DNA of 64,000 bases from positions 32,001-96,000 of the forward strand of contig JAVZLS010000001.1 of NCBI GenBank assembly GCA_038883715.1, read 5' to 3'. Position numbers and translations under genes: made by a program. Shown in pieces: positions 1-64,000 of the stretch (position 1 is the first letter of the stretch; each line of letters begins with the position of its first letter). The notes under the pieces are model-generated. The model searched no databases. It was not told where the DNA came from and saw nothing but the letters and a program-made list of their open reading frames with translations. The DNA is from Candidatus Bathyarchaeia archaeon (GTDB lineage: Archaea > Thermoproteota > Bathyarchaeia > Bathyarchaeales > Bathycorpusculaceae).

Positions 1-128
1 ACATTGGGAAAAAGCGAATAGGGATTCTAGGCGAAGTCCACCCACAAGTCCTAAACAACTTTGAACTGGAAAACCCAACAGCAGCCCTCGAAATAGACCT
101 AGAATGGGCCAAAGCGCTAAAAATCTAG
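1..128 (+). CDS. pheT: Phenylalanyl-tRNA synthetase beta subunit, 3' end (partial)
   Basis: Manual translation from position 3 gives IGKKRIGILGEVHPQVLNNFELENPTAALEIDL..., the typical archaeal PheT C-terminus; TAG at 126-128. Confidence 0.85.
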   Translation, partial: IGKKRIGILGEVHPQVLNNFELENPTAALEIDLEWAKALKI

Positions 129-170
129 AGAGGGGTATCCAATTCTAGCAACAACCCACAACCTAAAATT
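120..170 (+). repeat. Dispersed ~50-bp repeat, copy A
   Basis: AAAATCTAGAGAGGGGTATCCAATTCTAGCAACAACCCACAACCTAAAATT matches the reverse complement of 22540-22587 with 2 substitutions and 3 single-base indels. Confidence 0.8.
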
Positions 171-335
171 GGCGCACGGGTGTAACGATGACTACCCATA
201 ACTTTCTGAATGGTTTGTTTAGAAATGTAGAAGAACAAAATAGCCCTCGTAATTCCTCTCCTCAATAGAATAGAAGATTTTTCCGAAAATTTTAAGCCAA
301 CATCGATAGATTAATGACCGAGGAGATGGGAAAGA

Positions 336-812
336 ATGAAGGTTGCAAGTGAAAAATGGAAGAAGATATTTGAAGGACATAGGCTTGAAATTCTGGTGGT
401 ATCTATTTGCGTTTTACTGTCGGCCTCAATAATAGTTTACGCCTTGAATTACCTTTGGTCTGGTTCAGTTGGTGCTACAATCACCACAGAAGTGGAAAAC
501 ATCAAAGTTTATGATCAGCTTGGAAATGAGGTGACTTCAATAAACTTCGGCAATTTAAATCCAAGCTCAATTATAAGCGTGACATTAAAAATAAAGAATA
601 TTAGCCCAAACGCAACAATCACAATAACTTGGGAGTCAACCGCTTCGAGCGTCACTAACAACAAAATAACAGACTATTGGACATACGGCGGAAACAATCT
701 TCATGTGTCGCTATCTCCAGGTCAAGAAATAACAACCACCTATAGAATTTATGTTGCTTCGGATTGCCCATTGCAATCCTATTCTTGGACACTTTACATT
801 ATACCTGGATAA
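336..812 (+). CDS. Hypothetical membrane-anchored/secreted beta-rich protein
   Basis: 158-aa ORF; N-terminal hydrophobic helix followed by a Thr/Ser/Asn-rich beta-type domain. Confidence 0.7.
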   Translation: MKVASEKWKKIFEGHRLEILVVSICVLLSASIIVYALNYLWSGSVGATITTEVENIKVYDQLGNEVTSINFGNLNPSSIISVTLKIKNISPNATITITWESTASSVTNNKITDYWTYGGNNLHVSLSPGQEITTTYRIYVASDCPLQSYSWTLYIIPG

Positions 813-839
813 AAATATCCAAGAAGCGCGGGGCTTTAA

Positions 840-2324
840 ATGGATCGCAAGACTACAATAGTGACATGTGCAATTCTTATTCTAATCTTTATCAGCGCTA
901 CAGTTTACGGTGCTTTTGTAAGTCTTTGGAGAGCTTCTGTAACTGTCACCGTTACGGCTGCATCCTTTAAAAAAAGTCTGCAGATTCTTACAAGACCTTA
1001 CGTGCCAATCGCAAATTTAACCGTCAACTATGAATTAATTGGCCAAAGTGGCGGAGAAAATGTTTATAGAATAACTGGGATTCAATTACGTTTAATAGGG
1101 TATACCGGCTACTACCGAGTTTTTATCCGCGATTCCAACAAAAACATAATCTGGTCAACATGGGGTTTCTGCGGAACAGGTTTTATCAAGAGTTTTACGC
1201 CTACATCAAATGTTAAAAGTTCATACGAGATAGGCATATCAATTAAAGGGGTAGACGATATCGCTGCGATTGTAAAACCATTTCTTAAATTCACAGACTG
1301 GTATGTGGAAGCCGCAGAGAAGCTGAGTGAAAACTCGTTCCTCCTATCACTTATTCTCGATGTTATCAGCAATCTAGCCGATATGCTCAAACCAGAAGAC
1401 GTCGACTTATGGAAAGCCACTCCAGTAGCTGTCGCCAAATCTTCCGCGGCTCAATTTGACCCGGAAACTCCGCAATGGTCGGAACCAACAAGTTTGGCCA
1501 GTCTCCTTCTGTCCTACTTACACAGCCCCGGCGAGTTGAGAGTTTACGATTCCATTGGACGTGTAACAGGCCTAATTAGTGGGGAAATTGTAGAGGAAAT
1601 ACCAAACTCAGTATACTTTAACAACACCGTAATTATATTTCCAGCAAATGATTCATACATTTATGAAGTTGCAGGTATAGAAGAAGGAGTATACGGAATC
1701 GTCACAGCTCATATCCCAGAAGAAGAAGGCAGCGCGTTCATCGCCGGAGACATACCTGTTTCATCAAGCACCATACACCAATTCATCATCGATTGGGCTG
1801 CCCTTACCCTGAATGAAGGAGGCGTAATTGTGAAGGATGACTCTAATGCAGATGGAATTTTCGAGCGCATTTTTGCTTCGGATAATGAACTGGACCAAGA
1901 GGAGTTTGAATTAGCCGCTATAAGATTTCAGGCAATTTGGGAAAACATTTCCTATTCAGTGTTCATTTCAACCAACTCAACCGTGTCAAACTTCGCTTTC
2001 AATCAGAACCAAGCAATTGTCCGCTTTAATCTAAAAGGGACATCCGGTTCGCACGGCTACTGTAACGTCACTATCCCAGCGACGCTTCTTAAAGGAGAGC
2101 CGTGGGCTGTCTTGTTAAATGGAACAAACTGGAGTTTTACAGCGACACAAAATGAAACCCATAGCTTCATACGCTTCAATTATACTCACACGAGCACATA
2201 CGAAGTTATAATTCAGGGAACATGGGTCGTGCCAGAATTTCCATCAACTCCAGTTTTACTATCCTTTATCCTTATGATCTCCACCACAATAATTCTGCTG
2301 AAGAAAAGAAGGCAAAAACTCTAA
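840..2324 (+). CDS. Cell-surface protein with PEF-CTERM sorting signal
   Basis: N-terminal signal/TM, many N-x-S/T sequons, C-terminal VVPEF + TM helix + KKRRQK. Confidence 0.8.
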   Translation: MDRKTTIVTCAILILIFISATVYGAFVSLWRASVTVTVTAASFKKSLQILTRPYVPIANLTVNYELIGQSGGENVYRITGIQLRLIGYTGYYRVFIRDSNKNIIWSTWGFCGTGFIKSFTPTSNVKSSYEIGISIKGVDDIAAIVKPFLKFTDWYVEAAEKLSENSFLLSLILDVISNLADMLKPEDVDLWKATPVAVAKSSAAQFDPETPQWSEPTSLASLLLSYLHSPGELRVYDSIGRVTGLISGEIVEEIPNSVYFNNTVIIFPANDSYIYEVAGIEEGVYGIVTAHIPEEEGSAFIAGDIPVSSSTIHQFIIDWAALTLNEGGVIVKDDSNADGIFERIFASDNELDQEEFELAAIRFQAIWENISYSVFISTNSTVSNFAFNQNQAIVRFNLKGTSGSHGYCNVTIPATLLKGEPWAVLLNGTNWSFTATQNETHSFIRFNYTHTSTYEVIIQGTWVVPEFPSTPVLLSFILMISTTIILLKKRRQKL

Positions 2325-2590
2325 ACACCCCAAACTTTTTCCCATTAAATTATTGCTAAAAGTGAAATGACACCAGTTAAGCTCGTTGAAGACCTAACAG
2401 AAATAGGATAGAGCTTTTGCCCTTAACAATACCAGTGTCCTTTCAAAATTTCTAGAAAGGCTACCCCCAAAATCTAGAAGGATATTAACTCATTATCTTT
2501 ACATTTGGCTGCATTAAATTTATCTTCACGTTATATAATAGCCCCTCAACAGAAGTAAACGCAATTCATATTGCTTTCTTCAAAGTCGAA

Positions 2591-2895
2591 GCAAAGAGAA
2601 TAGCGCATAAACTTGCTAATCCAAGGCGTTAAAGAATATCATTTCATACTTTGCATCATTGGAAAGTCACAATGGAATACGCAAAAACAAAGGACATACT
2701 ACATGTCATGCGCATGCTGGGACATAAAACATAAAGAACACCCTAATTTACACCCATCTTGTTGAAGGCTTAAGAGAAGACGAGTTCACATGTAAAGTGG
2801 CACGCACGCCTGAAGAAACTATCCAGCTTATAGAGGCCGGATTCGAATATGTCTGCAGTGACGGCGACCTAAAATACTTCAGAAAAAGGAAGTGA
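2591..2895 (+). pseudogene. Tyrosine recombinase/integrase C-terminal remnant
   Basis: Manual translation AKRIAHKLANPRR*RISFHTLHHWKVTMEYAKTKDILHVMRMLGHK/IKNTLIYTHL...EAGFEYVC...FRKRK*; in-frame TAA at 2630-2632, HxxR changed to HTLH, frameshift after LGHK, catalytic Tyr retained. Confidence 0.85.
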
Positions 2896-2933
2896 GCGGA
2901 ATGTCGTGGACTCATTCCAAACTATATAAAGAA

Positions 2934-3043
2934 TGCCGGGGGCGGGATTTGAGCCCGCGACCTCCAGATCTCTTATCTTCTGAGCCCCATTCAAGCCTTT
3001 TGATTATGAGTCTGGCGCCCATTCCAGGCTAGGCTACCCCGGC
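2934..3043 (-). tRNA. tRNA-Met(CAT), elongator type, with 35-nt intron at 37/38 (2970-3004)
   Basis: GCCGGGG/CCCCGGC acceptor stem; CCAGA-CT-CAT-A[intron]A-TCTGG anticodon arm; BHB-like junction. Confidence 0.9.
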
Positions 3044-3080
3044 ACCACCACTTCAATAATCAGATGAAAGTTGCTTCTTG

Positions 3081-3791
3081 TTATTTCTTTCGCTTCAGCC
3101 TTTCAACTCCGTCACGTTTTCCGAGGTAAACCAGATCAGCCATATCCACGAAAAGTCCAGTCTCCACTATTCCAGGAACCATTTTCAGCTTCTTCTCTAA
3201 TTCTGTCGGATTCTTTATTAATCCGAAGTCCACGTCTATTATGAAGTTGCCATTGTCTGTTATAATTGGGCCGACTTTTCCGCTGCCTTCTCTTATTTTC
3301 GGCCTTCCGCCTAACGCGCTTAATTTCTGTGCTACAAAGGATGCGGCGAAGGGTAAAACTTCTATTGGTAGTCTTTGGCCATTTTCGCCTAAGATTTTGG
3401 CTTTCTTTCTCTCATCCGCTATTATTATTAGGGTTTTGGATGCCGCAGCAACTATTTTTTCGCGGGTTAGGGCGCCGCCCATGCCCTTAATTAGGTTTAG
3501 ATTTTCGTCTATTTGGTCTGCTCCATCTATTGTCAAGTCTATTGTGGGGTTCTCCTCTAATGTCGTTGTTGGAATGCCATTCTTTACTGCCAGCATAAGG
3601 GCTTGGTATGATGTTGGCACTGCCTTTACACGTAATTTGTTGGCTCTTATTCTTTTTCCAATTTCTTCGGCGGCGTAGGCTACTGTGCTTCCGCTGCCGA
3701 GCCCTAATACAAATCCGTCTTTAACGTGTTTGACTGCTTCTAGTGCGGCATTCCTCTTTGCCTTTTCCACATCTTCTTCTCTAAGTTTCAA
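3081..3791 (-). CDS. rpiA: Ribose-5-phosphate isomerase A
   Basis: GLGSGST, DGADQ, IKGMGGALTREK motifs. Confidence 0.95.
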   Translation of the reverse strand: MKLREEDVEKAKRNAALEAVKHVKDGFVLGLGSGSTVAYAAEEIGKRIRANKLRVKAVPTSYQALMLAVKNGIPTTTLEENPTIDLTIDGADQIDENLNLIKGMGGALTREKIVAAASKTLIIIADERKKAKILGENGQRLPIEVLPFAASFVAQKLSALGGRPKIREGSGKVGPIITDNGNFIIDVDFGLIKNPTELEKKLKMVPGIVETGLFVDMADLVYLGKRDGVERLKRKK

Positions 3792-4491
3792 TTTCCATCT
3801 GCCCCAGTCTTTCCAGAACTTTTTCCACTTCGGCTCTAATCTCTTCTATGCGCTTTTCAGCTTCAGTCCTCGGAGAGGGCTTGGCGGGTGGTTTCCTCCT
3901 CTTTTTCGCTTTTTCTTCAGTTTCCGCTGCTTCTGGTTTTTCCTCAATCTCCGTGGGTTTCGCCGGTTTTGGTGCCGGTATTGTTATCTCCTTCACTGGT
4001 TTGGCCTCAACCTTTGAGCGGAGTTCCTCGATTTTTGAGCTTATCTCGTCAAAGCGTTCGCTGAAAAGTTTTATTAGGTCTTCCTGCATGGCTTCAAGCT
4101 CATGTAAGGCCACAAGAGACTCGTCCTTTGCAATAGCCTCCTTAACGATCATCATTCGCTCCTTATATGTTTGGGCGAGTCTATCCCGCTCTTCCTCAGT
4201 TATTTTGCCCTCGGCATGAGCCTCGTAAAGCTTCCTTATGGCGTCGCTTAAAATCTCCCTCTCCAAGTCCAGTATCCTAAGCTCTTCTCTGGCGCGGGCA
4301 GCCTCCTCCGGAGAAACAGTCTTAACAATTTTAAATGGCAAAGCCTCCTCAGGCTTAACTTCAATTTTTTCGGAAGCTTTCTTCTCCCCCTTCCCCCTCC
4401 GCCCCATAGCGTAAAAAACTATCAGAAGGGCAGCAACCACTCCCACCACTGCTATTACGAGCGCGTAGGTTTGGGGCTCATCAAGGGGCAA
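3781..4491 (-). CDS. Hypothetical single-TM coiled-coil protein
   Basis: N-terminal TM, Glu/Lys-rich helical body; overlaps the rpiA start. Confidence 0.7.
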   Translation of the reverse strand: MPLDEPQTYALVIAVVGVVAALLIVFYAMGRRGKGEKKASEKIEVKPEEALPFKIVKTVSPEEAARAREELRILDLEREILSDAIRKLYEAHAEGKITEEERDRLAQTYKERMMIVKEAIAKDESLVALHELEAMQEDLIKLFSERFDEISSKIEELRSKVEAKPVKEITIPAPKPAKPTEIEEKPEAAETEEKAKKRRKPPAKPSPRTEAEKRIEEIRAEVEKVLERLGQMEIET

Positions 4492-4611
4492 AAAGCTTCT
4501 CCCTCTTAATCTCCATTAGAGTTTCTTTTTGGATATATAAATTATCCAGAGCATGGTACATGTGAAACTTTATAACTTTTGAGATCTAAAATTGAGGGCT
4601 AGGTGTAGTAT

Positions 4612-6033
4612 ATGAATCGAGAGAAAGTTTTTAAATATATCGAAGACCATTTTGAGGAGCATCTTGGACGATTGCAGGAGCTTGTCAGACAGCCTTCCAT
4701 ATCAGCTGAAAACCTTGGAATACGTGAATGTGCAACCCTCCTCAGGGATTATTTGAAGCGTTTGGGCTGTAAGGACGCTCGTCTTGTGGAGACTTCTGGC
4801 AATCCAGTGGTTTACGGATATTATGATGCTGGCGCCGATAAAACAGTCATAATTTACATGATGTATGACACACAGCCAGTGGACGAGCCTGGCTGGACTG
4901 TTCCGCCACTGGAAGGACGTGTTGTTGAGATGCCGCCTTTTGGAAAATGCCTTGTCGCCAGAGGCGCCATAAACACTAAAGGGGAGCTCGGCGCCTTTTT
5001 GAATGCTTGTGAATCTATAACAGCTGTTGGCGAAGAAATTCCGCTTAACTTAATTTTTGTGGCTGAAGGCGAAGAAGAGCTTGGAAGCCGCCACCTACCG
5101 GAGTTCATAAATGAGTACTTGAATGTTTTGAAGGAGGCGGATGCTGTTTTCTTCCCAACAGCCGACCAAGACGAAAAAGGCAAGGTTCAAATGACATTGG
5201 GCGTCAAGGGAATAGTCTATTTCGAACTTGAGCTCGACGGGAAAAGTTGGGGTTACGGACCAACAGAGTTTGACATCCATGGCAGCAACAAGGCTTGGGT
5301 TGACAGCCCAGCGCTGCGCATGATACAGGCCCTCAGCACCTTTACATCAAAGGATGGAAATAAGGTCTTGGTTGAAGGCTTCTACGACAATGTTGCTCCT
5401 CCAAGTCCTGAAGACATGGAATTAATAGAGAAGCTGGAAAAGACCTTCGATGAAGAAACCATCAAAAAAGAGATGAAGGTTGAGCGTTTTATCGACGACG
5501 TTCATGGAAAAGAGGCGCTGCTAAAATATCTCTATTCGCCAACTCTAAACATTGATGGCATATGGAGCGGCTACATTGGCCCAGGCACTAAAACCGTTTT
5601 ACCCCACAAAATAACTGTAAAAATAGATGTTCGCTTAGTGCCAAACATGACTGTTGAAGAAGTTATACCAAAGATAAGGAGACACTTGGACAAACATGGC
5701 TTCAAGGAGATAAAAATAATTCAGCTTGAAGAAGGGTATGGATGGGCAAAAACAAGTGTGCGCGAACCAGCCGCCCAAGCTGTTATAAAGACCTACCGCG
5801 AGTTCGGCTACGAACCCGAAATATGGCCCCACATGGCTGGAAGCGCACCCTTCTGTATGTTCAACAGAGAGCCACTAAACCTTCCATTCGTTGAGGGAGG
5901 CATAGGCCACGGCGGAAGAGCCCATGCACCAAACGAATACATAGTCGTTGGGGAGGAGGGACCAACGGGAGGCCTAATAACCCTCGAGAAATCCTATGTT
6001 GCCATATTGGATAATCTCTCAAAAATGTTATGA
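4612..6033 (+). CDS. M20/M25/M40 family metallopeptidase (dipeptidase-like)
   Basis: YDTQP, ARGA..KG, EGEEE, AHAPNE motifs. Confidence 0.9.
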   Translation: MNREKVFKYIEDHFEEHLGRLQELVRQPSISAENLGIRECATLLRDYLKRLGCKDARLVETSGNPVVYGYYDAGADKTVIIYMMYDTQPVDEPGWTVPPLEGRVVEMPPFGKCLVARGAINTKGELGAFLNACESITAVGEEIPLNLIFVAEGEEELGSRHLPEFINEYLNVLKEADAVFFPTADQDEKGKVQMTLGVKGIVYFELELDGKSWGYGPTEFDIHGSNKAWVDSPALRMIQALSTFTSKDGNKVLVEGFYDNVAPPSPEDMELIEKLEKTFDEETIKKEMKVERFIDDVHGKEALLKYLYSPTLNIDGIWSGYIGPGTKTVLPHKITVKIDVRLVPNMTVEEVIPKIRRHLDKHGFKEIKIIQLEEGYGWAKTSVREPAAQAVIKTYREFGYEPEIWPHMAGSAPFCMFNREPLNLPFVEGGIGHGGRAHAPNEYIVVGEEGPTGGLITLEKSYVAILDNLSKML

Positions 6034-6096
6034 AAGCCAAGAAAACTTAATAAATCAACATTTTCCTTCTATTCATCTTGGCATCTCGCCCTAAAA

Positions 6097-6174
6097 GCCC
6101 TGGTAGTATAGTCCGGTCTAGTATAGGCGGCTGTCGCCCGCCCGACCCGGGTTCAAATCCCGGCCAGGGCGCCA
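6097..6174 (+). tRNA. tRNA-Asp(GTC)
   Basis: GCCCTGG/CCAGGGC acceptor stem; GGCGG-CT-GTC-GC-CCGCC anticodon arm; GGTTCAAATCC; encoded CCA. Confidence 0.95.
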
Positions 6175-6184
6175 AAACCAAAAA

Positions 6185-7369
6185 CTAACATGAGCTGCCT
6201 AGCCTTTTTCGATGAGAGTCTAGGAAATCTTTGAATCTCGATAATCCTTCTTTTAAGGCTTCAGTTTTGCATCCATAACCGATGCGTAGGTATCCTTCCA
6301 TTTCGAAGCATGAGCCCGGGACTAATAGTGTTCTCTTTTCTTTTATGAGGCGAAGGCAAAGGGCTTCTGATGGCATTTTTAGGCTATAACGAAGGAAGGC
6401 TATGCTTCCCGCCCTTGGAGGAATCCAATTGATTAATGGTTCATTTTCAATCCATTTGGAGAGAATCTGGTGATTGGTGCGGACGATTTTGAGGTTGCGT
6501 TTAAAGATCTTATCCACGTTTTTAACGGCTAGAGTCGCGAGGGCATCATCTATTAAACCATTGCTAATTGTTGTATAATCTTTATGAAGCTTGCATTCCT
6601 CAATAATCTCCTCGCTGGCGGCTATCCACCCTAACCTCAAACCTGTAAGCGAAAAAGCCTTAGAAAAAGAACCGGTTGCTATGGCATTATCACTTAAATC
6701 GGCAACGGATGGAACGTAATCGTCTGGGTTTATGTATAAACCCCTATAGGCTTCGTCGCAAAGTAAATAGGCCCCTGCATCTTCTGCAAGGGAGCAAATT
6801 TCTTTCAAAAACTTATCGTCAAAAAGAGCTCCGGTGGGATTGTGGGGATTTATAAGCACGATGAGTTTGGTTTTGTCGTCGACAAGTTCAGATAATTCGT
6901 TAATATCTGGAAGCCAGCAGTTTTCTTCTCGCAATTTTAAAAATTTAACGTTGGCGCCGAAGGATTTGGCTACGCTGTAGAGCTGCTGATAGGCTGGAAA
7001 AATGGAAATAACCGTATCTCCGGGTTCAACAAGAGTGTAGAAAACAAGGAAGTTTGCGCCTATAGCTCCACCAGAAATGAGAATGTTTTCTGGTTTCATG
7101 CGCTTGTATAGTCTCGCAATTCCCTCTCTGAGCTCTGGAGAACCGTCAACGAAGCCGTATGTAAGTTGTGTTCCTTTGAACTCTTCAAAAAACTTTTCTC
7201 TGCCCATAAGGATTAGAAATTCGCCTAAGGTGAATGGATTGACACATGTTTCTGCAAGGTTGAGCTCCACTTCATGTTCGTAGGAGCCTATGAATCTTTC
7301 AACTAGGAATTTATCCACTTTCATGTTTTTCAGCTCTTTTGAACTTTCAAATTTTGACATGTAAGACAA
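6185..7369 (-). CDS. Class I/II PLP-dependent aminotransferase
   Basis: NPHNPTG, DEAY, SFSKAFSLTGLRLGW; true start may be the Met at 7324. Confidence 0.9.
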   Translation of the reverse strand: MSYMSKFESSKELKNMKVDKFLVERFIGSYEHEVELNLAETCVNPFTLGEFLILMGREKFFEEFKGTQLTYGFVDGSPELREGIARLYKRMKPENILISGGAIGANFLVFYTLVEPGDTVISIFPAYQQLYSVAKSFGANVKFLKLREENCWLPDINELSELVDDKTKLIVLINPHNPTGALFDDKFLKEICSLAEDAGAYLLCDEAYRGLYINPDDYVPSVADLSDNAIATGSFSKAFSLTGLRLGWIAASEEIIEECKLHKDYTTISNGLIDDALATLAVKNVDKIFKRNLKIVRTNHQILSKWIENEPLINWIPPRAGSIAFLRYSLKMPSEALCLRLIKEKRTLLVPGSCFEMEGYLRIGYGCKTEALKEGLSRFKDFLDSHRKRLGSSC

Positions 7370-7441
7370 TTAAGTTTTCTGGTGAATGCTGGTTAACATA
7401 AAGCATATGAATGTGTTTTAATCAGATTTTGATGAGCAACC

Positions 7442-8803
7442 TTGCGGTTTTCTCAAAGGCTTGTAGATAGGTGTTCGCCAAACGTTTGGCTATTTGATGT
7501 TCTAAGGGATTCAGGTGTGGCTGCGGATGTAAGTTATAATGGAAGTCAGGTTGTTGTTAAGGCTTCTAGAAGCGGTTTATGTGTTGCTTGTAAGGGTTCA
7601 CGTTTTCTCTGCGGAAAGACTCGTTGTCCAATAATTGTTAGGGCTAACTACTTCTTGAAAAGTGTTCCGTTGATGCAAAGTGAGGATATTGCTGGGGCTT
7701 CTCCTCCAAGTGTTTTTGTTGGTAGGATTGGCTATCCATATGTTTACGCTGGACCCCTTGTTCCGCCTGTGCAAGAGGACACAAGCCTTTATGACCTGCC
7801 GGAATACTGGTTTGGAAAATCTATCGACGAAATTGTTGGTTTCCGCTCTATGCTCATTCGTGGTAAGCATCGTGTTCATGTGCAGAAGTTTTTGGAAGCT
7901 GGAAAAATTATTGAGAAAACCAGGGAGCTTGCCTTAGCTGTTAAACCCGTTGATGTCGAGCTTCTTTTGAAGAAAAAACCTAGAGGCTTCATAGTTTTGG
8001 ACGATGAAGTTCAGCCTTTTGGTCCTTCTGCGCCCATACGCGACTTAAGGGTTGGATATGCCCGGTGGGATCATCAAATTGAGAAAGCCTATTATGATAC
8101 GGATTTGAAGGCTGCGGAGGCGGTTTTAGAGCTTTACAACAAAGGTGTTTTGGTAACGAAGATTCAAAGAGCTTTTAGCGTTGGCGCCTTTGGTATGGAA
8201 AAGAATAGGCGTCTTGTGCCAACCCGCTGGAGTATAACAGCCGTTGACAGCATAATCTCAAAGGAGCTTATGGAAAAAGTGAAGACTTTTCCAGAAATAA
8301 GCGAATATCGCGTTTACGAGTCTCGCTATTTGGACAACATTTTTGAAGTTTTAATGATTCCGGGCAAGTGGAGCTATGAAGCCATAGAGGCTTGGTATCC
8401 GGGCACCGTTTGGAACCCCCATGGAAGAAGTGTTATAATGTTTTCCGACTGGGAAGGCTATGAGGGGCGAACAACATATGCTGAAATTGGTGGATGCTAC
8501 TACGCGGCGCGTTTGGCTGTCTGCGAACAACTCGTTAGGGAGCAGCGCCAAGCAACGGTCATAGTGCTTCGGGAGGCTCATCCTGGCTACATAATGCCGG
8601 TCGGCGTCTGGCAAGTTCGTGAAAACGTTAGGAATGCCATGCGCCAGAAACCCTACACTTTCAAAACTTTAGATGAGGCCCTAAAGTTTATTGCAAGCCG
8701 CTTTAAGATTCCTATTCGCCAGTGGATTATGCGCAGCGAACTTTTAAAGGATGCCCTTTTCCAGAAAAGGATAACGGATTTCTTGGAAAAAGTTAAAGGC
8801 TGA
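7442..8803 (+). CDS. nreA: Nre family DNA repair protein
   Basis: CxxC...CG...CP zinc site, SPPSVFVG, RRLVPTRWSITAVD, C-terminal PIP box QKRITDFL. Confidence 0.88.
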   Translation: MRFSQRLVDRCSPNVWLFDVLRDSGVAADVSYNGSQVVVKASRSGLCVACKGSRFLCGKTRCPIIVRANYFLKSVPLMQSEDIAGASPPSVFVGRIGYPYVYAGPLVPPVQEDTSLYDLPEYWFGKSIDEIVGFRSMLIRGKHRVHVQKFLEAGKIIEKTRELALAVKPVDVELLLKKKPRGFIVLDDEVQPFGPSAPIRDLRVGYARWDHQIEKAYYDTDLKAAEAVLELYNKGVLVTKIQRAFSVGAFGMEKNRRLVPTRWSITAVDSIISKELMEKVKTFPEISEYRVYESRYLDNIFEVLMIPGKWSYEAIEAWYPGTVWNPHGRSVIMFSDWEGYEGRTTYAEIGGCYYAARLAVCEQLVREQRQATVIVLREAHPGYIMPVGVWQVRENVRNAMRQKPYTFKTLDEALKFIASRFKIPIRQWIMRSELLKDALFQKRITDFLEKVKG

Positions 8804-8814
8804 CGGTTAAAGCC

Positions 8815-9420
8815 ATGTCGAGGATAAGAAAGTTTTTGGCAACATTATATCACGCCTTTTTCAACTTTGTACTCAACTCGTTTAAGAGCATCAACCGAAA
8901 GATTAGGTCGAAGCTTCCAGTTTGGCGCATGAAAGAGGAAACAAGAGAGCACGTCCAGTCATCCATAAAGGTTTTCAAGTGGATAATCTTGCCTGCAAGC
9001 CTCCTCTACGTTTTCCTAGAGTTCTACTTTTTCGGCGAAAATGCCCTGGACACAATGCTCTGGGGGTTGGCGGTTTTCTTTTACAGCAACTTCCTACCAG
9101 ACTTACCGTCCATATACAGAAGAAAAGCCAAAAACAATGGTGGGAAAGATCTTTCATGGTATAAACGCTACGCCATACTTTTATTCGCGCCATTGCTTGT
9201 TTGGATTTTGTTTTCGGGTATACGACTAAACTGGAGAACCACGGAAACCTACCATAACTTCAAATCTTTAACAGTTTACTGCGTTTTCCTCTTTTTTGTT
9301 GGCTTTTTCGCCTTCGTGAAATTTCCCGTACAAACTGGGAATTTTATTAAAATTCTTGTCTTTCCGCTTTATGGTTTAGCTGGATATCTGACGCATTTAA
9401 AAGTGGATAAAATCTGGTGA
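8815..9420 (+). CDS. Membrane protein, YdjM-like metal-dependent hydrolase motifs
   Basis: Multiple TMs; LPDL...H...GYLTHLxxD pattern. Confidence 0.5.
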   Translation: MSRIRKFLATLYHAFFNFVLNSFKSINRKIRSKLPVWRMKEETREHVQSSIKVFKWIILPASLLYVFLEFYFFGENALDTMLWGLAVFFYSNFLPDLPSIYRRKAKNNGGKDLSWYKRYAILLFAPLLVWILFSGIRLNWRTTETYHNFKSLTVYCVFLFFVGFFAFVKFPVQTGNFIKILVFPLYGLAGYLTHLKVDKIW

Positions 9421-9503
9421 GGTATTAGACAATGGTTGCTAAAACTTCCCAAACTATGCTGCTTTACGGAGAAAATAATTTATAAACGCTGACGTAGTTA
9501 GTT

Positions 9504-10472
9504 TTGGTTTTCCAGAGTTTACATTTGGTGCATTTAATGGTAGAGATAATCATTCAAGCTTTGGCGCTGTTTGCCTCTTTGGCTGTCTTAGCGACAGCCA
9601 GCTTTTTCGCCATAAAACATATTGAAGATTTTATGGAAATCATCCGTCTAAGCGAAGTTGCAGCTGGATTTGTGATCTTGGCGATTATGACTTGTATGCC
9701 TGAAATAACTGTAGCGGTTTTTTCAGTGCAACATGGCACAGCAGGAATCAGCATAGGCGACATTTTAGGTTCACATCTCTTTAACATTGGTGTAGTGGTC
9801 GGGTTATTAGCAACGTTCGGTTCTTTAAAAAAATGCAGGACAGAAGCGCTGGTAGAACTTATTGATTTACTTTTTCTCGCTTCTATCATACCTTTACTTC
9901 TCGTTGCATTCAAGGCAGCCAGTTCCATTATCGGTGTTCTATTAATAGTCATTTTTGTTCTAAGTTTTTATAGGATGAGCAGAAAGCGGCGACCTCCCAC
10001 TTTCGACCATATTAAAGATAGACGCGTGGAAAGGAAAAAACCACTTATAATCCTCATTACAATCCTCATTACAGTTGCTATTGTTGTGTTGTCCGCTAGA
10101 ACCACCATCACATCAGCTATTGAAATTATTAAATTAGTGGGCATCTCTCAGCCCGAAATCGGTGCCAAGATAGTGGCAGTGGGCACATCTCTCCCTGAAC
10201 TTGCTTTTGGGCTGGTAGCTCTCAAAAGAGGAAGAGTACACCTTGCTTTGGGCGACGCCATTGGCGCAAACCTTACAACTATAACCTTAGTCTTGGGCAT
10301 AGTTTTACTTTTCGCGCCGTTTGCAATCGAACAGCTAATGTTCACTGAAATTCTCATATTCGTGCTCATAATGAACCTCATTTTATGGAGGTACTTGACA
10401 AAGGGAGGAGTAACACAACTTGGCGGAATAATCCTCATAACGGTCTACATAGTGTTTCAAGCAATTTTCTAG
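9504..10472 (+). CDS. Na+/Ca2+ exchanger (CaCA family)
   Basis: Two alpha-repeats: TCMPE...GDILGS and GTSLPE...GDAIGAN. Confidence 0.9.
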   Translation: MVFQSLHLVHLMVEIIIQALALFASLAVLATASFFAIKHIEDFMEIIRLSEVAAGFVILAIMTCMPEITVAVFSVQHGTAGISIGDILGSHLFNIGVVVGLLATFGSLKKCRTEALVELIDLLFLASIIPLLLVAFKAASSIIGVLLIVIFVLSFYRMSRKRRPPTFDHIKDRRVERKKPLIILITILITVAIVVLSARTTITSAIEIIKLVGISQPEIGAKIVAVGTSLPELAFGLVALKRGRVHLALGDAIGANLTTITLVLGIVLLFAPFAIEQLMFTEILIFVLIMNLILWRYLTKGGVTQLGGIILITVYIVFQAIF

Positions 10473-10556
10473 TTGTTGGTAGGTTAAAATAAACATGCAT
10501 ATTTTAGAGCAAAGATTTTAAGGCAAATTATTAAACTAAGTGAAAGGTTTCATAAA

Positions 10557-11786
10557 ATGCTTGACCCGGTAACACTTGCGTTGGCTTTGGCTGGCTCAAT
10601 AATTGTGATAGGATTTTTAGGCAACTACTTCTTTGAGCGCACCGGTTTCCCTGACATGATTTTCCTTATAATTTTGGGCATGCTGGTTGGACCCGTAACA
10701 AAATTGGTGGACACCGAGCAGTTCATAATGCCGCTGGCTCCATACTTCGCTGCCCTAGCCTTAGTCTTCATATTATTCGACGGTGGAATGGCTATGAATA
10801 TTTACCGCGTTTTCACCGAAAGCCCTAGAGCCACTGTGTTGGCTGTTGGGGGTTTTGGTTTAAGTGTTGCAGCCACAACATTGTTTGCGGCTTTGTTGTT
10901 GATGCCGGACAAACCAGTAACATACTCGTTATTGTTAGGAACCATTCTCGGAGGAAGCAGCAGCATAGTCGTGATTTCACTTGCATCAAAGATAGGGGTT
11001 AGCGAAAAATGCTCAACAATACTCAGCCTCGAATCGGCGCTGACGGACATTTTATGCATTGTTTTCTCATTAACAATTATTGAGATAATTCTGGGAAGCG
11101 CCGTTGAACCTATATCTATTGGGCAGGCGATTGCAAGCAAATTCTCGATAGGAATTGTGCTTGGAATATTTTTCGGACTTTTATGGCTAAGTGTACTAAA
11201 AAAGATTGTGAAGGCGCCATACGCTTACATTCTCACACTAGCTGTTGTGCTACTATCCTATGCTGTTTCAGAAACCCTAGGCGGCAGCGGAGCACTATGC
11301 TGCCTACTTTTCGGTATAGTGTTAGGGAATGAAAAGGAGATTTACAGAATGCTTCGAATGGAAAGGCCAACGGAAACTGTTATTGATGCTGGGCTGAAAA
11401 GGTTTGAGTCTGAAGTGGCATTTCTACTGAGAACATTCTTTTTTGTTTACATAGGCTTAATATCAACAATAAGCGACGTAAAAATAGCCCTTCTAGGCAT
11501 AATCCTCTCCTTCATACTATTACTAGCCAGATTTGGCGCCGTGCGATTAGCAACAGCCCGCTGCAGCGAACTCGCCGAAGAACGTCCAATAATGAGTGTA
11601 ATTCTAACAAGGGGTTTGGCGGCCGCCGTATTAGCAACATTGCCTTTGCAGTATTCTGAAGCGAACCCCACTTTTAAAGAGCTGTATAAAATCTACATCA
11701 ACATAGTTGTTTTGGTGATTCTTGTAACGGCGGTAATTGCCACAATAGGCATACCAATAATAAAATGGAGAGCCAAGAAGGGATAG
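10557..11786 (+). CDS. Cation:proton antiporter (CPA1/NhaP-like)
   Basis: ILFDGG, LESALTD, RGLAAAVLA; about 12 TMs. Confidence 0.9.
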   Translation: MLDPVTLALALAGSIIVIGFLGNYFFERTGFPDMIFLIILGMLVGPVTKLVDTEQFIMPLAPYFAALALVFILFDGGMAMNIYRVFTESPRATVLAVGGFGLSVAATTLFAALLLMPDKPVTYSLLLGTILGGSSSIVVISLASKIGVSEKCSTILSLESALTDILCIVFSLTIIEIILGSAVEPISIGQAIASKFSIGIVLGIFFGLLWLSVLKKIVKAPYAYILTLAVVLLSYAVSETLGGSGALCCLLFGIVLGNEKEIYRMLRMERPTETVIDAGLKRFESEVAFLLRTFFFVYIGLISTISDVKIALLGIILSFILLLARFGAVRLATARCSELAEERPIMSVILTRGLAAAVLATLPLQYSEANPTFKELYKIYINIVVLVILVTAVIATIGIPIIKWRAKKG

Positions 11787-13468
11787 TGGCAAGACATTTA
11801 AAGGATTCACGTAATACCTTCATTAACGGTGAAGAATTGTCGCATAAAATTGTAAGGTTAATGCTTCCTTTTTCGGTTCCAGCTGAAAACCGCAAAGAAC
11901 CCTTCACGGCAGACATGGAAAAGGCAACCATCTATTGCTTTGCAGAAGCAGAAAGGGAAAAGGGTGGAGGCCTAATATTAAGAAAGACAGAGGAGAAAAC
12001 GGTTTTCTTAACAAAGTTTTGTTATCCCTTTTGGCTTGCACCATGGAATACGTTAAGCCTAGTCTTTGATGGATTAAAGCAGTCGGCTTATACGGCAACC
12101 TATAAGATTATACCAGACGCTAAAGCATTCATAGAAAACGCCCATAGAAGCGCAAAATCCTTGGAAACCTACATGGCCTTTCTGTCTGACAATCTAAACT
12201 ATTTTCAAGTACCAAGCGGCGACAGAAGAGTCACAATAGATGGACTAGTCAGCGAAACCCAGTTTCTCAGCGAGTTTAACAAATATCTTTCAGAAGTCAG
12301 ACAAATAGAGCCGACGCCCTCCGAAGCTGTTCTGCTAAACCCGCTGGTTGACGAGTCGGCGATCTTGTCAGCAGTTGAGGAGCTTGGAAGATTAAGAGAG
12401 GATTTCGAAGTCGAAGTTGCTACGCTGAAAGAAAGTATAAAGCTCCTTAACAAGACCACAAGAAACTTCGTAAAAGAGATACGTGGAAAAATTAGGGCTG
12501 TCAGAGCAGAGTTTGAAGAAGTTATTAGAAAGGAAGAGGAGATTGCAGCGCAAAGGATCAACAAGGTAAATGAGGAATATGAAGAGCAGAGAGCCAAACT
12601 GATAAAGAATTTTGAGAAGCAGCTTCTGCCATTGCAAAAGGAGAAGGTTAAACTTGAAAAGATGAAAGAGCAGACGCTTAGAAAAATCGAGCAATACAAT
12701 TTAGAAGCCAAAACATGCGCAGCTAAAAAAGATAATGTTGGAGAGAGAAAATGGAAGGAAAAAGCCAACGAGGCGAAAAGGGAGCTGTCTGAAATAAACA
12801 GGAAAGTCGAAGAAGTGGAGGAAAAAATTAAGGAAGTGGAGGAAAGCGAATCCGCTGAAACCTTCAAACTAAGGTCTGAATGGGAGGCGAAAATTAAAGA
12901 GGCTAGAAAAAATCTACTTGAACTGGAATCCACTCGCGACGCGAAAATACAAGTCCACAAACAAGAAATGGAAAAGTTGGAAAACATGGCTACTCACATA
13001 ATTGCACAAATAAATAACACAATGAAGTTGAGGGAGGCGGGTTTAGCAAACATAAAGGGGCTAGGAATCCAACAAGAAAACAAACAGCTAAGCCTGGTTT
13101 ACATTCCATTCTATATGGTTTGTTATGAAGCGGAAATGAAGAAGCGCTACCTGATTTTTGCACCATCCACGGTGAACAGCATAGGCTTCACTGCAAGGCT
13201 TAAAGGCGCCCTTGGAAGGGCAAAAATTAAGCACCTATTGACTCCTAGGTTTAAGGCAGTAACGACGCTTCTGGAGAGGCTCCCAGCATTAATGGAAAGG
13301 GATGCAGCCTTTGCTAGGGAAATTCACGAGTTTGGAGATAAAACAAGCATGCTTGGCGAAGGCTCTAAATGGAAATCATTGGAACAAGGATTAAAGAAGC
13401 TGAAAGAAGAGGGTTGGCTTTCGGAAAAGGAGTTTGAGGCTTTTAGCCAAAGGCTGACAACACTTTAA
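11765..13468 (+). CDS. Hypothetical long coiled-coil protein
   Basis: 567-aa ORF with a long central coiled coil flanked by globular ends; start probably further downstream. Confidence 0.7.
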   Translation: MESQEGIVARHLKDSRNTFINGEELSHKIVRLMLPFSVPAENRKEPFTADMEKATIYCFAEAEREKGGGLILRKTEEKTVFLTKFCYPFWLAPWNTLSLVFDGLKQSAYTATYKIIPDAKAFIENAHRSAKSLETYMAFLSDNLNYFQVPSGDRRVTIDGLVSETQFLSEFNKYLSEVRQIEPTPSEAVLLNPLVDESAILSAVEELGRLREDFEVEVATLKESIKLLNKTTRNFVKEIRGKIRAVRAEFEEVIRKEEEIAAQRINKVNEEYEEQRAKLIKNFEKQLLPLQKEKVKLEKMKEQTLRKIEQYNLEAKTCAAKKDNVGERKWKEKANEAKRELSEINRKVEEVEEKIKEVEESESAETFKLRSEWEAKIKEARKNLLELESTRDAKIQVHKQEMEKLENMATHIIAQINNTMKLREAGLANIKGLGIQQENKQLSLVYIPFYMVCYEAEMKKRYLIFAPSTVNSIGFTARLKGALGRAKIKHLLTPRFKAVTTLLERLPALMERDAAFAREIHEFGDKTSMLGEGSKWKSLEQGLKKLKEEGWLSEKEFEAFSQRLTTL

Positions 13469-13998
13469 ATGGTTTTTAATTCCTTGAACTTTTTGATGGC
13501 GTATTCGACGATTTTCATGGCTTCTTTTGCGTTTTTCCATTCTTTAAACCTAACCCACTTGTGAGGCTCAAGACGCTTGTAGGTTTCGAAAAACTCTTGA
13601 ATTTCTTTAAGCTTGTGGGGGTGGATGTCACCTATATCTTTGTAGCCGTCGAATCTGGCGTCGTCCACAAGCACTGACAAGATTTTGGGGTCTTCGCCTT
13701 TTTCATCCTCAATGATTAATGCGCCTATAACCCTAACCTTCACTAGGCATCCTACCTCGAGGGGCTCATAGCTTAGCGCCATTATGTCCAGCGGGTCTTC
13801 GTCGTCAAACCATGTTTGGGGCACAAAACCGTACTCAACAGGGAAAACCACCGATGATGGTATTATGCGGTCCAGAACGAAAGTTTCCCATTTAATGTTG
13901 TATTCATACTTGTCCCTCGAGCCGCTGATAACCTCAATGATCATGTTTAAGATTTCTGGTGGTTTTTCTCCGCATGGGATATCACGCCAAAGATTCAT
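13465..13998 (-). CDS. ppa: Inorganic pyrophosphatase
   Basis: YGFVPQT..DDEDPLD, D.K, FFETYK family I motifs. Confidence 0.95.
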   Translation of the reverse strand: MNLWRDIPCGEKPPEILNMIIEVISGSRDKYEYNIKWETFVLDRIIPSSVVFPVEYGFVPQTWFDDEDPLDIMALSYEPLEVGCLVKVRVIGALIIEDEKGEDPKILSVLVDDARFDGYKDIGDIHPHKLKEIQEFFETYKRLEPHKWVRFKEWKNAKEAMKIVEYAIKKFKELKTI

Positions 13999-14045
13999 AA
14001 CAGACGCCGAAAGTCAAACTGTCCAACCGAATATTTAGGCTTTTG

Positions 14046-14957
14046 TTATTCCTCTCTAAGCGGCCTCTTCTTGACCTCGAATTTTTCCGTGCCGTATTTT
14101 GCGTAGAGCTCCTTTCTCAAGGCTTCGAGCATCTCTATCTTTCTACCAGAAAACTCGGCTGCTGTAACAACCTTGACGCCGCGTTTTTGGGCTTCCTCAT
14201 AAACTGGTTTTATTCTCATTTTATAGTTTAGGTCGCGTAGGAAATGGTGGTCTAAAACGATTGTGTGGACGCTTGTCTCTTTTATAGCTTTGATAAGGTT
14301 ACTACTGGATATTTCAAGGCTTTTGAAAGAGAAGCGGTAACCAAGCATATACGTCATTGGCCCATCAACAAAGAGCACGTCCGGCTTCTCGTTTAAGATG
14401 AAGACTATTTGATCATCAAGCGACAGTCCCTCTACGTCTGAGGTGTGAAGGAACTTTTCGCCACCACTTTTTATGCATGTTTCAGTTACATAGCCAAGTC
14501 TTGGGTTTGTTCCGTGGCAAACAGCCTTTGAAAATGTTATGGCGGTTTCGCCAAACTGGAAGCTTTTGCCGTCCGCAATCTCCAGCCTTTTCGGCAAGTT
14601 TCTGATGGCTGCTAGGAAGTAGGCAACCCTATCCCTTTGGCTTCTGTTTATATTTTCCGTCGGATGCTTTATGAAAACCGTTTTTCCGCTATAAAGCTCC
14701 GGATAATCTGGGTCATGATGGTCATAATGATAGTGTGTTACAACAAGCACTTCTGATTCTTCTGCGTACTGCTTTATAATGTTCCATGTCTCGTCCAGCC
14801 TCTGCCACTCGAGTGGATGCGGCTCCAAGCCATAGCGCAAGGGCGCAAGAGAAACGCCCGGGTCTATTAGGATTTTTAAGTTGTCAGTTTCTACAAAAGT
14901 CGCCATTGAACGAACTCCAAAACTGTCAAAGGCTAAGGGCAATATCTGCCTAATCAT
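14046..14957 (-). CDS. MBL-fold hydrolase (UPF0282-like)
   Basis: DSFGVRSMAT, THYHYDH, DHHFLRD. Confidence 0.85.
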   Translation of the reverse strand: MIRQILPLAFDSFGVRSMATFVETDNLKILIDPGVSLAPLRYGLEPHPLEWQRLDETWNIIKQYAEESEVLVVTHYHYDHHDPDYPELYSGKTVFIKHPTENINRSQRDRVAYFLAAIRNLPKRLEIADGKSFQFGETAITFSKAVCHGTNPRLGYVTETCIKSGGEKFLHTSDVEGLSLDDQIVFILNEKPDVLFVDGPMTYMLGYRFSFKSLEISSSNLIKAIKETSVHTIVLDHHFLRDLNYKMRIKPVYEEAQKRGVKVVTAAEFSGRKIEMLEALRKELYAKYGTEKFEVKKRPLREE

Positions 14958-15757
14958 TTGGTTTCCTCCCCAAAGAAGGCTTCAAGCCTTTTTATTTCAG
15001 CCCTTTTCAGAATTTCCGCGCACTTTTTAGGGTCTAAAGCCCTGAACTCCAATCCAAGGGTTTCAAGAAGTCTCTGCACGTCTTTAGCTATGTTTGGCGC
15101 TACAAGGATGCCGCGCACCTCGCGGTTTGTTCTACTTTTGACAGCCTCTATGTATTTGGCTAATTGGAAAACAGCCTCTTTACCAGCTGTTTTGCGCTTA
15201 ATCTCAACAACAACAAAACGTCCATCCTTGTCAACGCCGTAAACGTCCACGAACCCGGGTTCCACCTTCTTTTCATAGCTTACGGGTTTGAAGCCCTTTT
15301 CCAAAAGGGATGGCTCTAAAAGTATGGCTTTGTGCATGTCCTCTTCGCTGGCGTAGAGTGAAAATTCTCCAGAGTCTGCGAGCGCCATAGCCGAAACCAA
15401 ATGAATTTTGTCAAAGAAAACTCTCACGGATTCCGAGGGTTTTCGCCTCACAGCGTGAATTTCCAATATTCCGTCTTTAACTTGTGTGTGGAATAGGCAT
15501 CCGGGCGGTTGCCAGTTTACTGGTTCATATCCCACTGAGCGGTGCACGAGCAATGAGCCGTCCTCCTTTATGATTAGTATACGCTCGCCTGGTTCAAGCT
15601 CTGACCTAGCTCTGCCGAGGTAATGAACCCAGCAATTGCCAACCAAAAGGAGAGTTTTCCTTTGGGATAGCGCCTCCCTAACTACTTCTCCAGCCTCAGC
15701 CGTATTTGGGCTTACGAGAACGTTAAGGGGCCTTGAAGTGGACAAGCTTTCAGCCAA
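14954..15757 (-). CDS. nucS: Endonuclease NucS/EndoMS
   Basis: Y.GRA.S.L, K.DGSLLVH, PVNWQP, D...D...VEIK, QL.KY. Confidence 0.93.
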   Translation of the reverse strand: MAESLSTSRPLNVLVSPNTAEAGEVVREALSQRKTLLLVGNCWVHYLGRARSELEPGERILIIKEDGSLLVHRSVGYEPVNWQPPGCLFHTQVKDGILEIHAVRRKPSESVRVFFDKIHLVSAMALADSGEFSLYASEEDMHKAILLEPSLLEKGFKPVSYEKKVEPGFVDVYGVDKDGRFVVVEIKRKTAGKEAVFQLAKYIEAVKSRTNREVRGILVAPNIAKDVQRLLETLGLEFRALDPKKCAEILKRAEIKRLEAFFGEETK

Positions 15758-15803
15758 ATAGTTTTAGAATCCCTTATGCTAGATAAAACTTCTGAAGATC
15801 CTC

Positions 15804-16373
15804 ATGAGCGAGTGGGAGCTGAAACGCGATAACATCCAGCACTATGATTTGACGGCGAAAAGCTACGATGAACAGTATGCCGAGGAGCAAAAAGCTAAAA
15901 TCGAAACCGCCTTAAAAAGCGTAAAAATCGGCACAAATTGCCTGATCTTGGATTATGGCTGCGGGACAGGCCTGCTTTTTAAGTACGTTGCTGAAAAAGC
16001 CGCCATGGTGGTGGGGCTGGATATTTCAAAGAAGATTTTGGCGGAGGCTAAAAGGCGGGCTAAAGCCCTCGGTAATGTATATTTGGTTTTGGCTGACGCT
16101 GATTATCCGCCCTTTAGGGATAATGTTTTCAGCCATGTTTTTGCTGTAACTTTACTTCAGAACATGCCAAATCCGGAGAGAACTTTGGCGGAAATTTGCA
16201 GAATAGCAAAAAAAGACGCTTACATAGTTGTTACGGGGCTGAAGAAGAAGTTTTCTTTGGAGGTTTTTGATGGTTTATTACGCAAGCTTGGATTAAATGT
16301 AATTGAAATTTCAAAAGGTAATGAAAGCCTAAAATGTTATGTGGCTGTTTGCAAAAAGCCCAGTCATCATTAA
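15804..16373 (+). CDS. Class I SAM-dependent methyltransferase
   Basis: LDYGCGTG and GLDIS motifs. Confidence 0.88.
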   Translation: MSEWELKRDNIQHYDLTAKSYDEQYAEEQKAKIETALKSVKIGTNCLILDYGCGTGLLFKYVAEKAAMVVGLDISKKILAEAKRRAKALGNVYLVLADADYPPFRDNVFSHVFAVTLLQNMPNPERTLAEICRIAKKDAYIVVTGLKKKFSLEVFDGLLRKLGLNVIEISKGNESLKCYVAVCKKPSHH

Positions 16374-16474
16374 ATTTTGTGGCTGCTTAACCTAAACTAT
16401 ATATGAAAGTGGAGGTTAGAGCTATACTCTTACATGTTCACTGATGGAAAATTTGGGGACCTGGTGGTTGACAG

Positions 16475-17407
16475 ATGCCCCTTAAAACCTTGAAAAGGGA
16501 AACCGCGGAAGCTCTAATCCTTGAATGGGTTTTGCACGCGAAAAATTATAGGTTAACCCTTGACAGAAGGCTGTGTGTTGGATGTGAAATTTGCACTTTA
16601 GCATGTCCAAAAGAAGCCATAAAACTTGAGAAACAGCCAAAAACCCCTGATGGAAGAGCACAGCGGGCAAGGGTTGACATAACCCTTGAAAAATGCAACT
16701 TCTGCGGAATATGCGATATATTATGCCCGTATGGAGCAATCAGAGTGACAATTAATGGAGAACACGTTTTGAATGTTGTCGAGAAGGAAAGTTTTCCACA
16801 GCTAATCCGCGACATTCAAGCGGATACAAGCAAATGCCCAGTGGACTGTGTTGAATGTGAGAAGGCTTGCCCCCTAAACCTTATTAAGGTGACACGGCTT
16901 ACTCCGGAAGGAAAGATTGTTGAAGATTTAGGCTCTTTAACGAAGAAAGAGAGGAAGGGCTTAAAGGTTAATGTTGATGTCGAGAAGGAGCTTTGTCCAT
17001 GCTGCAGAATATGCGAATTCAAATGTCCGGAAGGGGTTCTCCATGTCCGCAAGAGTTTCTATGGAAAGATAAGCATAAATCAGGATAAATGTCCAGAGGG
17101 TTGTAAAGACTGCCTTGATGTCTGCCCAATAACTGGGGCGCTATATTTGTCCGAAGCAGATAAGAAAGTTCACGTGAATGAAACTTTCTGTGTTTATTGC
17201 GGAGCTTGCAAGGTTGTTTGTCCGGTGCCAGAAGCCTTAGAGCTTAAAAGAACCAAGATTATGCACACTCCTGTTCGCTCTGGGGCTTGGAACAAGGCCT
17301 TGGAGCGTTTGGCTTCTCCTCTTGAAATTACTAAGGAGTTGAAGGCTAAAGGTTCTCAAAAGGCTTTGGAATCCGTTGAGAAAAGATTGGGTTGGAGGGT
17401 CCCATAA
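16475..17407 (+). CDS. Polyferredoxin (multi-[4Fe-4S], FwdF/MvhB-like)
   Basis: Six CxxCxxCxxxCP-type motifs. Confidence 0.88.
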   Translation: MPLKTLKRETAEALILEWVLHAKNYRLTLDRRLCVGCEICTLACPKEAIKLEKQPKTPDGRAQRARVDITLEKCNFCGICDILCPYGAIRVTINGEHVLNVVEKESFPQLIRDIQADTSKCPVDCVECEKACPLNLIKVTRLTPEGKIVEDLGSLTKKERKGLKVNVDVEKELCPCCRICEFKCPEGVLHVRKSFYGKISINQDKCPEGCKDCLDVCPITGALYLSEADKKVHVNETFCVYCGACKVVCPVPEALELKRTKIMHTPVRSGAWNKALERLASPLEITKELKAKGSQKALESVEKRLGWRVP

Positions 17408-17408
17408 A

Positions 17409-19859
17409 ATGGTGGAGAGGCGAGCTGAAAATAAGCCTGAAGAGCTTCGCATTGGCGTTTTCATATGCCACTGTGGTTTGAACATTGCTGGGGTCATTGA
17501 TATAAAAGAGCTTGTTGAGTTTGCAAAAACCATTCCAGACGTTGTTTATGTGAAGGATAACCGCTACACATGTGCGGACCCGGGACAGGAGGAGATTAGG
17601 AAGGCCATAAAGGAGCATAGGCTTAACCGTGTTGTTGTGGCTGCTTGTTCGCCCCGCATGCACGAGGTCACATTCCGGCGGACGGTTTCAGAGGCTGGCT
17701 TAAACCCGTACCTTTTTGAGATGGCTAACATCCGTGAGTTTTCATCCTGGTGCCATCCAAGCACTCCTAAGGAGGCCACTGAAAAGGCTAAGGACTTAAT
17801 CAAGATGGCTGTGGCAAAGGCTAGGCTTCTGATGCCATTGCAAACAATCGAGGTGCCTGTGACTAACAAGGCTTTGGTTATCGGCGGCGGCATAGCTGGA
17901 ATGAATGCGGCTTTGGACTTGGCTGAGATGGGCTTCAAGGTTTACCTTCTGGAAAAAGGTGAAAGCATAGGCGGGCACATGGCGCAGTTGGACAAGACTT
18001 TTCCAACATTGGACTGTTCCATCTGCATTGAAGGACCAAAAATGGTGGATGTTGGGCGGCATCCAAACATCGAAATAATCTCTTATGCAGATTTGCTTAG
18101 CGTCAGCGGTTTTATAGGCAACTTTAAGGTTCGCATTAGGAAGAATCCACGCTACGTTATCGCCGAAAACTGCACTGGCTGCGGCGAATGCAAAGACGTT
18201 TGCCCAATAGAGTATCCAAACGAGTGGGACATGGGGCTCGGCGTTAGGAAAGCCATATCGGTGCCCTTCGACCAAGCGGTGCCCCTTGTTTATACGATTA
18301 ATCGTGACTATTGTATTGAGTGCTACAAGTGTGTGGATGCTTGCGGCGCAAGACAAGCCATAAACTTTGACCAGAAGCCGGAAGAAATCGAGCTTGAAGT
18401 TGGCGCCATAATTGTGGCGACTGGCTACGATATTTACTTGCCCTACGACAATCAGCTTTATGGTTATGGCAAATACACAAACGTGATAACATCCCTAGAG
18501 TTTGAGAGGCTTATTCTTGCGGCTGGTCCAACTGGCGGAAAAGTGGTGCGGGCTTCTGATGGACAAAAACCCCATAGCGTAGCCTTCATCCAGTGTGTTG
18601 GTTCACGGGACACAAACAAGTATCCATATTGTTCAAACTTCTGCTGCATGTACACGCTCAAGCATGTTGTCCAGCTTAAGGAGAAGTACAAGGAAGACAT
18701 CGAGGTTTACGTCTTCTACATGGATATGCGAACCAACTTCAAAGGCTTTGAGGAATTCTACCAAAGGGCTCGTGAACTCGGCGTGAACTTTATCCGTGGG
18801 CGGGTGAGCCGCATATTCGAAGACCCGAAAACCAAAAACCTCATCATTCACGCTGAAGATGCCAACTTGGGCATGCCAATAGAAGTTGAGGCGGAAATGG
18901 TTGTTTTGGCAACGGCAGCCATACCCAAGAAGGGCACAGAGGATATAGCCCGCATCCTCAACTTAACGAGAGGCGCGGACGGCTTCTTCATGGAGAGTCA
19001 CCCGAAGCTAAAACCATTAGACGCACCCACAGACGGCATATTCTTGGCTGGAGCATGTCAAGGACCAAAGGACATACCGTATAGTGTCTCGCAAGGCTGC
19101 GGTGCAGCAGCCCGCGCAGCCACAGTCTTGTCCAAGAAAACTTGGAAGATTGAGCCCATTATTGCTGTTGTTGACCCGACTAAGTGCCGGAATGTCACGA
19201 CAAAGTGTGGGATATGTGCTGAACGCTGTCCATATGGCGCTATAAAAGCTGAGGAGAAGAAGCCAGCCCAAGTTATAACAGCCATGTGTCATGGCTGCGG
19301 AACATGTGTGGCAGAATGTCCAGCGGACGCCATACAACAAATGCACTTCACAGATGCCCAAATATTGGCTCAGCTGCGAACAGCCTTGGAAAAGAACCCA
19401 GAAGATAAGATTTTGGCTTTCCTATGCAACTGGTGCAGTTATGCGGGGGCGGACCTAGCCGGAACAAGCCGCTTCGAGTATCCGCCAACAATACGCCCAA
19501 TAAGGGTCATGTGCTCTGGAAGGGTGGACCGCGACTTTGTTTTGGAGGCCTTTAGGCTTGGGGCTGGCATGGTTCTGGTGGCGGCATGCCACCTGCCCTA
19601 CGACTGCCACTATATTAGTGGAAACTGGAAGATGAAAGCAAGAATGGATGCTTTGGCGCCTATGCTCCATAAGCTTGGCTTAAGCCCTGAAAGATTCAGA
19701 GTAGAATACGTTTCAGCGGCTGAAGGCGTAAAGTTTGCAGAGCTTATCCGAGAAATGACTGAGCAGATGCGAGCCCTTGGTAAAGAGCGGATAAAAGCGG
19801 AAAATGAGAAGCTGCGCCCAGTGCTGGAAAACATGCTGAAGAGGAAGGAAAAGAGATAA
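17409..19859 (+). CDS. hdrA: Heterodisulfide reductase subunit A fused to MvhD
   Basis: CHCG.NI, GGGIAG FAD site, FPTLDC, CVGSRD, CS..CC, ferredoxin motifs; C-terminal FLCNWCSYAGAD/RVMCSGR/DCHY MvhD domain; start set at ATG 17409 just after the upstream stop. Confidence 0.93.
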   Translation: MVERRAENKPEELRIGVFICHCGLNIAGVIDIKELVEFAKTIPDVVYVKDNRYTCADPGQEEIRKAIKEHRLNRVVVAACSPRMHEVTFRRTVSEAGLNPYLFEMANIREFSSWCHPSTPKEATEKAKDLIKMAVAKARLLMPLQTIEVPVTNKALVIGGGIAGMNAALDLAEMGFKVYLLEKGESIGGHMAQLDKTFPTLDCSICIEGPKMVDVGRHPNIEIISYADLLSVSGFIGNFKVRIRKNPRYVIAENCTGCGECKDVCPIEYPNEWDMGLGVRKAISVPFDQAVPLVYTINRDYCIECYKCVDACGARQAINFDQKPEEIELEVGAIIVATGYDIYLPYDNQLYGYGKYTNVITSLEFERLILAAGPTGGKVVRASDGQKPHSVAFIQCVGSRDTNKYPYCSNFCCMYTLKHVVQLKEKYKEDIEVYVFYMDMRTNFKGFEEFYQRARELGVNFIRGRVSRIFEDPKTKNLIIHAEDANLGMPIEVEAEMVVLATAAIPKKGTEDIARILNLTRGADGFFMESHPKLKPLDAPTDGIFLAGACQGPKDIPYSVSQGCGAAARAATVLSKKTWKIEPIIAVVDPTKCRNVTTKCGICAERCPYGAIKAEEKKPAQVITAMCHGCGTCVAECPADAIQQMHFTDAQILAQLRTALEKNPEDKILAFLCNWCSYAGADLAGTSRFEYPPTIRPIRVMCSGRVDRDFVLEAFRLGAGMVLVAACHLPYDCHYISGNWKMKARMDALAPMLHKLGLSPERFRVEYVSAAEGVKFAELIREMTEQMRALGKERIKAENEKLRPVLENMLKRKEKR

Positions 19860-19862
19860 ACA

Positions 19863-20599
19863 TTGAAGGTTAAGGCTGTACTATTCGACCTATTTGACAC
19901 GCTGCTCCCAATTGAAGGCGGCAACGCCTTTTACACTCCGTGTCTTCAAAGGCTCCACGAATTTCTGATAGGAAGAGGCGTTGATGTCTCCTTTGAAGAG
20001 TTTAGGAAGGTCTATTTTGAGGTTAGGGACGCCATATACGCGGATGCAAACAAAAATCTTGAGGAACCACACTTTAACATTCGCGTTTGGAAAACCCTCC
20101 AAAGGCTGGGCTACAATTATGACCTTTACAACACCATCATTGCTAGGGCTACTGAACGCTTCGCTAAAGAGTTCATGAAATATGTCAGCCTCGATAGAGA
20201 CGCTATGGATGTGCTGCAGCGGCTTTACGGCAAATATAAGCTTGCTTGATTTCCAACTTCGCCATACCAGAGTGTGTTTGGGCGCTCCTTGAAAAATATG
20301 ACTTGAAAAGGTTCTTTGACGTCGTTATTATTTCTGCTGAGATTAACAAGCGCAAGCCGAGCCCTGAAATCTTTCAAAAGGCACTAGAAAGCCTAAATGT
20401 GGCTCCTTTTGAGGCTGTTTTTGTTGGCGACACGCCGAGCATGGACGTTGATGGCGCAAAAAATGTTGGGATGAAAGCCATCCTAGTCCTTCGAAAGACG
20501 TCAGCGACAGACACGTCTAAACCAGACAGCACAAATATTAAGCCGGACTTTGTTGTGGAAAGTCTAAAAGAGGTTCCAAAGATAATTAGTGATTGTTGA
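19863..20599 (+). pseudogene. HAD-family hydrolase split by a 1-nt frameshift (or sequencing error)
   Basis: Motif I FDLFDTL in 19863-20249; SN, KP, GDT...D motifs in 20246-20599; adding one G at ~20244 restores KYKLGLISN. Confidence 0.75.
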
Positions 20600-20637
20600 T
20601 TCAGAAATAACAATACATATTAGGATGGAAAGAAACA

Positions 20638-20645
20638 TTTATATC
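20638..20645 (+). promoter_or_regulatory. Putative TATA box of the 16S rRNA transcript
   Basis: TTTATATC preceded by purine-rich BRE-like GAAAGAAAC, upstream of the structured leader. Confidence 0.55.
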
Positions 20646-20815
20646 CGCTGAGCCATCTTCACATCTATCTTGGTGAAGTTGAGCTGCCCGCATTTACGGC
20701 GGCGGCCCAACCTAGACCATAAAGGCGTTTAAACGCCTAAAACGGGGATGAAAAGGGTTGGCCTCCACTTGCGGGCACAAAAATGTGGACCTGACGCCAA
20801 CGTGTTAGGTCTGAA

Positions 20816-20859
20816 ATGGGCTTTGGCATGTGGATCCCCCTCCAAATCCAGTCGGCTTT
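20816..20859 (+). other. 5' strand of the 16S pre-rRNA processing stem (BHB)
   Basis: ATGGGCTTTGGCATGTGGATCC..CTCC-AAA-TCCAGTCGGCTTT is complementary to 22418-22462. Confidence 0.85.
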
Positions 20860-20908
20860 GCGGCCGTATGCCAATAAGCGTCTCCGGCAGACGGCCAGGA
20901 GTTCGTTA

Positions 20909-22403
<1,495 letters not shown>

Positions 22404-22417
22404 AAGCCAAGAGCCGG

Positions 22418-22462
22418 AAAGCCGACTGGAGGAGAAAGCCGGATCCACATGCCAAAGCCCAT
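22418..22462 (+). other. 3' strand of the 16S pre-rRNA processing stem (BHB)
   Basis: AAAGCCGACTGGA-GGAG-AAA-GCC-GGATCCACATGCCAAAGCCCAT. Confidence 0.85.
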
Positions 22463-22523
22463 CCTTGCACTTTCCAACCTTTTAAATGTCAATTTTGTTA
22501 CTGGTGTCGAACTGCAAAATTGA

Positions 22524-22659
22524 CTAGTCCCCTCTATAGAATTTAGGTTGTGGGTGGTTGCTAAATTGGGTACCCCTCTCTAGTTTTCGGCGGTCTTTAG
22601 AAAATGGAGCTGTTTTTAACCCTATTTTCTCTAGCCCCCTCTAAAAATTTCGGCGGGTC
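22524..22659 (-). repeat. Dispersed repeat copy B (22540-22587) within three degenerate CCCCTCT units
   Basis: CTAGTCCCCTCTATAGAATTT (22524), TACCCCTCTCTAGTTTTCGGCGG (22571), CTAGCCCCCTCTAAAAATTTCGGCGG (22631). Confidence 0.75.
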
Positions 22660-24708
22660 CTCTGCTGTTATTGTGCCTTTGCAGTAGGGGATGAGCTCCC
22701 TGATTTGTTCTATGGAGGCTTTCAGTATTTTTTCGCGCTTCTCTTTTGGCGCTTTTTCGGCTAGAGCCTTTAAAACTTGTTTTAGGAGTTGTTTTCCGCT
22801 GTTTTCTCCAGGGACAAGGACGGTGTAGATTTTTGTTTTTGCTTTTATAGCGTCTACTGGTCCGCCTATGAAGGTGGCTTCGTCGGCTTCGTTAAATTGG
22901 ACGCCTATGGCTATTTTTAGTGGTGTGTTGCGCATCCAGTTTCGGGTTCCAGTTATGGTGAAGGCTCCTCGTGGCACGTATTCGCCTGAGGCTCCAGCCT
23001 TGCTTAGCTGTTCTGGTTTAACCCAGTAGACGTCTACTGTGGCGAAGCCTTCCCGCCATCCTCTTGAGTGGGCTGCGGCGAATTCTGCTGCTTCTTGTAG
23101 GCATTTTTCTGTTGGCTTCTTGCCTTCAGTCTTAACGACTACGAAGGGTGCTCCGACCAAGTCCGCGTGGAAGACGATGTCTTCTGGTGTTGTGTACTTC
23201 TTGATGAGGGCTTCGTTGCTTGTGGCATCTTTTCCAGCCAAAACCAGAAAGCCGTCAGAAGTTGTGAACCATTTGAACTTTTCAAACCACTTGCGGGGTT
23301 TAACCTTTCTTTTGGCGAGCTCTTCTATAGCTCTGGCTGGTATAGCCCTTTCTAGGGCTTCAGCTTCTCGGATTTTGGCTTCTATCTCTGAAAGCTTCCT
23401 TCTGGTTTCTTCCAGTGCCGCTTTTGCGCCCTCCAGCTTACGCTTTGCAAGCTTCGCTTTTTCATAGAATTTTGCAGCGTTTGCGAACAAGTCTTTTTGG
23501 ATGTCTATGCCAAAATGTAAGTCGTCAATGCATAGGTTAAGAACAAGCCTTTGCTTGTCAAAGGATTCAAAAAACGTGTATGGTTTTAAGCCTTCACGCT
23601 TTTTAGAAAGCGTTTCAGAAACTATTTCGTCCCACTCTTTCCCAGTCCTTTTCTCGGTTAAAAATTTGTTTAGAAGCGTTTGAAGCTCGCCGGAATAAGC
23701 GTAAATGGTGTCGCCCATCTGTCTATACTTTTCTGCCTTCTGCTCAGCGTCCTTTAATGCTTTTTCTTGTTCGGCTAAAACCCTTTTTAGGCGCTCCGCC
23801 TCCTGAGTTAGCTGTTCTGCAGCCTTCTTTTCGGCGGCAGCCCTTTCTAAAGCCTCCGTCTTGGCGTAAAACTCGTCTAGGGCTTCATTGAAGCTGTTAA
23901 ATGGCTGATGCTTAAGCCCGTCATAGCGCTTAAGCCTTAAAGGGATGACGTCTACAAAGGTGCCATCTTCGCCTAAAACTATGCATGGTTCAAGCTTCTC
24001 CTCAAAGACTTGGGAAAGCATTCCGTGCAAACAGTTATGAATGGCTTCAACTTGCTGAGGGGATAAGCTCGTACACTTGGTTGTCTTCTCTATCCCAAGC
24101 CTTAGCAATACTTCTTCAGCGTAAACGCCGCCTATTCCCAGAAAGCGGGCGAGAGCCCTTACAACCTCAACTTCGCCAAAACCTTTTAATCCCTCAGCGA
24201 GGTTTTGCACGCTAACCTTGACGGGGTTTTGCCCGCTTGGAGGGGCAAAGCGAAAAGTCTCCCCCCTTATTATGTTTCTGTCCCGCATCCGCCTATAATG
24301 CAGTGCTTGCACAATCTTGTTTTCGCCATCTACAAGGATTATGTTTCCCTCGCCGAAAAGCTCCAAAACAAGCCTAAAATTGCCCAATTTACCACTAAAA
24401 TTGAGGAGGATAACCCTCTCAAACTCGTATTGTTCAATGTTTGTTAGTAGGCTGTTTCTGAGAAACTTTCTCAAAGCCATGCAGAAAGCTGGAGGGACGA
24501 GGGGCTTTTCTAAGGCGTAAGAGGTTAGGTTTAGACGTTTTCCAGCCTCTAAAACAAGCCTATAAATAGTTTCGCCACTTCGCAGCTTGAAAAGCAGTGT
24601 TTTTTCATCCAGCTGGTAAACGTTGCTTACTCTAGCGTTTAGAATAGCCTCTTTCAACTCGCGGACGGCGGCAGCCACATCAAAGCTGGTGAACTCCTCT
24701 TTGTGCAA
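22597..24708 (-). CDS. rqcH: Ribosome quality-control protein RqcH/NEMF (NFACT)
   Basis: FCMALRK, ELFGEGNIIL, WFEKFKWF, AGKDA..NE, FHAD..GAP. Confidence 0.92.
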   Translation of the reverse strand: MHKEEFTSFDVAAAVRELKEAILNARVSNVYQLDEKTLLFKLRSGETIYRLVLEAGKRLNLTSYALEKPLVPPAFCMALRKFLRNSLLTNIEQYEFERVILLNFSGKLGNFRLVLELFGEGNIILVDGENKIVQALHYRRMRDRNIIRGETFRFAPPSGQNPVKVSVQNLAEGLKGFGEVEVVRALARFLGIGGVYAEEVLLRLGIEKTTKCTSLSPQQVEAIHNCLHGMLSQVFEEKLEPCIVLGEDGTFVDVIPLRLKRYDGLKHQPFNSFNEALDEFYAKTEALERAAAEKKAAEQLTQEAERLKRVLAEQEKALKDAEQKAEKYRQMGDTIYAYSGELQTLLNKFLTEKRTGKEWDEIVSETLSKKREGLKPYTFFESFDKQRLVLNLCIDDLHFGIDIQKDLFANAAKFYEKAKLAKRKLEGAKAALEETRRKLSEIEAKIREAEALERAIPARAIEELAKRKVKPRKWFEKFKWFTTSDGFLVLAGKDATSNEALIKKYTTPEDIVFHADLVGAPFVVVKTEGKKPTEKCLQEAAEFAAAHSRGWREGFATVDVYWVKPEQLSKAGASGEYVPRGAFTITGTRNWMRNTPLKIAIGVQFNEADEATFIGGPVDAIKAKTKIYTVLVPGENSGKQLLKQVLKALAEKAPKEKREKILKASIEQIRELIPYCKGTITAEDPPKFLEGARENRVKNSSIF

Positions 24709-24768
24709 TCTCTAACCACTTTATGGATGGCGGGTTAAGCTATAAATAGGCAGCTTTAAATTTAAGCG

Positions 24769-25116
24769 ATGTTAAACTGGAAGGCGTTGGAGAACATGAA
24801 GCCCCTTGAAAAGTTGTATTGGTTAAGGTTCGCCCTAGGCATAGTGGCAGCCCTCGTTTGTGTCGGGTACGAATGGGCTGTGGGATTAATCAGCCCGGAG
24901 TTTAACATGGCCATCTTGTTGAACGGCATATCCTTCGCATTAATTGTTTACATTTTATCCTATTACATAATTAAGCCGAAGTTTATACTCAAAGTCGAGA
25001 AGCCTCAAAAAGTTTTCACAACGGGGATGGGCATTTTCTTTCTTTCATGGCTCGTTTTCTGGGTGCTCCTATACACTGTGGCTCTTTGGCTGTCTGGCAC
25101 CCTTCAAAGCATCTAA
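24769..25116 (+). CDS. Small 3-TM membrane protein, EMC6/Rab5ip-like
   Basis: Three TMs; C-terminal TTGMGIFFLSWLVFWVLLYT resembles EMC6-type TM3. Confidence 0.55.
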   Translation: MLNWKALENMKPLEKLYWLRFALGIVAALVCVGYEWAVGLISPEFNMAILLNGISFALIVYILSYYIIKPKFILKVEKPQKVFTTGMGIFFLSWLVFWVLLYTVALWLSGTLQSI

Positions 25117-25571
25117 TCTATAAAGTCTTCTATCGTCGCCTGATTCTTGTCTTCTAAAAGCTTTCGCGCTTCTTCTTTTTCTAAAGAGGCGTTTTTGTTT
25201 TCTGCAACATTAACAATGTTTAGTCTGCTTGCCACACGGGTGAAGTCCGCCCATGCCGCGAAAAAGCCGCGGTCAAAGTCTCCGTGAAGCCTATTCTTCA
25301 CGTGGTTCAAGAATTCCCGCCTATAGCTTTGTAGGGCTTCTTTGTCGGATGTGTCCAGTTTTGCGAAGAAGGAGTAGGAGTCGCTGTTGTTGGTGCGTCT
25401 TACGAGAAGCATGCCATACAAAGCTCTAAAGTAGCCCCTGTTCCACTCTGTTTTCTGCATTTTCTGCTTAAGCCTCTCCAGTTCGCGTTCCGCTTCAGCA
25501 AACTGTTTGTTGAGGATTAATTGGAAGAACCTTGTGACTAGGGCTTGTGGCACAGGCATTTTAGCGCCCAC
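25113..25571 (-). CDS. Hypothetical helical protein coupled to radA
   Basis: 152-aa ORF overlapping the radA stop; repeated RGY/RGF motif. Confidence 0.7.
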
Positions 25572-26568
25572 TTGACTTGGTTTTCTCCTCTTCGGAAACG
25601 TCCTCTATACCGTTCTCTGTTATTTTAAAGATTTCCTCCCCTTCGGGCAGGTATGGACTTGAAACCAAGCGGGCTATGCGCACTGGACCATGAGAGGCCC
25701 TTCTAAGGTATATGCGCGTGTGACTTGTATGCCCAACAATGTGTCCGCCAACCGGGTGGATGGCGTCTCCAAAGAACATGTCTGGCTTAGCCATAACCTG
25801 GTTTGTTACAACCGCCACGGCGTTGAAGGCTCTTGCCAAACGTATGAGTTTATGCATGTGCTTGTTGAGTTTCTGCTGCCTAGCCGCAAGCATCTCCCGC
25901 CCTAAATATTCACTTCTGAAATGTGAAGTTAAAGAGTCAACTATGATGAGTTTAACGTTGTTTTCCTTTATAACTTCGTCCGCGTTTTCCAAAAGGAACA
26001 TTTGATGGTCCGACGTGTAAGCCTCTGCATAAATAATGTTCTTAACAACATTTTGTGGGTCAAGTCCCAAGTGGCGAGCCATCTGCACTATACGTTCAGT
26101 TCTGAAGGTGTTTTCTGTGTCTATGTATAATGCTGCGCCGTTAAGCCCGCCCCGCTCCGGCGGAAGCTGAACATTCACGCATAGCTGGTGGCAGATTTGG
26201 CTTTTTCCACTTCCATATTCGCCGTAAAACTCCGTTATGGTCTGCGTTTCCAAGCCGCCGTCCAAAAGCTTGTCCAAGGCTTTGCTTCCAGTGGTGAGTC
26301 TCAAAACGTTTTGACGCATTTTCAAAAGCTCGTCAGCGCGGATGAAGGCTATGCCAATTGATGAGCGGGCGGCACTTATTATGGCTAAAGCCTTTTTCTC
26401 ACTTATGCCGGCTGGCTCAAGCTCGCGAACCGTTGCCATTGCAAGAGACTCGACTGTGTGGAAGCCAAGCTCCCTCAACTTCTGGGCTGTTGACGGACCA
26501 ATTCCAGGAAGGTCTTCAAGGGTTTCGTATCGTGGTTTTTCTGCGCCTTCGCCTTCTTCCTCTGACAT
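25561..26568 (-). CDS. radA: DNA repair and recombination protein RadA
   Basis: N-terminal HhH, GEYGSGKS Walker [14 protein letters not shown]; no intein. Confidence 0.97.
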
Positions 26569-26758
26569 AAATTTTCCCGTGTGAGTTTTATTTTTAGCAG
26601 TATTTAAAGCAAACGAGAAACGTTGCGCTTCTACACGTGGAGAGATAAGTTAAAGTGAATGGGCTCCACGTTTGGAAACTCCAAAGCCTTTGGAAACTTT
26701 TTTATAAACTGGAATAGAGAAGGACTCGCTGAAAAGCATCATATTTGAGGGATAAAAC

Positions 26759-27643
26759 TTGGAAATCGCCAAAGTTGTGGAAGATGTGGCTTTTAACCTT
26801 CTGAAACAAGCTGTCATATACCTTCCCGAAGACGTAAAAAAAGCCTTGAAAAAGGCTTATGCTGAGGAAACAAGCGAAACCGGAAAAACCCAGTTGAAGG
26901 CTATATTAGACAACATTGAGCTTGCGGAAAAATACAAGGCGCCAGTGTGCCAAGACACAGGCACAATAATATTCTATGCCCAAGCGGGGGCCAATGTCAA
27001 AAATCTTGACAAAATTGAGGAAGCTCTTGTTAAGGCAACGAGAAGAGCTACAAAAGAAATTCCGTTAAGGCCTAATGCTGTTGACCCCTTCACCCAAAAG
27101 AACAGCGGGGACAACACTGGAAGATTCATACCATACATAAACTGGGAAATAGTGCCCGGAGACAACCTAGAATTAACGGTTATGACGAAGGGCGGGGGTT
27201 CAGAAAACGTCTGCCTAACCGGAATGCTTGTGCCTGGCGAGGGCATAAACGGGCTGAAAAAGTTCGTAATAGAAGCCGTCATAAAGGCTGGAGCCCAACC
27301 TTGTCCGCCGACAATTCTGGGGGTTGCCATGGGCGGAGGCGCGGACATAGCCATGAAACTCGCAAAAAAGGCTCTTTTAAGGCCTCTAGACCAGCCTAAC
27401 CCTAATCCGGAGATAGCGAAACTTGAAAAAGAGCTTTACGAAGCCGCTAACATGACTGGAATTGGACCGATGGGTTTGGGTGGCAAAACAACAGTCTTGG
27501 GCGTGCATGTTGAATATGCTTTTAGGCACCCAGCCTCTTTTCCGGCAGCAGTTGCCTTTAACTGTTGGGCTGCTAGGAGGGCCACAGCAAGAATCCACGC
27601 TGATGGAACTGTTGAATATTTAACCCATAAAGGTTTGGTGTGA
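26759..27643 (+). CDS. Fe-S hydro-lyase alpha subunit (fumarate hydratase/tartrate dehydratase)
   Basis: CQDTG, KGGGSEN, PCPP, GPMGLGG, NCWA.R. Confidence 0.92.
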   Translation: MEIAKVVEDVAFNLLKQAVIYLPEDVKKALKKAYAEETSETGKTQLKAILDNIELAEKYKAPVCQDTGTIIFYAQAGANVKNLDKIEEALVKATRRATKEIPLRPNAVDPFTQKNSGDNTGRFIPYINWEIVPGDNLELTVMTKGGGSENVCLTGMLVPGEGINGLKKFVIEAVIKAGAQPCPPTILGVAMGGGADIAMKLAKKALLRPLDQPNPNPEIAKLEKELYEAANMTGIGPMGLGGKTTVLGVHVEYAFRHPASFPAAVAFNCWAARRATARIHADGTVEYLTHKGLV

Positions 27644-27654
27644 GGTGAAAAGAG

Positions 27655-28260
27655 ATGGCGATTTACCACCTTAAAACACCCATTTCAGAAGGGGAAATCC
27701 GTAAGCTGAAGGTCAATGATGTCATATACATAACTGGAACTATAGTGACAGCCAGAGACCAAGCCCACAGGCGAGCCCTAGAATACTTCAAACAGGGAAA
27801 ACCCTTGCCCATAAACCTTGAAGGATTGGCGGTTTTCCACTGCGGACCAGTGGTAAGCAAGGAAGGCGACAAATGGGTTGCCGTTGCCGCTGGTCCAACA
27901 ACAAGTACAAGAATGGACATATTCGAAGACGAGTTTATCAAAAACTTCAAGGTCCGAGTCGTAATAGGCAAGGGTGGAATGGGAAAAAGGACAACAGACG
28001 CCATGGCAAAATACGGAGCCGTCTATGGAGCCTTCACAGGCGGAGCAGCAATACTAGCCGCTAAAGCCATAAAAAATGTTAGGGGCGTTGAGTGGCTTGA
28101 CCTCGGCACGCCTGAAGCCCTATGGATTTTCGAAGTTGAAGACTTTGGACCATTAACAGTGGCTATAGACTCCCATGGAAACAACCTGTTCATGGACGTG
28201 GCAAAAACAGTAGAAGAAAACAGGAAAAGGATTTACGAGAAGCTCGGGCTACAGCCCTAA
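27655..28260 (+). CDS. Fe-S hydro-lyase beta subunit (FumA C-terminal/TtdB)
   Basis: TARDQAH, HCGP, GPTTSTRM, IGKGG, DSHGN. Confidence 0.92.
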   Translation: MAIYHLKTPISEGEIRKLKVNDVIYITGTIVTARDQAHRRALEYFKQGKPLPINLEGLAVFHCGPVVSKEGDKWVAVAAGPTTSTRMDIFEDEFIKNFKVRVVIGKGGMGKRTTDAMAKYGAVYGAFTGGAAILAAKAIKNVRGVEWLDLGTPEALWIFEVEDFGPLTVAIDSHGNNLFMDVAKTVEENRKRIYEKLGLQP

Positions 28261-28289
28261 ACCTTCCCACATTTTTCTTGTTGTAAAGG

Positions 28290-28766
28290 CTATAGTTCTC
28301 TGCTCATTACGTAGGCGTCTTCACCATCCGAATAATAGCCACGGATTGTCCTTGTAACCTTAAAGCCCAATTTTTTGTATAGGCTTATGGCTGGCATGTT
28401 GGAAACCCTAACTTCCAAGAAGGCTTGTTTGGCGTTGTATATGCGCATCCCTTCCAAGGCTTTTGTCACCAGGGCTTCGCCTATGCCCCTTCGTCTATGT
28501 TCTGGCAGGACTGCAATAGAGACTATGTGCCCCTTCTTTATGAAGCCGCTAAAGCCAAAGTTTGACAAGCCCAACTCGATGCGGCACATGACATAGCCAA
28601 CAATTTCGCCGTTCCCCTCAGCTACTATGAAGGTTTCTGGAAAACGGTTATACAAGTCCATGAAGAAGTAGTCGCCATAATTTTCCGGGAGGCAGACACG
28701 GTTGATATACATTACGCGTTCAAGGTCTTTTGGTGTAAACTTCCGCAGGGTGTATGTCTGTTGCAA
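28290..28766 (-). CDS. rimI: N-terminal acetyltransferase (RimI/Ard1 family)
   Basis: LPENY, HIVSIAV...RRRGIG, LEVRVSN, YYSDGEDAY. Confidence 0.9.
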   Translation of the reverse strand: MQQTYTLRKFTPKDLERVMYINRVCLPENYGDYFFMDLYNRFPETFIVAEGNGEIVGYVMCRIELGLSNFGFSGFIKKGHIVSIAVLPEHRRRGIGEALVTKALEGMRIYNAKQAFLEVRVSNMPAISLYKKLGFKVTRTIRGYYSDGEDAYVMSREL

Positions 28767-28842
28767 GCTCCCTTTACTCCCACGGTTTTAATGGTTAGGT
28801 TTGCATTCCTACTTTAAAGTTTTTCCGAAACAGATTAAGCAT

Positions 28843-30114
28843 TTATTCGCTTGCCTTAACCTCTGGAAGTGTTAAATTCCCGTAAGGCATAACCCAAACC
28901 TTCGCGTTTTCCCCTACTATCTTGAACGCCTCGTTAAGGGCTTCATTCACTGTTCGCGCCGTTTTGAGTCTAAAAACGTTTGTGGCGTAATAGTCTGGCA
29001 TGGCTGAGACGAGGATTATTTGGGCTTTTTGCAGAGCCTTCATCAAATAGTAGGCTTTATGCCCACCCACAACAAAGTTGCGCTTAATCTCCCTTTCCAC
29101 AGCTTTTATATCCTTAAACTTAACCATCCAATCATAAAACGCTTGATTTCCATATCCTTCTGGGCATTCAGCCGCCAAAATTATGACGCCGCCACGCTTT
29201 ACAACCTCTAAAGCGCTGTCAACGCCCTTATAGGCTTGGAAGAGGTTCACGTCAAACGGGTGCCCGCCGGGGCTTACAACAACGATGTCGGCTCTCCGAT
29301 CCACTGGTATACGGTACATTTCATCTACAAGCTTAACGCCCTCGTAGAAGGCTTGCTCCAAGTCGCCAGCAAAAGCCCTCACAACTTCGCCTTTGCTGTT
29401 AATCACAACATTTAGGATAAAGTCAACCTTCGCCATCCTTGCGGCTTCAACCATATCCTCATGAACCGGATTTCCATCCAAGACACCAGTCCTAGCGTTT
29501 GGATGCAGAAGCATGGCATGATTAGCCTTAATAGTCTCCTCGCCTGCAACACCGGGCAAGACGCTCTTTCTACCACCGCCATAACCAGCATAATAATGGA
29601 AACACACGTCACCAGTCAAAATCTTCAAGTCAGCCTCAGCGAAAATGCGATTCAAATAAACTTTTGTTCCATATTTAGGCGTGGTGCCCACGTAAACAAG
29701 ATCTGGAGCCTTGCAGTCGTGGCTTACGGCTTTCACACGCTTTAGGACGCCCTCGCCTAAAAGTCTAACAGCCTCCTCGCTGGTGACAGCCCTATGCGCG
29801 CCACAACCAAAAACAATGGTCATGTTTTCATCCTTGACGCCAGCGCTGTTCAGCTCATCCAAAAGCGGAGGCACCATAACATGACTTGGCGCCGGCCTAG
29901 TGGCATCATCAACAACAATTGCCACCTTATGCTCAGGCTTGGCAATTTCGCTTAACCTCCGCGTGCCAATTGGCTCTTTTAAGGCTCTTTCAACCTCCGC
30001 CCGCGCATCCGGAACACCAGATTTCTCTTTCGGCTCAATAGAACCTAAAAAGTTCCGAGCTGGAACGCGAAGGCAAACCTCAGTCTTACCATAAGGAAGC
30101 CAAACATCAACCAT
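28843..30114 (-). CDS. larA: Nickel-pincer-dependent lactate racemase family protein
   Basis: DDATRP, G.HR, HYYAGYGGGRKS, NLFQAYK. Confidence 0.85.
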   Translation of the reverse strand: MVDVWLPYGKTEVCLRVPARNFLGSIEPKEKSGVPDARAEVERALKEPIGTRRLSEIAKPEHKVAIVVDDATRPAPSHVMVPPLLDELNSAGVKDENMTIVFGCGAHRAVTSEEAVRLLGEGVLKRVKAVSHDCKAPDLVYVGTTPKYGTKVYLNRIFAEADLKILTGDVCFHYYAGYGGGRKSVLPGVAGEETIKANHAMLLHPNARTGVLDGNPVHEDMVEAARMAKVDFILNVVINSKGEVVRAFAGDLEQAFYEGVKLVDEMYRIPVDRRADIVVVSPGGHPFDVNLFQAYKGVDSALEVVKRGGVIILAAECPEGYGNQAFYDWMVKFKDIKAVEREIKRNFVVGGHKAYYLMKALQKAQIILVSAMPDYYATNVFRLKTARTVNEALNEAFKIVGENAKVWVMPYGNLTLPEVKASE

Positions 30115-30245
30115 TCATCATCACTTATGGTCTATCTAACACGGCAAACAACGTTATTAAGCATTTACAAGTAAGCTTCAATAAAATTTTATGGAAGAAC
30201 AGCCAAATCTTATATTCTTAAAGTCGTCTTGTTTCGGGAAGACAA

Positions 30246-31487
30246 GTGGAAAAAGTGGCTATGGGGCTTCGAGAGATCCTCCGGCGGGAATTCTCCTTCA
30301 TAAGCGGCAACTACAAGGTCCTAGTAGTAAGCTGGATAATAATGGACCTTGCAATGGAGATGCCAGCCCCAAACTTTCAATACTATGTTCAGCATTTGGG
30401 AGGAACGGGCCTAGCATTAGGCGTTATAGGGTTGGCCAACTGGATTGGGATGGCTATTGTGGCTTTTCCAGGAGGCTACTTGGCGGACAAGTATGGTAGG
30501 CGCTGGCTCATAACAACCATGACCTTCATAATGGCTTTGTCAAACCTTTTCTTTGCGCTCGCCCCAACATGGCACTTCATACTAATAGGCACAATAATTC
30601 ACAGCCTATGCCTAATATATCAGCCAGCCCTCTTCGCAATGGTTCAAGACTCATTGCCTCCAGAACGAAGGGGAATGGGCTCCTCCATAATACAGCTAAT
30701 CCACGGCGCCTTCAACACTCCCGGCCCAATCATAGCGGGCTTTCTAATGATGAAATTTGGACTGGAATTGAGCATGAGGATAATCTACTTCATCGTCACA
30801 ACCCTCTTCCTCATAGCAGCCGCTTGGCGACTAAAGCTGAAAGAGACAATAGTTAATGCTGAACCCATGCGCTTCAGATACTTTATAGAGGCTTATCCAA
30901 AAGCCATCAAGGAAAGCGTCAGCGTCTGGAAGAAGGTGCCCCGCACAACCTTTTGGATTTTCGCAATAGAGACACTAATCATGTTTGGAGTGTCGCTTAC
31001 AAACGTGATAAACGCCGTTTATGCAAGGGATGTTCTGGGCATAGCTGAGAACCAGTGGTGGCTTGTCTACATACCCCTACTATTGACAATGATAATTGCC
31101 TCGCTCCCGATAGGCAAAATAGTGGATAAGTTTGGCAGGAAAATTCCGCTTGTCACTGGCTTAATCATTTTTGGCATCGCAACAACAATCTTCATGTTGG
31201 GCAACCTCCCGATGCTAATGCTTTCAATGGCACTGTTCGCCGTCGGCCAACTACTAGTCATGTCATCCGCTATGGCTCTCTCCACAGACCTCGTAAACCC
31301 GGAAAACAGAGGGAAAGTGGTCGGCTTTAGAAACTTCGTCAGCTACATTCTTTCAGGCTTAGGCATGTTGCTGGGCAACTACTTATACGTAAGCATTCTC
31401 CCACAACTTCCCTTTTATGCGGCTTTAGCACTGGTTGTTCCAGCACTTTTAATAGCTACATTCCTGGTTCAAGAGCCCAAAAAATAA
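30246..31487 (+). CDS. MFS transporter
   Basis: GYLADKYGRR and GKIVDKFGRK motif A; 12 TMs. Confidence 0.92.
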   Translation: MEKVAMGLREILRREFSFISGNYKVLVVSWIIMDLAMEMPAPNFQYYVQHLGGTGLALGVIGLANWIGMAIVAFPGGYLADKYGRRWLITTMTFIMALSNLFFALAPTWHFILIGTIIHSLCLIYQPALFAMVQDSLPPERRGMGSSIIQLIHGAFNTPGPIIAGFLMMKFGLELSMRIIYFIVTTLFLIAAAWRLKLKETIVNAEPMRFRYFIEAYPKAIKESVSVWKKVPRTTFWIFAIETLIMFGVSLTNVINAVYARDVLGIAENQWWLVYIPLLLTMIIASLPIGKIVDKFGRKIPLVTGLIIFGIATTIFMLGNLPMLMLSMALFAVGQLLVMSSAMALSTDLVNPENRGKVVGFRNFVSYILSGLGMLLGNYLYVSILPQLPFYAALALVVPALLIATFLVQEPKK

Positions 31488-31496
31488 AGAAAAAGG

Positions 31497-33149
31497 CTAG
31501 GAGGCGCATTTAAGCTCACGTATTTTCCTGTCAAAGATCCTGCGAAGCATGGATATAGGCAGATAACCATTAGCAGTTATGGTATCATGGAAAAACTTCT
31601 CGTCAAACCTTTCACCCATCTTCTGTTTAACCTCCTCCCTCAGTTTTAAGATCATATGTTTTCCCAGCAAATAGGACAGTGGATATCCGGGCGTCTGAGT
31701 GTAGCGGTTAACCTCCGCCACTGCAGCTTCTCTGGACATGCCAGCTTCTCTAACGAGCATGTCTACGGCTTCTTCAAAGCTCATTTCGCCTCTTGAAAGT
31801 TTAACATCAACTATTATGCGGACAGCCCGCCATATCATATCATTAATCTGTATTAGGCGTGTTTCCAAATCCGTTATGAAGCCCTTCTCCCACATAAGCT
31901 CCTCACAATAATGCGCCCAACCCTCGACAGTTTCGGAGCCTTCAGCTAAAAGCCTAATTACGCTTCCACGGTTCGAAACGGAACCTTGAAGGAAGTGTCC
32001 CGGAAAAGCCTCATGAACAGCAGTATTCCTAATCGAAGGATAGTTTAAGTGCTTTCCAAGGTTTGCGGGATCTTTCGGCCTAGTTACCACATAAATCCCT
32101 ATCTGCGGCTTGTCAAATTTCGCTGGCATCATTAAGGCTGCGAAGGGTATAACAGGCGTCATGAAGGCTGGGGTCTCCTCAACCAGCAGCACATCCTCTG
32201 GATAAACCGTTGCGATGCCCTTTTCTTGGACGAAACGCCTTGCCTCCTCCATCGCTTTTTTGGTATATTCCAGAGCTTCTTCGAAAGTTTTTGGGGCCTT
32301 ACTCTCAATCATTTTGAGAACATCTTCAACAGACTTTCCAGGGGCTATTTGTTGGGCAATGCGCTCCCTTTCAGCTTTCAATTCGTTTAGGTATTTTATG
32401 CCAAGCTGAAGTATTTCATCAGAGGTCATTCCAAGCTCGCGAAGCTGGAGAAGCCTTTCAAATTTTTCCTTGCCAAGAGCCCACTCCTCACATGTCTTGT
32501 TTAGGAGGTTGTGGAGCCAATCCATGTGCGCTTTAAATGCTGGGTAAAAGTTTTCCACAGCTTTTTGAAGCCTCTCGTAGGTCTTGTCTGAGATCTTACC
32601 TTTCACTGCTTGAAGTATGAAAATGAATAAGCCCATCAAGTTTTGGGTTTTCTCTATGGCTAACTGTGTCCACAGTCGCACCGGCTGCGATTTCTCGAAT
32701 CTTGAACGGAACTCTTCAAGGTATCTGGGCATCTGCTCTATTCTTGCGGCTATTGCGTCAATTCGCTTTTCCAAGGGCGCATAATCCCTTGTGAACATTA
32801 TGAATATTAGTCCGCCCAGGTCCTCTGAAACGTCCGGGTTTAACTCATGAATCCGCCTTTCATAAAAGTCAAATTTCCAACGTTCGTACGCCTTCTCCAA
32901 AACTTCCCAATCTATTTTATGATCTTCGTTGAGTTCAGTTGGATTCACAGTTTCCCTCAAGCGGGTAAGTCCTTCTTCCATCAGTTTGAGGTTTTCCAGA
33001 AGCCTTTCAGTGGAGCCCTTCGGCAGCATATAATCGTAGGGTTCATGAAGCCCTAAATAGGTGGCAAAGTCAGGGTTTTTCTCCAAAAACTTTTCTAGAA
33101 ACTCTTTTGTAAACTTTTCAAATACTTCATCAGCGCTCATTTTCACCAC
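31497..33149 (-). CDS. DUF885 family metallopeptidase-like protein
   Basis: HEAFPGHFLQ, EGWAHYCE, RAVRIIVD, PGY..SY. Confidence 0.88.
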   Translation of the reverse strand: MVKMSADEVFEKFTKEFLEKFLEKNPDFATYLGLHEPYDYMLPKGSTERLLENLKLMEEGLTRLRETVNPTELNEDHKIDWEVLEKAYERWKFDFYERRIHELNPDVSEDLGGLIFIMFTRDYAPLEKRIDAIAARIEQMPRYLEEFRSRFEKSQPVRLWTQLAIEKTQNLMGLFIFILQAVKGKISDKTYERLQKAVENFYPAFKAHMDWLHNLLNKTCEEWALGKEKFERLLQLRELGMTSDEILQLGIKYLNELKAERERIAQQIAPGKSVEDVLKMIESKAPKTFEEALEYTKKAMEEARRFVQEKGIATVYPEDVLLVEETPAFMTPVIPFAALMMPAKFDKPQIGIYVVTRPKDPANLGKHLNYPSIRNTAVHEAFPGHFLQGSVSNRGSVIRLLAEGSETVEGWAHYCEELMWEKGFITDLETRLIQINDMIWRAVRIIVDVKLSRGEMSFEEAVDMLVREAGMSREAAVAEVNRYTQTPGYPLSYLLGKHMILKLREEVKQKMGERFDEKFFHDTITANGYLPISMLRRIFDRKIRELKCAS

Positions 33150-33269
33150 TTTTGAAATTTTTAGCTCGGCGAGGCTTTAAGCTTTTAGAGGCTTTAGCCC
33201 ACAACTGTTAAAACAGCACAAGTTCTTTAAGACGTAAATGTTATTATAGATAGAAAGCGAGGAATCCAC

Positions 33270-33962
33270 ATGGCAATTGAAAAAACGCCTGGAAAAAATG
33301 AGATTCTTTTTGTTTGGTTTAACCGTTATGCTGGAGTAACCATAAAAACCCCCTTGAAAACCCTCGTGGTAGATCCTGTTGACGTGAAGCCCAAAGTTTT
33401 CCAGAAGGTTGACGCCATCCTCATAAGCCACGAGCACTACGACCACCTAGACCCGTCGCTTGTCTCAGAAGTCCACAAGTTGACTGGTTGCATGGTCATA
33501 GCAGACCCAACATCCGCAAGGAGACTTCGCAACACCATACCAGCTGAAAAACTACACGAAGTTCAACCGGGCTCTGGGGTTAAAGTCGGCGAAGTCTCTG
33601 TAAAAGCCGAAAAATGTAATCATCCACCAGCAGCCACACCTATATCCTTCATAATAACAAGCGAGGACGGCGTAAAAGTCTTCCACACAGCGGACAGCCT
33701 CCCCTTCCCAGAAATGGCAAGCATAGGTGAGAGAGAAAAATTCGACTTGGTCTTCTGCACCGTCGGCATTGCACCTGGAACTTCGCCGGAAACAGGCGTT
33801 GAGATAGCCAGACTTACGAAGCCTAAGGTGGCTGTTCCCTATCATACCGGCTCTTCTGCAGACCTTAAAAGGTTCGGCGAACTTTTGAAGAGGGAGATGC
33901 CAAAGGTCACATGCCTAATCCCAGAGGTTGGAAAGATTTACCAGGTTTCAAAAAAGGTGTAG
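33270..33962 (+). CDS. MBL-fold metallo-hydrolase
   Basis: SHEHYDH, VDP, PYH. Confidence 0.85.
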   Translation: MAIEKTPGKNEILFVWFNRYAGVTIKTPLKTLVVDPVDVKPKVFQKVDAILISHEHYDHLDPSLVSEVHKLTGCMVIADPTSARRLRNTIPAEKLHEVQPGSGVKVGEVSVKAEKCNHPPAATPISFIITSEDGVKVFHTADSLPFPEMASIGEREKFDLVFCTVGIAPGTSPETGVEIARLTKPKVAVPYHTGSSADLKRFGELLKREMPKVTCLIPEVGKIYQVSKKV

Positions 33963-33965
33963 AGA

Positions 33966-34595
33966 ATGCTTAAAGAAAAGGGCGGCGGAGACATCAAAGC
34001 CGAAGTCTGCAAAATCCTAAACAAGATTGGCGCCCTACAATTTGGAACCTTCAAGCTCACAAGCGGGAAAATAAGCCCATACTACATAGACCTACGCATA
34101 GTTCCAAGCTTCCCAGACGCCTTCCAGAAAATCTGCAGCCTCTACACAAACTTTGTCAGGGAGAAGATAGGCGTTGAAAACTTCGAAAGAGTGGCCGGAA
34201 TCCCCGTGGCAGGCATACCCTTCGCCTCGCTGGTAGCCTACAACCTCAAAAAGCCATTCTTATACATACGCAAAGGCGTGCGCCTCCATGGAAGACAAAG
34301 AAGAGTTGAAGGAATCCTCACACCCGGAGACAGAGTTCTCCTAGTGGACGACCTAATCACCACCGGACTATCGCTTAGAAGGGCGGCAAAAGCCATAACA
34401 GCCGAAGGTGGAATAGTAAACGACGCAGTGGTCTTATTAGACAGAGAGGAAGGCGGCGAGGAAAAATTAAAGAAAAACGGTATTAGGCTTCACGCCCTCC
34501 TCAACATCAGCGAAGTGGCAAAAACGCTCTACGAGACAGGCGCAATAAACGAGGAACAGTTAAAGACGATTTTGAAGCAAGTTAAAAAGGAATAA
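33966..34595 (+). CDS. pyrE: Orotate phosphoribosyltransferase
   Basis: FKLTSGKISPYYIDLR; VDDLITTG PRPP loop. Confidence 0.93.
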   Translation: MLKEKGGGDIKAEVCKILNKIGALQFGTFKLTSGKISPYYIDLRIVPSFPDAFQKICSLYTNFVREKIGVENFERVAGIPVAGIPFASLVAYNLKKPFLYIRKGVRLHGRQRRVEGILTPGDRVLLVDDLITTGLSLRRAAKAITAEGGIVNDAVVLLDREEGGEEKLKKNGIRLHALLNISEVAKTLYETGAINEEQLKTILKQVKKE

Positions 34596-34627
34596 AAAGA
34601 AAGCGTTAGAAGATGCTGGAAAGGGCC

Positions 34628-35197
34628 TCACTCGTAGAATATTAATTTCTTCTCCTCCAACATCTCATGAAGCTTATGGACGGCATCATAAACGTCTTGC
34701 TCTCTCTTAGCTCCTGTGCAGACAAGCTTGCCACTTGCAAAAAGCAGTATAACAACTTTGGGATTATCCATCCTATAGATTAGCCCTGGAAACTGCTCAG
34801 GCTCATACATGGTTTTTCCAAGAGTGTAGGCTGCCTTCTCCAGGTCTATCATACCGCCAAGACTCGCAGAAGCCACAATGTTCTGAATTTTCAATTCAGG
34901 CTTGCTTATGATTATTATTCCGCCCCGCTTCAGCTCCTTGATAACCTTCATGACAGCCCTACGCGCTTCCTTCTCGGATTTGGCTCCGGTGCAAACCATC
35001 TTACCAGAATTGAAGATTAAAGTGGCTGTTTTTGGCCTTTTAAGCCTAAAAACAAGCCCTGGAAACTGTTCAGGACGGTATTCGACTCCAGGATAGCCTT
35101 TAACAACGGCGTTCAAGTCCACCTTTTGATTCAAAGTTGCTGAAGCTACAACATTTTCTATGCTTATCATAGCCTTGACTTTAGGCATAAACACCAC
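34628..35197 (-). CDS. tbp: TATA-box binding protein
   Basis: Two repeats ENVVAS/QNIVAS, Y.PEQFPGL, SGK.VCTGAK. Confidence 0.97.
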   Translation of the reverse strand: MVFMPKVKAMISIENVVASATLNQKVDLNAVVKGYPGVEYRPEQFPGLVFRLKRPKTATLIFNSGKMVCTGAKSEKEARRAVMKVIKELKRGGIIIISKPELKIQNIVASASLGGMIDLEKAAYTLGKTMYEPEQFPGLIYRMDNPKVVILLFASGKLVCTGAKREQDVYDAVHKLHEMLEEKKLIFYE

Positions 35198-35332
35198 TTC
35201 TACATATCAAGTCTTTAAATATCCTTTATAAAGCCTTAGGTTTAAAACTCTCTTAAAAGATTTGAGCTCTAATCTGGTAAAAACTTAAATCAATCAATCG
35301 TAACCTTTATGACTCTATAAAGGGTTGAAGAG

Positions 35333-36280
35333 TTGGGGAAAACTTCCAAGCAGGGATACATGTTTATACCGCCTGCGGTCTTCGCATCATTCCTTTTAGC
35401 CTTCTATTTGACTTTCAAAATCCTGCCAGGTCCAGAATTTATATTTCTATGCCTGTTTGTGTACACCTCTTATGCTAAAGGCGATAACTGCTTTGTGAGA
35501 GCCTTCACGCCATTCATTTTATCTTTTCTATCCTATGAGGCGTTGAATGGGCTTATAGACCGCGTGCCAAGATATATCCACGTTCACGAGCCAGTAGCCG
35601 CTGACTTATGGATTTTTAATGCTGTCCCAACCCTTGTGCTTCAAAAGTCCATTAGGACGCCAATTTTAGACTACATTGGAGCCACTGTTTACTCCCTACA
35701 TTTCATAGCTCCAACAATCTTCGCCTTCACATTGTGGAAATATAAGCCGGGACAGTACCAAAAATATGTCCTAGCCTTTATGATATGCACTTATAGTGCC
35801 CTCATAACATACCTTGTTTTTCCAGTGGCGCCCCCATGGTATGGGGTTGGAGCCACCAGAATACTTTTCCAGGTTGACCATAACTTGGGCGTTCCCATGT
35901 ATAGGACAATCTACAATTATATTGGAGTAAACCAATTCGCGGCATTTCCAAGCCTTCATTCGGCAATCCCATGGCTAATAGCCCTCTCCGCTCTTAACGC
36001 TTGGAAGAAGAAAGCCTTACCAACCTTAATTTTTCCTGTGACGGTCTGGTTCAGTGCCGTTTACCTTGGAGAGCATTACGTTATTGATGTTGTTGGCGGG
36101 ATTGTTTATGCAACCTTAGCTTTTATCATGGCGTATAAAAAAGATAGAATTAAGATTAGCTTTGCCTTTGGCGAGAGTTTCGCCGACTTAATACTTGATA
36201 GTTTGGAAAAGATTGAGCTTCCAGTATACCGAAAAGGCGAACAAATTTACGCCTTCATCGTTAGGCGCGTCTTGTTGTAA
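35333..36280 (+). CDS. PAP2/AUR1-like membrane phosphotransferase/phosphatase
   Basis: PVAPPW, AAFPSLH, HYVID motifs; multiple TMs. Confidence 0.82.
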   Translation: MGKTSKQGYMFIPPAVFASFLLAFYLTFKILPGPEFIFLCLFVYTSYAKGDNCFVRAFTPFILSFLSYEALNGLIDRVPRYIHVHEPVAADLWIFNAVPTLVLQKSIRTPILDYIGATVYSLHFIAPTIFAFTLWKYKPGQYQKYVLAFMICTYSALITYLVFPVAPPWYGVGATRILFQVDHNLGVPMYRTIYNYIGVNQFAAFPSLHSAIPWLIALSALNAWKKKALPTLIFPVTVWFSAVYLGEHYVIDVVGGIVYATLAFIMAYKKDRIKISFAFGESFADLILDSLEKIELPVYRKGEQIYAFIVRRVLL

Positions 36281-36294
36281 AGCTAATTTATGTA

Positions 36295-36498
36295 TTACAT
36301 TTTTCGCCACAAGTCTGAGACTCGTCCAACCTTTACAAGTTTCCATTTGCCGAAAAAGTCCTTTTTATAAAAGTGGTATAAGCCACATTGGGGACACTGC
36401 ATGATTCGCCGGTTCTTCTCGTAGTCCATTTCATAAAGTTTTAATTCTGTGCCACATTCGACGCATTTGGGCTGCGCCTTTATGGTTTCCCTAAACAC
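36295..36498 (-). CDS. Small zinc-ribbon protein
   Basis: CVECG...CPQCG; overlaps the signal peptidase stop. Confidence 0.7.
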   Translation of the reverse strand: MFRETIKAQPKCVECGTELKLYEMDYEKNRRIMQCPQCGLYHFYKKDFFGKWKLVKVGRVSDLWRKM

Positions 36499-37432
36499 GA
36501 ACCCCCAACTCCATCCGCCTTTTTCTTCTCCAAGCTCTTAGGAAATTGTAGAGCTTCCATAAGTTGTAGACTGCCAGTATTATAAGGAAAAGTTGGAACC
36601 ATGAAAATGTCGGGACTCCATAGCGCAGATTACCACTTACTTGATAGTCAATTTGATATGTCAAGAAGCCTAAATGGAGATATGCTTTTGCGCTATATTT
36701 TTCATGAAATTGTAAGTCAGAGAACATGCCATAAATAATTGCTCTTTGTGGCGTGGCTCCGGGCTGGGGGATAGTTAAAGAACCCCATAAGCTGAAGATT
36801 ATGAGCCCTAGCAGAATTATGTTTATGATTATGTAGAAAAGTTGGCGGAGGCTTATTTTTGAGAAGAGCATTCTCTCTTCGATTTGTTGTCCCTCTTTGG
36901 GTTTTTCTTCCCGGCGGGTGCCGAAAGGCAACATTAGGATTATTAAGATCACTATAATCGCCAGAAATAGAATGTACATGTTTCTTTCTGAGTGAAGGAG
37001 AAGTGGTAGGTTGCCAATGGCGGGGATTCTTGCTATCACTTTGCCGATAAGCCTTGTTGAAGGCCATGAGGGGTCATTTGTGTTGGTGTTGTCCCCGCGG
37101 GTTGTAATCCAATAAACGCCATTCTCGTCGCGCGTTACATCGATGGCTCTGTGGACAATAAGTTCGTCTCCACGCCAATAAACTAGGATGTCTCCATTGA
37201 TGAGATCGGCGCGGATTTGAGCTGGGTCTATTTTTTGCACTATTATTAGGTCTCCTATGTTTAGGGTTGGGAGCATGCTTCCCGATGCCACCGCAAGCGC
37301 TGGATATTCCGCTCCTAGGGCTGCCTGTGTGCCGTAATAGAGGCCGAAAACTATTATGAGGATTAGGATGATGGTTATTGCTGTTTGGAAGTATTCGTTT
37401 TTCCAAAGCCTTTTTAGTGTCTGCGTTGCCAA
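36491..37432 (-). CDS. Signal peptidase I (Sec11/S26B) with extra C-terminal TM region
   Basis: SGSMLP, GDL, IVHR, TRGDN. Confidence 0.88.
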   Translation of the reverse strand: MATQTLKRLWKNEYFQTAITIILILIIVFGLYYGTQAALGAEYPALAVASGSMLPTLNIGDLIIVQKIDPAQIRADLINGDILVYWRGDELIVHRAIDVTRDENGVYWITTRGDNTNTNDPSWPSTRLIGKVIARIPAIGNLPLLLHSERNMYILFLAIIVILIILMLPFGTRREEKPKEGQQIEERMLFSKISLRQLFYIIINIILLGLIIFSLWGSLTIPQPGATPQRAIIYGMFSDLQFHEKYSAKAYLHLGFLTYQIDYQVSGNLRYGVPTFSWFQLFLIILAVYNLWKLYNFLRAWRRKRRMELGVRV

Positions 37433-37540
37433 GTTTTTGCCTTCTTAGAGGTTTAGTTTGTCTTGTTGAATTAGCCTTCCGTGTTTTAAAACTTAACGCT
37501 TAGTTTGGGAAAATAAAAATGAGGGGGTTGCGGGATACGT

Positions 37541-37750
37541 TTAGATTTCTATGCCTTCTGCGCCCAGTTTGACTTTGCTTACTATTCCCTTAAACTTTTT
37601 TCCACATTTTGGGCATTCATACATGCCGAAGACCGTCATGGTTATCCTCATTTTCTTGTCTGGAAAGGGGGCGATTAGCTCCCATGTCTTGTAAGGGTCT
37701 TTAACCTCTGTTCCACATTCGGGACACATGTTCTGTTTAGCCTTTGGCAT
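37541..37750 (-). CDS. Cren7-like zinc-ribbon putative chromatin protein
   Basis: CPECG..V..PYKTW.L..P.PDK..R.T..FG.YECPKCGKKF; start reset to ATG at 37750. Confidence 0.65.
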   Translation of the reverse strand: MPKAKQNMCPECGTEVKDPYKTWELIAPFPDKKMRITMTVFGMYECPKCGKKFKGIVSKVKLGAEGIEI

Positions 37751-37791
37751 GTTAGGTCGCCGGTTTGGCTTCGCCCTTTTAATGAAAGGGT

Positions 37792-37962
37792 TTAAACCTT
37801 CTTCTTGCTTAGGACTTCTCGGAAAGCCTTCTTGCATTTTGGACAGTCAAACAGTCCTATTTCCAGCTGCATCCTTTTACCTGACTTGTCGGGGCGTCCG
37901 GCCATCGTCCACTTCTTCTTAGGTGTATTCACAACGGTTCCGCATTTTGGACATTTAGCCAT
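37792..37962 (-). CDS. Cren7-like zinc-ribbon putative chromatin protein (paralog)
   Basis: MAKCPKCG...PKKKW.M..RPDK.GKR..L.IGLFDCPKCKKAFR; GGAGG upstream of ATG 37962. Confidence 0.65.
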   Translation of the reverse strand: MAKCPKCGTVVNTPKKKWTMAGRPDKSGKRMQLEIGLFDCPKCKKAFREVLSKKKV

Positions 37963-38098
37963 TATTTTTCCTCCAAACGTCCTCGATAACCATGGTTTTC
38001 TCATGATGGTAGATAAATAATTTTCCATTGCCTCCGAGTATGACGTCTGCCTTGGCATGGAAATGATGGCTTTTAAAAATGCTGTGAATGTTTTTGCT

Positions 38099-38362
38099 TC
38101 ATTTCTGGTTTTTGTGATGTAAGCCCACCACAATTTTTAGTCCTAAGCCTTTTTCCCTTTTCTTCATGTATCTTGTTTCCGTTTTTATGATTCTTATGTC
38201 GTTTCTAGCGTTTAAGTAGCTTAAAACTTCGTATTTGACTTTTCCAAGGGCTAGAAGGGTTATTGGATTTTCTAGCGCTTTTAAGCGTTTTTCCAGCTCT
38301 TCTTTCCATCTACCGTCTTTACCACAGAAAATTGGTCCCTTTCGCTCCAATTCGCTCGTCAC
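38099..38362 (-). CDS. Small basic protein, possibly a divergent Alba fold
   Basis: 87 aa; IFCGK...ITLLALGK...IIKTE...LKIVV pattern. Confidence 0.5.
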   Translation of the reverse strand: MTSELERKGPIFCGKDGRWKEELEKRLKALENPITLLALGKVKYEVLSYLNARNDIRIIKTETRYMKKREKGLGLKIVVGLHHKNQK

Positions 38363-38616
38363 TCTTCTCTTTAGAGTTGAAAGTTTCCAATTTTGTGGCT
38401 TACATATTTCGGGTTTTTCGTTGCAGTTAAGGTTTGTGGAAGATAATTCTGGAAGAATCTTCTATTTTATCATAATCAACAAAAAATTTTTATTTATTGA
38501 TTCATGTTTTTGCGTTAATTTCGTATATGGTTTTCTTCCATGTCAAGCTGAAAACTGTTAAATTGGAGCTCCTCTATAATTTTGGAGAAAAATAATAAAA
38601 GGCTGAGGATTTAGTT

Positions 38617-39573
38617 TTGCCGCCCAGAAGGGTTTGGTGTAAAATTGCGCTTTTAACAGTTTGCTATTCGCTATTCCTTTTTGGTAGTGTTCAAGCAGTT
38701 TTATGTGAAAACCAGCCCTTGGTAAGGGTTTACTTCTTCGATGTGGGACAAGGAGACGCCATATTTATAGAAACAGATGGGCATGACGTGCTTATTGATG
38801 GTGGACCCCGTAGCGCCGGTTCAATGCTCATGGGCTATTTGTCTGATTTAGGCGTTTCGGAAATAGCCTACGTGGTTGCTACGCACCCCCATGAAGACCA
38901 CATAGGTGGGCTCATATCGGTTTTGGGGTCAAGCATATCCGTTAGCGTAGTCCTGTACAACAACCAAAGCGCCACTTCACAAGTGTACAAAGATTTCATG
39001 AGCCTTGCCCAAAGCAAAATAACCATCGTCCAGAGGGGACAACAATACATTTTAAGCGAAAATGTGAATTTCACAATTCTGAATCCTGTGCAGCCTCTTA
39101 ATTTCACAGTGGCGAACAGCAACAGCATAGTCCTACGGCTTCAGGTGGGAAACGTGGCTTTTCTTTTCACTGGCGATGCCACTTTTGAGGCTGAGGAAAG
39201 CATGATGGATGCTGGCTTAAACCTTTCAAGCCAAGTTTTGAAGGTCGCCCATCACGGAAGCAGATACGCAACTTCTGAAGCCTTTTTAGACGTTGTTAAT
39301 CCATCATACGCCGTAATCAGCGCTGGAATAGGTAACCCTTATGGACATCCACACGGCGAAACTGTTCAAAGGCTTCTAAGCAAGGGTGTAACGGTCTATG
39401 GAACATATGTTTCCGGAACAATAGTCATGGGCACCGACGGACAAACAGTGTACGTTTATGGAAACCCAACGCCGATTCCAGAATTCTCGCAGCATATAGT
39501 TTTATGCTACCTTTTGATTCTATTCGCCTTATTTATGTTATGGCAAAGCGCTATACAAGTTAAGCTAGGCTAG
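38617..39573 (+). CDS. Secreted ComEC/Rec2-type MBL hydrolase with PEF-CTERM-like anchor
   Basis: FDVGQGDA, THPHEDHIGG, TGDA, KVAHHGS, NPYGHPH; C-terminal IPEF + TM. Confidence 0.85.
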   Translation: MPPRRVWCKIALLTVCYSLFLFGSVQAVLCENQPLVRVYFFDVGQGDAIFIETDGHDVLIDGGPRSAGSMLMGYLSDLGVSEIAYVVATHPHEDHIGGLISVLGSSISVSVVLYNNQSATSQVYKDFMSLAQSKITIVQRGQQYILSENVNFTILNPVQPLNFTVANSNSIVLRLQVGNVAFLFTGDATFEAEESMMDAGLNLSSQVLKVAHHGSRYATSEAFLDVVNPSYAVISAGIGNPYGHPHGETVQRLLSKGVTVYGTYVSGTIVMGTDGQTVYVYGNPTPIPEFSQHIVLCYLLILFALFMLWQSAIQVKLG

Positions 39574-40050
39574 CCGCTTTATTAGGCGTCCTTCCCGGTC
39601 TATTTCGCCCCTTCGAATTCGCGTTGTAGATATGGGTGCATGATTCTCCGATGGAACCATGTCTATGACTATTATGTTTAGGGGTTCCAGTCCGCGTTTG
39701 GCTCTCTCCTCGTTTATTTTCCTTGCTGTTGGTTCTGTTTCCCGGCTGACTATTAGGGCTTCTAGGCAGCCCCTTTGCAACGTAACTCCATAAGCGTCAT
39801 TTAGCGGGATTATTTTTGCCCTTTCCATTAAGCCGTGCTCTTGCAGGAAAGCCTTCAGCTCTTTTAAGCGTTCTTCGTAGGAGGCCACTATGTGGGGCTT
39901 GTTCATTTTGGCTACAAAATCGTCTGTGCATAAGCCTATCAATACTTGTTCGCCCACCTCAAAAGCCTTCAACAATAGCGCCTTATGTCCCTTGTGGAGT
40001 TCGTCGAAGGTTCCGCCAACAGCCACAACCTTAAACCTTTTAGCCTCCAA
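39565..40050 (-). CDS. coaD: Phosphopantetheine adenylyltransferase (archaeal)
   Basis: GGTFDELHKGH, VS.ET, ISTTRIR. Confidence 0.9.
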   Translation of the reverse strand: MEAKRFKVVAVGGTFDELHKGHKALLLKAFEVGEQVLIGLCTDDFVAKMNKPHIVASYEERLKELKAFLQEHGLMERAKIIPLNDAYGVTLQRGCLEALIVSRETEPTARKINEERAKRGLEPLNIIVIDMVPSENHAPISTTRIRRGEIDREGRLIKRLA

Positions 40051-40053
40051 TCC

Positions 40054-40995
40054 CTATCCCAGCAGCCTCGCCCCGTAAAGCTCCACATTCGCCACGAGAA
40101 CCCTCTCTTCTGGAAGAACCCTCTTAAAAGCTTGAGCCACTCTCTCGGCGTTTTCCGATGTTGTTAATGCGTGGACAGCCTCCCCAACCATGTTTTGAGC
40201 CGCGCCGATAGCGCCAGCCTCGTCGGCAACCCGAAACAGCTTGCGAACTCGTTCGGTAGCGAAGCCCGTTTTTTCAGCAAAATCGCGGCAACAAGCCAAA
40301 AAATTCTCAAGGGATGGTTCAGCCAAAATCTTTTCTAGGATGAGCCTACCCCACCTGTTGACAGCTGAGCGTTTTTCAGGCGAGGATAAAACCTCTTTAG
40401 TCGGTATTGGACCAAAAACGCCGGCGACAATCACGTAGTCCTCAGATATTGGGATGTGGTCAATTATGGCTTTTCCAGGCGCGCCAGGCTCAACGGTAAT
40501 AACGCAGCCTCCGCCAATTGTTAGCGGTGCAACGGTGCCAAGACCAGTTTTGCATTTTATTTCTGCTATGTGAGCTATTTTGCCAAGCTGGTTAATTGTC
40601 AAATTTAACCCTAAAGCCTTAGATAAAGCCAAGGCAGCGGTTAGGGCTCCGCCGGCACTCGTACCAAAGCCAGCCCCTATGGGGACGTCAACCCAATGCC
40701 TAACCTCAACATCATAACAGCCATCAGCCCTTTCAAGAAGCATCTCAACAACAGTCCGCGTGGTCTCAGCATCCGGAGCGTTTCGTCTGTTAATGTAAAT
40801 TTTTACATTGTTTTGTTTTGCCTCTGAAACATGCACTTCTGTTGTTACGCCCTTCTTAATTCCGAAGCCCCCGCCCCTAGCGCCAACCTTTTCAAGGTCT
40901 TTTATTGGTGTTCCATCCGACATTGTGTCGCATATTTCAAAAAAACTCGAAATTCCAGCTGGACTGAAAGCTTTGGCTTTTTTCAAGGTTTTCAA
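40054..40995 (-). CDS. Pantoate kinase (GHMP family)
   Basis: PIGAGFGTS, AHIAEI...TGLGTV, QNMVGE; adjacent to coaD. Confidence 0.88.
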   Translation of the reverse strand: MKTLKKAKAFSPAGISSFFEICDTMSDGTPIKDLEKVGARGGGFGIKKGVTTEVHVSEAKQNNVKIYINRRNAPDAETTRTVVEMLLERADGCYDVEVRHWVDVPIGAGFGTSAGGALTAALALSKALGLNLTINQLGKIAHIAEIKCKTGLGTVAPLTIGGGCVITVEPGAPGKAIIDHIPISEDYVIVAGVFGPIPTKEVLSSPEKRSAVNRWGRLILEKILAEPSLENFLACCRDFAEKTGFATERVRKLFRVADEAGAIGAAQNMVGEAVHALTTSENAERVAQAFKRVLPEERVLVANVELYGARLLG

Positions 40996-40996
40996 T

Positions 40997-41815
40997 CTAT
41001 TTACTCTCTGTTTTTTGAATGATCAGCGATGGGAAGGCGCGTTGGCAAGCCTTCAGTATTGGCGGTCCAAGCAGTATTAAGAATGGAATTTCTGTGGCAA
41101 ACGTCCAAATAAGCCAAAGCAAAGCGGCATAGAACGGCAAAGGAGAGCCGCCGCCGCCGACTGCTGCTGGAAGGACGAATATTTGGCTGTAAGCCCAAAC
41201 TATTAAGCCTATAATTGTGCTTCCAACAATAAGCCCTATTACCGAGCCTAACTCATATTCTCGCCATTCAGGCCATAAATATCCAATAGCTACGGCGATT
41301 ATGAAGGCGGCCACCATTATTGCTGTGAAAAGGTTGAGCCCATTAATAATTGGATTTGCTCCCTCCATAAGCTTCGTGAAGTTTTCTTGATCTATTAATC
41401 TGTTATTAACTATCTGTGGTATGGTAACGTAGGAGATTGTTGCAAGCGAGCCGAAGGAAATTATTAGGCATCCAACGCCAGAGACAGCAATGAGCTTTGT
41501 CCAGTCTATTTTTTTTCTACTTATGTAGCCAAGTAGATAGAAGCCTAAAAAGTTGGCTGTAACCCCGGCACTTAAGCTTAATAAAGGGTCTCCGTGGATT
41601 AGCATGTCACTTATGAATATGCCTATAGCTGCGCCCAGTCCCCCGACAAGCGGACCAAAAAGCACGGAGAAAACCGCTGGCACAACAACATTCGGCCAGA
41701 ATCTCACTATGCCTATGCCTGGAGTTACTATTGGAAGGAACAGGTAGATTATATAGCCTGTCACGGCATATAATGCTCCGCAAACGGCACTTTCGGCAAT
41801 CTCTAAAGGCTTCAA
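40997..41815 (-). CDS. ECF transporter S component (QueT-like)
   Basis: ALYA, RFWP.V..PAVFSVLFGP.VGG.GAAIG.FISD. Confidence 0.8.
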   Translation of the reverse strand: MKPLEIAESAVCGALYAVTGYIIYLFLPIVTPGIGIVRFWPNVVVPAVFSVLFGPLVGGLGAAIGIFISDMLIHGDPLLSLSAGVTANFLGFYLLGYISRKKIDWTKLIAVSGVGCLIISFGSLATISYVTIPQIVNNRLIDQENFTKLMEGANPIINGLNLFTAIMVAAFIIAVAIGYLWPEWREYELGSVIGLIVGSTIIGLIVWAYSQIFVLPAAVGGGGSPLPFYAALLWLIWTFATEIPFLILLGPPILKACQRAFPSLIIQKTESK

Positions 41816-41930
41816 GTTTAACCGCCTACTGGGTGGCTAAAGCTTGTTTTTAAATAAAGATTTCGTATATTTTGTTTAAATATGTTTAAACTTGTTTGGA
41901 AAGCGTTTTTGTTGAACTGTTGTACTGTTA

Positions 41931-41951
41931 TGTGTAGCTCTGTTCTACGCA
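41931..41951 (+). promoter_or_regulatory. Palindromic operator TGTGTAG-N7-CTACGCA upstream of the pilin TATA box
   Basis: Near-identical copy at 42594-42614; TTTAAAC at 41964. Confidence 0.7.
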
Positions 41952-42004
41952 CAAACCATCATATTTAAACAAGGCTGAATTTTTGGCACGGAGCGAAAAA
42001 GAAA

Positions 42005-42535
42005 ATGAAAATGTTAAAGAATAAAAAAGCGCTGAGCACAGTGGTGACTACACTGATTGTTCTAGTGGTCTCGGTGCTGTTGGCGACTGTTGTGACGTTC
42101 TACGCCATAAACGTCACAACCACAAGAGTACAAGAAGAAAGCCTACAAATAACGAATCTGCACGTTTGGTGCGACTCAAGTGGTACAGCCTCAGCAGCCT
42201 TTGTCATAACTAACACTGGCGGACGAGACGCAGTCATAGACAAAATAACAATAAGAGGTGTTAAGGTCACGGACATATGGTATAACGTCACTACTGGAAC
42301 GCCAGACCCCGGATACTATGGTAATTCAGACGATCTAAATGCTACCGGCTATTACACAAAACTTGGCGCGGGCGAATATTTGATATTGCGTTCTGGTAGC
42401 CGCATGGTCGTCTATCTCTTCGGCCTAAATCATATATCAACAAGCGACATTGGTGTAACTATCGGCGTGGTTGTTTTCACCGCCAACGCCCAATATCACA
42501 AAGAAACAAACGTTGAAGCCGCCCCAACAAGTTAA
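42005..42535 (+). CDS. Archaeal type IV pilin (probable major pilin)
   Basis: Class III signal peptide KKA/LS + hydrophobic helix; own promoter and T-rich terminator. Confidence 0.85.
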   Translation: MKMLKNKKALSTVVTTLIVLVVSVLLATVVTFYAINVTTTRVQEESLQITNLHVWCDSSGTASAAFVITNTGGRDAVIDKITIRGVKVTDIWYNVTTGTPDPGYYGNSDDLNATGYYTKLGAGEYLILRSGSRMVVYLFGLNHISTSDIGVTIGVVVFTANAQYHKETNVEAAPTS

Positions 42536-42542
42536 AAACCAA

Positions 42543-42561
42543 TCTCTCTTTTTCTTTTTTT
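42543..42561 (+). terminator. Oligo-T archaeal terminator after the pilin
   Basis: TCTCTCTTTTTCTTTTTTT just after the stop codon. Confidence 0.55.
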
Positions 42562-42593
42562 GGCTTATTGTTGCTATGAATTTTGCATTCTTA

Positions 42594-42614
42594 TGTGTAG
42601 TTTTGTTCTACACA
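42594..42614 (+). promoter_or_regulatory. Palindromic operator TGTGTAG-N7-CTACACA upstream of the pilus operon TATA box
   Basis: Perfect 7-bp inverted repeat; TTATAAC at 42627, same spacing as at the pilin promoter. Confidence 0.7.
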
Positions 42615-42689
42615 CATTATCTTATCTTATAACAGCCTCCAAAGGTTTTTGATTGGCTAGCCGTTGGCAAGAGAGGAGACTGTTAAAAG

Positions 42690-43517
42690 TTGCGCATAAT
42701 AGGCTTAGGAGGGCTAATTGGTTCGAGGAAGGCTCTGGCTATTCCAGTCACCTACCTTATACTTTTTGCCTCGCTCATCGTCATAATATCCGCCACCTAC
42801 GGCTTTGCCATAACCCGGATAAGCGCAAAAACTGCCCAATTAAGAGTTTCAGTTGCGAAGCAGAACATGCAGGCTTTGGATGATGCTGTACGCTCTGTGG
42901 CTTGGTCTGCCGGCAGCTCAAAAACTATCTACATGGAGGACTGCGGAGGCGCTTTTCGAATGCAGCCAGCAGCCAAAAGTCTCATTGTAAACTTGACGGA
43001 TGGGCAGGCATTTTCCCGCTTGGTGTTTAATAGTTCTGTTGGTAAAGCCTTTTACATGCTTGAGGGCGTGGCTGAAAGCTACGAAGGTGCATATGTTAAG
43101 GGTGACAGTCGGGCAATGATAGATCAGAGCGCCTTTACAGTTACGCAGCTTTACTTTGAAAGGGGCGAAAGCGCACAACAACTTGTCCTATGCTACAGGC
43201 CGATGACAACTGTTTTGACGGCTGGCACAAGCAATGGAAAACCGCTTAACATCATACGTGTATACATAATAAGCCTAAGCTCTTCCCAGACTTTTTCGCT
43301 TTATGGAAGCTTCCACCTAAAGGTCTCAGCATTGAACATCACTTCAACAGTTGAGCTTTTTACGTTCAACAGTTCGGTCTCTTCCCTTGCTTTGGAAGCC
43401 CTTTCAGAAGGCGTTAAAACAACTGTTTGGCTTCCAGTGGAAAGCACTAGTGAAGGCGCAGTTGTAAGCCTCGAAGTTGTCGTCTGCCACATACAGGTTA
43501 GGAGGGTTAACGCCTAA
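42690..43517 (+). CDS. Pilin-like protein
   Basis: RKA/LA + hydrophobic helix (class III-like signal). Confidence 0.7.
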   Translation: MRIIGLGGLIGSRKALAIPVTYLILFASLIVIISATYGFAITRISAKTAQLRVSVAKQNMQALDDAVRSVAWSAGSSKTIYMEDCGGAFRMQPAAKSLIVNLTDGQAFSRLVFNSSVGKAFYMLEGVAESYEGAYVKGDSRAMIDQSAFTVTQLYFERGESAQQLVLCYRPMTTVLTAGTSNGKPLNIIRVYIISLSSSQTFSLYGSFHLKVSALNITSTVELFTFNSSVSSLALEALSEGVKTTVWLPVESTSEGAVVSLEVVVCHIQVRRVNA

Positions 43518-43985
43518 ATGCCAGCTATAACGCCTAGCTACTTATACACTTTCTTCGCCATAATCGCCGTGGGCAGTATCCTCCTAGTCTCCTTTATGGG
43601 CTATGCCAACGCCATACGCCTCTCATCGGAGATGGGCAAACTAAAGGATTTAGTGGATTTGGTTGCTGCCAAAGCTACAGAACTCATAAGCCTTGCCAAG
43701 GCGGCAAACACAACAGCCGAAGTCTTCATCCAGGCGCCAGCAGCCATTGGCGATAGGCTGTACTGGCTCATGCTCGGAAACGATTCTTCAATGGTTTGGG
43801 TTGAAGGCGGATTGGGAAATACGCCAATAGCCGAGGCGGGAGTACGCGTTTATCTTCCAAGCACGGCTTTGGCTTATGGCTATTATGTTAGTGGTTATGG
43901 GGCAATCCTCCTAAAATGCTCTATGAATCAGGAAGCTGGAATCATCGAGGTTCAGCTTTCAAGCTCAAGCCAAAATGGAGGGTGA
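43518..43985 (+). CDS. Pilus-associated membrane-anchored protein
   Basis: N-terminal TM; operon context. Confidence 0.65.
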   Translation: MPAITPSYLYTFFAIIAVGSILLVSFMGYANAIRLSSEMGKLKDLVDLVAAKATELISLAKAANTTAEVFIQAPAAIGDRLYWLMLGNDSSMVWVEGGLGNTPIAEAGVRVYLPSTALAYGYYVSGYGAILLKCSMNQEAGIIEVQLSSSSQNGG

Positions 43986-45591
43986 AAAAGGTTTGAAGTT
44001 TGCATTAAAACTTAAGAAGGGCGGGGCGGAGGCGGAATTTAAGGATTTAGTGGGTGAAGAAGCCGAACTAGCCGGTTTCATGGAAGCTCAGAAATGGAGT
44101 GTTCCTGAAGGCTATGTGGAAGTGGAATACTACCCTTTAAAGCCTCCCTTCTCCTATGCAGCCATAATCCAAAACGAGGAGACACTAGAATACCTATACG
44201 TTTTAGACGAGCTGCCCTTGGCAAAGGAGGAGAGGGATGGCTACCATAGGCTTAGAAACATTTTGGAACTTGAACTTCAAGCCCCAGAAGGCGAGGAAAC
44301 CCTGGCAGAGTCTTTTAGGCGGCAGATGCCAGAAATTCTCGCAAGACACCGCAAAGTCCATGAGGGAATATCCCCCATAGGCGTGAGGAAAATCCTCTAC
44401 TACCTCGAGAGGGACATTGTTGGATATGGCAAAATAGACCCGCTAATGTATGACGATTATGTTGAGGATATTGGATGCAGCGGCGTCAACAAGCCCATAT
44501 ACCTTTGGCATAGGAAATATGAAAACATTAAAACAAATATTGTTTTTAGGGACGAGCAAGAACTCGAAGACTTTGTTATGCGGATGGTTCACAAGTCTGG
44601 AAAACACGTTAGCATAGCCTTCCCAATAGTGGACGTAACACTGCCTGAAAAACACCGCTTAGCCGTCTCCTTCGGCAAGGAAACAACGCCATACGGAACA
44701 GCCTTTACCATTCGAAAGTTTCGCAGAGACCCCTTCACAATAATAGACCTTATTGAAAACGAGACCATAAACGAGAGCATAGCCGCCTACCTTTGGCTTT
44801 TAATGGAGAACAAAATGTCAGTCATGATCATCGGGGCTACGGGTGCTGGAAAAACAACAGCCCTAAACGCCATCGCCTGCCTCATAAAACCCAGCTACAA
44901 AATAATCTCCGTTGAAGAAGTCGCAGAAATAAACCTGCCCCACGAAAACTGGACTTCGACGATTGCGCGGTCCGGCTTCGGAGTGGAAAGCGAGGGCGAA
45001 ATAACCCTTTACGACTTAATCAAGTCCGCGGTGCGCCACCGCCCAGACCTAATAATTGTAGGCGAAGTCCGCGGAGAAGAAGCCTATGTGCTCTTCCAAG
45101 CCTTAGCGACTGGACATGGCGGCTTGTGCACGCTTCACGCTGAGGATGTTGACACCGCTATAAAGAGGCTTACCCAGCCGCCCATGAATATCCCAACATC
45201 GATAATTCCGCTTATGAACTGCGTAATCACGGTTAAGCATGTCAGAACCCCTGTCTTCCTAGAGTCTGGGAGGAGGCTTTCAAGCCGGAAGTTCATCAGC
45301 GTCACGGAAATAAAAGACTACAATAGTTATCAGGAGGTTTTCAACTGGAACCCTTCCACAGATACTTTTAGGGAAAATTTGACTGAAAGCTACCTGCTCA
45401 AGAAAATGGCTGCAAGCCTAGACATTCCAGTTGAAAGGCTTATTGACGAATTGGAATATCGCAAGCGGGTTCTAGCGCACATGGTGGAGCACGGCATCCG
45501 CGACTACAGAAGCGTAAACAAAGTCTTAAGCAAATACTACAACAACCCAGAGCTTTTCCAGAGGGAATTTCTGGGGAAAGGCGGGTGGTAA
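43975..45591 (+). CDS. Type II/IV secretion system (pilus assembly) ATPase
   Basis: GATGAGKT, RHRPDLIIVGEVRG, ATGH...TLHA, FTIRKF. Confidence 0.93.
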   Translation: MEGEKGLKFALKLKKGGAEAEFKDLVGEEAELAGFMEAQKWSVPEGYVEVEYYPLKPPFSYAAIIQNEETLEYLYVLDELPLAKEERDGYHRLRNILELELQAPEGEETLAESFRRQMPEILARHRKVHEGISPIGVRKILYYLERDIVGYGKIDPLMYDDYVEDIGCSGVNKPIYLWHRKYENIKTNIVFRDEQELEDFVMRMVHKSGKHVSIAFPIVDVTLPEKHRLAVSFGKETTPYGTAFTIRKFRRDPFTIIDLIENETINESIAAYLWLLMENKMSVMIIGATGAGKTTALNAIACLIKPSYKIISVEEVAEINLPHENWTSTIARSGFGVESEGEITLYDLIKSAVRHRPDLIIVGEVRGEEAYVLFQALATGHGGLCTLHAEDVDTAIKRLTQPPMNIPTSIIPLMNCVITVKHVRTPVFLESGRRLSSRKFISVTEIKDYNSYQEVFNWNPSTDTFRENLTESYLLKKMAASLDIPVERLIDELEYRKRVLAHMVEHGIRDYRSVNKVLSKYYNNPELFQREFLGKGGW

Positions 45592-45594
45592 AAG

Positions 45595-47094
45595 TTGCAA
45601 GTTCAAATCGGCAAGCCTAAAATTTTTGGGCGAATGCTGAGCCGCTTCGTAGAAGAGGATACAAGCGAAATAAACCGTGAGCTTCCTTTTGCCGCCTTGC
45701 TCTTTACAATATTGGCTGCCAGCGAGGTAACCCTATACGAGAGTTGGAAAAAACTCTACGCCATAGAGCAACTGCCCCAATTTAGGAAAGAGGCAAGGGA
45801 GGTCGTCAGACAAGTTGAGGTTTTGGGATATGACCCATTAACTGTTATGCAGAAGCGGGCTGAAAAAACAAAGTCTAAAAATTACCGTGAATTCCTATTG
45901 GGCTATGTTTCAGCCATCAGAAGCGGCGGGAACATCATAAACTTTCTTAAAAGCAAGCTTCGATCAATATTTGATGTTCAAAGCTCCGCCGCCATCCGTT
46001 CGATAGAGAGACTTGGCACCCTTGTGGAAGCCTACGCCGTCATGTTAATCGTAACCCTATGCTCTTACATACTCTTCATAGTTTTCTCGACAACATCAAT
46101 ATTTGAGCCGACGAGGATTACTGGAACCCCAAGCATATCCACAGACGTTGTCTGCCTCCTAATATTTCTTTTAACCCCGATGATTTCGCTGGTTTTCATG
46201 ATAATCGCCCACATAGAAAGGAAAAGTAACCTTATTGGGCTTAGGACTCCATACAAAGTTGCAGCCATAGCCATAGTCGCCGCCAGCGCCTTTATAGCAT
46301 CCATCTTCATGCTCCCCCAACTTCAATTCCTCAGAAGCCCCCAAATTCTGCCCCTTGTATTAACAGTATGCTTGCTTACGGTTTCAATTCCTCCAGCGAT
46401 AATCTACATGGAAATTGCCAGAATAAACAATGCTGCTGAAAACGCCATGCCAAGCTTCCTAAGAGACGTCACAGAAGCCAGAAAAACAGGACTTTCGCCA
46501 GAGAAAAGCATAGTTCACGCTACGAAGCGCCCGGGCTATGGAAAATTCTCCGAGGTTCTGAGGCTTGTAAGAAGCCAGATAGAGTGGGGTGTACCCCTAA
46601 GAAAGATATTTGCGAGCATAAAAAGGAAGCTTCAGACGTGGCCTGTTTTGGTGAACTTCCTCATACTTGTCGAGACCATTAAAATGGGCGGGGGCTCAAG
46701 TGTAGCCCTAGAAATTTTGACGGAGTACAGCGAAAAGCAGAAGGATGTTGAAACCAACAAGAAGTCCTTGCTTAGGCCTTATGTTATTTTGGCTTTCATA
46801 TGGAGCGTTCTCATAGCCCTAACCACAACAATGGTTGCCTTAACAGTTTACACTTTGACGAGGCTTTCGCTTCCCGGCGCCACGCCGGTGTCCTTTATTG
46901 CTATGCAGGAGCAGATGAACCTCTTTTCTTTGGGTATATTGGTGCAGTGTTGGCTTTCAGGCTTCTTTGTGGGCAAGGTTAGTGAAGGAACTTTTGCTGC
47001 TGGTTTCAAGTATTCAGCCATGCTTGTCTTGACGGCACACATTTCGCTGGCACTCTCACAGAGCTTGTTAGGTGGAATGTTTGGGCTTGTTTAA
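45595..47094 (+). CDS. Type II secretion F/TadC-like pilus platform protein
   Basis: Two T2SF-like repeats with TMs; follows the ATPase. Confidence 0.88.
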   Translation: MQVQIGKPKIFGRMLSRFVEEDTSEINRELPFAALLFTILAASEVTLYESWKKLYAIEQLPQFRKEAREVVRQVEVLGYDPLTVMQKRAEKTKSKNYREFLLGYVSAIRSGGNIINFLKSKLRSIFDVQSSAAIRSIERLGTLVEAYAVMLIVTLCSYILFIVFSTTSIFEPTRITGTPSISTDVVCLLIFLLTPMISLVFMIIAHIERKSNLIGLRTPYKVAAIAIVAASAFIASIFMLPQLQFLRSPQILPLVLTVCLLTVSIPPAIIYMEIARINNAAENAMPSFLRDVTEARKTGLSPEKSIVHATKRPGYGKFSEVLRLVRSQIEWGVPLRKIFASIKRKLQTWPVLVNFLILVETIKMGGGSSVALEILTEYSEKQKDVETNKKSLLRPYVILAFIWSVLIALTTTMVALTVYTLTRLSLPGATPVSFIAMQEQMNLFSLGILVQCWLSGFFVGKVSEGTFAAGFKYSAMLVLTAHISLALSQSLLGGMFGLV

Positions 47095-47109
47095 TAAAGC
47101 CTCTAAAAG

Positions 47110-48186
47110 GTGAAAGCCGTGCCGGCAATATCCATAGACACTTTTTTCGCGTGTTCCCTAATGGTTTTGCTTGTGCTATCGGCTATGACTGCCACCGCTA
47201 GCCTCCTTTACCAGCCTATAAGCGGCTCCTTTGGAGACGAAGCCTCTACAAGATATGGAGAAATCGCCAAATACATACTGCTGAACACTGGAAAGCCAGC
47301 AGATTGGGGGAAAAGTAGCCAAACAGTTCCAGAGGAGTTTGGCTTGGCAGACGCTGAAGCGGCACATCCCTACACGCTTGACGTGGACAAAGTTTCTAGG
47401 CTGAACGGCGAAAGTCTTCACGCTTTAAGTTATGCCCAAATATACACAAGTTTAAAAATTCCAGATGTAGTCTTCAGAATCGAGATAATACCATTATTTG
47501 AAACATTTGTAAATCTCATCGCAAACTATGAAAGTGAAGGCGAAGCAATCTACGAGTTTGAAGTTAAAACCGTGAGAAGCGGCGTCAACGTGCCAACAGA
47601 ATTAAGACTCTATGTCATCGCTGAAAGTCTTTTGCAAGACTTGGGTATTTACAGTTCTGGTGGTGAAATCCGCTTAAATGTAACAATCCCAAACAGCATC
47701 GATGGACCAGCACTGCTTGTTGTTTTAGCAAAATCCCAGTGCGACGCAAAAATTGTTTCCTTCGCTGTTTACGCTTTTGCCCACAACTCCCAAAATCCAG
47801 TGTCAAAGGGTAGTTTTTTGAGGCTTTCCCCGTTAAACCACACACTAACTGTTGTGCTTAATAATCCAAACATAGTTTTGCTGGACGTTTATGCTTTAAC
47901 CTTCAGCTACTCCTTAACTTTAGAGAAAACGACAAGTCAAAACCAGTCTGTCACATTCAACATTCCAAAAATTTTGGACGCAAGTCCAATAGTGCTAGTT
48001 GCCAATGGACGGAATTCCACACAGTTCTTTGTAGAGTGGACTGTTTACCCGCAGATACCGGTGGCGATTGGCATAAGCCCAGCAGAATCCACAAGCCTAG
48101 CAGATGTTTACGCTTACACATACTTGGTCACCATAAACTCCGCGTTGTATAAGTGCACGGTTTGGCTTGGAGGACCAAAACAGTGA
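47110..48186 (+). CDS. Pilus-associated protein
   Basis: N-terminal TM; G.P.DW...FGLA motif seen in archaeal pilus-operon proteins. Confidence 0.65.
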   Translation: MKAVPAISIDTFFACSLMVLLVLSAMTATASLLYQPISGSFGDEASTRYGEIAKYILLNTGKPADWGKSSQTVPEEFGLADAEAAHPYTLDVDKVSRLNGESLHALSYAQIYTSLKIPDVVFRIEIIPLFETFVNLIANYESEGEAIYEFEVKTVRSGVNVPTELRLYVIAESLLQDLGIYSSGGEIRLNVTIPNSIDGPALLVVLAKSQCDAKIVSFAVYAFAHNSQNPVSKGSFLRLSPLNHTLTVVLNNPNIVLLDVYALTFSYSLTLEKTTSQNQSVTFNIPKILDASPIVLVANGRNSTQFFVEWTVYPQIPVAIGISPAESTSLADVYAYTYLVTINSALYKCTVWLGGPKQ

Positions 48187-48605
48187 AAAACCAGGAGAAG
48201 GGGCAAATCAGGATAATTGAGGCTTTTCTAGCCGTATTAATAGTCTTCTCTTCATTGGCTATTTCTGCAAGCCTAACAACAGAGCATAAAACCGCAGAAT
48301 CCAGAGACTTGACATCTGTTGGAATGCAAGCCCTAATAAAACTTGATTCTGATGGAAGCTTAGACGTCTACATAGATTCCGGAGACTGGTTTGGACTGCG
48401 GGAAGCGTTAAGTCTTCTCCTTCCAGAGGGCGTGTCCTTCAACTTAACCGTCTATGACGAGGGAATGCGGCAAATAAACACTGAAGCCATAACAAATGGA
48501 AACATCAACGGCCAAGAAGTAGCCTCAATAAAATATGTTTGCGTAAGCCGAAACCCCAACTTCAAGTATTATGTGATTTATCTGCAGTTGGCTGTGGTTA
48601 AATGA
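48183..48605 (+). CDS. Minor pilin-like protein
   Basis: KG/QIRIIE class III signal; GTG start overlapping the upstream stop. Confidence 0.72.
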   Translation: MKNQEKGQIRIIEAFLAVLIVFSSLAISASLTTEHKTAESRDLTSVGMQALIKLDSDGSLDVYIDSGDWFGLREALSLLLPEGVSFNLTVYDEGMRQINTEAITNGNINGQEVASIKYVCVSRNPNFKYYVIYLQLAVVK

Positions 48606-49378
48606 AAAGGCTTGGAAGACTTGTGAAAGCAAAAAGTTCCGGTCAGCTTCTGATAGTGGCAGCCCTAGCAATAGCCATACTCATATCCACAACAACAGCC
48701 TACGTTTACGAGGTTAGCAGACAAAAGCCATCAGTCTCTCAAAGCTTTCCATTGGCTGATTTCGTTTTAGCTATAAAGCAAGGCTCAAGAAACGCCATAA
48801 TAAGCGCACTAGCCAACATCACAAACGGGGGAGAAAAAGCAGTTTTGGCTTCAAATCTTAATGGTTTATCTCAAGCCTACAGAAGCCTAAACGCTTATGG
48901 GCTTTATTACCTATCCCACTCGGTTTTAAATGATTCGCGTTATGTGGACGGCTTTCGGCTTTCGTGGGAAGAACCAAGCGGGTTGGGCATATCAAGCGCC
49001 TACGCAAACTTCACATTGGAATTTTATGGCTTAACGGAGAAAATCACGCTAAGCTACGCCATAAACATAACAACAACGATAAGGCTGAAAGGCTATTGTA
49101 CATTAAATGCTTCTGAAAAAGTCGTCAGCTTAACATGCCAAGTCTTCAACGAGGAGAAGCCAGCACTGGCCAAAAATATAACGGTCTATTATGAGCTGGA
49201 CGGAATTTGGGTTCCAACCAACTCGTCAAATAACCTCTCCATAATAGATTATGGTAATGGAACCTATGCCATATCCTTCACGGTTAGCACAGATTCAGAT
49301 GATGTGCGGGTTTCGGTGCACGTCTATGATTTGCGAGGCATATTTGTTAAGGCAAACTTGACATGTGACAAAGCCTAA
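48602..49378 (+). CDS. Minor pilin-like protein
   Basis: Basic N-terminus, SG/QLLIV + hydrophobic helix. Confidence 0.72.
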   Translation: MKRLGRLVKAKSSGQLLIVAALAIAILISTTTAYVYEVSRQKPSVSQSFPLADFVLAIKQGSRNAIISALANITNGGEKAVLASNLNGLSQAYRSLNAYGLYYLSHSVLNDSRYVDGFRLSWEEPSGLGISSAYANFTLEFYGLTEKITLSYAINITTTIRLKGYCTLNASEKVVSLTCQVFNEEKPALAKNITVYYELDGIWVPTNSSNNLSIIDYGNGTYAISFTVSTDSDDVRVSVHVYDLRGIFVKANLTCDKA

Positions 49379-49414
49379 AGATGATTTTCGGCTGAATTTT
49401 CGTGTTCCTTAAAT

Positions 49415-50155
49415 ATGGATTATACCACTTCTAAATTGAAAAATGAACAGAAGGCTTGTGCTGAGATGAGCGAGGCAAAGGCTTGGCGTCACGTTTTTAC
49501 GCTTTTAAAGTTGGCGGAGCTTGGGGCCCACAGAAGAACGGCGAAAATTTCAACAGAATACCTTGCGCGGAAGCTCGGCGTTTCCCAGCAGTCTGCGTCC
49601 CGCCACTTAATAGAGCTCGAACATAAGGGCTGGATTAAAAGGACGATGACACCGGAAGGATGCCTAATAAAAATGACGGAGTCTGGCTTAGCAGAGCTTA
49701 AGAGGCTTTACTCGAGCTTACGCTTTCTAATGGAAGCCACATATCCGCCGTCAATAACCCTTGAAGGCGTAGTCTTCACTGGATTAGGCGAAGGCGCCTA
49801 CTATGTGACAAGAGACCCGTACAGAAGGCAGTTCATTGAAAAGCTAGGCTTTGACCCCTATCCTGGGACGTTGAACCTAAAACTTGTAACGGACTACGAC
49901 GTTAAAACCCGCTCAGAGCTTGAGGCTTACCCAGCAATAGAGATTGAGGGGTTCAGAAACGAGAACCGCACCTTTGGACCGGTGAAGTGTTACCCGGCAA
50001 TAATAGAGAACAAGGTGAAGGGCGCCTTTGTATCAGCCTTAAGGAGCCACTATGACGCGTCAGTTATAGAGCTTATAGCACCTATATGCCTAAGAAAGCA
50101 TTTAGCCCTAAAAGATGGCCACAAGGTGAAGGTGGAAGTTTTAACCCTTCCATAA
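49415..50155 (+). CDS. ribK: CTP-dependent riboflavin kinase with N-terminal wHTH (RbkR-type)
   Basis: SQQSASR HTH; GLGEGAYY, PYPGTLN, ELIAP..LR. Confidence 0.92.
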   Translation: MDYTTSKLKNEQKACAEMSEAKAWRHVFTLLKLAELGAHRRTAKISTEYLARKLGVSQQSASRHLIELEHKGWIKRTMTPEGCLIKMTESGLAELKRLYSSLRFLMEATYPPSITLEGVVFTGLGEGAYYVTRDPYRRQFIEKLGFDPYPGTLNLKLVTDYDVKTRSELEAYPAIEIEGFRNENRTFGPVKCYPAIIENKVKGAFVSALRSHYDASVIELIAPICLRKHLALKDGHKVKVEVLTLP

Positions 50156-50164
50156 AATTTTACG

Positions 50165-50653
50165 CTATTCGCCTCGCCTTCTATAATGCTCTATAATTTT
50201 CTGCTTAATCTTCGAAGAGCTGTCCAGCTCATCCTCGCCAAACTTGCCAATCCTAACAACCTTAATTTTGAGCCCCTTCTCCCTCACATAATCCTTAACT
50301 GCCTTCTCCATCCCATCCTGGTCGTGGCCGACTGCAATAACGTCTGGCTTAATCTTTTCAATAACCTTGCCTATGTTAAAGTCTTCATAGCCCAAAATGG
50401 CTTCATCCACAACCTTCAAAGACTCTACAAGTGCACGCCGCTGGTTTTCAGGTATAACCGGCTTTGAGCCCTTACGTTTTTCAACCGTGCTGTCCCTAGC
50501 CACAATGACAATTAGCTCGGCTTTTTTCCCGCCAGCTTTTTTGGCTTCCTCCAGATAACGCACATGCCCAAGATGAAGGAGGTCGAAAACTCCTGAAGCC
50601 AAAACTACCTTCCGCTTTCTTTTCCGCTCTTTTCCTTTTTCCTCTTTGGCCAT
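50165..50653 (-). CDS. ribL: FAD synthase
   Basis: GVFDLLHLGH, VARD, GHDQ, SSSKIK. Confidence 0.9.
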   Translation of the reverse strand: MAKEEKGKERKRKRKVVLASGVFDLLHLGHVRYLEEAKKAGGKKAELIVIVARDSTVEKRKGSKPVIPENQRRALVESLKVVDEAILGYEDFNIGKVIEKIKPDVIAVGHDQDGMEKAVKDYVREKGLKIKVVRIGKFGEDELDSSSKIKQKIIEHYRRRGE

Positions 50654-50904
50654 TCAAACTTCACCATTCCCAACATTTTTAAGGAGTCAAGCAGTCCCTC
50701 ACAGTACGCTACAGAAGCGAGGCTGACTTCTAGTTTTCCCTCATCCCTATAATACTTTGCATCTTGCAGATAGGCTTTTGCAAGCTCCAAAACCTGCTTA
50801 ACCTTATCCGTGGAAAAATCGGCATAACCATCCACAACTGTTATCTCATCAAAAACATGGTCTGTGGAAGCGATGTATTTTGCAACAAGTTCTTCTAGGC
50901 TCAT
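50605..50904 (-). CDS. DUF357 protein
   Basis: AKAYLQDAKYY...YCEGLLD; downstream of dph5. Confidence 0.85.
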   Translation of the reverse strand: MSLEELVAKYIASTDHVFDEITVVDGYADFSTDKVKQVLELAKAYLQDAKYYRDEGKLEVSLASVAYCEGLLDSLKMLGMVKFEWPKRKKEKSGKESGR

Positions 50905-51698
50905 TCCACCAACTCCAAAACGCTTGAAGGAGCATCAGCGAGCACTATTAAGGCTTCAGCTTCCATGAAATGAAGTTTTCCGGGAAAAATGAGGCTGTAG
51001 GGTGGACCGCCAAAATCATAATGCAAAAGCTCATCGACAGAGTTAGCCTTAACAGTCGGGTTTGGGCTTCCAGCCCTAGCCACCCCAACAACAAGCGTCC
51101 CGCCAGTCACAATGCCCATTCTCTGCTTTTCCTCCACTTTTAAAAGGGTTTCAAGGGCTTCCCTAACACTCAAGTGGCGATTCTTTTCCATATCTATGTC
51201 TAATAGGCAGAGCGTGTGAAGCCCAAGCCCTTTGTTTTGGGCAACCACCATGTAAGGGGTTTCTGAAAAGTTTTCGGGAAATGAGATGGTCACACTCTTA
51301 CCGAACTTGTAATTGTGCAAGCCTGACAAGCCTATAGCAGCAGAAATTATAGATGCCCCGTGAATAACACGGGTTTTTATTCCACGCTTTTCAGCCGCAA
51401 TCCTTAGGGCTACATGCGTAGTGGCAATGAAAGGGTCTCCTGGAACCATCAAAACTGCTTTCCCGCGCTCAGCAGCCTTCAATACGACCTCGCCATTCTC
51501 CTCCTCTAGCTCCCTTCGAGAAACAACCATTAAATTCTTACCAGTCAAACCTTCAAAACGTTCTAAAGAAAAGTCAGGCAACAAGCTAGTGTAAAGTTCG
51601 ATAAAGACGCTGTCAGCGCTCTTAACCTCCTTTAAACCTTTGAGGCTCATGCTCTCTTCATCATGCAAACCAACACCAACAAATACAAGCTCGCCCAA
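50901..51698 (-). CDS. dph5: Diphthine synthase
   Basis: E.YTS, GDPFIATTH, YKFGKSVT, GLHTLCLLD, LHFME.EAL. Confidence 0.95.
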   Translation of the reverse strand: MGELVFVGVGLHDEESMSLKGLKEVKSADSVFIELYTSLLPDFSLERFEGLTGKNLMVVSRRELEEENGEVVLKAAERGKAVLMVPGDPFIATTHVALRIAAEKRGIKTRVIHGASIISAAIGLSGLHNYKFGKSVTISFPENFSETPYMVVAQNKGLGLHTLCLLDIDMEKNRHLSVREALETLLKVEEKQRMGIVTGGTLVVGVARAGSPNPTVKANSVDELLHYDFGGPPYSLIFPGKLHFMEAEALIVLADAPSSVLELVE

Positions 51699-51787
51699 AG
51701 TTTAAACCCTCGGCAAGCAAACCTTTAAAGCTAAATTTATAAAAGCGTTATCAAATCCATATCACACGATAAATACGGACGTAAAAG

Positions 51788-51892
51788 GGGCCCGTAGCTC
51801 AGTAAGGTAGAGCGGCGGACCAAACCGCTGCGCGGGGTGGGTTGAGGCTCTTAACCCGTAGGTCCCGGGTTCAATTCCCGGCGGGCCCGCCA
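51788..51892 (+). tRNA. tRNA-Lys(CTT) with 28-nt intron at 30/31 (51819-51846)
   Basis: GGGCCCG/CGGGCCC acceptor stem; removing ACCAAACCGCTGCGCGGGGTGGGTTGAG gives GCGGG-CT-CTT-AA-CCCGT; encoded CCA. Confidence 0.92.
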
Positions 51893-52040
51893 AAATTTCT
51901 AGCCAGAATTAAGATTTTCAGTTCAGATTGTTGCTTGGCAAAATTTTTGGCAGCGCTCCATAAATTGACTATAAAGTGCGGCACTAATGTTGGCTGCTTG
52001 AAGAGCCTTCCTACACCTAAAAATTCAGATTGGTGATGGC

Positions 52041-52418
52041 TTGGACGAGTTTGACAAGACGCTGTTAGAGGTGATTGACGAGACGCTTCGTTACTCGCTT
52101 GGCGAAAAGACAGTTGAAATCTTTTACGACTATTTGAGAAGGAAGGGTTTCTCCTTGACAAATGTGCCGCAAAACCCGGAATTCTTCTTCAACGAGTTGA
52201 GAAATGTGCTGGAGTTTGAGGGGCAACGCTTCCACACAGTTTCGCCCCTCGGGATAGTTTCGCTTTTGGAGAGGACAATAATAGAAATCCTGTGCAAAAA
52301 ATTTGGGGTTAAATTCGAGGAGAAAGGCCCCATAATCTTTTCGGAATGGGTGGATAAGCTAAGGGAAGCGTATCTCTTCAAGCTTTCAAAGTTAAAGGTT
52401 TTAGAGAGGCGGAGGTGA
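52041..52418 (+). CDS. Hypothetical small helical protein coupled to a response regulator
   Basis: 125 aa, LLEVIDETL..LGE....I..YL pattern; same strand and 4 nt from the receiver gene. Confidence 0.65.
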   Translation: MDEFDKTLLEVIDETLRYSLGEKTVEIFYDYLRRKGFSLTNVPQNPEFFFNELRNVLEFEGQRFHTVSPLGIVSLLERTIIEILCKKFGVKFEEKGPIIFSEWVDKLREAYLFKLSKLKVLERRR

Positions 52419-52422
52419 AAAT

Positions 52423-52890
52423 GTGAAGGAAAAGGCAAGCATCCTAATAGTGGACGACGACGTGGACATATGCAAAACATTAAGCCTGATCCTTGAAGGC
52501 GAAGGTTACAGCGTGGACGTGGCCAACACTGGGGCAGAGGCAATAGGGAAGTCGAAGGAAAAGGCCTACAACGTCGCTTTGTTGGACATAGTGCTTCCAG
52601 ACATGGCTGGAACAGAGCTCCTCAAAAAGCTCCATGAGACAACACCAAAAATGATAAAGATAATGGTGACAGGCTACCCAAACCTACAAAACGCTGTTGA
52701 AGCCCTAAACTACAACGCGGACGCATACCTAATAAAGCCAGTAAACTACGAAAAGCTGCTAAAAGTGATCGAGGAAAAACTGCAAAAACAGAGGGAAGAA
52801 GAAACCTTAACGGCAGAGAAAATCGCAGCTTTTGTAAAAACAAGAACCCGAAGGCTACTCCAAAAGTTAGAAAGCGAGGAAAGCGAATAA
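52423..52890 (+). CDS. Response regulator receiver-domain protein
   Basis: IVDDD, LLDIVLPD, VTG, YLIKP. Confidence 0.92.
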   Translation: MKEKASILIVDDDVDICKTLSLILEGEGYSVDVANTGAEAIGKSKEKAYNVALLDIVLPDMAGTELLKKLHETTPKMIKIMVTGYPNLQNAVEALNYNADAYLIKPVNYEKLLKVIEEKLQKQREEETLTAEKIAAFVKTRTRRLLQKLESEESE

Positions 52891-52947
52891 ACCACGGCGC
52901 AAACACCTTACGAATGGAAAACTTTTTAGCTAAAATTGGAAGGATGT

Positions 52948-54258
52948 TTATTTCAGTTTCTTTAATGCCTCTCTCGCTTTTTCAACCGTGTAATGGATGT
53001 CGTTCTCTGTGTGGGCAGCTGAAATGTGGCATCTCTTGTTGGGTTTCGGCAGGATAAAGACTCCACTTTTCATCATTTCCCTTTGAAACTTCATGAAAAG
53101 CTCATTATTAGAGAATGTGTCCCTATAATTGGTGATTTGCTTCTTCGTAAATACTATTTGGAAGATGGACCCAAAGCCCACAACTTGGGCTTCAATTTTT
53201 AATTGGTCAATGATTTCGTTGAGTTCATTTCTAATTTCCTCTCCAAGCTTAAAGAGATGCTTGTGCGCCTCATTCCTCTCCAACTCTTCTATCGTTGCAA
53301 GGGTGGCAGCCATGGATACGGGATTGCTGTTGAAGGTGCCTCCATAGTCAACATTACCCGTAGGCCTAAAATATTCCATGATTTCTTTTCTTCCACAGAC
53401 TGCCGCCACGGGGAATCCATTTGCCATGGCTTTGGCGAATGTTGTTAGGTCTGGCGTGACGTTGAAGATTTTTTGGGCTCCGCCCAAGTGATGACGAAAG
53501 CCGGTAACCACCTCGTCAAAGATTAATACGATTCCATATTCTTCGGTGATTTCTCTCAAAAATTTTAGGAAACCCTCCTTTGGAGGAATGCAGGTGGCGC
53601 TGCCGTGGAGAATCGGCTCAGTTATTAGTGCTGCTATCTCATCGTGGTGCCTCCTTATTGTTTTTTCCACAATTTCTTGGTCATTAAAGGGGACGACAAT
53701 TACCTGCTTTGCCGTTTCTGGGGGGATGCCTGCCGTGTCTGGAACGGGATTTGGGTGTTCTACTGGTCCTGCCTCTTTTAATGTTGGGTTTGTACTGAAA
53801 GATACTGTGTCGTGCCATCCGTGGTAGGCGCCTTCAAATTTTACAATTTTGCTTCTGCCGGTGTAAGCCCTTGCTAAACGTATGGCGTGGTAAGTGGCTT
53901 CCGTTCCCGTATTACAAAATCTGATCATTTGGGCTGAAGGAACATGAGCTGCAATTTTCTTGGCAACTTCAACCTCCAACTCGTTACAGAGACCATAAAT
54001 CACGCCTTTATCCAACTGCCTTTTAACGGCGGCTGAAACCCTTGGATGGGCGTGTCCCAAGATTACGGGTCCAAAAGCCAGATGATAATCTATGTACTGG
54101 TTGCCGTCCGCATCCCAAATCTTTGAGCCCTTCGCCATTGATATGAAAAGGGGGTAAGGTTCAAAATACCGTAGTGCGCTGTGGACGCCTCCTGGTGTAA
54201 GCTTTTTCGCTTCTTCAAAAAGCTCTTTTGACCTTTCTGTCCCTTTCATGCTTATCAT
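52948..54258 (-). CDS. Class III PLP aminotransferase, HemL/Kat-like
   Basis: PGGVHS, GPVILGH, TGTEAT, FEGAYHG, FDEVVTGFR, AKAMANG, GGTFNSNP. Confidence 0.88.
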   Translation of the reverse strand: MISMKGTERSKELFEEAKKLTPGGVHSALRYFEPYPLFISMAKGSKIWDADGNQYIDYHLAFGPVILGHAHPRVSAAVKRQLDKGVIYGLCNELEVEVAKKIAAHVPSAQMIRFCNTGTEATYHAIRLARAYTGRSKIVKFEGAYHGWHDTVSFSTNPTLKEAGPVEHPNPVPDTAGIPPETAKQVIVVPFNDQEIVEKTIRRHHDEIAALITEPILHGSATCIPPKEGFLKFLREITEEYGIVLIFDEVVTGFRHHLGGAQKIFNVTPDLTTFAKAMANGFPVAAVCGRKEIMEYFRPTGNVDYGGTFNSNPVSMAATLATIEELERNEAHKHLFKLGEEIRNELNEIIDQLKIEAQVVGFGSIFQIVFTKKQITNYRDTFSNNELFMKFQREMMKSGVFILPKPNKRCHISAAHTENDIHYTVEKAREALKKLK

Positions 54259-54259
54259 C

Positions 54260-55096
54260 TCAAGTTTTTTGGGGGAGTCCGAGGAGTTTTCTAGCCTCGC
54301 TGGGGGTGGCTATTTCTATGCCCAGCTCCTTTGCTATTCTAACAACCTTAGCCACTAATTCGGCATTGCTTTTGGCTAGGACGCCCTTGGCGAGGTAGAT
54401 GTTGTCTTCCATTCCAACTCGGACGTCTCCTCCCAAAATCATTCCAAGCGTTAGAAGTTTAAATTGAACTTTGCCACCGACGGCTATGACGTTCCACCTA
54501 CAGTTTTGCGGTAAAGCCTTTACCATATGCATGAGGTTTTCCGGCGTAGCCGGAATCCCGCCTTTAACTCCTAAAACTAGTCCAAACCTAAGGGGTTCTT
54601 TTAATAACCCTTTTTCAAACAATTGAAGTGCCAGGTTTATGTGTCCAACATCATAGCATTCAATTTCTGGTTTTATGTTTCTCTCAAGCATTATTTTGGC
54701 AATTTTCTCCACAACATCTGGAGGGTTTAAGAATACGCTGTTGCCGAAGGTCATTGTGGCCACATTCAGCGATGCAAATTCAGGATTTAGCTCAAGGGCG
54801 CACATCCTTTGCTCCAAAGAAATTCCATAAGGTCCACCGCCTCCTGTGGTAAGTTGAATAATCATGTCACATTTTTCCCTGATTCTCTCAATAACCTCGC
54901 GGTACAAATTAACGTCCGGGTATGGCTCCTTGGTTTTTGGGTTTCTAACGTGTATATGGGCGACTGCTGCTCCAGCTTCATAGGCTTTCACAGCTTCTTC
55001 GGCTATTTGCTCTGGGGTTATTGGCAGATAAGGAGTCTCCTTCCACATTGGACCTGAACCCGTTGGAGCCACAGTTATTATCATTATATTCTTCAC
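54260..55096 (-). CDS. Beta-keto acid cleavage enzyme (BKACE/Kce, DUF849)
   Basis: ITVAPTG, P.TPEQIA, AHIHVR, PEIECYD.GH, RVGMEDN. Confidence 0.92.
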   Translation of the reverse strand: MKNIMIITVAPTGSGPMWKETPYLPITPEQIAEEAVKAYEAGAAVAHIHVRNPKTKEPYPDVNLYREVIERIREKCDMIIQLTTGGGGPYGISLEQRMCALELNPEFASLNVATMTFGNSVFLNPPDVVEKIAKIMLERNIKPEIECYDVGHINLALQLFEKGLLKEPLRFGLVLGVKGGIPATPENLMHMVKALPQNCRWNVIAVGGKVQFKLLTLGMILGGDVRVGMEDNIYLAKGVLAKSNAELVAKVVRIAKELGIEIATPSEARKLLGLPQKT

Positions 55097-55244
55097 AACA
55101 TTACTCTCTATCCATTAAATGCCATAAATTTTGTCTTTTGTTTTATAAATTACACTTTTAGGCGATTCTAAAATTGAACTTTAGTTTTAATTAAATAACA
55201 AAGCTTAAAAAGAAATCGATACGTAACTGAAAAAGGGGAAGGCT

Positions 55245-56837
55245 TTGGCCGAAGTTAAGTTTGCCTTTCCAAGAAAGGCGACCGGGCTTGTCAGAGAGCT
55301 TGGTTGGTGGTCAGCGTTCTCCGTTTCCCTCAGCTACACCATTGGCAGCGGAATAAACTATTGGTCTGTGCAGGCTGCGTATTGGCATCCAGGCTCGATA
55401 ATCCCACTTGCATATATTATTGGCGCTTTACCAGCGATTTTCTTGGCCTACGTAATTACAGAAATGGGAATAATGATGCCGAGGTCCGGTGGAAGCTACA
55501 TATACGTATCAAGGGTTTTAGATCCCCATGTAGGCTTTCTAGGAGACTGGTTATACTTCGTAGCCAACAACTTCGCCACCGGAGTATTAGCAGTTATTGG
55601 CGCTGGATTCTGGGTTAAAATGATCAACCTGCTGGGCTACGCCACCAAAAATCCTGACTGGATTGTCTTCACGCTAGACAATGTGGGGTTAGGCATAATA
55701 GCCGTAGTAATTGTTACGATTTATACGCTGTTGTCATTGCTAGGCATAAGAGTGTTTAGATGGTACGTAGCGGGACTAGTTGCCATAGGCATAGTGGGAA
55801 GCTTTCTCGGGGTTGCCGCCACCTTCTATGGAATTATGAATCCAGCCTACGTAAAAGAAGCTTGGAACCTAACCTATGGTCCAGGCTCGTGGGAACAAGT
55901 GCGACAAGTAGCCATAGACAATGGTTGGGCTGATTATGTTGCAAGCGCCACCCAGAAGGCTGGAGGCACTGGAGGAGCGACCATACTAAACTTTGTGGAT
56001 ACTTTCTGGGCGTACTGGGGAACAACAGCGGCATGCTACTTTGGCGGAGAAATGAAATCTCCAAAGACAGGCTTCATAGTGGGCGTTTTTGCCGCCACAC
56101 TATTCGTAATGTTCTGGTATGTCTTAACCGTCATCGGCGTATATACAGCCTACGGAGACTTTGTCAGCCAATACTGTTACGTCTATGGAGAAGGATACGC
56201 GGATCAGGTGACAGCGATGACTATGTTAGATCCAAGCCTACCACTATTCACAGTGCCACTGGCGCATGGGCAGGTTTGGCTTCAAGCAATATTTGCCTTT
56301 ATCCCAGCCATGTGGATTTCCAACTGCTCCGGGGCAACTCTACTTGTGGGTCCAAGGCAACCTTTCGCATGGGCCTTCGACAGATTCTTTCCAGAAGCCT
56401 TCAACCGCGTGAATGAGCGTTTCCACTCACCACACTGGGCAATCATATTGACTGCAATAATTGCCTACTTGTTCATACCATTAAGCCTCGGCAACGTTTT
56501 CGTGGCAACCGTGGATGCAACATTCATCTTCATCCTCAGCCAACTCCTCATAGCCTTTGCAGGTGTAATATTACCCTATAGACGCCCGGACATCTGGGAA
56601 AGAGGGTTTAAGGCCACCTTTGCAGGCATACCAGTAATAAGCTTATGTGGCGCCTTAGCAATCTTCTTCTGGACTTGGGGATTAGCAGTAGCTGCATCTT
56701 GGCTAACCGCTTGGGGAATGGCCTACTTGGCCTTATGGGTTTTCGTTGGCTCCCTCATATGGTTTGCTTATGCAGAGCGCAACAGAAGGATAGGCATAGC
56801 ACTACAAGACATATATGGTGAAATACCGCCAGCGTAA
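55245..56837 (+). CDS. APC family amino acid/amine permease
   Basis: RKATGLVRE, MPRSGGSYIYVSR, GGEMK; 12+ TMs; C-terminal EIPP. Confidence 0.9.
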   Translation: MAEVKFAFPRKATGLVRELGWWSAFSVSLSYTIGSGINYWSVQAAYWHPGSIIPLAYIIGALPAIFLAYVITEMGIMMPRSGGSYIYVSRVLDPHVGFLGDWLYFVANNFATGVLAVIGAGFWVKMINLLGYATKNPDWIVFTLDNVGLGIIAVVIVTIYTLLSLLGIRVFRWYVAGLVAIGIVGSFLGVAATFYGIMNPAYVKEAWNLTYGPGSWEQVRQVAIDNGWADYVASATQKAGGTGGATILNFVDTFWAYWGTTAACYFGGEMKSPKTGFIVGVFAATLFVMFWYVLTVIGVYTAYGDFVSQYCYVYGEGYADQVTAMTMLDPSLPLFTVPLAHGQVWLQAIFAFIPAMWISNCSGATLLVGPRQPFAWAFDRFFPEAFNRVNERFHSPHWAIILTAIIAYLFIPLSLGNVFVATVDATFIFILSQLLIAFAGVILPYRRPDIWERGFKATFAGIPVISLCGALAIFFWTWGLAVAASWLTAWGMAYLALWVFVGSLIWFAYAERNRRIGIALQDIYGEIPPA

Positions 56838-56844
56838 ACGTTAG

Positions 56845-57561
56845 TTACCCACCTTTTTCTTTAATTTTAGTGTCAACTATTGCAAGGTAATACCCGTGCA
56901 AAATTCCAGGTTTTTTAATCACCCTTATCCCTTCATAATCAGTCCTCTGCAGCTTAATCTTATAATCTTCTGGTTTCAACCCATACTTCTCAATGGTTGA
57001 CTTTAACTTGTCAATGTAATGTTGAACAGCCTCCTTCAACCTTCTCTTTGTAGCTTCCTCCTCCTTGACACCGCCTTCCTCGGCAATTTTTTTAAGCTCA
57101 TATTTTGTTAAACTCAACATAAGCAAGGTTACATCCGCTAAAATAAAAAGCAAAATTATGCTTGGGAAAGACAAGAAAGTCCAGTACATCCACATAAAAC
57201 TGGAAGGAAGAATTACACCCCTCTGCCATAAAATAGCCAAAACAACAACAATCATGAAATAGATTAATGTGACAAAATTTAGAATTTTGTTTACCCTTAT
57301 CATTTTCCTAAGCTTGCCAGACTGCCCTATCCTCTTCAAAACTTTTTGGGTTTCTTTACTAAAGTATTTCAAATACGCCGAGTCTAAACTGACCGTTTTG
57401 GTTTTCGCCAACAACTCTTTTGGATCGTGAACTGAAGCGCTTCTTAAACCATCAAAGTAGCTAATTACAGAAACCAGCTCACTCGATATTTTCTGAGCCT
57501 TCTTCACATCCTCCTCAGTCCATTTCACTCTATCCGACCCCAAACCTTGCACTAACAACAT
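56845..57561 (-). CDS. Hypothetical 2-TM protein
   Basis: Central TM hairpin flanked by soluble N- and C-terminal domains. Confidence 0.7.
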   Translation of the reverse strand: MLLVQGLGSDRVKWTEEDVKKAQKISSELVSVISYFDGLRSASVHDPKELLAKTKTVSLDSAYLKYFSKETQKVLKRIGQSGKLRKMIRVNKILNFVTLIYFMIVVVLAILWQRGVILPSSFMWMYWTFLSFPSIILLFILADVTLLMLSLTKYELKKIAEEGGVKEEEATKRRLKEAVQHYIDKLKSTIEKYGLKPEDYKIKLQRTDYEGIRVIKKPGILHGYYLAIVDTKIKEKGG

Positions 57562-57605
57562 TAGTACAAATGTCTAGGATAAGATTATTAAGACTTAGTT
57601 GGAGT

Positions 57606-58397
57606 TTATAACCTAACTTCTTTATACCACTTTTTCTTTGTTCCAACCTGCGCTCTCTTCAACCAATCCTTGGTTTTGGGCTCCTCATCAATATATTTCA
57701 AGATTTGGTCGATCTTTGAGGTCACATCGGCAATATCTTCTGCAGTGAGTTGCTGGTACATGGGGCAGGCAGCCCTAACCTTTTTCAAGTTGGTTGTAGC
57801 CGTGTACCAGAATCCCCAATCGTTTGCAAACAACTTAGCCATGTATTTGGCATTAATTGTTTCCGGCGCGTCGGTATCGCCAATTTTGTGGTCTCTCAGG
57901 AGGACTATGACGTCTTTGGCGTCTTTCTCTGTGAATTCAACTATTTCCAGTTTGGTTAGCAGCAAGTCGACTAATGAGGCTGTTGGATAGTCTAGGTGGA
58001 ACCTATTTCGGAAATCTACCTTGTGGCATAGATCTAACGCGTCATAGAAAATGTCAATGTCAACTCTCCCTCTGTAAACCTGACGATTCCTCGTTCCAAC
58101 ACCACTTGTGAAGAAAAAGATGTAGGAGTCAAACTTCCAACCCCTCGACTCAAAGAACTTTCTAATTTTCGCCCTCTCTTTATCCGGAGCAACAAAATCT
58201 ATATCTGGAAACTCTTGCCCCTCAATTCTTTTCAGCCTTTTATGAAGGTCGATTGCCATGGGGGATGAGTGAATCCTAATGGCTGGGCCTCCTATCAACC
58301 TTAGCGTGAGTCCTTCCCTTTTGGCTTCCTCCACAAGGTCTATGGCTATTTTTACAATTTCCTCAGATGGCACTTGTTTCTTTTCCTTCTCCTCCAT
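57606..58397 (-). CDS. Putative nucleotidyltransferase (pol-beta superfamily)
   Basis: LIGG.A...H, DIDF, DIDIF, LLLTKL, K D..D. Confidence 0.7.
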   Translation of the reverse strand: MEEKEKKQVPSEEIVKIAIDLVEEAKREGLTLRLIGGPAIRIHSSPMAIDLHKRLKRIEGQEFPDIDFVAPDKERAKIRKFFESRGWKFDSYIFFFTSGVGTRNRQVYRGRVDIDIFYDALDLCHKVDFRNRFHLDYPTASLVDLLLTKLEIVEFTEKDAKDVIVLLRDHKIGDTDAPETINAKYMAKLFANDWGFWYTATTNLKKVRAACPMYQQLTAEDIADVTSKIDQILKYIDEEPKTKDWLKRAQVGTKKKWYKEVRL

Positions 58398-58400
58398 TAA

Positions 58401-59360
58401 TCATCCCTCCACCTTCCACCATTTCTCAATACCATCTTTAGTGAGGTCGATGATGAAGCCTCTAAGAACTCCCTCACTATATTCTGAACCGGGGTTTATG
58501 GCTAAGGTTTTTCCTATGTAATCTGAAGCGTAGGATTCGTGAATATGGCCGTGCAAACTTAAGAGGGGCTGATTCTCCTCAATGAATCTTCGTATGGCTT
58601 TGCTGCCTACATTATCATAAATTATTCTTCCTAGGAAGACAACGGGCTTCAGGTTCTTATCCAGTTTTGGAGCCAAATCCAGTTTGGTGCAATATGGTGG
58701 ACAGTGGAAATTTAGGATAACTTTCCTCCAGTCGCCGGAGAACAGATTCTTTATCCTTTCTAGCTTTTTCCATAACTCCTCTTCTGGAGCCTCTCGAGGC
58801 GTGTCCCATGGTGTGGGGTTAACCCATTCAAAACTTAGCATTTCATAGTCTAGGCATATGTTGACAACCTTTTCCAGCGGGTATATAACACGGTCCTTGT
58901 GGGCCTTTATCAATTCGTCAATTTCAAATGAGTCGTCATTTCCAGGCATCATAACAACGGTGACGTCTTTGGGCAGTTTTTCATCAATCATGTCAAGCCA
59001 TCTTTGAAGTCTCTCTTTCATGTAACCGCGGAATAATTCGTCAACCCTTTTTGGATTCTTCATAAGCTCGTCATACTCATCTTGGCTGCAAACATGAGTG
59101 TAAAATCCGCTGAAAGTAATCTTATCAATTAGCTTTTTTAGTTCGTCTTGGCCGCTGGCGTTTATCCATCGCCCATAAACCATGGTCTTGTATCGGCCGG
59201 GGTTTTCCTCAATTATTGGTATTATGAGTTTTCCAGTTAAATCTCCACACAACAATAGAACATTTGCCTTATACACTTTGGGGATTGAGAGCCACTTTCG
59301 CCAAACCATTTCGCTTCCGTGTATGTCTACGGCATGAAAGAGTCTAACTTTTTCAGCCAT
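58401..59360 (-). CDS. Calcineurin-like metallophosphoesterase (Icc-related)
   Basis: DIHGS, GDLTGK, PGNDD, H.PP, HGHIHE, NPGS. Confidence 0.88.
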   Translation of the reverse strand: MAEKVRLFHAVDIHGSEMVWRKWLSIPKVYKANVLLLCGDLTGKLIIPIIEENPGRYKTMVYGRWINASGQDELKKLIDKITFSGFYTHVCSQDEYDELMKNPKRVDELFRGYMKERLQRWLDMIDEKLPKDVTVVMMPGNDDSFEIDELIKAHKDRVIYPLEKVVNICLDYEMLSFEWVNPTPWDTPREAPEEELWKKLERIKNLFSGDWRKVILNFHCPPYCTKLDLAPKLDKNLKPVVFLGRIIYDNVGSKAIRRFIEENQPLLSLHGHIHESYASDYIGKTLAINPGSEYSEGVLRGFIIDLTKDGIEKWWKVEG

Positions 59361-59481
59361 TGCAAGACCTAGGAAATGCTTTACCCTTATCTTATATTTA
59401 CCTTACTCTTTTTAAAGCAACATCAAGGGTTCACTCTGAAAATTTTATATGCAAATACATGCAATTTGATTTGATACCCTG

Positions 59482-60141
59482 GTGGAATCTATGAAAGAAG
59501 AAATCCTAAATAAACTGATGAACGCGGTCCTAAGCTATGACCCGGAAGCGGCTGTTAAAGCTGCGGAAGAAGTCCTCCAAAAAGGCGTAGACCCCGTTGA
59601 GGCTATTGAAGAAGGTTTAGCTAAAGGGGTAAGAATTGTCGGAGAGCGGTTCGGCGCTGGAGAAGCCTTTTTAACAGAGCTTGTAATAGCCGCGGAAGCC
59701 ATGAAACAGGCCCTAAAAGTTCTCGAACCTGCAATTCTAAAAAGCGCTAGGGAAAAGAAAACTTTGGGCAAGGTTCTCATAGGCACGGTAGAAGGAGACA
59801 TCCACGACATTGGAAAGAACATTGTAAGCACGCTTCTCATGGTGGCCGGCTTTGAAGTTATAGACATAGGAGTTGACGTCCCAACCGAAAAGTTTGTGGA
59901 GAAAGTTAAGGAGGTTAAACCAGACATAGTTGGAATGTCCGCCCTAATGACCACTACAATGGCTAAGATGGCGGAGGTTATAGAAGCCCTTAAATGTGAA
60001 GGTCTACGCGAAAAAGTTAAAGTGATAATAGGCGGGGCTCCCACATCCAAGAAATGGGCCGAAGAAATAGGCGCCGACGGCCATGGCGGAGATGCCATAG
60101 AGGCTGTTGAAATAGCAAAGAAGCTGGTAAAAGCCGCATAG
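59482..60141 (+). CDS. Methyltransferase cognate corrinoid protein (MttC/MtbC-like)
   Basis: Cap domain + GDIHDIGKNIV B12-binding motif, SALMTTT, IGGAP. Confidence 0.93.
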   Translation: MESMKEEILNKLMNAVLSYDPEAAVKAAEEVLQKGVDPVEAIEEGLAKGVRIVGERFGAGEAFLTELVIAAEAMKQALKVLEPAILKSAREKKTLGKVLIGTVEGDIHDIGKNIVSTLLMVAGFEVIDIGVDVPTEKFVEKVKEVKPDIVGMSALMTTTMAKMAEVIEALKCEGLREKVKVIIGGAPTSKKWAEEIGADGHGGDAIEAVEIAKKLVKAA

Positions 60142-60186
60142 CCCCAGAGGCTGCTCAGCCACGTTTTGAGGGTGTGGGCCCTAAAA

Positions 60187-61644
60187 ATGGTTTTTCTTAG
60201 AGAAAATCAGAGGGTAAAATTCTCCGTCCTTTCCAGAGAAGATTTAGAAAAGATTCACAAAGCCACCCTAGAAGTTTTAGAGACAACAGGGCTTAGAATC
60301 ACCAGCCAAAAATGCCTCAGAATTCTTGAGGAAGGAGGCTGCAAGGTTGACTATAAAAGGCAGATGGCATTCATCCCTTATTATTTGGTTGAAGAAGCAT
60401 TGAGGAAAAATCAGAAGAGTATAACCCTCTGTGCCAGAAATCCAAAATATGATGTAGTTTTGGATGAAAATCATGTATATATAACTACCGACGGGAATGG
60501 AACCCAAACCATTGACATGGAAACTGGGGAAAGGCGGACTTCAACAAAGGATGATATAGCCAAATCAGCCATAATTTCAGACGCCATTGACGTGGTGGAC
60601 ATATATTGGCCCATGGTAAGTGCCCAAGACTATCCAGCCCACGTTCGACATCTCCACGATCTTGAGGCTTCTTTAGCTAACACGGAAAAACATGTAACCT
60701 TCGAAACAACCATGTCGCCTAAAGAAGCTAGATATCAGATAGAAATTGCAGCGGCAGTTCTCGGAGACGAAGAGAAGCTAAGGAAGAGGCCCATAATCTC
60801 TTCCCTACACTGCACAAGCGCACCACTCCAAATGGATGGAAACAGCATGGAAGCCGCCCTAGAATTTTCTAAAGCTGGCATTCCAGTGATGTTTTTTGGA
60901 ATGCCCCAGCCAGGAGCCACGGGTCCTGTAACGCTTGCCGGTTCTTTGGTTGTGAATAATGCTGAAGTTTTGGGCTGTCTCACTCTAACTCAATTGGTTT
61001 GTCCAAGGGCTCCTGTCATTTATGGCGCTGGCATAGCGGCGTTCGATATGAAAACCTTAAAACGAGCTGGGGGAGGCCCGGAACACGGTTTAACCGGCGC
61101 CGCTGCCGGTGAGCTAGCAAGGTATTATGGTATGCCCTCTATTGTGGGAGGTTTTGTTTCAACGGCAAAGACTCCGGGAGCCCAAGCATGTTATGAAAAG
61201 TTTGCAAGCGGGTTTCCACCAGTTTTCTCCGGGTGCAGCATGATCGCCGGGATAGGATTGCTTGATGACTGCACAACCCTAGCCTTTGAAGAGATTCTAA
61301 TAGACGCTGAAATTGTGAAGATAGTTTTCCGAATAGCCCAGGGAATAGAGGTTAACGACAACACATTAGCACTTGATATTATCCGCAAAGTTGGTCCAGG
61401 CGGCAATTTCCTAGCCGAGAGACACACCCTTCAAAACTTGCGAAGGGAACATTTCATCCCCGAATTAACCGACAGGCGATCCTTCGAAGCGTGGATCAAG
61501 GATGGCGGGAAAGACCTGGTGAGGATAGCCAAGGAAAAGGTTAAGGTAATCCTTCAAACACACCAAGTTCAACCCTTAGAAAAGGATGTGCAAAAGGAAA
61601 TCAAACGTATCATTGAAAGGGCTGAAAAGGATTTAGCTACCTAA
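60187..61644 (+). CDS. Non-pyrrolysine MttB-superfamily methyltransferase 1
   Basis: IH.ATL.VLE..G, GATGPVTLAGSL...NAE.L, VGPGGNFL..RHT; no internal TAG; start set at ATG 60187. Confidence 0.92.
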   Translation: MVFLRENQRVKFSVLSREDLEKIHKATLEVLETTGLRITSQKCLRILEEGGCKVDYKRQMAFIPYYLVEEALRKNQKSITLCARNPKYDVVLDENHVYITTDGNGTQTIDMETGERRTSTKDDIAKSAIISDAIDVVDIYWPMVSAQDYPAHVRHLHDLEASLANTEKHVTFETTMSPKEARYQIEIAAAVLGDEEKLRKRPIISSLHCTSAPLQMDGNSMEAALEFSKAGIPVMFFGMPQPGATGPVTLAGSLVVNNAEVLGCLTLTQLVCPRAPVIYGAGIAAFDMKTLKRAGGGPEHGLTGAAAGELARYYGMPSIVGGFVSTAKTPGAQACYEKFASGFPPVFSGCSMIAGIGLLDDCTTLAFEEILIDAEIVKIVFRIAQGIEVNDNTLALDIIRKVGPGGNFLAERHTLQNLRREHFIPELTDRRSFEAWIKDGGKDLVRIAKEKVKVILQTHQVQPLEKDVQKEIKRIIERAEKDLAT

Positions 61645-61694
61645 AAAGCTTATTAAAAACTTTGTTTGTTAAACGTTTCAAAAGGAGGAAAATT

Positions 61695-63137
61695 ATGCCT
61701 AAATCCTCTCTTCCAAAATTTCAGCCGTTATCAGAGGATGAAATCGAGTCAATTCACCTTGCTTCTCTTAGACTCCTAGAAGAGGTTGGCGTGAAAATAT
61801 ACAGCGAAAACGCATTAAAATTATTAAGCGGCAACGGAGCTGAGGTGGACTTTGATAAGAAAATTGCCTACATCCCGCAACATTTGGTTAAGGAAGCTCT
61901 CAATAAGGCGCCTTCCACCATCAAACTTTATGGTAGAATTAGGAGGCACGACAGAGTTTTAGAAGGAGACACAGTCACATTTAATCCTGGATCATCAGCC
62001 CTATACATTCTGGATTATGAGACTGGTGAAATTAGGAGACCAGTTTCGAAGGATTTGGAGAATCTTGTTAGACTTGCCGACGCTCTTGAACATATTCAGG
62101 CGCAAAGTACAGCCATGGTTGTTTCGGATGTCCCTCAGTCAATAGTGGACCGTTACCGCCTCTACATAGTTCTAAAAAATTCTTCAAAGCCAATAATAAC
62201 CGGAGCCTTCAGCATCGATGGACTTTATGACATGAAAAGAATGCTTGAAATTGTGGCTGGCGGCGAGAAAGAATTAGCCAAAAAGCCCATGGCAATATTT
62301 GATGTCTGTCCCTCTTCACCGTTAAAATGGAGCGAAATCGACGTACAAAACCTAGTAGATTGCGCCAAATTCCGTTTACCTGTTAATATTATTCCAGCAA
62401 TCCAGTTAGGTGCCACTGGTCCCGCAACGATAGCTGGCTCCCTTGTTCAACACAACGCCGAAGTTTTAAGCGGCTTGGTGATGGTTCAGCTAGTAAATCC
62501 GGGTTCCCCGGTGATTTATGGCGGTTCACCAACGGTTTTCGATCAGAGGTGTGCTACGGCTTGTCTAGGGGCTGTGGAAGCTATGCTTCTGGGTTGTGCC
62601 TACATCCAAATTGCAAAGAGCTATCGATTGCCAACTCACATGTATATTGGACTTAGTGATGCGAAGGTGATAGATGCACAATGCGGTTTTGAAACTGGAA
62701 TAGGCTTAGTATTAGGAGCGTTGGCTGGAATAAACGTGATATCCGGACCGGGAATGTTAAACTTTGAAAATTGCCAAAGTTTAGAAAAACTTGTTATAGA
62801 CAACGAAATTTGCGGCATGGCACTTAGGCTAGCAAAGGGTGTAAAGGTTGAAGATGAAACAATAGCCTTCGACCTTATTAAAAAGGTGGGGCCCGGCGGA
62901 ACATACTTGGCAGAAAGGCACACTCTGGAATGGATTAGAAAAGAGCAGTTCGTACCATCAGAAATCATTGATCGCAAAGAATGGAAGGCTTGGAGAGACG
63001 CTGGGAAAAAAGACGTAGTGAAACGAGCTCACGAAATTGTCGAGAAAAAACTGAAAGAGCATGTGCCTGAGCCGTTACCCAAAGATGTCCAAGAAAACCT
63101 TGACAATTTTGCAAAAGACCTATTGAAAAGATGCTGA
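61695..63137 (+). CDS. Non-pyrrolysine MttB-superfamily methyltransferase 2
   Basis: SSPL, GATGPATIAGSL..HNAE.L, SDAK..D.Q.G.E, VGPGG.YL..RHT; AGGAGG before ATG 61695. Confidence 0.92.
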   Translation: MPKSSLPKFQPLSEDEIESIHLASLRLLEEVGVKIYSENALKLLSGNGAEVDFDKKIAYIPQHLVKEALNKAPSTIKLYGRIRRHDRVLEGDTVTFNPGSSALYILDYETGEIRRPVSKDLENLVRLADALEHIQAQSTAMVVSDVPQSIVDRYRLYIVLKNSSKPIITGAFSIDGLYDMKRMLEIVAGGEKELAKKPMAIFDVCPSSPLKWSEIDVQNLVDCAKFRLPVNIIPAIQLGATGPATIAGSLVQHNAEVLSGLVMVQLVNPGSPVIYGGSPTVFDQRCATACLGAVEAMLLGCAYIQIAKSYRLPTHMYIGLSDAKVIDAQCGFETGIGLVLGALAGINVISGPGMLNFENCQSLEKLVIDNEICGMALRLAKGVKVEDETIAFDLIKKVGPGGTYLAERHTLEWIRKEQFVPSEIIDRKEWKAWRDAGKKDVVKRAHEIVEKKLKEHVPEPLPKDVQENLDNFAKDLLKRC

Positions 63138-63218
63138 AAGAATGGCATACCGCCCTAACTTTTTATGAAAATTTAAATAGATTCCCAACGGTAAGACAGA
63201 TTCCAAGGAGGATTCAAG

Positions 63219-64000
63219 ATGTTCAAGTTTGAAAAGGAGCAGAAAATTTTTGACATTGCAAACGTGAAGGTTGGAGGGCAACCAGGTCAACTTCCAACGG
63301 TGCTCATTGGAAGCATATTTTACCATAAGCACAAGATCGTAAAGGACGAACGGAAAGGCGAGTTCGACAAGGAGAAAGCCGAAGAAGCACTGAAAAAGGA
63401 GGAGGAAATATCCAATAGAACTGGAAATCCGAGAATTGTGGATGTTTGCTGTTCATGGCCAGAAGCCTTTGAAAAATTCATAGAGTTTGTCGCAGACCAT
63501 ATTGATGGACCCTTTACGATTGATGGCGCCACAGCCGATGTTAGGATTGCCGGGGCAAAATATGTTGGGGAGGTAGGCTTATCCGAAAGGGTTGTTTACA
63601 ATTCCATAACACCCCATGTTAAAGAGGAAGAAATCACAGCCATTAGAGACGCCAAGATTAAATCTGCCATACTTTTAACACTTAACACCAAAAACCCCAC
63701 AATTTCCGGAAGGTTGCAGGTGCTCGACGAGTTATTAGCCACGGCTCAAAAGGCGGGAATAGAAAAGTTTTTGGTGGATACTACGGTTCTCGACTTGCCT
63801 GATCCTGGACCAGTTAGCAAGGCCATCTATCTAGTTAAGGAGAGGTATGGGTTGCCCGCTGGGGCTGGAACACATAACGCTGTTGACAGATGGAAAAGTA
63901 GGCGCAAGCTTGATGCAACAGAGTATATGCTTGCAACCAGTGTAGCCAACGTTTTCCCCATAATTGCCGGAGCCAACTTCATACTTTATGGACCCATTGA
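63219..64000 (+). CDS. mtrH: MtrH/MtgA-like methylcorrinoid:pterin methyltransferase (partial, runs off the window)
   Basis: Manual translation MFKFEKEQKIFDIANVKVGGQPGQLPTVLIGSIFY...YNSI...G.HNA...LYGPI, open to the window end; absent from the ORF track. Confidence 0.9.
   Translation, partial: MFKFEKEQKIFDIANVKVGGQPGQLPTVLIGSIFYHKHKIVKDERKGEFDKEKAEEALKKEEEISNRTGNPRIVDVCCSWPEAFEKFIEFVADHIDGPFTIDGATADVRIAGAKYVGEVGLSERVVYNSITPHVKEEEITAIRDAKIKSAILLTLNTKNPTISGRLQVLDELLATAQKAGIEKFLVDTTVLDLPDPGPVSKAIYLVKERYGLPAGAGTHNAVDRWKSRRKLDATEYMLATSVANVFPIIAGANFILYGPI

Follow-up and report, generated by a model that had tools for sequence, protein, structure and literature searches.

A block of genes in the MAG of a hot-spring Bathyarchaeia archaeon brings together three pyrrolysine-free MttB homologues, two corrinoid proteins, an MtrH homologue and a BKACE, and most likely strips methyl groups from methylated amines by means of B12 enzymes and passes them into the carbon pathway of its host. 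Bathyarchaeia are among the most abundant archaea of sediments and hot springs. The explanation that best fits our observations is a modular island in which a methyl-harvesting core is joined by genes for handling the amino backbone and by the BKACE, a reading that we hold tentatively and with a little less than even confidence. The methyl-harvesting system itself, made up of three deeply diverged MttB, two corrinoid proteins and one MtrH and feeding an H4MPT Wood-Ljungdahl route, is well supported; that the BKACE belongs to the same pathway is weakly supported.

Layout of the island

Within the window, by which we mean the whole 64,000-nucleotide stretch that was analysed, the block comprises the following genes:

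52948..54258, minus strand: HemL-like class III aminotransferase (AT3), not a true HemL (PF00202, E 1.9e-74)
54260..55096, minus strand: BKACE (PF05853, E 1.2e-101)
55245..56837, plus strand: APC-superfamily permease, divergent from the BKACE (PF13520, E 4.3e-25)
56845..57561, minus strand: 238-aa protein, two membrane helices predicted (hydrophobicity scan)
57606..58397, minus strand: 263-aa nucleotidyltransferase (NTase)-fold protein (AlphaFold model and Foldseek)
58401..59360, minus strand: metallophosphoesterase (PF00149, E 5.7e-7)
59482..60141, plus strand: corrinoid (B12-binding) methyl carrier CoP1 (PF02310, PF02607, TIGR02370)
60166..61644, plus strand: MttB1, pyrrolysine-free, Val at the Pyl position (PF06253, E 2.8e-99)
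61662..63137, plus strand: MttB2, pyrrolysine-free, Leu at the Pyl position (PF06253, E 4.1e-102)
63219..64000, plus strand, cut by the window end: MtrH-type methyl-corrinoid:pterin methyltransferase (PF02007, E 4.1e-85)

The genes that an earlier note on this DNA had listed (BKACE, HemL-like aminotransferase, APC permease, corrinoid protein, two MttB and an MtrH-like gene) are all intact open reading frames where it had placed them; it had missed the three minus-strand genes at 56845-59360 and the continuation past the window. There, where the note had advised looking, the block runs for a further 5.8 kb or so and holds a class I/II aminotransferase (AT12), a second corrinoid protein (CoP2) and MttB3, along with genes resembling ThrC and agmatinase. 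The full MtrH gene encodes 301 aa and ends 124 bases beyond the window. By their coordinates CoP1, MttB1, MttB2 and MtrH form a same-strand series spaced by 24, 17 and 81 nt, MttB3, CoP2 and AT12 share a strand, and a single nucleotide separates the BKACE stop from the AT3 start; the BKACE is in an operon with AT3 and not with the MttB genes. No MttB beyond these three and no second BKACE was found in the genome (90.3% complete). Gene order is conserved across 10 related Bathyarchaeia loci as far as their contigs extend, which may reflect no more than shared descent, since these loci come from relatives at 71-98% identity. Two RNA libraries from one study contain contigs, 90-97% alike, that map to the permease, CoP1, MttB1, MttB2 and MtrH, and one 196-nt RNA-library piece spans the BKACE/AT3 junction, each a weak hint.

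The permease has about 9-10 hydrophobic segments and matched no specific NCBIfam equivalog. The 238-aa protein, for which Pfam, NCBIfam and PADLOC gave no match, is conserved in close relatives. The NTase-fold protein likewise has no Pfam match, and its AlphaFold model (pLDDT 87.6) finds MenT1, ANT(2'')-Ia and LnuA as best Foldseek matches in the PDB (E 5e-4 to 5e-3, TM 0.3-0.57). Its family occurs in 122 of 401 Bathyarchaeia genomes, often in at least six copies, with a metallophosphoesterase as the usual neighbour; on contig C34 the metallophosphoesterase (47% identity), the permease and the NTase-fold gene each recur in a second copy. Choline is tagged by the kinase MthK, and by analogy the NTase-fold and phosphoesterase pair might tag and untag a substrate.

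A probable methyl-harvesting core

All three paralogues match the MTTB TIM-barrel family (PF06253, COG5598) over their full length (MttB3 at E 6e-93) and are 34-37% identical in pairs, MttB1 and MttB2 standing at 34%. Their reading frames carry no in-frame UAG, and the pyrrolysine of M. barkeri MttB (residue 334) aligns with Val in MttB1 and with Leu in MttB2 and MttB3, which together rule out a pyrrolysine-dependent trimethylamine methyltransferase for each of them. MttB1 passes the TIGR02369 cut-off (534.6 against 525) despite the absence of a UAG, and automatic annotation would therefore mislabel it as a trimethylamine methyltransferase. In the PDB M. barkeri MttB is its top match (300 bits) and MttB2 is equally distant from MtgB and MttB; all three are equally distant from every solved family member. 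The betaine-binding residues of MtgB are Y97, R312, H348 and F356 (PMC13080624, available text). In an alignment mapped by hand at a chain offset of 16, without structural superposition, these positions read Asn, Ile, a gap and Cys in MttB1, and three of them read Ser/Phe, His/Ala and Glu/Glu in MttB2/MttB3, again by hand mapping; the glycine-betaine-binding residues are kept in none of the three, and an identity with MtgB is rejected. Orthologues of MttB2 (56-73% identity) adjoin LysDH-like, HemL-like and ureohydrolase genes.

Both corrinoid proteins, which combine B12-binding and cap domains, pass TIGR02370 (cut-off 215.3), CoP1 at 228.8 and CoP2 at 229.6. Full-length MtrH passes TIGR01114 (283 against 271.4) and NF002142 (317.7 against 287); its score of 278.6 against the NF047990 cut-off of 550 rules out MtgA, the methyl-corrinoid:tetrahydrofolate methyltransferase. 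The homologue appears to be of MtrH type, in a genome where the H4MPT pathway is present (Mch), its choice of pterin not being readable from sequence. McrA was not found in the 90.3% complete host genome, CdhC and Mch are present, and a RACo activase is encoded elsewhere; our best explanation accordingly includes a non-methanogenic hot-spring Bathyarchaeia host for which the block is an accessory catabolic island built from modules. Corrinoid-dependent N-demethylation, as claimed in the earlier note, fits the pyrrolysine-free MttB, the corrinoid proteins and MtrH, and the entry into the Wood-Ljungdahl pathway that it foresaw finds its acceptor pathway (CdhC, Mch), plus RACo, in the genome.

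The BKACE and its aminotransferase partner

Among NCBIfam models the BKACE matches the Kce equivalog NF052387 best, at 330.5, under the cut-off of 382. The HxH and E residues, which from Kce structure work we take to be the zinc ligands, are kept, and the HIH and MEDN motifs align with those of Kce; together with the TIM-barrel match to PF05853 they place the protein in the BKACE family. In Kce, Glu14 binds the 5-amino group (PMC10470551, available text); it aligns with Gly15 in the window BKACE, followed by Pro-Met-Trp, and Glu is retained at this position in the BKACEs of Bathyarchaeia family f22. The score and the exchange of Glu14 for Gly15 rule out an identity with Kce.

Co-occurrence across genomes was among the checks proposed in the earlier note. 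Our census covered 40 other Bathyarchaeia MttB loci in 27 genomes, hand-picked from the MttB matches listed and inspected in 20-kb windows; a BKACE stands beside MttB at none of the 40, and beside relatives of AT3 at none of 80 metagenome loci. Among the matches listed, compared by eye and with at most three MttB scored per genome, the two genes lie within 10 kb on one contig only in G000, G396 and G302, and adjacency is confined to the genus-level clade of the window and one other genus, which carries a different BKACE lineage. In that genus (G302) the BKACE is in an operon with a LysDH-like gene, whose product has 3abi (PH1688) as best PDB match (231.8 bits), directly beside MtrH, CoP, MttB and RACo genes. 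The closest relatives of the window BKACE (G289 and G281, 72-73% identity) have unrelated neighbours, with MttB and aminotransferase absent beside them, and the neighbours at five other Bathyarchaeia BKACE loci are unrelated and non-recurring. Within the genus, G280 (97% complete) is without BKACE, MttB and the NTase-fold gene together, and G391 and G396 have all three.

The recurring neighbours of MttB are HemL-like aminotransferases, LysDH-like enzymes and ureohydrolases, not BKACE. HemL-like aminotransferases adjoin MttB/corrinoid genes outside the window's clade at genome loci L008 and L009, at 4 of the 80 metagenome loci (L055, L056, L062, L114) and at 3 of the 40 census loci; LysDH-like genes lie beside MttB in G302, at L009 and at four census loci, with an MttB-LysDH-like-MtrH run on the same strand at L160 and L164; ureohydrolase genes do so at L009 and, again, at four of the 40. 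We regard the link of the BKACE to the MttB system as weak because of its absence from the census loci, the lack of MttB and aminotransferase beside its nearest relatives, and its operon with AT3 rather than MttB; in its favour stand the second, unrelated BKACE lineage beside MttB/MtrH in another genus and the recurrence of amine-removing enzymes beside MttB.

The same observations bear on the possibility, which we consider unlikely though worth weighing, that the BKACE and AT3, maybe with the permease, form a self-contained beta-amino/beta-keto-acid module of a Kat-like or N-acetyl-beta-lysine-type route that merely lies beside an independent MttB cluster in a mosaic island. The HemL-like Kat and Kce are an established pair without MttB (PMC3149608, available text), which together with the empty census and the varied BKACE contexts of Bathyarchaeia would agree with such a juxtaposition, as would the make-up of the island: its cargo varies between relatives (C69 peptidase, RACo, AOR, a proline-racemase-like gene and an OCD-like gene), its position differs in G375, it is absent from G280, and a permease/phosphoesterase/NTase/HemL-like run occurs without MttB at L092 and L053. 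Against it, two unrelated BKACE lineages each adjoin MttB/MtrH in two genera of a family in which both genes are rare (BKACE in 8 of 103 and MttB in 5 of 103 genomes among the matches listed, with at most three MttB scored per genome), both BKACE operon partners, HemL-like and LysDH-like, are recurrent MttB neighbours, the Kce-type Glu14 is missing, and neither KamA nor KamD was found, the KamD search having matched no control genome.

We see a slim chance that the order of events is of the carnitine type, in which the BKACE would act first, on a quaternary beta-keto acid, to give acetoacetate and a betaine acyl-CoA whose betaine would be the methyl donor for MttB. Ruegeria and Pseudomonas have such a route (PMC12478193, PMC12482172, available text), and in the window BKACE the amino-binding Glu is replaced by Gly with Pro-Met-Trp behind it; if we read the pocket correctly, a bulky cationic group would fit there. 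However, the cluster encodes an aminotransferase instead of the dehydrogenase that would be needed for producing a beta-keto quaternary amine, and the glycine-betaine-binding residues of MtgB are absent from all three MttB. A carnitine catabolic cluster proper (carnitine dehydrogenase of the 3-hydroxyacyl-CoA-dehydrogenase type with BKACE/DhcAB) is rejected, Pfam scans of the cluster having found no dehydrogenase among its genes.

It is highly doubtful that the BKACE and AT3 serve a complete lysine fermentation as its Kce and Kat. The Kce equivalog is the best NCBIfam match, and the pairing resembles that of Candidatus Cloacimonas acidaminovorans, where a HemL-like class III aminotransferase, Kat, lies beside a BKACE, in kce clusters of organisms without porphyrin synthesis (PMC3149608, available text). 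Here, unlike there, the score lies under the Kce cut-off, Gly replaces Glu14 and the pair is flanked by MttB systems. Kat-named proteins are absent from the best 120 relatives listed (92% down to 50% identity). Searches of the genome (90.3% complete) for KamA (LAM_C) and KamD (Lys-AminoMut_A) found neither, the KamD result being weak as that search matched no control genome either, and on these upstream enzymes the variant lysine fermentation (kamA, kamDE, kdd, kce, kat) is rejected.

That AT3 is a true HemL, located next to corrinoid enzymes on account of a role in B12 synthesis, we discount almost entirely: AT3 scores above the cut-off of the GSA-aminomutase subfamily model NF000818 (476 against 398) and has GSA aminomutases as best PDB matches, but it falls under the hemL equivalog cut-off (476.2 against 527.3), ALAD (hemB) was not found in the 90.3% complete genome, and in our tree it lies outside the true-HemL clade, whose 23 proteins all score above the equivalog cut-off and have no MttB neighbours, and within a 15-row clade (support 95) that includes MttB-neighbouring members. 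Automatic annotation does misname the relatives of AT3 as HemL.

A proposed route and its relation to known systems

We propose the following model for the modular island, its chemistry read from homology and gene context. Each of MttB1-3 would take an N-methyl group from a methylated amine, the three acting either on different substrates or on successive methyl levels of one substrate, and would hand it to the Co(I) of CoP1 or CoP2. The MtrH-type enzyme would then pass the methyl group to tetrahydromethanopterin, from which it would enter the archaeal Wood-Ljungdahl pathway, with a reductive activase supplied from elsewhere in the genome. The demethylated amino compound would probably be handled by PLP enzymes and a ureohydrolase, namely AT3, the class I aminotransferase, the ThrC-like protein and the agmatinase-like protein, relatives of which recur beside MttB in other Bathyarchaeia. 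The BKACE, the weakest link, is predicted to be translationally coupled to AT3 and may act on the keto acid that AT3 releases or just ahead of AT3, as in the Kce-Kat order. Our leading guess for the substrate is an omega-N-methylated amino acid, for example N-epsilon-methylated lysine. Against the model, neither KamA nor KamD turned up as a source of a lysine-derived beta-amino acid, the KamD search having matched no control genome. Of the substrates suggested earlier, methyl-lysine gains some support because LysDH-like partners lie beside MttB, and a carnitine-like compound gains none because the cluster holds no dehydrogenase.

A more complete version of this route, which we think improbable, would have an anaerobic archaeon strip an omega-N-methylated amino acid, for instance N-epsilon-trimethyl-lysine from methylated proteins, of every N-methyl group, with one MttB for each level. 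The freed amine would then be removed by the HemL-like transaminase, or by a LysDH-like enzyme in other lineages, and the non-Kce BKACE would cleave a beta-keto acid so formed to yield acetoacetate and an acyl-CoA. To our knowledge, the known pyrrolysine-free MttB members all take a single methyl group off a quaternary amine. Only six substrates are known for the very large MttB superfamily, and none of its known members goes on to take off a second or third methyl (PMC12155760, available text). If true, the complete route would bring the first pyrrolysine-free MttB-family enzymes to act on tertiary or secondary amines, and a natural transaminase-plus-BKACE route of a kind so far only engineered, from beta-alanine through malonate semialdehyde to formyl-CoA (PMC11961710).

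The core resembles the quaternary-amine systems MtgB/MtgC/MtgA of Desulfitobacterium hafniense and MtpB, MtcB, MtyB and MthB with MtqC/MtqA of Eubacterium limosum, in which a pyrrolysine-free MttB, a corrinoid protein, a pterin methyltransferase and a RACo/RamA-type activase feed the Wood-Ljungdahl pathway (PMC12155760, available text). It differs from them in its archaeal host, in an MtrH-type outlet with H4MPT enzymes that falls short of the MtgA equivalog, in three MttB only 34-37% identical and none close to a characterised member, in the absence of the MtgB binding residues, and in neighbours that are amine-removing enzymes and a BKACE. In organism class and gene set it matches the predicted MttB/MtmB and MtrH clusters of non-methanogenic Bathyarchaeia, Culexarchaeia and Asgard archaea (PMC10321748, PMC8407382, available text; PMC9723716), mttB having been reported in seven Bathyarchaeia orders and mtrH in hot-spring Bathyarchaeia. 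In the available text of PMC10321748 and PMC8407382, however, the genes are annotated as trimethylamine methyltransferases, with no discussion of a pyrrolysine-free state, aminotransferase, LysDH-like or ureohydrolase partners, or BKACE. The carnitine route of aerobic Alphaproteobacteria such as Ruegeria (CdhABC/BKACE, followed by a cobalamin-dependent betaine demethylase), which leads from carnitine through dehydrocarnitine and betainyl-CoA to glycine betaine and then MtgBCD (PMC12478193, PMC12482172, available text), likewise joins beta-keto-acid cleavage of an N-methylated compound to MttB-family demethylation. It uses a carnitine dehydrogenase, with glycine betaine as methyl donor, whereas here an aminotransferase takes the place of the dehydrogenase, the MttB lack betaine-binding residues and the host is an anaerobe using H4MPT. 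Because the Bathyarchaeia clusters are in print and the Ruegeria route exists, the earlier description of an "undescribed pathway" was too strong.

The recurring partners of MttB, namely HemL-like aminotransferases, LysDH-like enzymes and ureohydrolases, joined by BKACE in two genera, offer testable hints about the substrates and suggest methylated compounds of lysine, ornithine or arginine type. Since these amine-processing partners recur beside MttB, the amino backbone is suggested to be consumed and not excreted which, if true, would change how the flow of carbon and nitrogen from methylated amines is modelled in anoxic habitats.

Gene content and surroundings of the island

All of the genes listed in the earlier note were found intact by open reading frame check and family scans, exactly where it had placed them, together with three genes that it did not include.

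Genes of the island (window positions; assignments from family scans)
52948-54258, minus strand: HemL-like class III aminotransferase (AT3)
54260-55096, minus strand: BKACE
55245-56837, plus strand: APC permease
56845-59360, minus strand: the three additional genes, encoding a 238-aa protein, a 263-aa protein (57606-58397) and a metallophosphoesterase
59482-60141, plus strand: corrinoid protein CoP1
60166-61644, plus strand: MTTB-family gene MttB1
61662-63137, plus strand: MTTB-family gene MttB2
63219 to 124 bases beyond the window, plus strand: MtrH

The 238-aa protein has two hydrophobic helices, no family was assigned to the 263-aa protein by the scan, and the third of the additional genes was recognized by it as a metallophosphoesterase. 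Beyond the window the cluster also contains AT12 (an aminotransferase of class I/II), CoP2 (another corrinoid protein), MttB3 and a divergent ThrC-like/agmatinase-like pair. Redox housekeeping genes come next. On the left, the island is flanked by a response regulator gene, a small gene, a tRNA gene that presumably has an intron, diphthine synthase and genes for a pilus or archaellum. Judged by the coordinates, the island is divided into six transcription units that alternate in direction: BKACE-AT3, where 1 nt separates the stop codon of the first gene from the start codon of the second; the permease by itself; the phosphoesterase with the 263-aa and 238-aa genes; CoP1-MttB1-MttB2-MtrH; MttB3-CoP2-AT12; and the ThrC-like and agmatinase-like genes, which overlap by 4 nt. 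The three divergent intergenic regions share nothing beyond AT-rich words resembling BRE/TATA elements, for example GAAAATTTT, and thus give no evidence for one shared regulator site. RNA-library contigs from one study, which as contigs cannot show transcripts, leave the AT3 gene body and most of BKACE uncovered.

Diphthine synthase marks the host as archaeal, and the closest public loci are all from Bathyarchaeia MAGs whose isolate names read as hot-spring sites; the public runs holding the stretch are likewise labelled hot-springs metagenomes. The genome (1.33 Mb, 41 contigs), of which the window is C1:32001-96000, is 90.3% complete, and within it no McrA was found, CdhC and methenyl-H4MPT cyclohydrolase are both present, and the only copies found of MttB (three) and BKACE (one) all lie within the island. 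A genome search located one RACo-type activase, on contig C14, where its neighbours encode a URO-D-type methyltransferase, an additional (third) corrinoid protein, an ABC importer and AOR. This part of C14 (L180:3986-17170) constitutes a second corrinoid system, in which the importer is of the branched-chain type and a ferredoxin is also encoded.

Ten related loci, whose MttB1 identities are 71-98%, have the gene order in common, and this amounts to synteny between close relatives. In some of them (L004-L007) the block also contains a C69 peptidase, RACo, AOR, a proline-racemase-like gene and an OCD-like gene, all five of which are missing from the window's version. As RACo sits between MttB2 and MtrH in those loci (63138-63218 in the window against L005:13000-14892), the window's version, whose genome has its sole RACo on C14, has lost, or never gained, an activase there. 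Between diphthine synthase and the island lies a tRNA gene of 102 nt (51788-51889, plus strand; Rfam RF00005, 53.5 bits), presumably intron-bearing given the 71-position Rfam model, which ARAGORN missed in its bacterial mode. Integration at this tRNA was considered and rejected: with one mismatch allowed, none of its 20-nt stretches recurs on the island's contig, C1. In two other genomes, G280 and G375, synteny is lost immediately after dph5, and so no clean island boundary can be read.

The model of the 263-aa protein (pLDDT 87.6) resembles, with modest TM scores, the small-molecule and tRNA nucleotidyltransferases MenT1, ANT(2'')-Ia and LnuA, and its gene usually adjoins the phosphoesterase. 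Elsewhere in the same genome there is a second set of permease, phosphoesterase and NTase-fold genes, with identities of 28%, 47% and 36% respectively (G000 C34:2020-5410, L181), and an AT3 paralogue of 43% identity cut by a contig end (G000 C29:7798-8757, L182); the ends of C34 and C29 may adjoin each other. The 263-aa family was found in 122 of the 401 Bathyarchaeia genomes sampled. It is expanded in families f33, f28 and f25, where a genome gives at least six matches and as many as 25 candidates; it could be toxin-like, of the MenT type. A defence system was considered for the phosphoesterase/263-aa pair and rejected, as PADLOC gave one weak generic phosphoesterase match and ESM Atlas only generic names.

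Methyl-transfer core

MttB1, MttB2 and MttB3 share 34-37% pairwise identity, none has an internal stop, and the residue aligned to the pyrrolysine of M. barkeri MttB is Val in MttB1 and Leu in the other two. The closest match of MttB1 is the true trimethylamine enzyme, at 300 bits compared with 246 for MtgB. With a score of 534.6 it passes the cut-off (525) of TIGR02369, the equivalog for the trimethylamine methyltransferase that contains pyrrolysine, despite its Val and the lack of a UAG codon; annotation pipelines would label it a trimethylamine methyltransferase. MttB2 and MttB3 are equally distant from both solved types. Glycine betaine is described as being held in MtgB by Y97, R312, H348 and F356 (PMC13080624), and in hand-mapped alignments none of the three paralogues keeps the residues named there. 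The MtrH homologue scores above the mtrH equivalog cut-off and below that of MtgA.

Together with the H4MPT pathway, this methyltransferase gene set supports, as a prediction from gene content, N-demethylation that depends on corrinoid and yields methyl-H4MPT. Of the pathway proposed in the earlier note, the demethylation half is well supported, although it is a known kind of system rather than a new one: this gene set is already on record in Bathyarchaeia (PMC10321748, PMC8407382). For the MttB superfamily, six substrates are reported as known, with one methyl group removed per known system (PMC12155760).

BKACE and its aminotransferase partner

Supply of a BKACE by a transaminase makes chemical sense. 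The classical route of a Pseudomonas comprises an N6-acetyl-beta-lysine transaminase and cleavage of 3-keto-6-acetamidohexanoate. E. coli expressing a beta-alanine transaminase and a BKACE is reported to convert beta-alanine to formyl-CoA and acetoacetate, and more than 20 of 124 BKACEs assayed to accept malonate semialdehyde (PMC11961710). Cooperation of a HemL-like enzyme with BKACE has a precedent in Kat, the 3-aminobutyryl-CoA aminotransferase, itself HemL-like, which is described as replacing Kal in kce clusters where porphyrin synthesis is absent (PMC3149608). None of the best 120 AT3 relatives listed is named Kat by any source; AT3 may nonetheless be a Kat-type enzyme. Identity of AT3 with HemL was rejected, as its score is below the equivalog cut-off, ALAD was not found in the genome and it falls outside the HemL clade. 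The hemL cut-off is passed by 23 of 78 AT3 relatives, which form a clade of their own without MttB neighbours, and AT3 falls in another clade, of 15 rows (support 95*), that has MttB-neighbouring members.

The zinc ligands of the window's BKACE are intact, and the enzyme should for this reason be active. It was rejected as Kce, the lysine-fermentation enzyme, since it scores below the equivalog cut-off, Glu14 is replaced, and KamA and KamD were not found in the 90.3% complete genome, the KamD search giving no match in any control genome either. Glu14 of Kce is reported to bind the 5-amino group (PMC10470551); the corresponding position is Gly in the window's BKACE, Val in that of G302, a genome of the same family but another genus, and Glu in the BKACEs of family f22.

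Possible association of BKACE with MttB

BKACE is found in 104 and MttB in 109 of the 401 sampled genomes. Among the places listed, compared by eye and with at most three MttB scored per genome, the two lie within 10 kb of each other only in the window's genome, in G396 of the same genus and in G302. A census of 40 further MttB loci (each 20 kb at most, drawn from 27 genomes and chosen for flank on both sides) gave the neighbours below.

Neighbours in the census of 40 MttB loci
BKACE: 0
corrinoid protein: 25
any class III aminotransferase: 8
HemL-like aminotransferase of at least 47% identity: 3
MtrH: 6
lysine-dehydrogenase-like gene: 4
agmatinase-like gene: 4
RACo: 3

The NTase-fold gene is near MttB in 5 of these loci and in L131, and its phosphoesterase partner is near MttB in L138 and L139; we claim no enrichment, since many of those genomes have at least six copies and chance adjacency is possible. 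A search of metagenomes with aligned AT3 orthologues returned 80 loci, of which none holds BKACE, four hold MttB (L055, L056, L062, L114) and two the phosphoesterase/263-aa pair. Outside the genus, the BKACEs most closely related to the window's (family f33, 72-73% identity) have unrelated neighbours, as do five other Bathyarchaeia BKACE loci. Full-text search found no description of the combined cluster, and the single paper returned for both families mentions them only separately, in its introduction. As a separate observation, HemL-like aminotransferases and MttB have a further repeated neighbour in a PepV-like M20 peptidase (L050, L051, L055, L056, L130, L159), often accompanied by a large amidohydrolase, two of these loci being from other genomes of the window's genus.

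These counts would fit a beta-amino-acid module simply juxtaposed with a methyl-harvesting cluster, which is the main rival to a joint pathway; the arrangement in G302 argues the other way. There, BKACE forms one operon with a saccharopine/lysine-dehydrogenase-like gene, and this operon directly adjoins MtrH, a corrinoid protein, two MttB, RACo and an amidohydrolase. The G302 and window enzymes belong to separate, fully supported lineages of the BKACE tree, so the two BKACE-MttB adjacencies arose independently, and in both the operon partner of BKACE is an amine-removing enzyme whose type recurs beside MttB in its own right. HemL-like aminotransferases do so in the census and metagenome loci given above. 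The dehydrogenase-like gene stands in a same-strand run between MttB and MtrH in L160 and L164 and adjoins MttB2 in L009, the partner-carrying MttB being MttB2-type orthologues (56-73% identity). The run in L160 and L164 (G096:C17 and G070:C1, about 7950-11430) is tight, with no corrinoid gene inside it. Among solved structures, the G302 dehydrogenase-like protein has its best match in PH1688 (3abi, 231.8 bits), which we take to be an L-lysine 6-dehydrogenase, a point on which the PDB title is silent. Furthermore, G280, a 97% complete genome of the window's genus, is without BKACE, MttB and the 263-aa gene family. G375 gives no BKACE score, but the contig that carries its copy of the cluster breaks off at the permease, making this absence uninformative.

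The other half of the pathway in the earlier note, beta-keto-acid cleavage by BKACE, is still a proposal, with the G302 adjacency in its favour and the empty counts from the 40 MttB and 80 AT3 loci against it. That BKACE works in one pathway with the MttB enzymes we consider possible, at somewhat short of an even chance. As candidate substrates of the island, methylated lysine-type compounds are the best lead.
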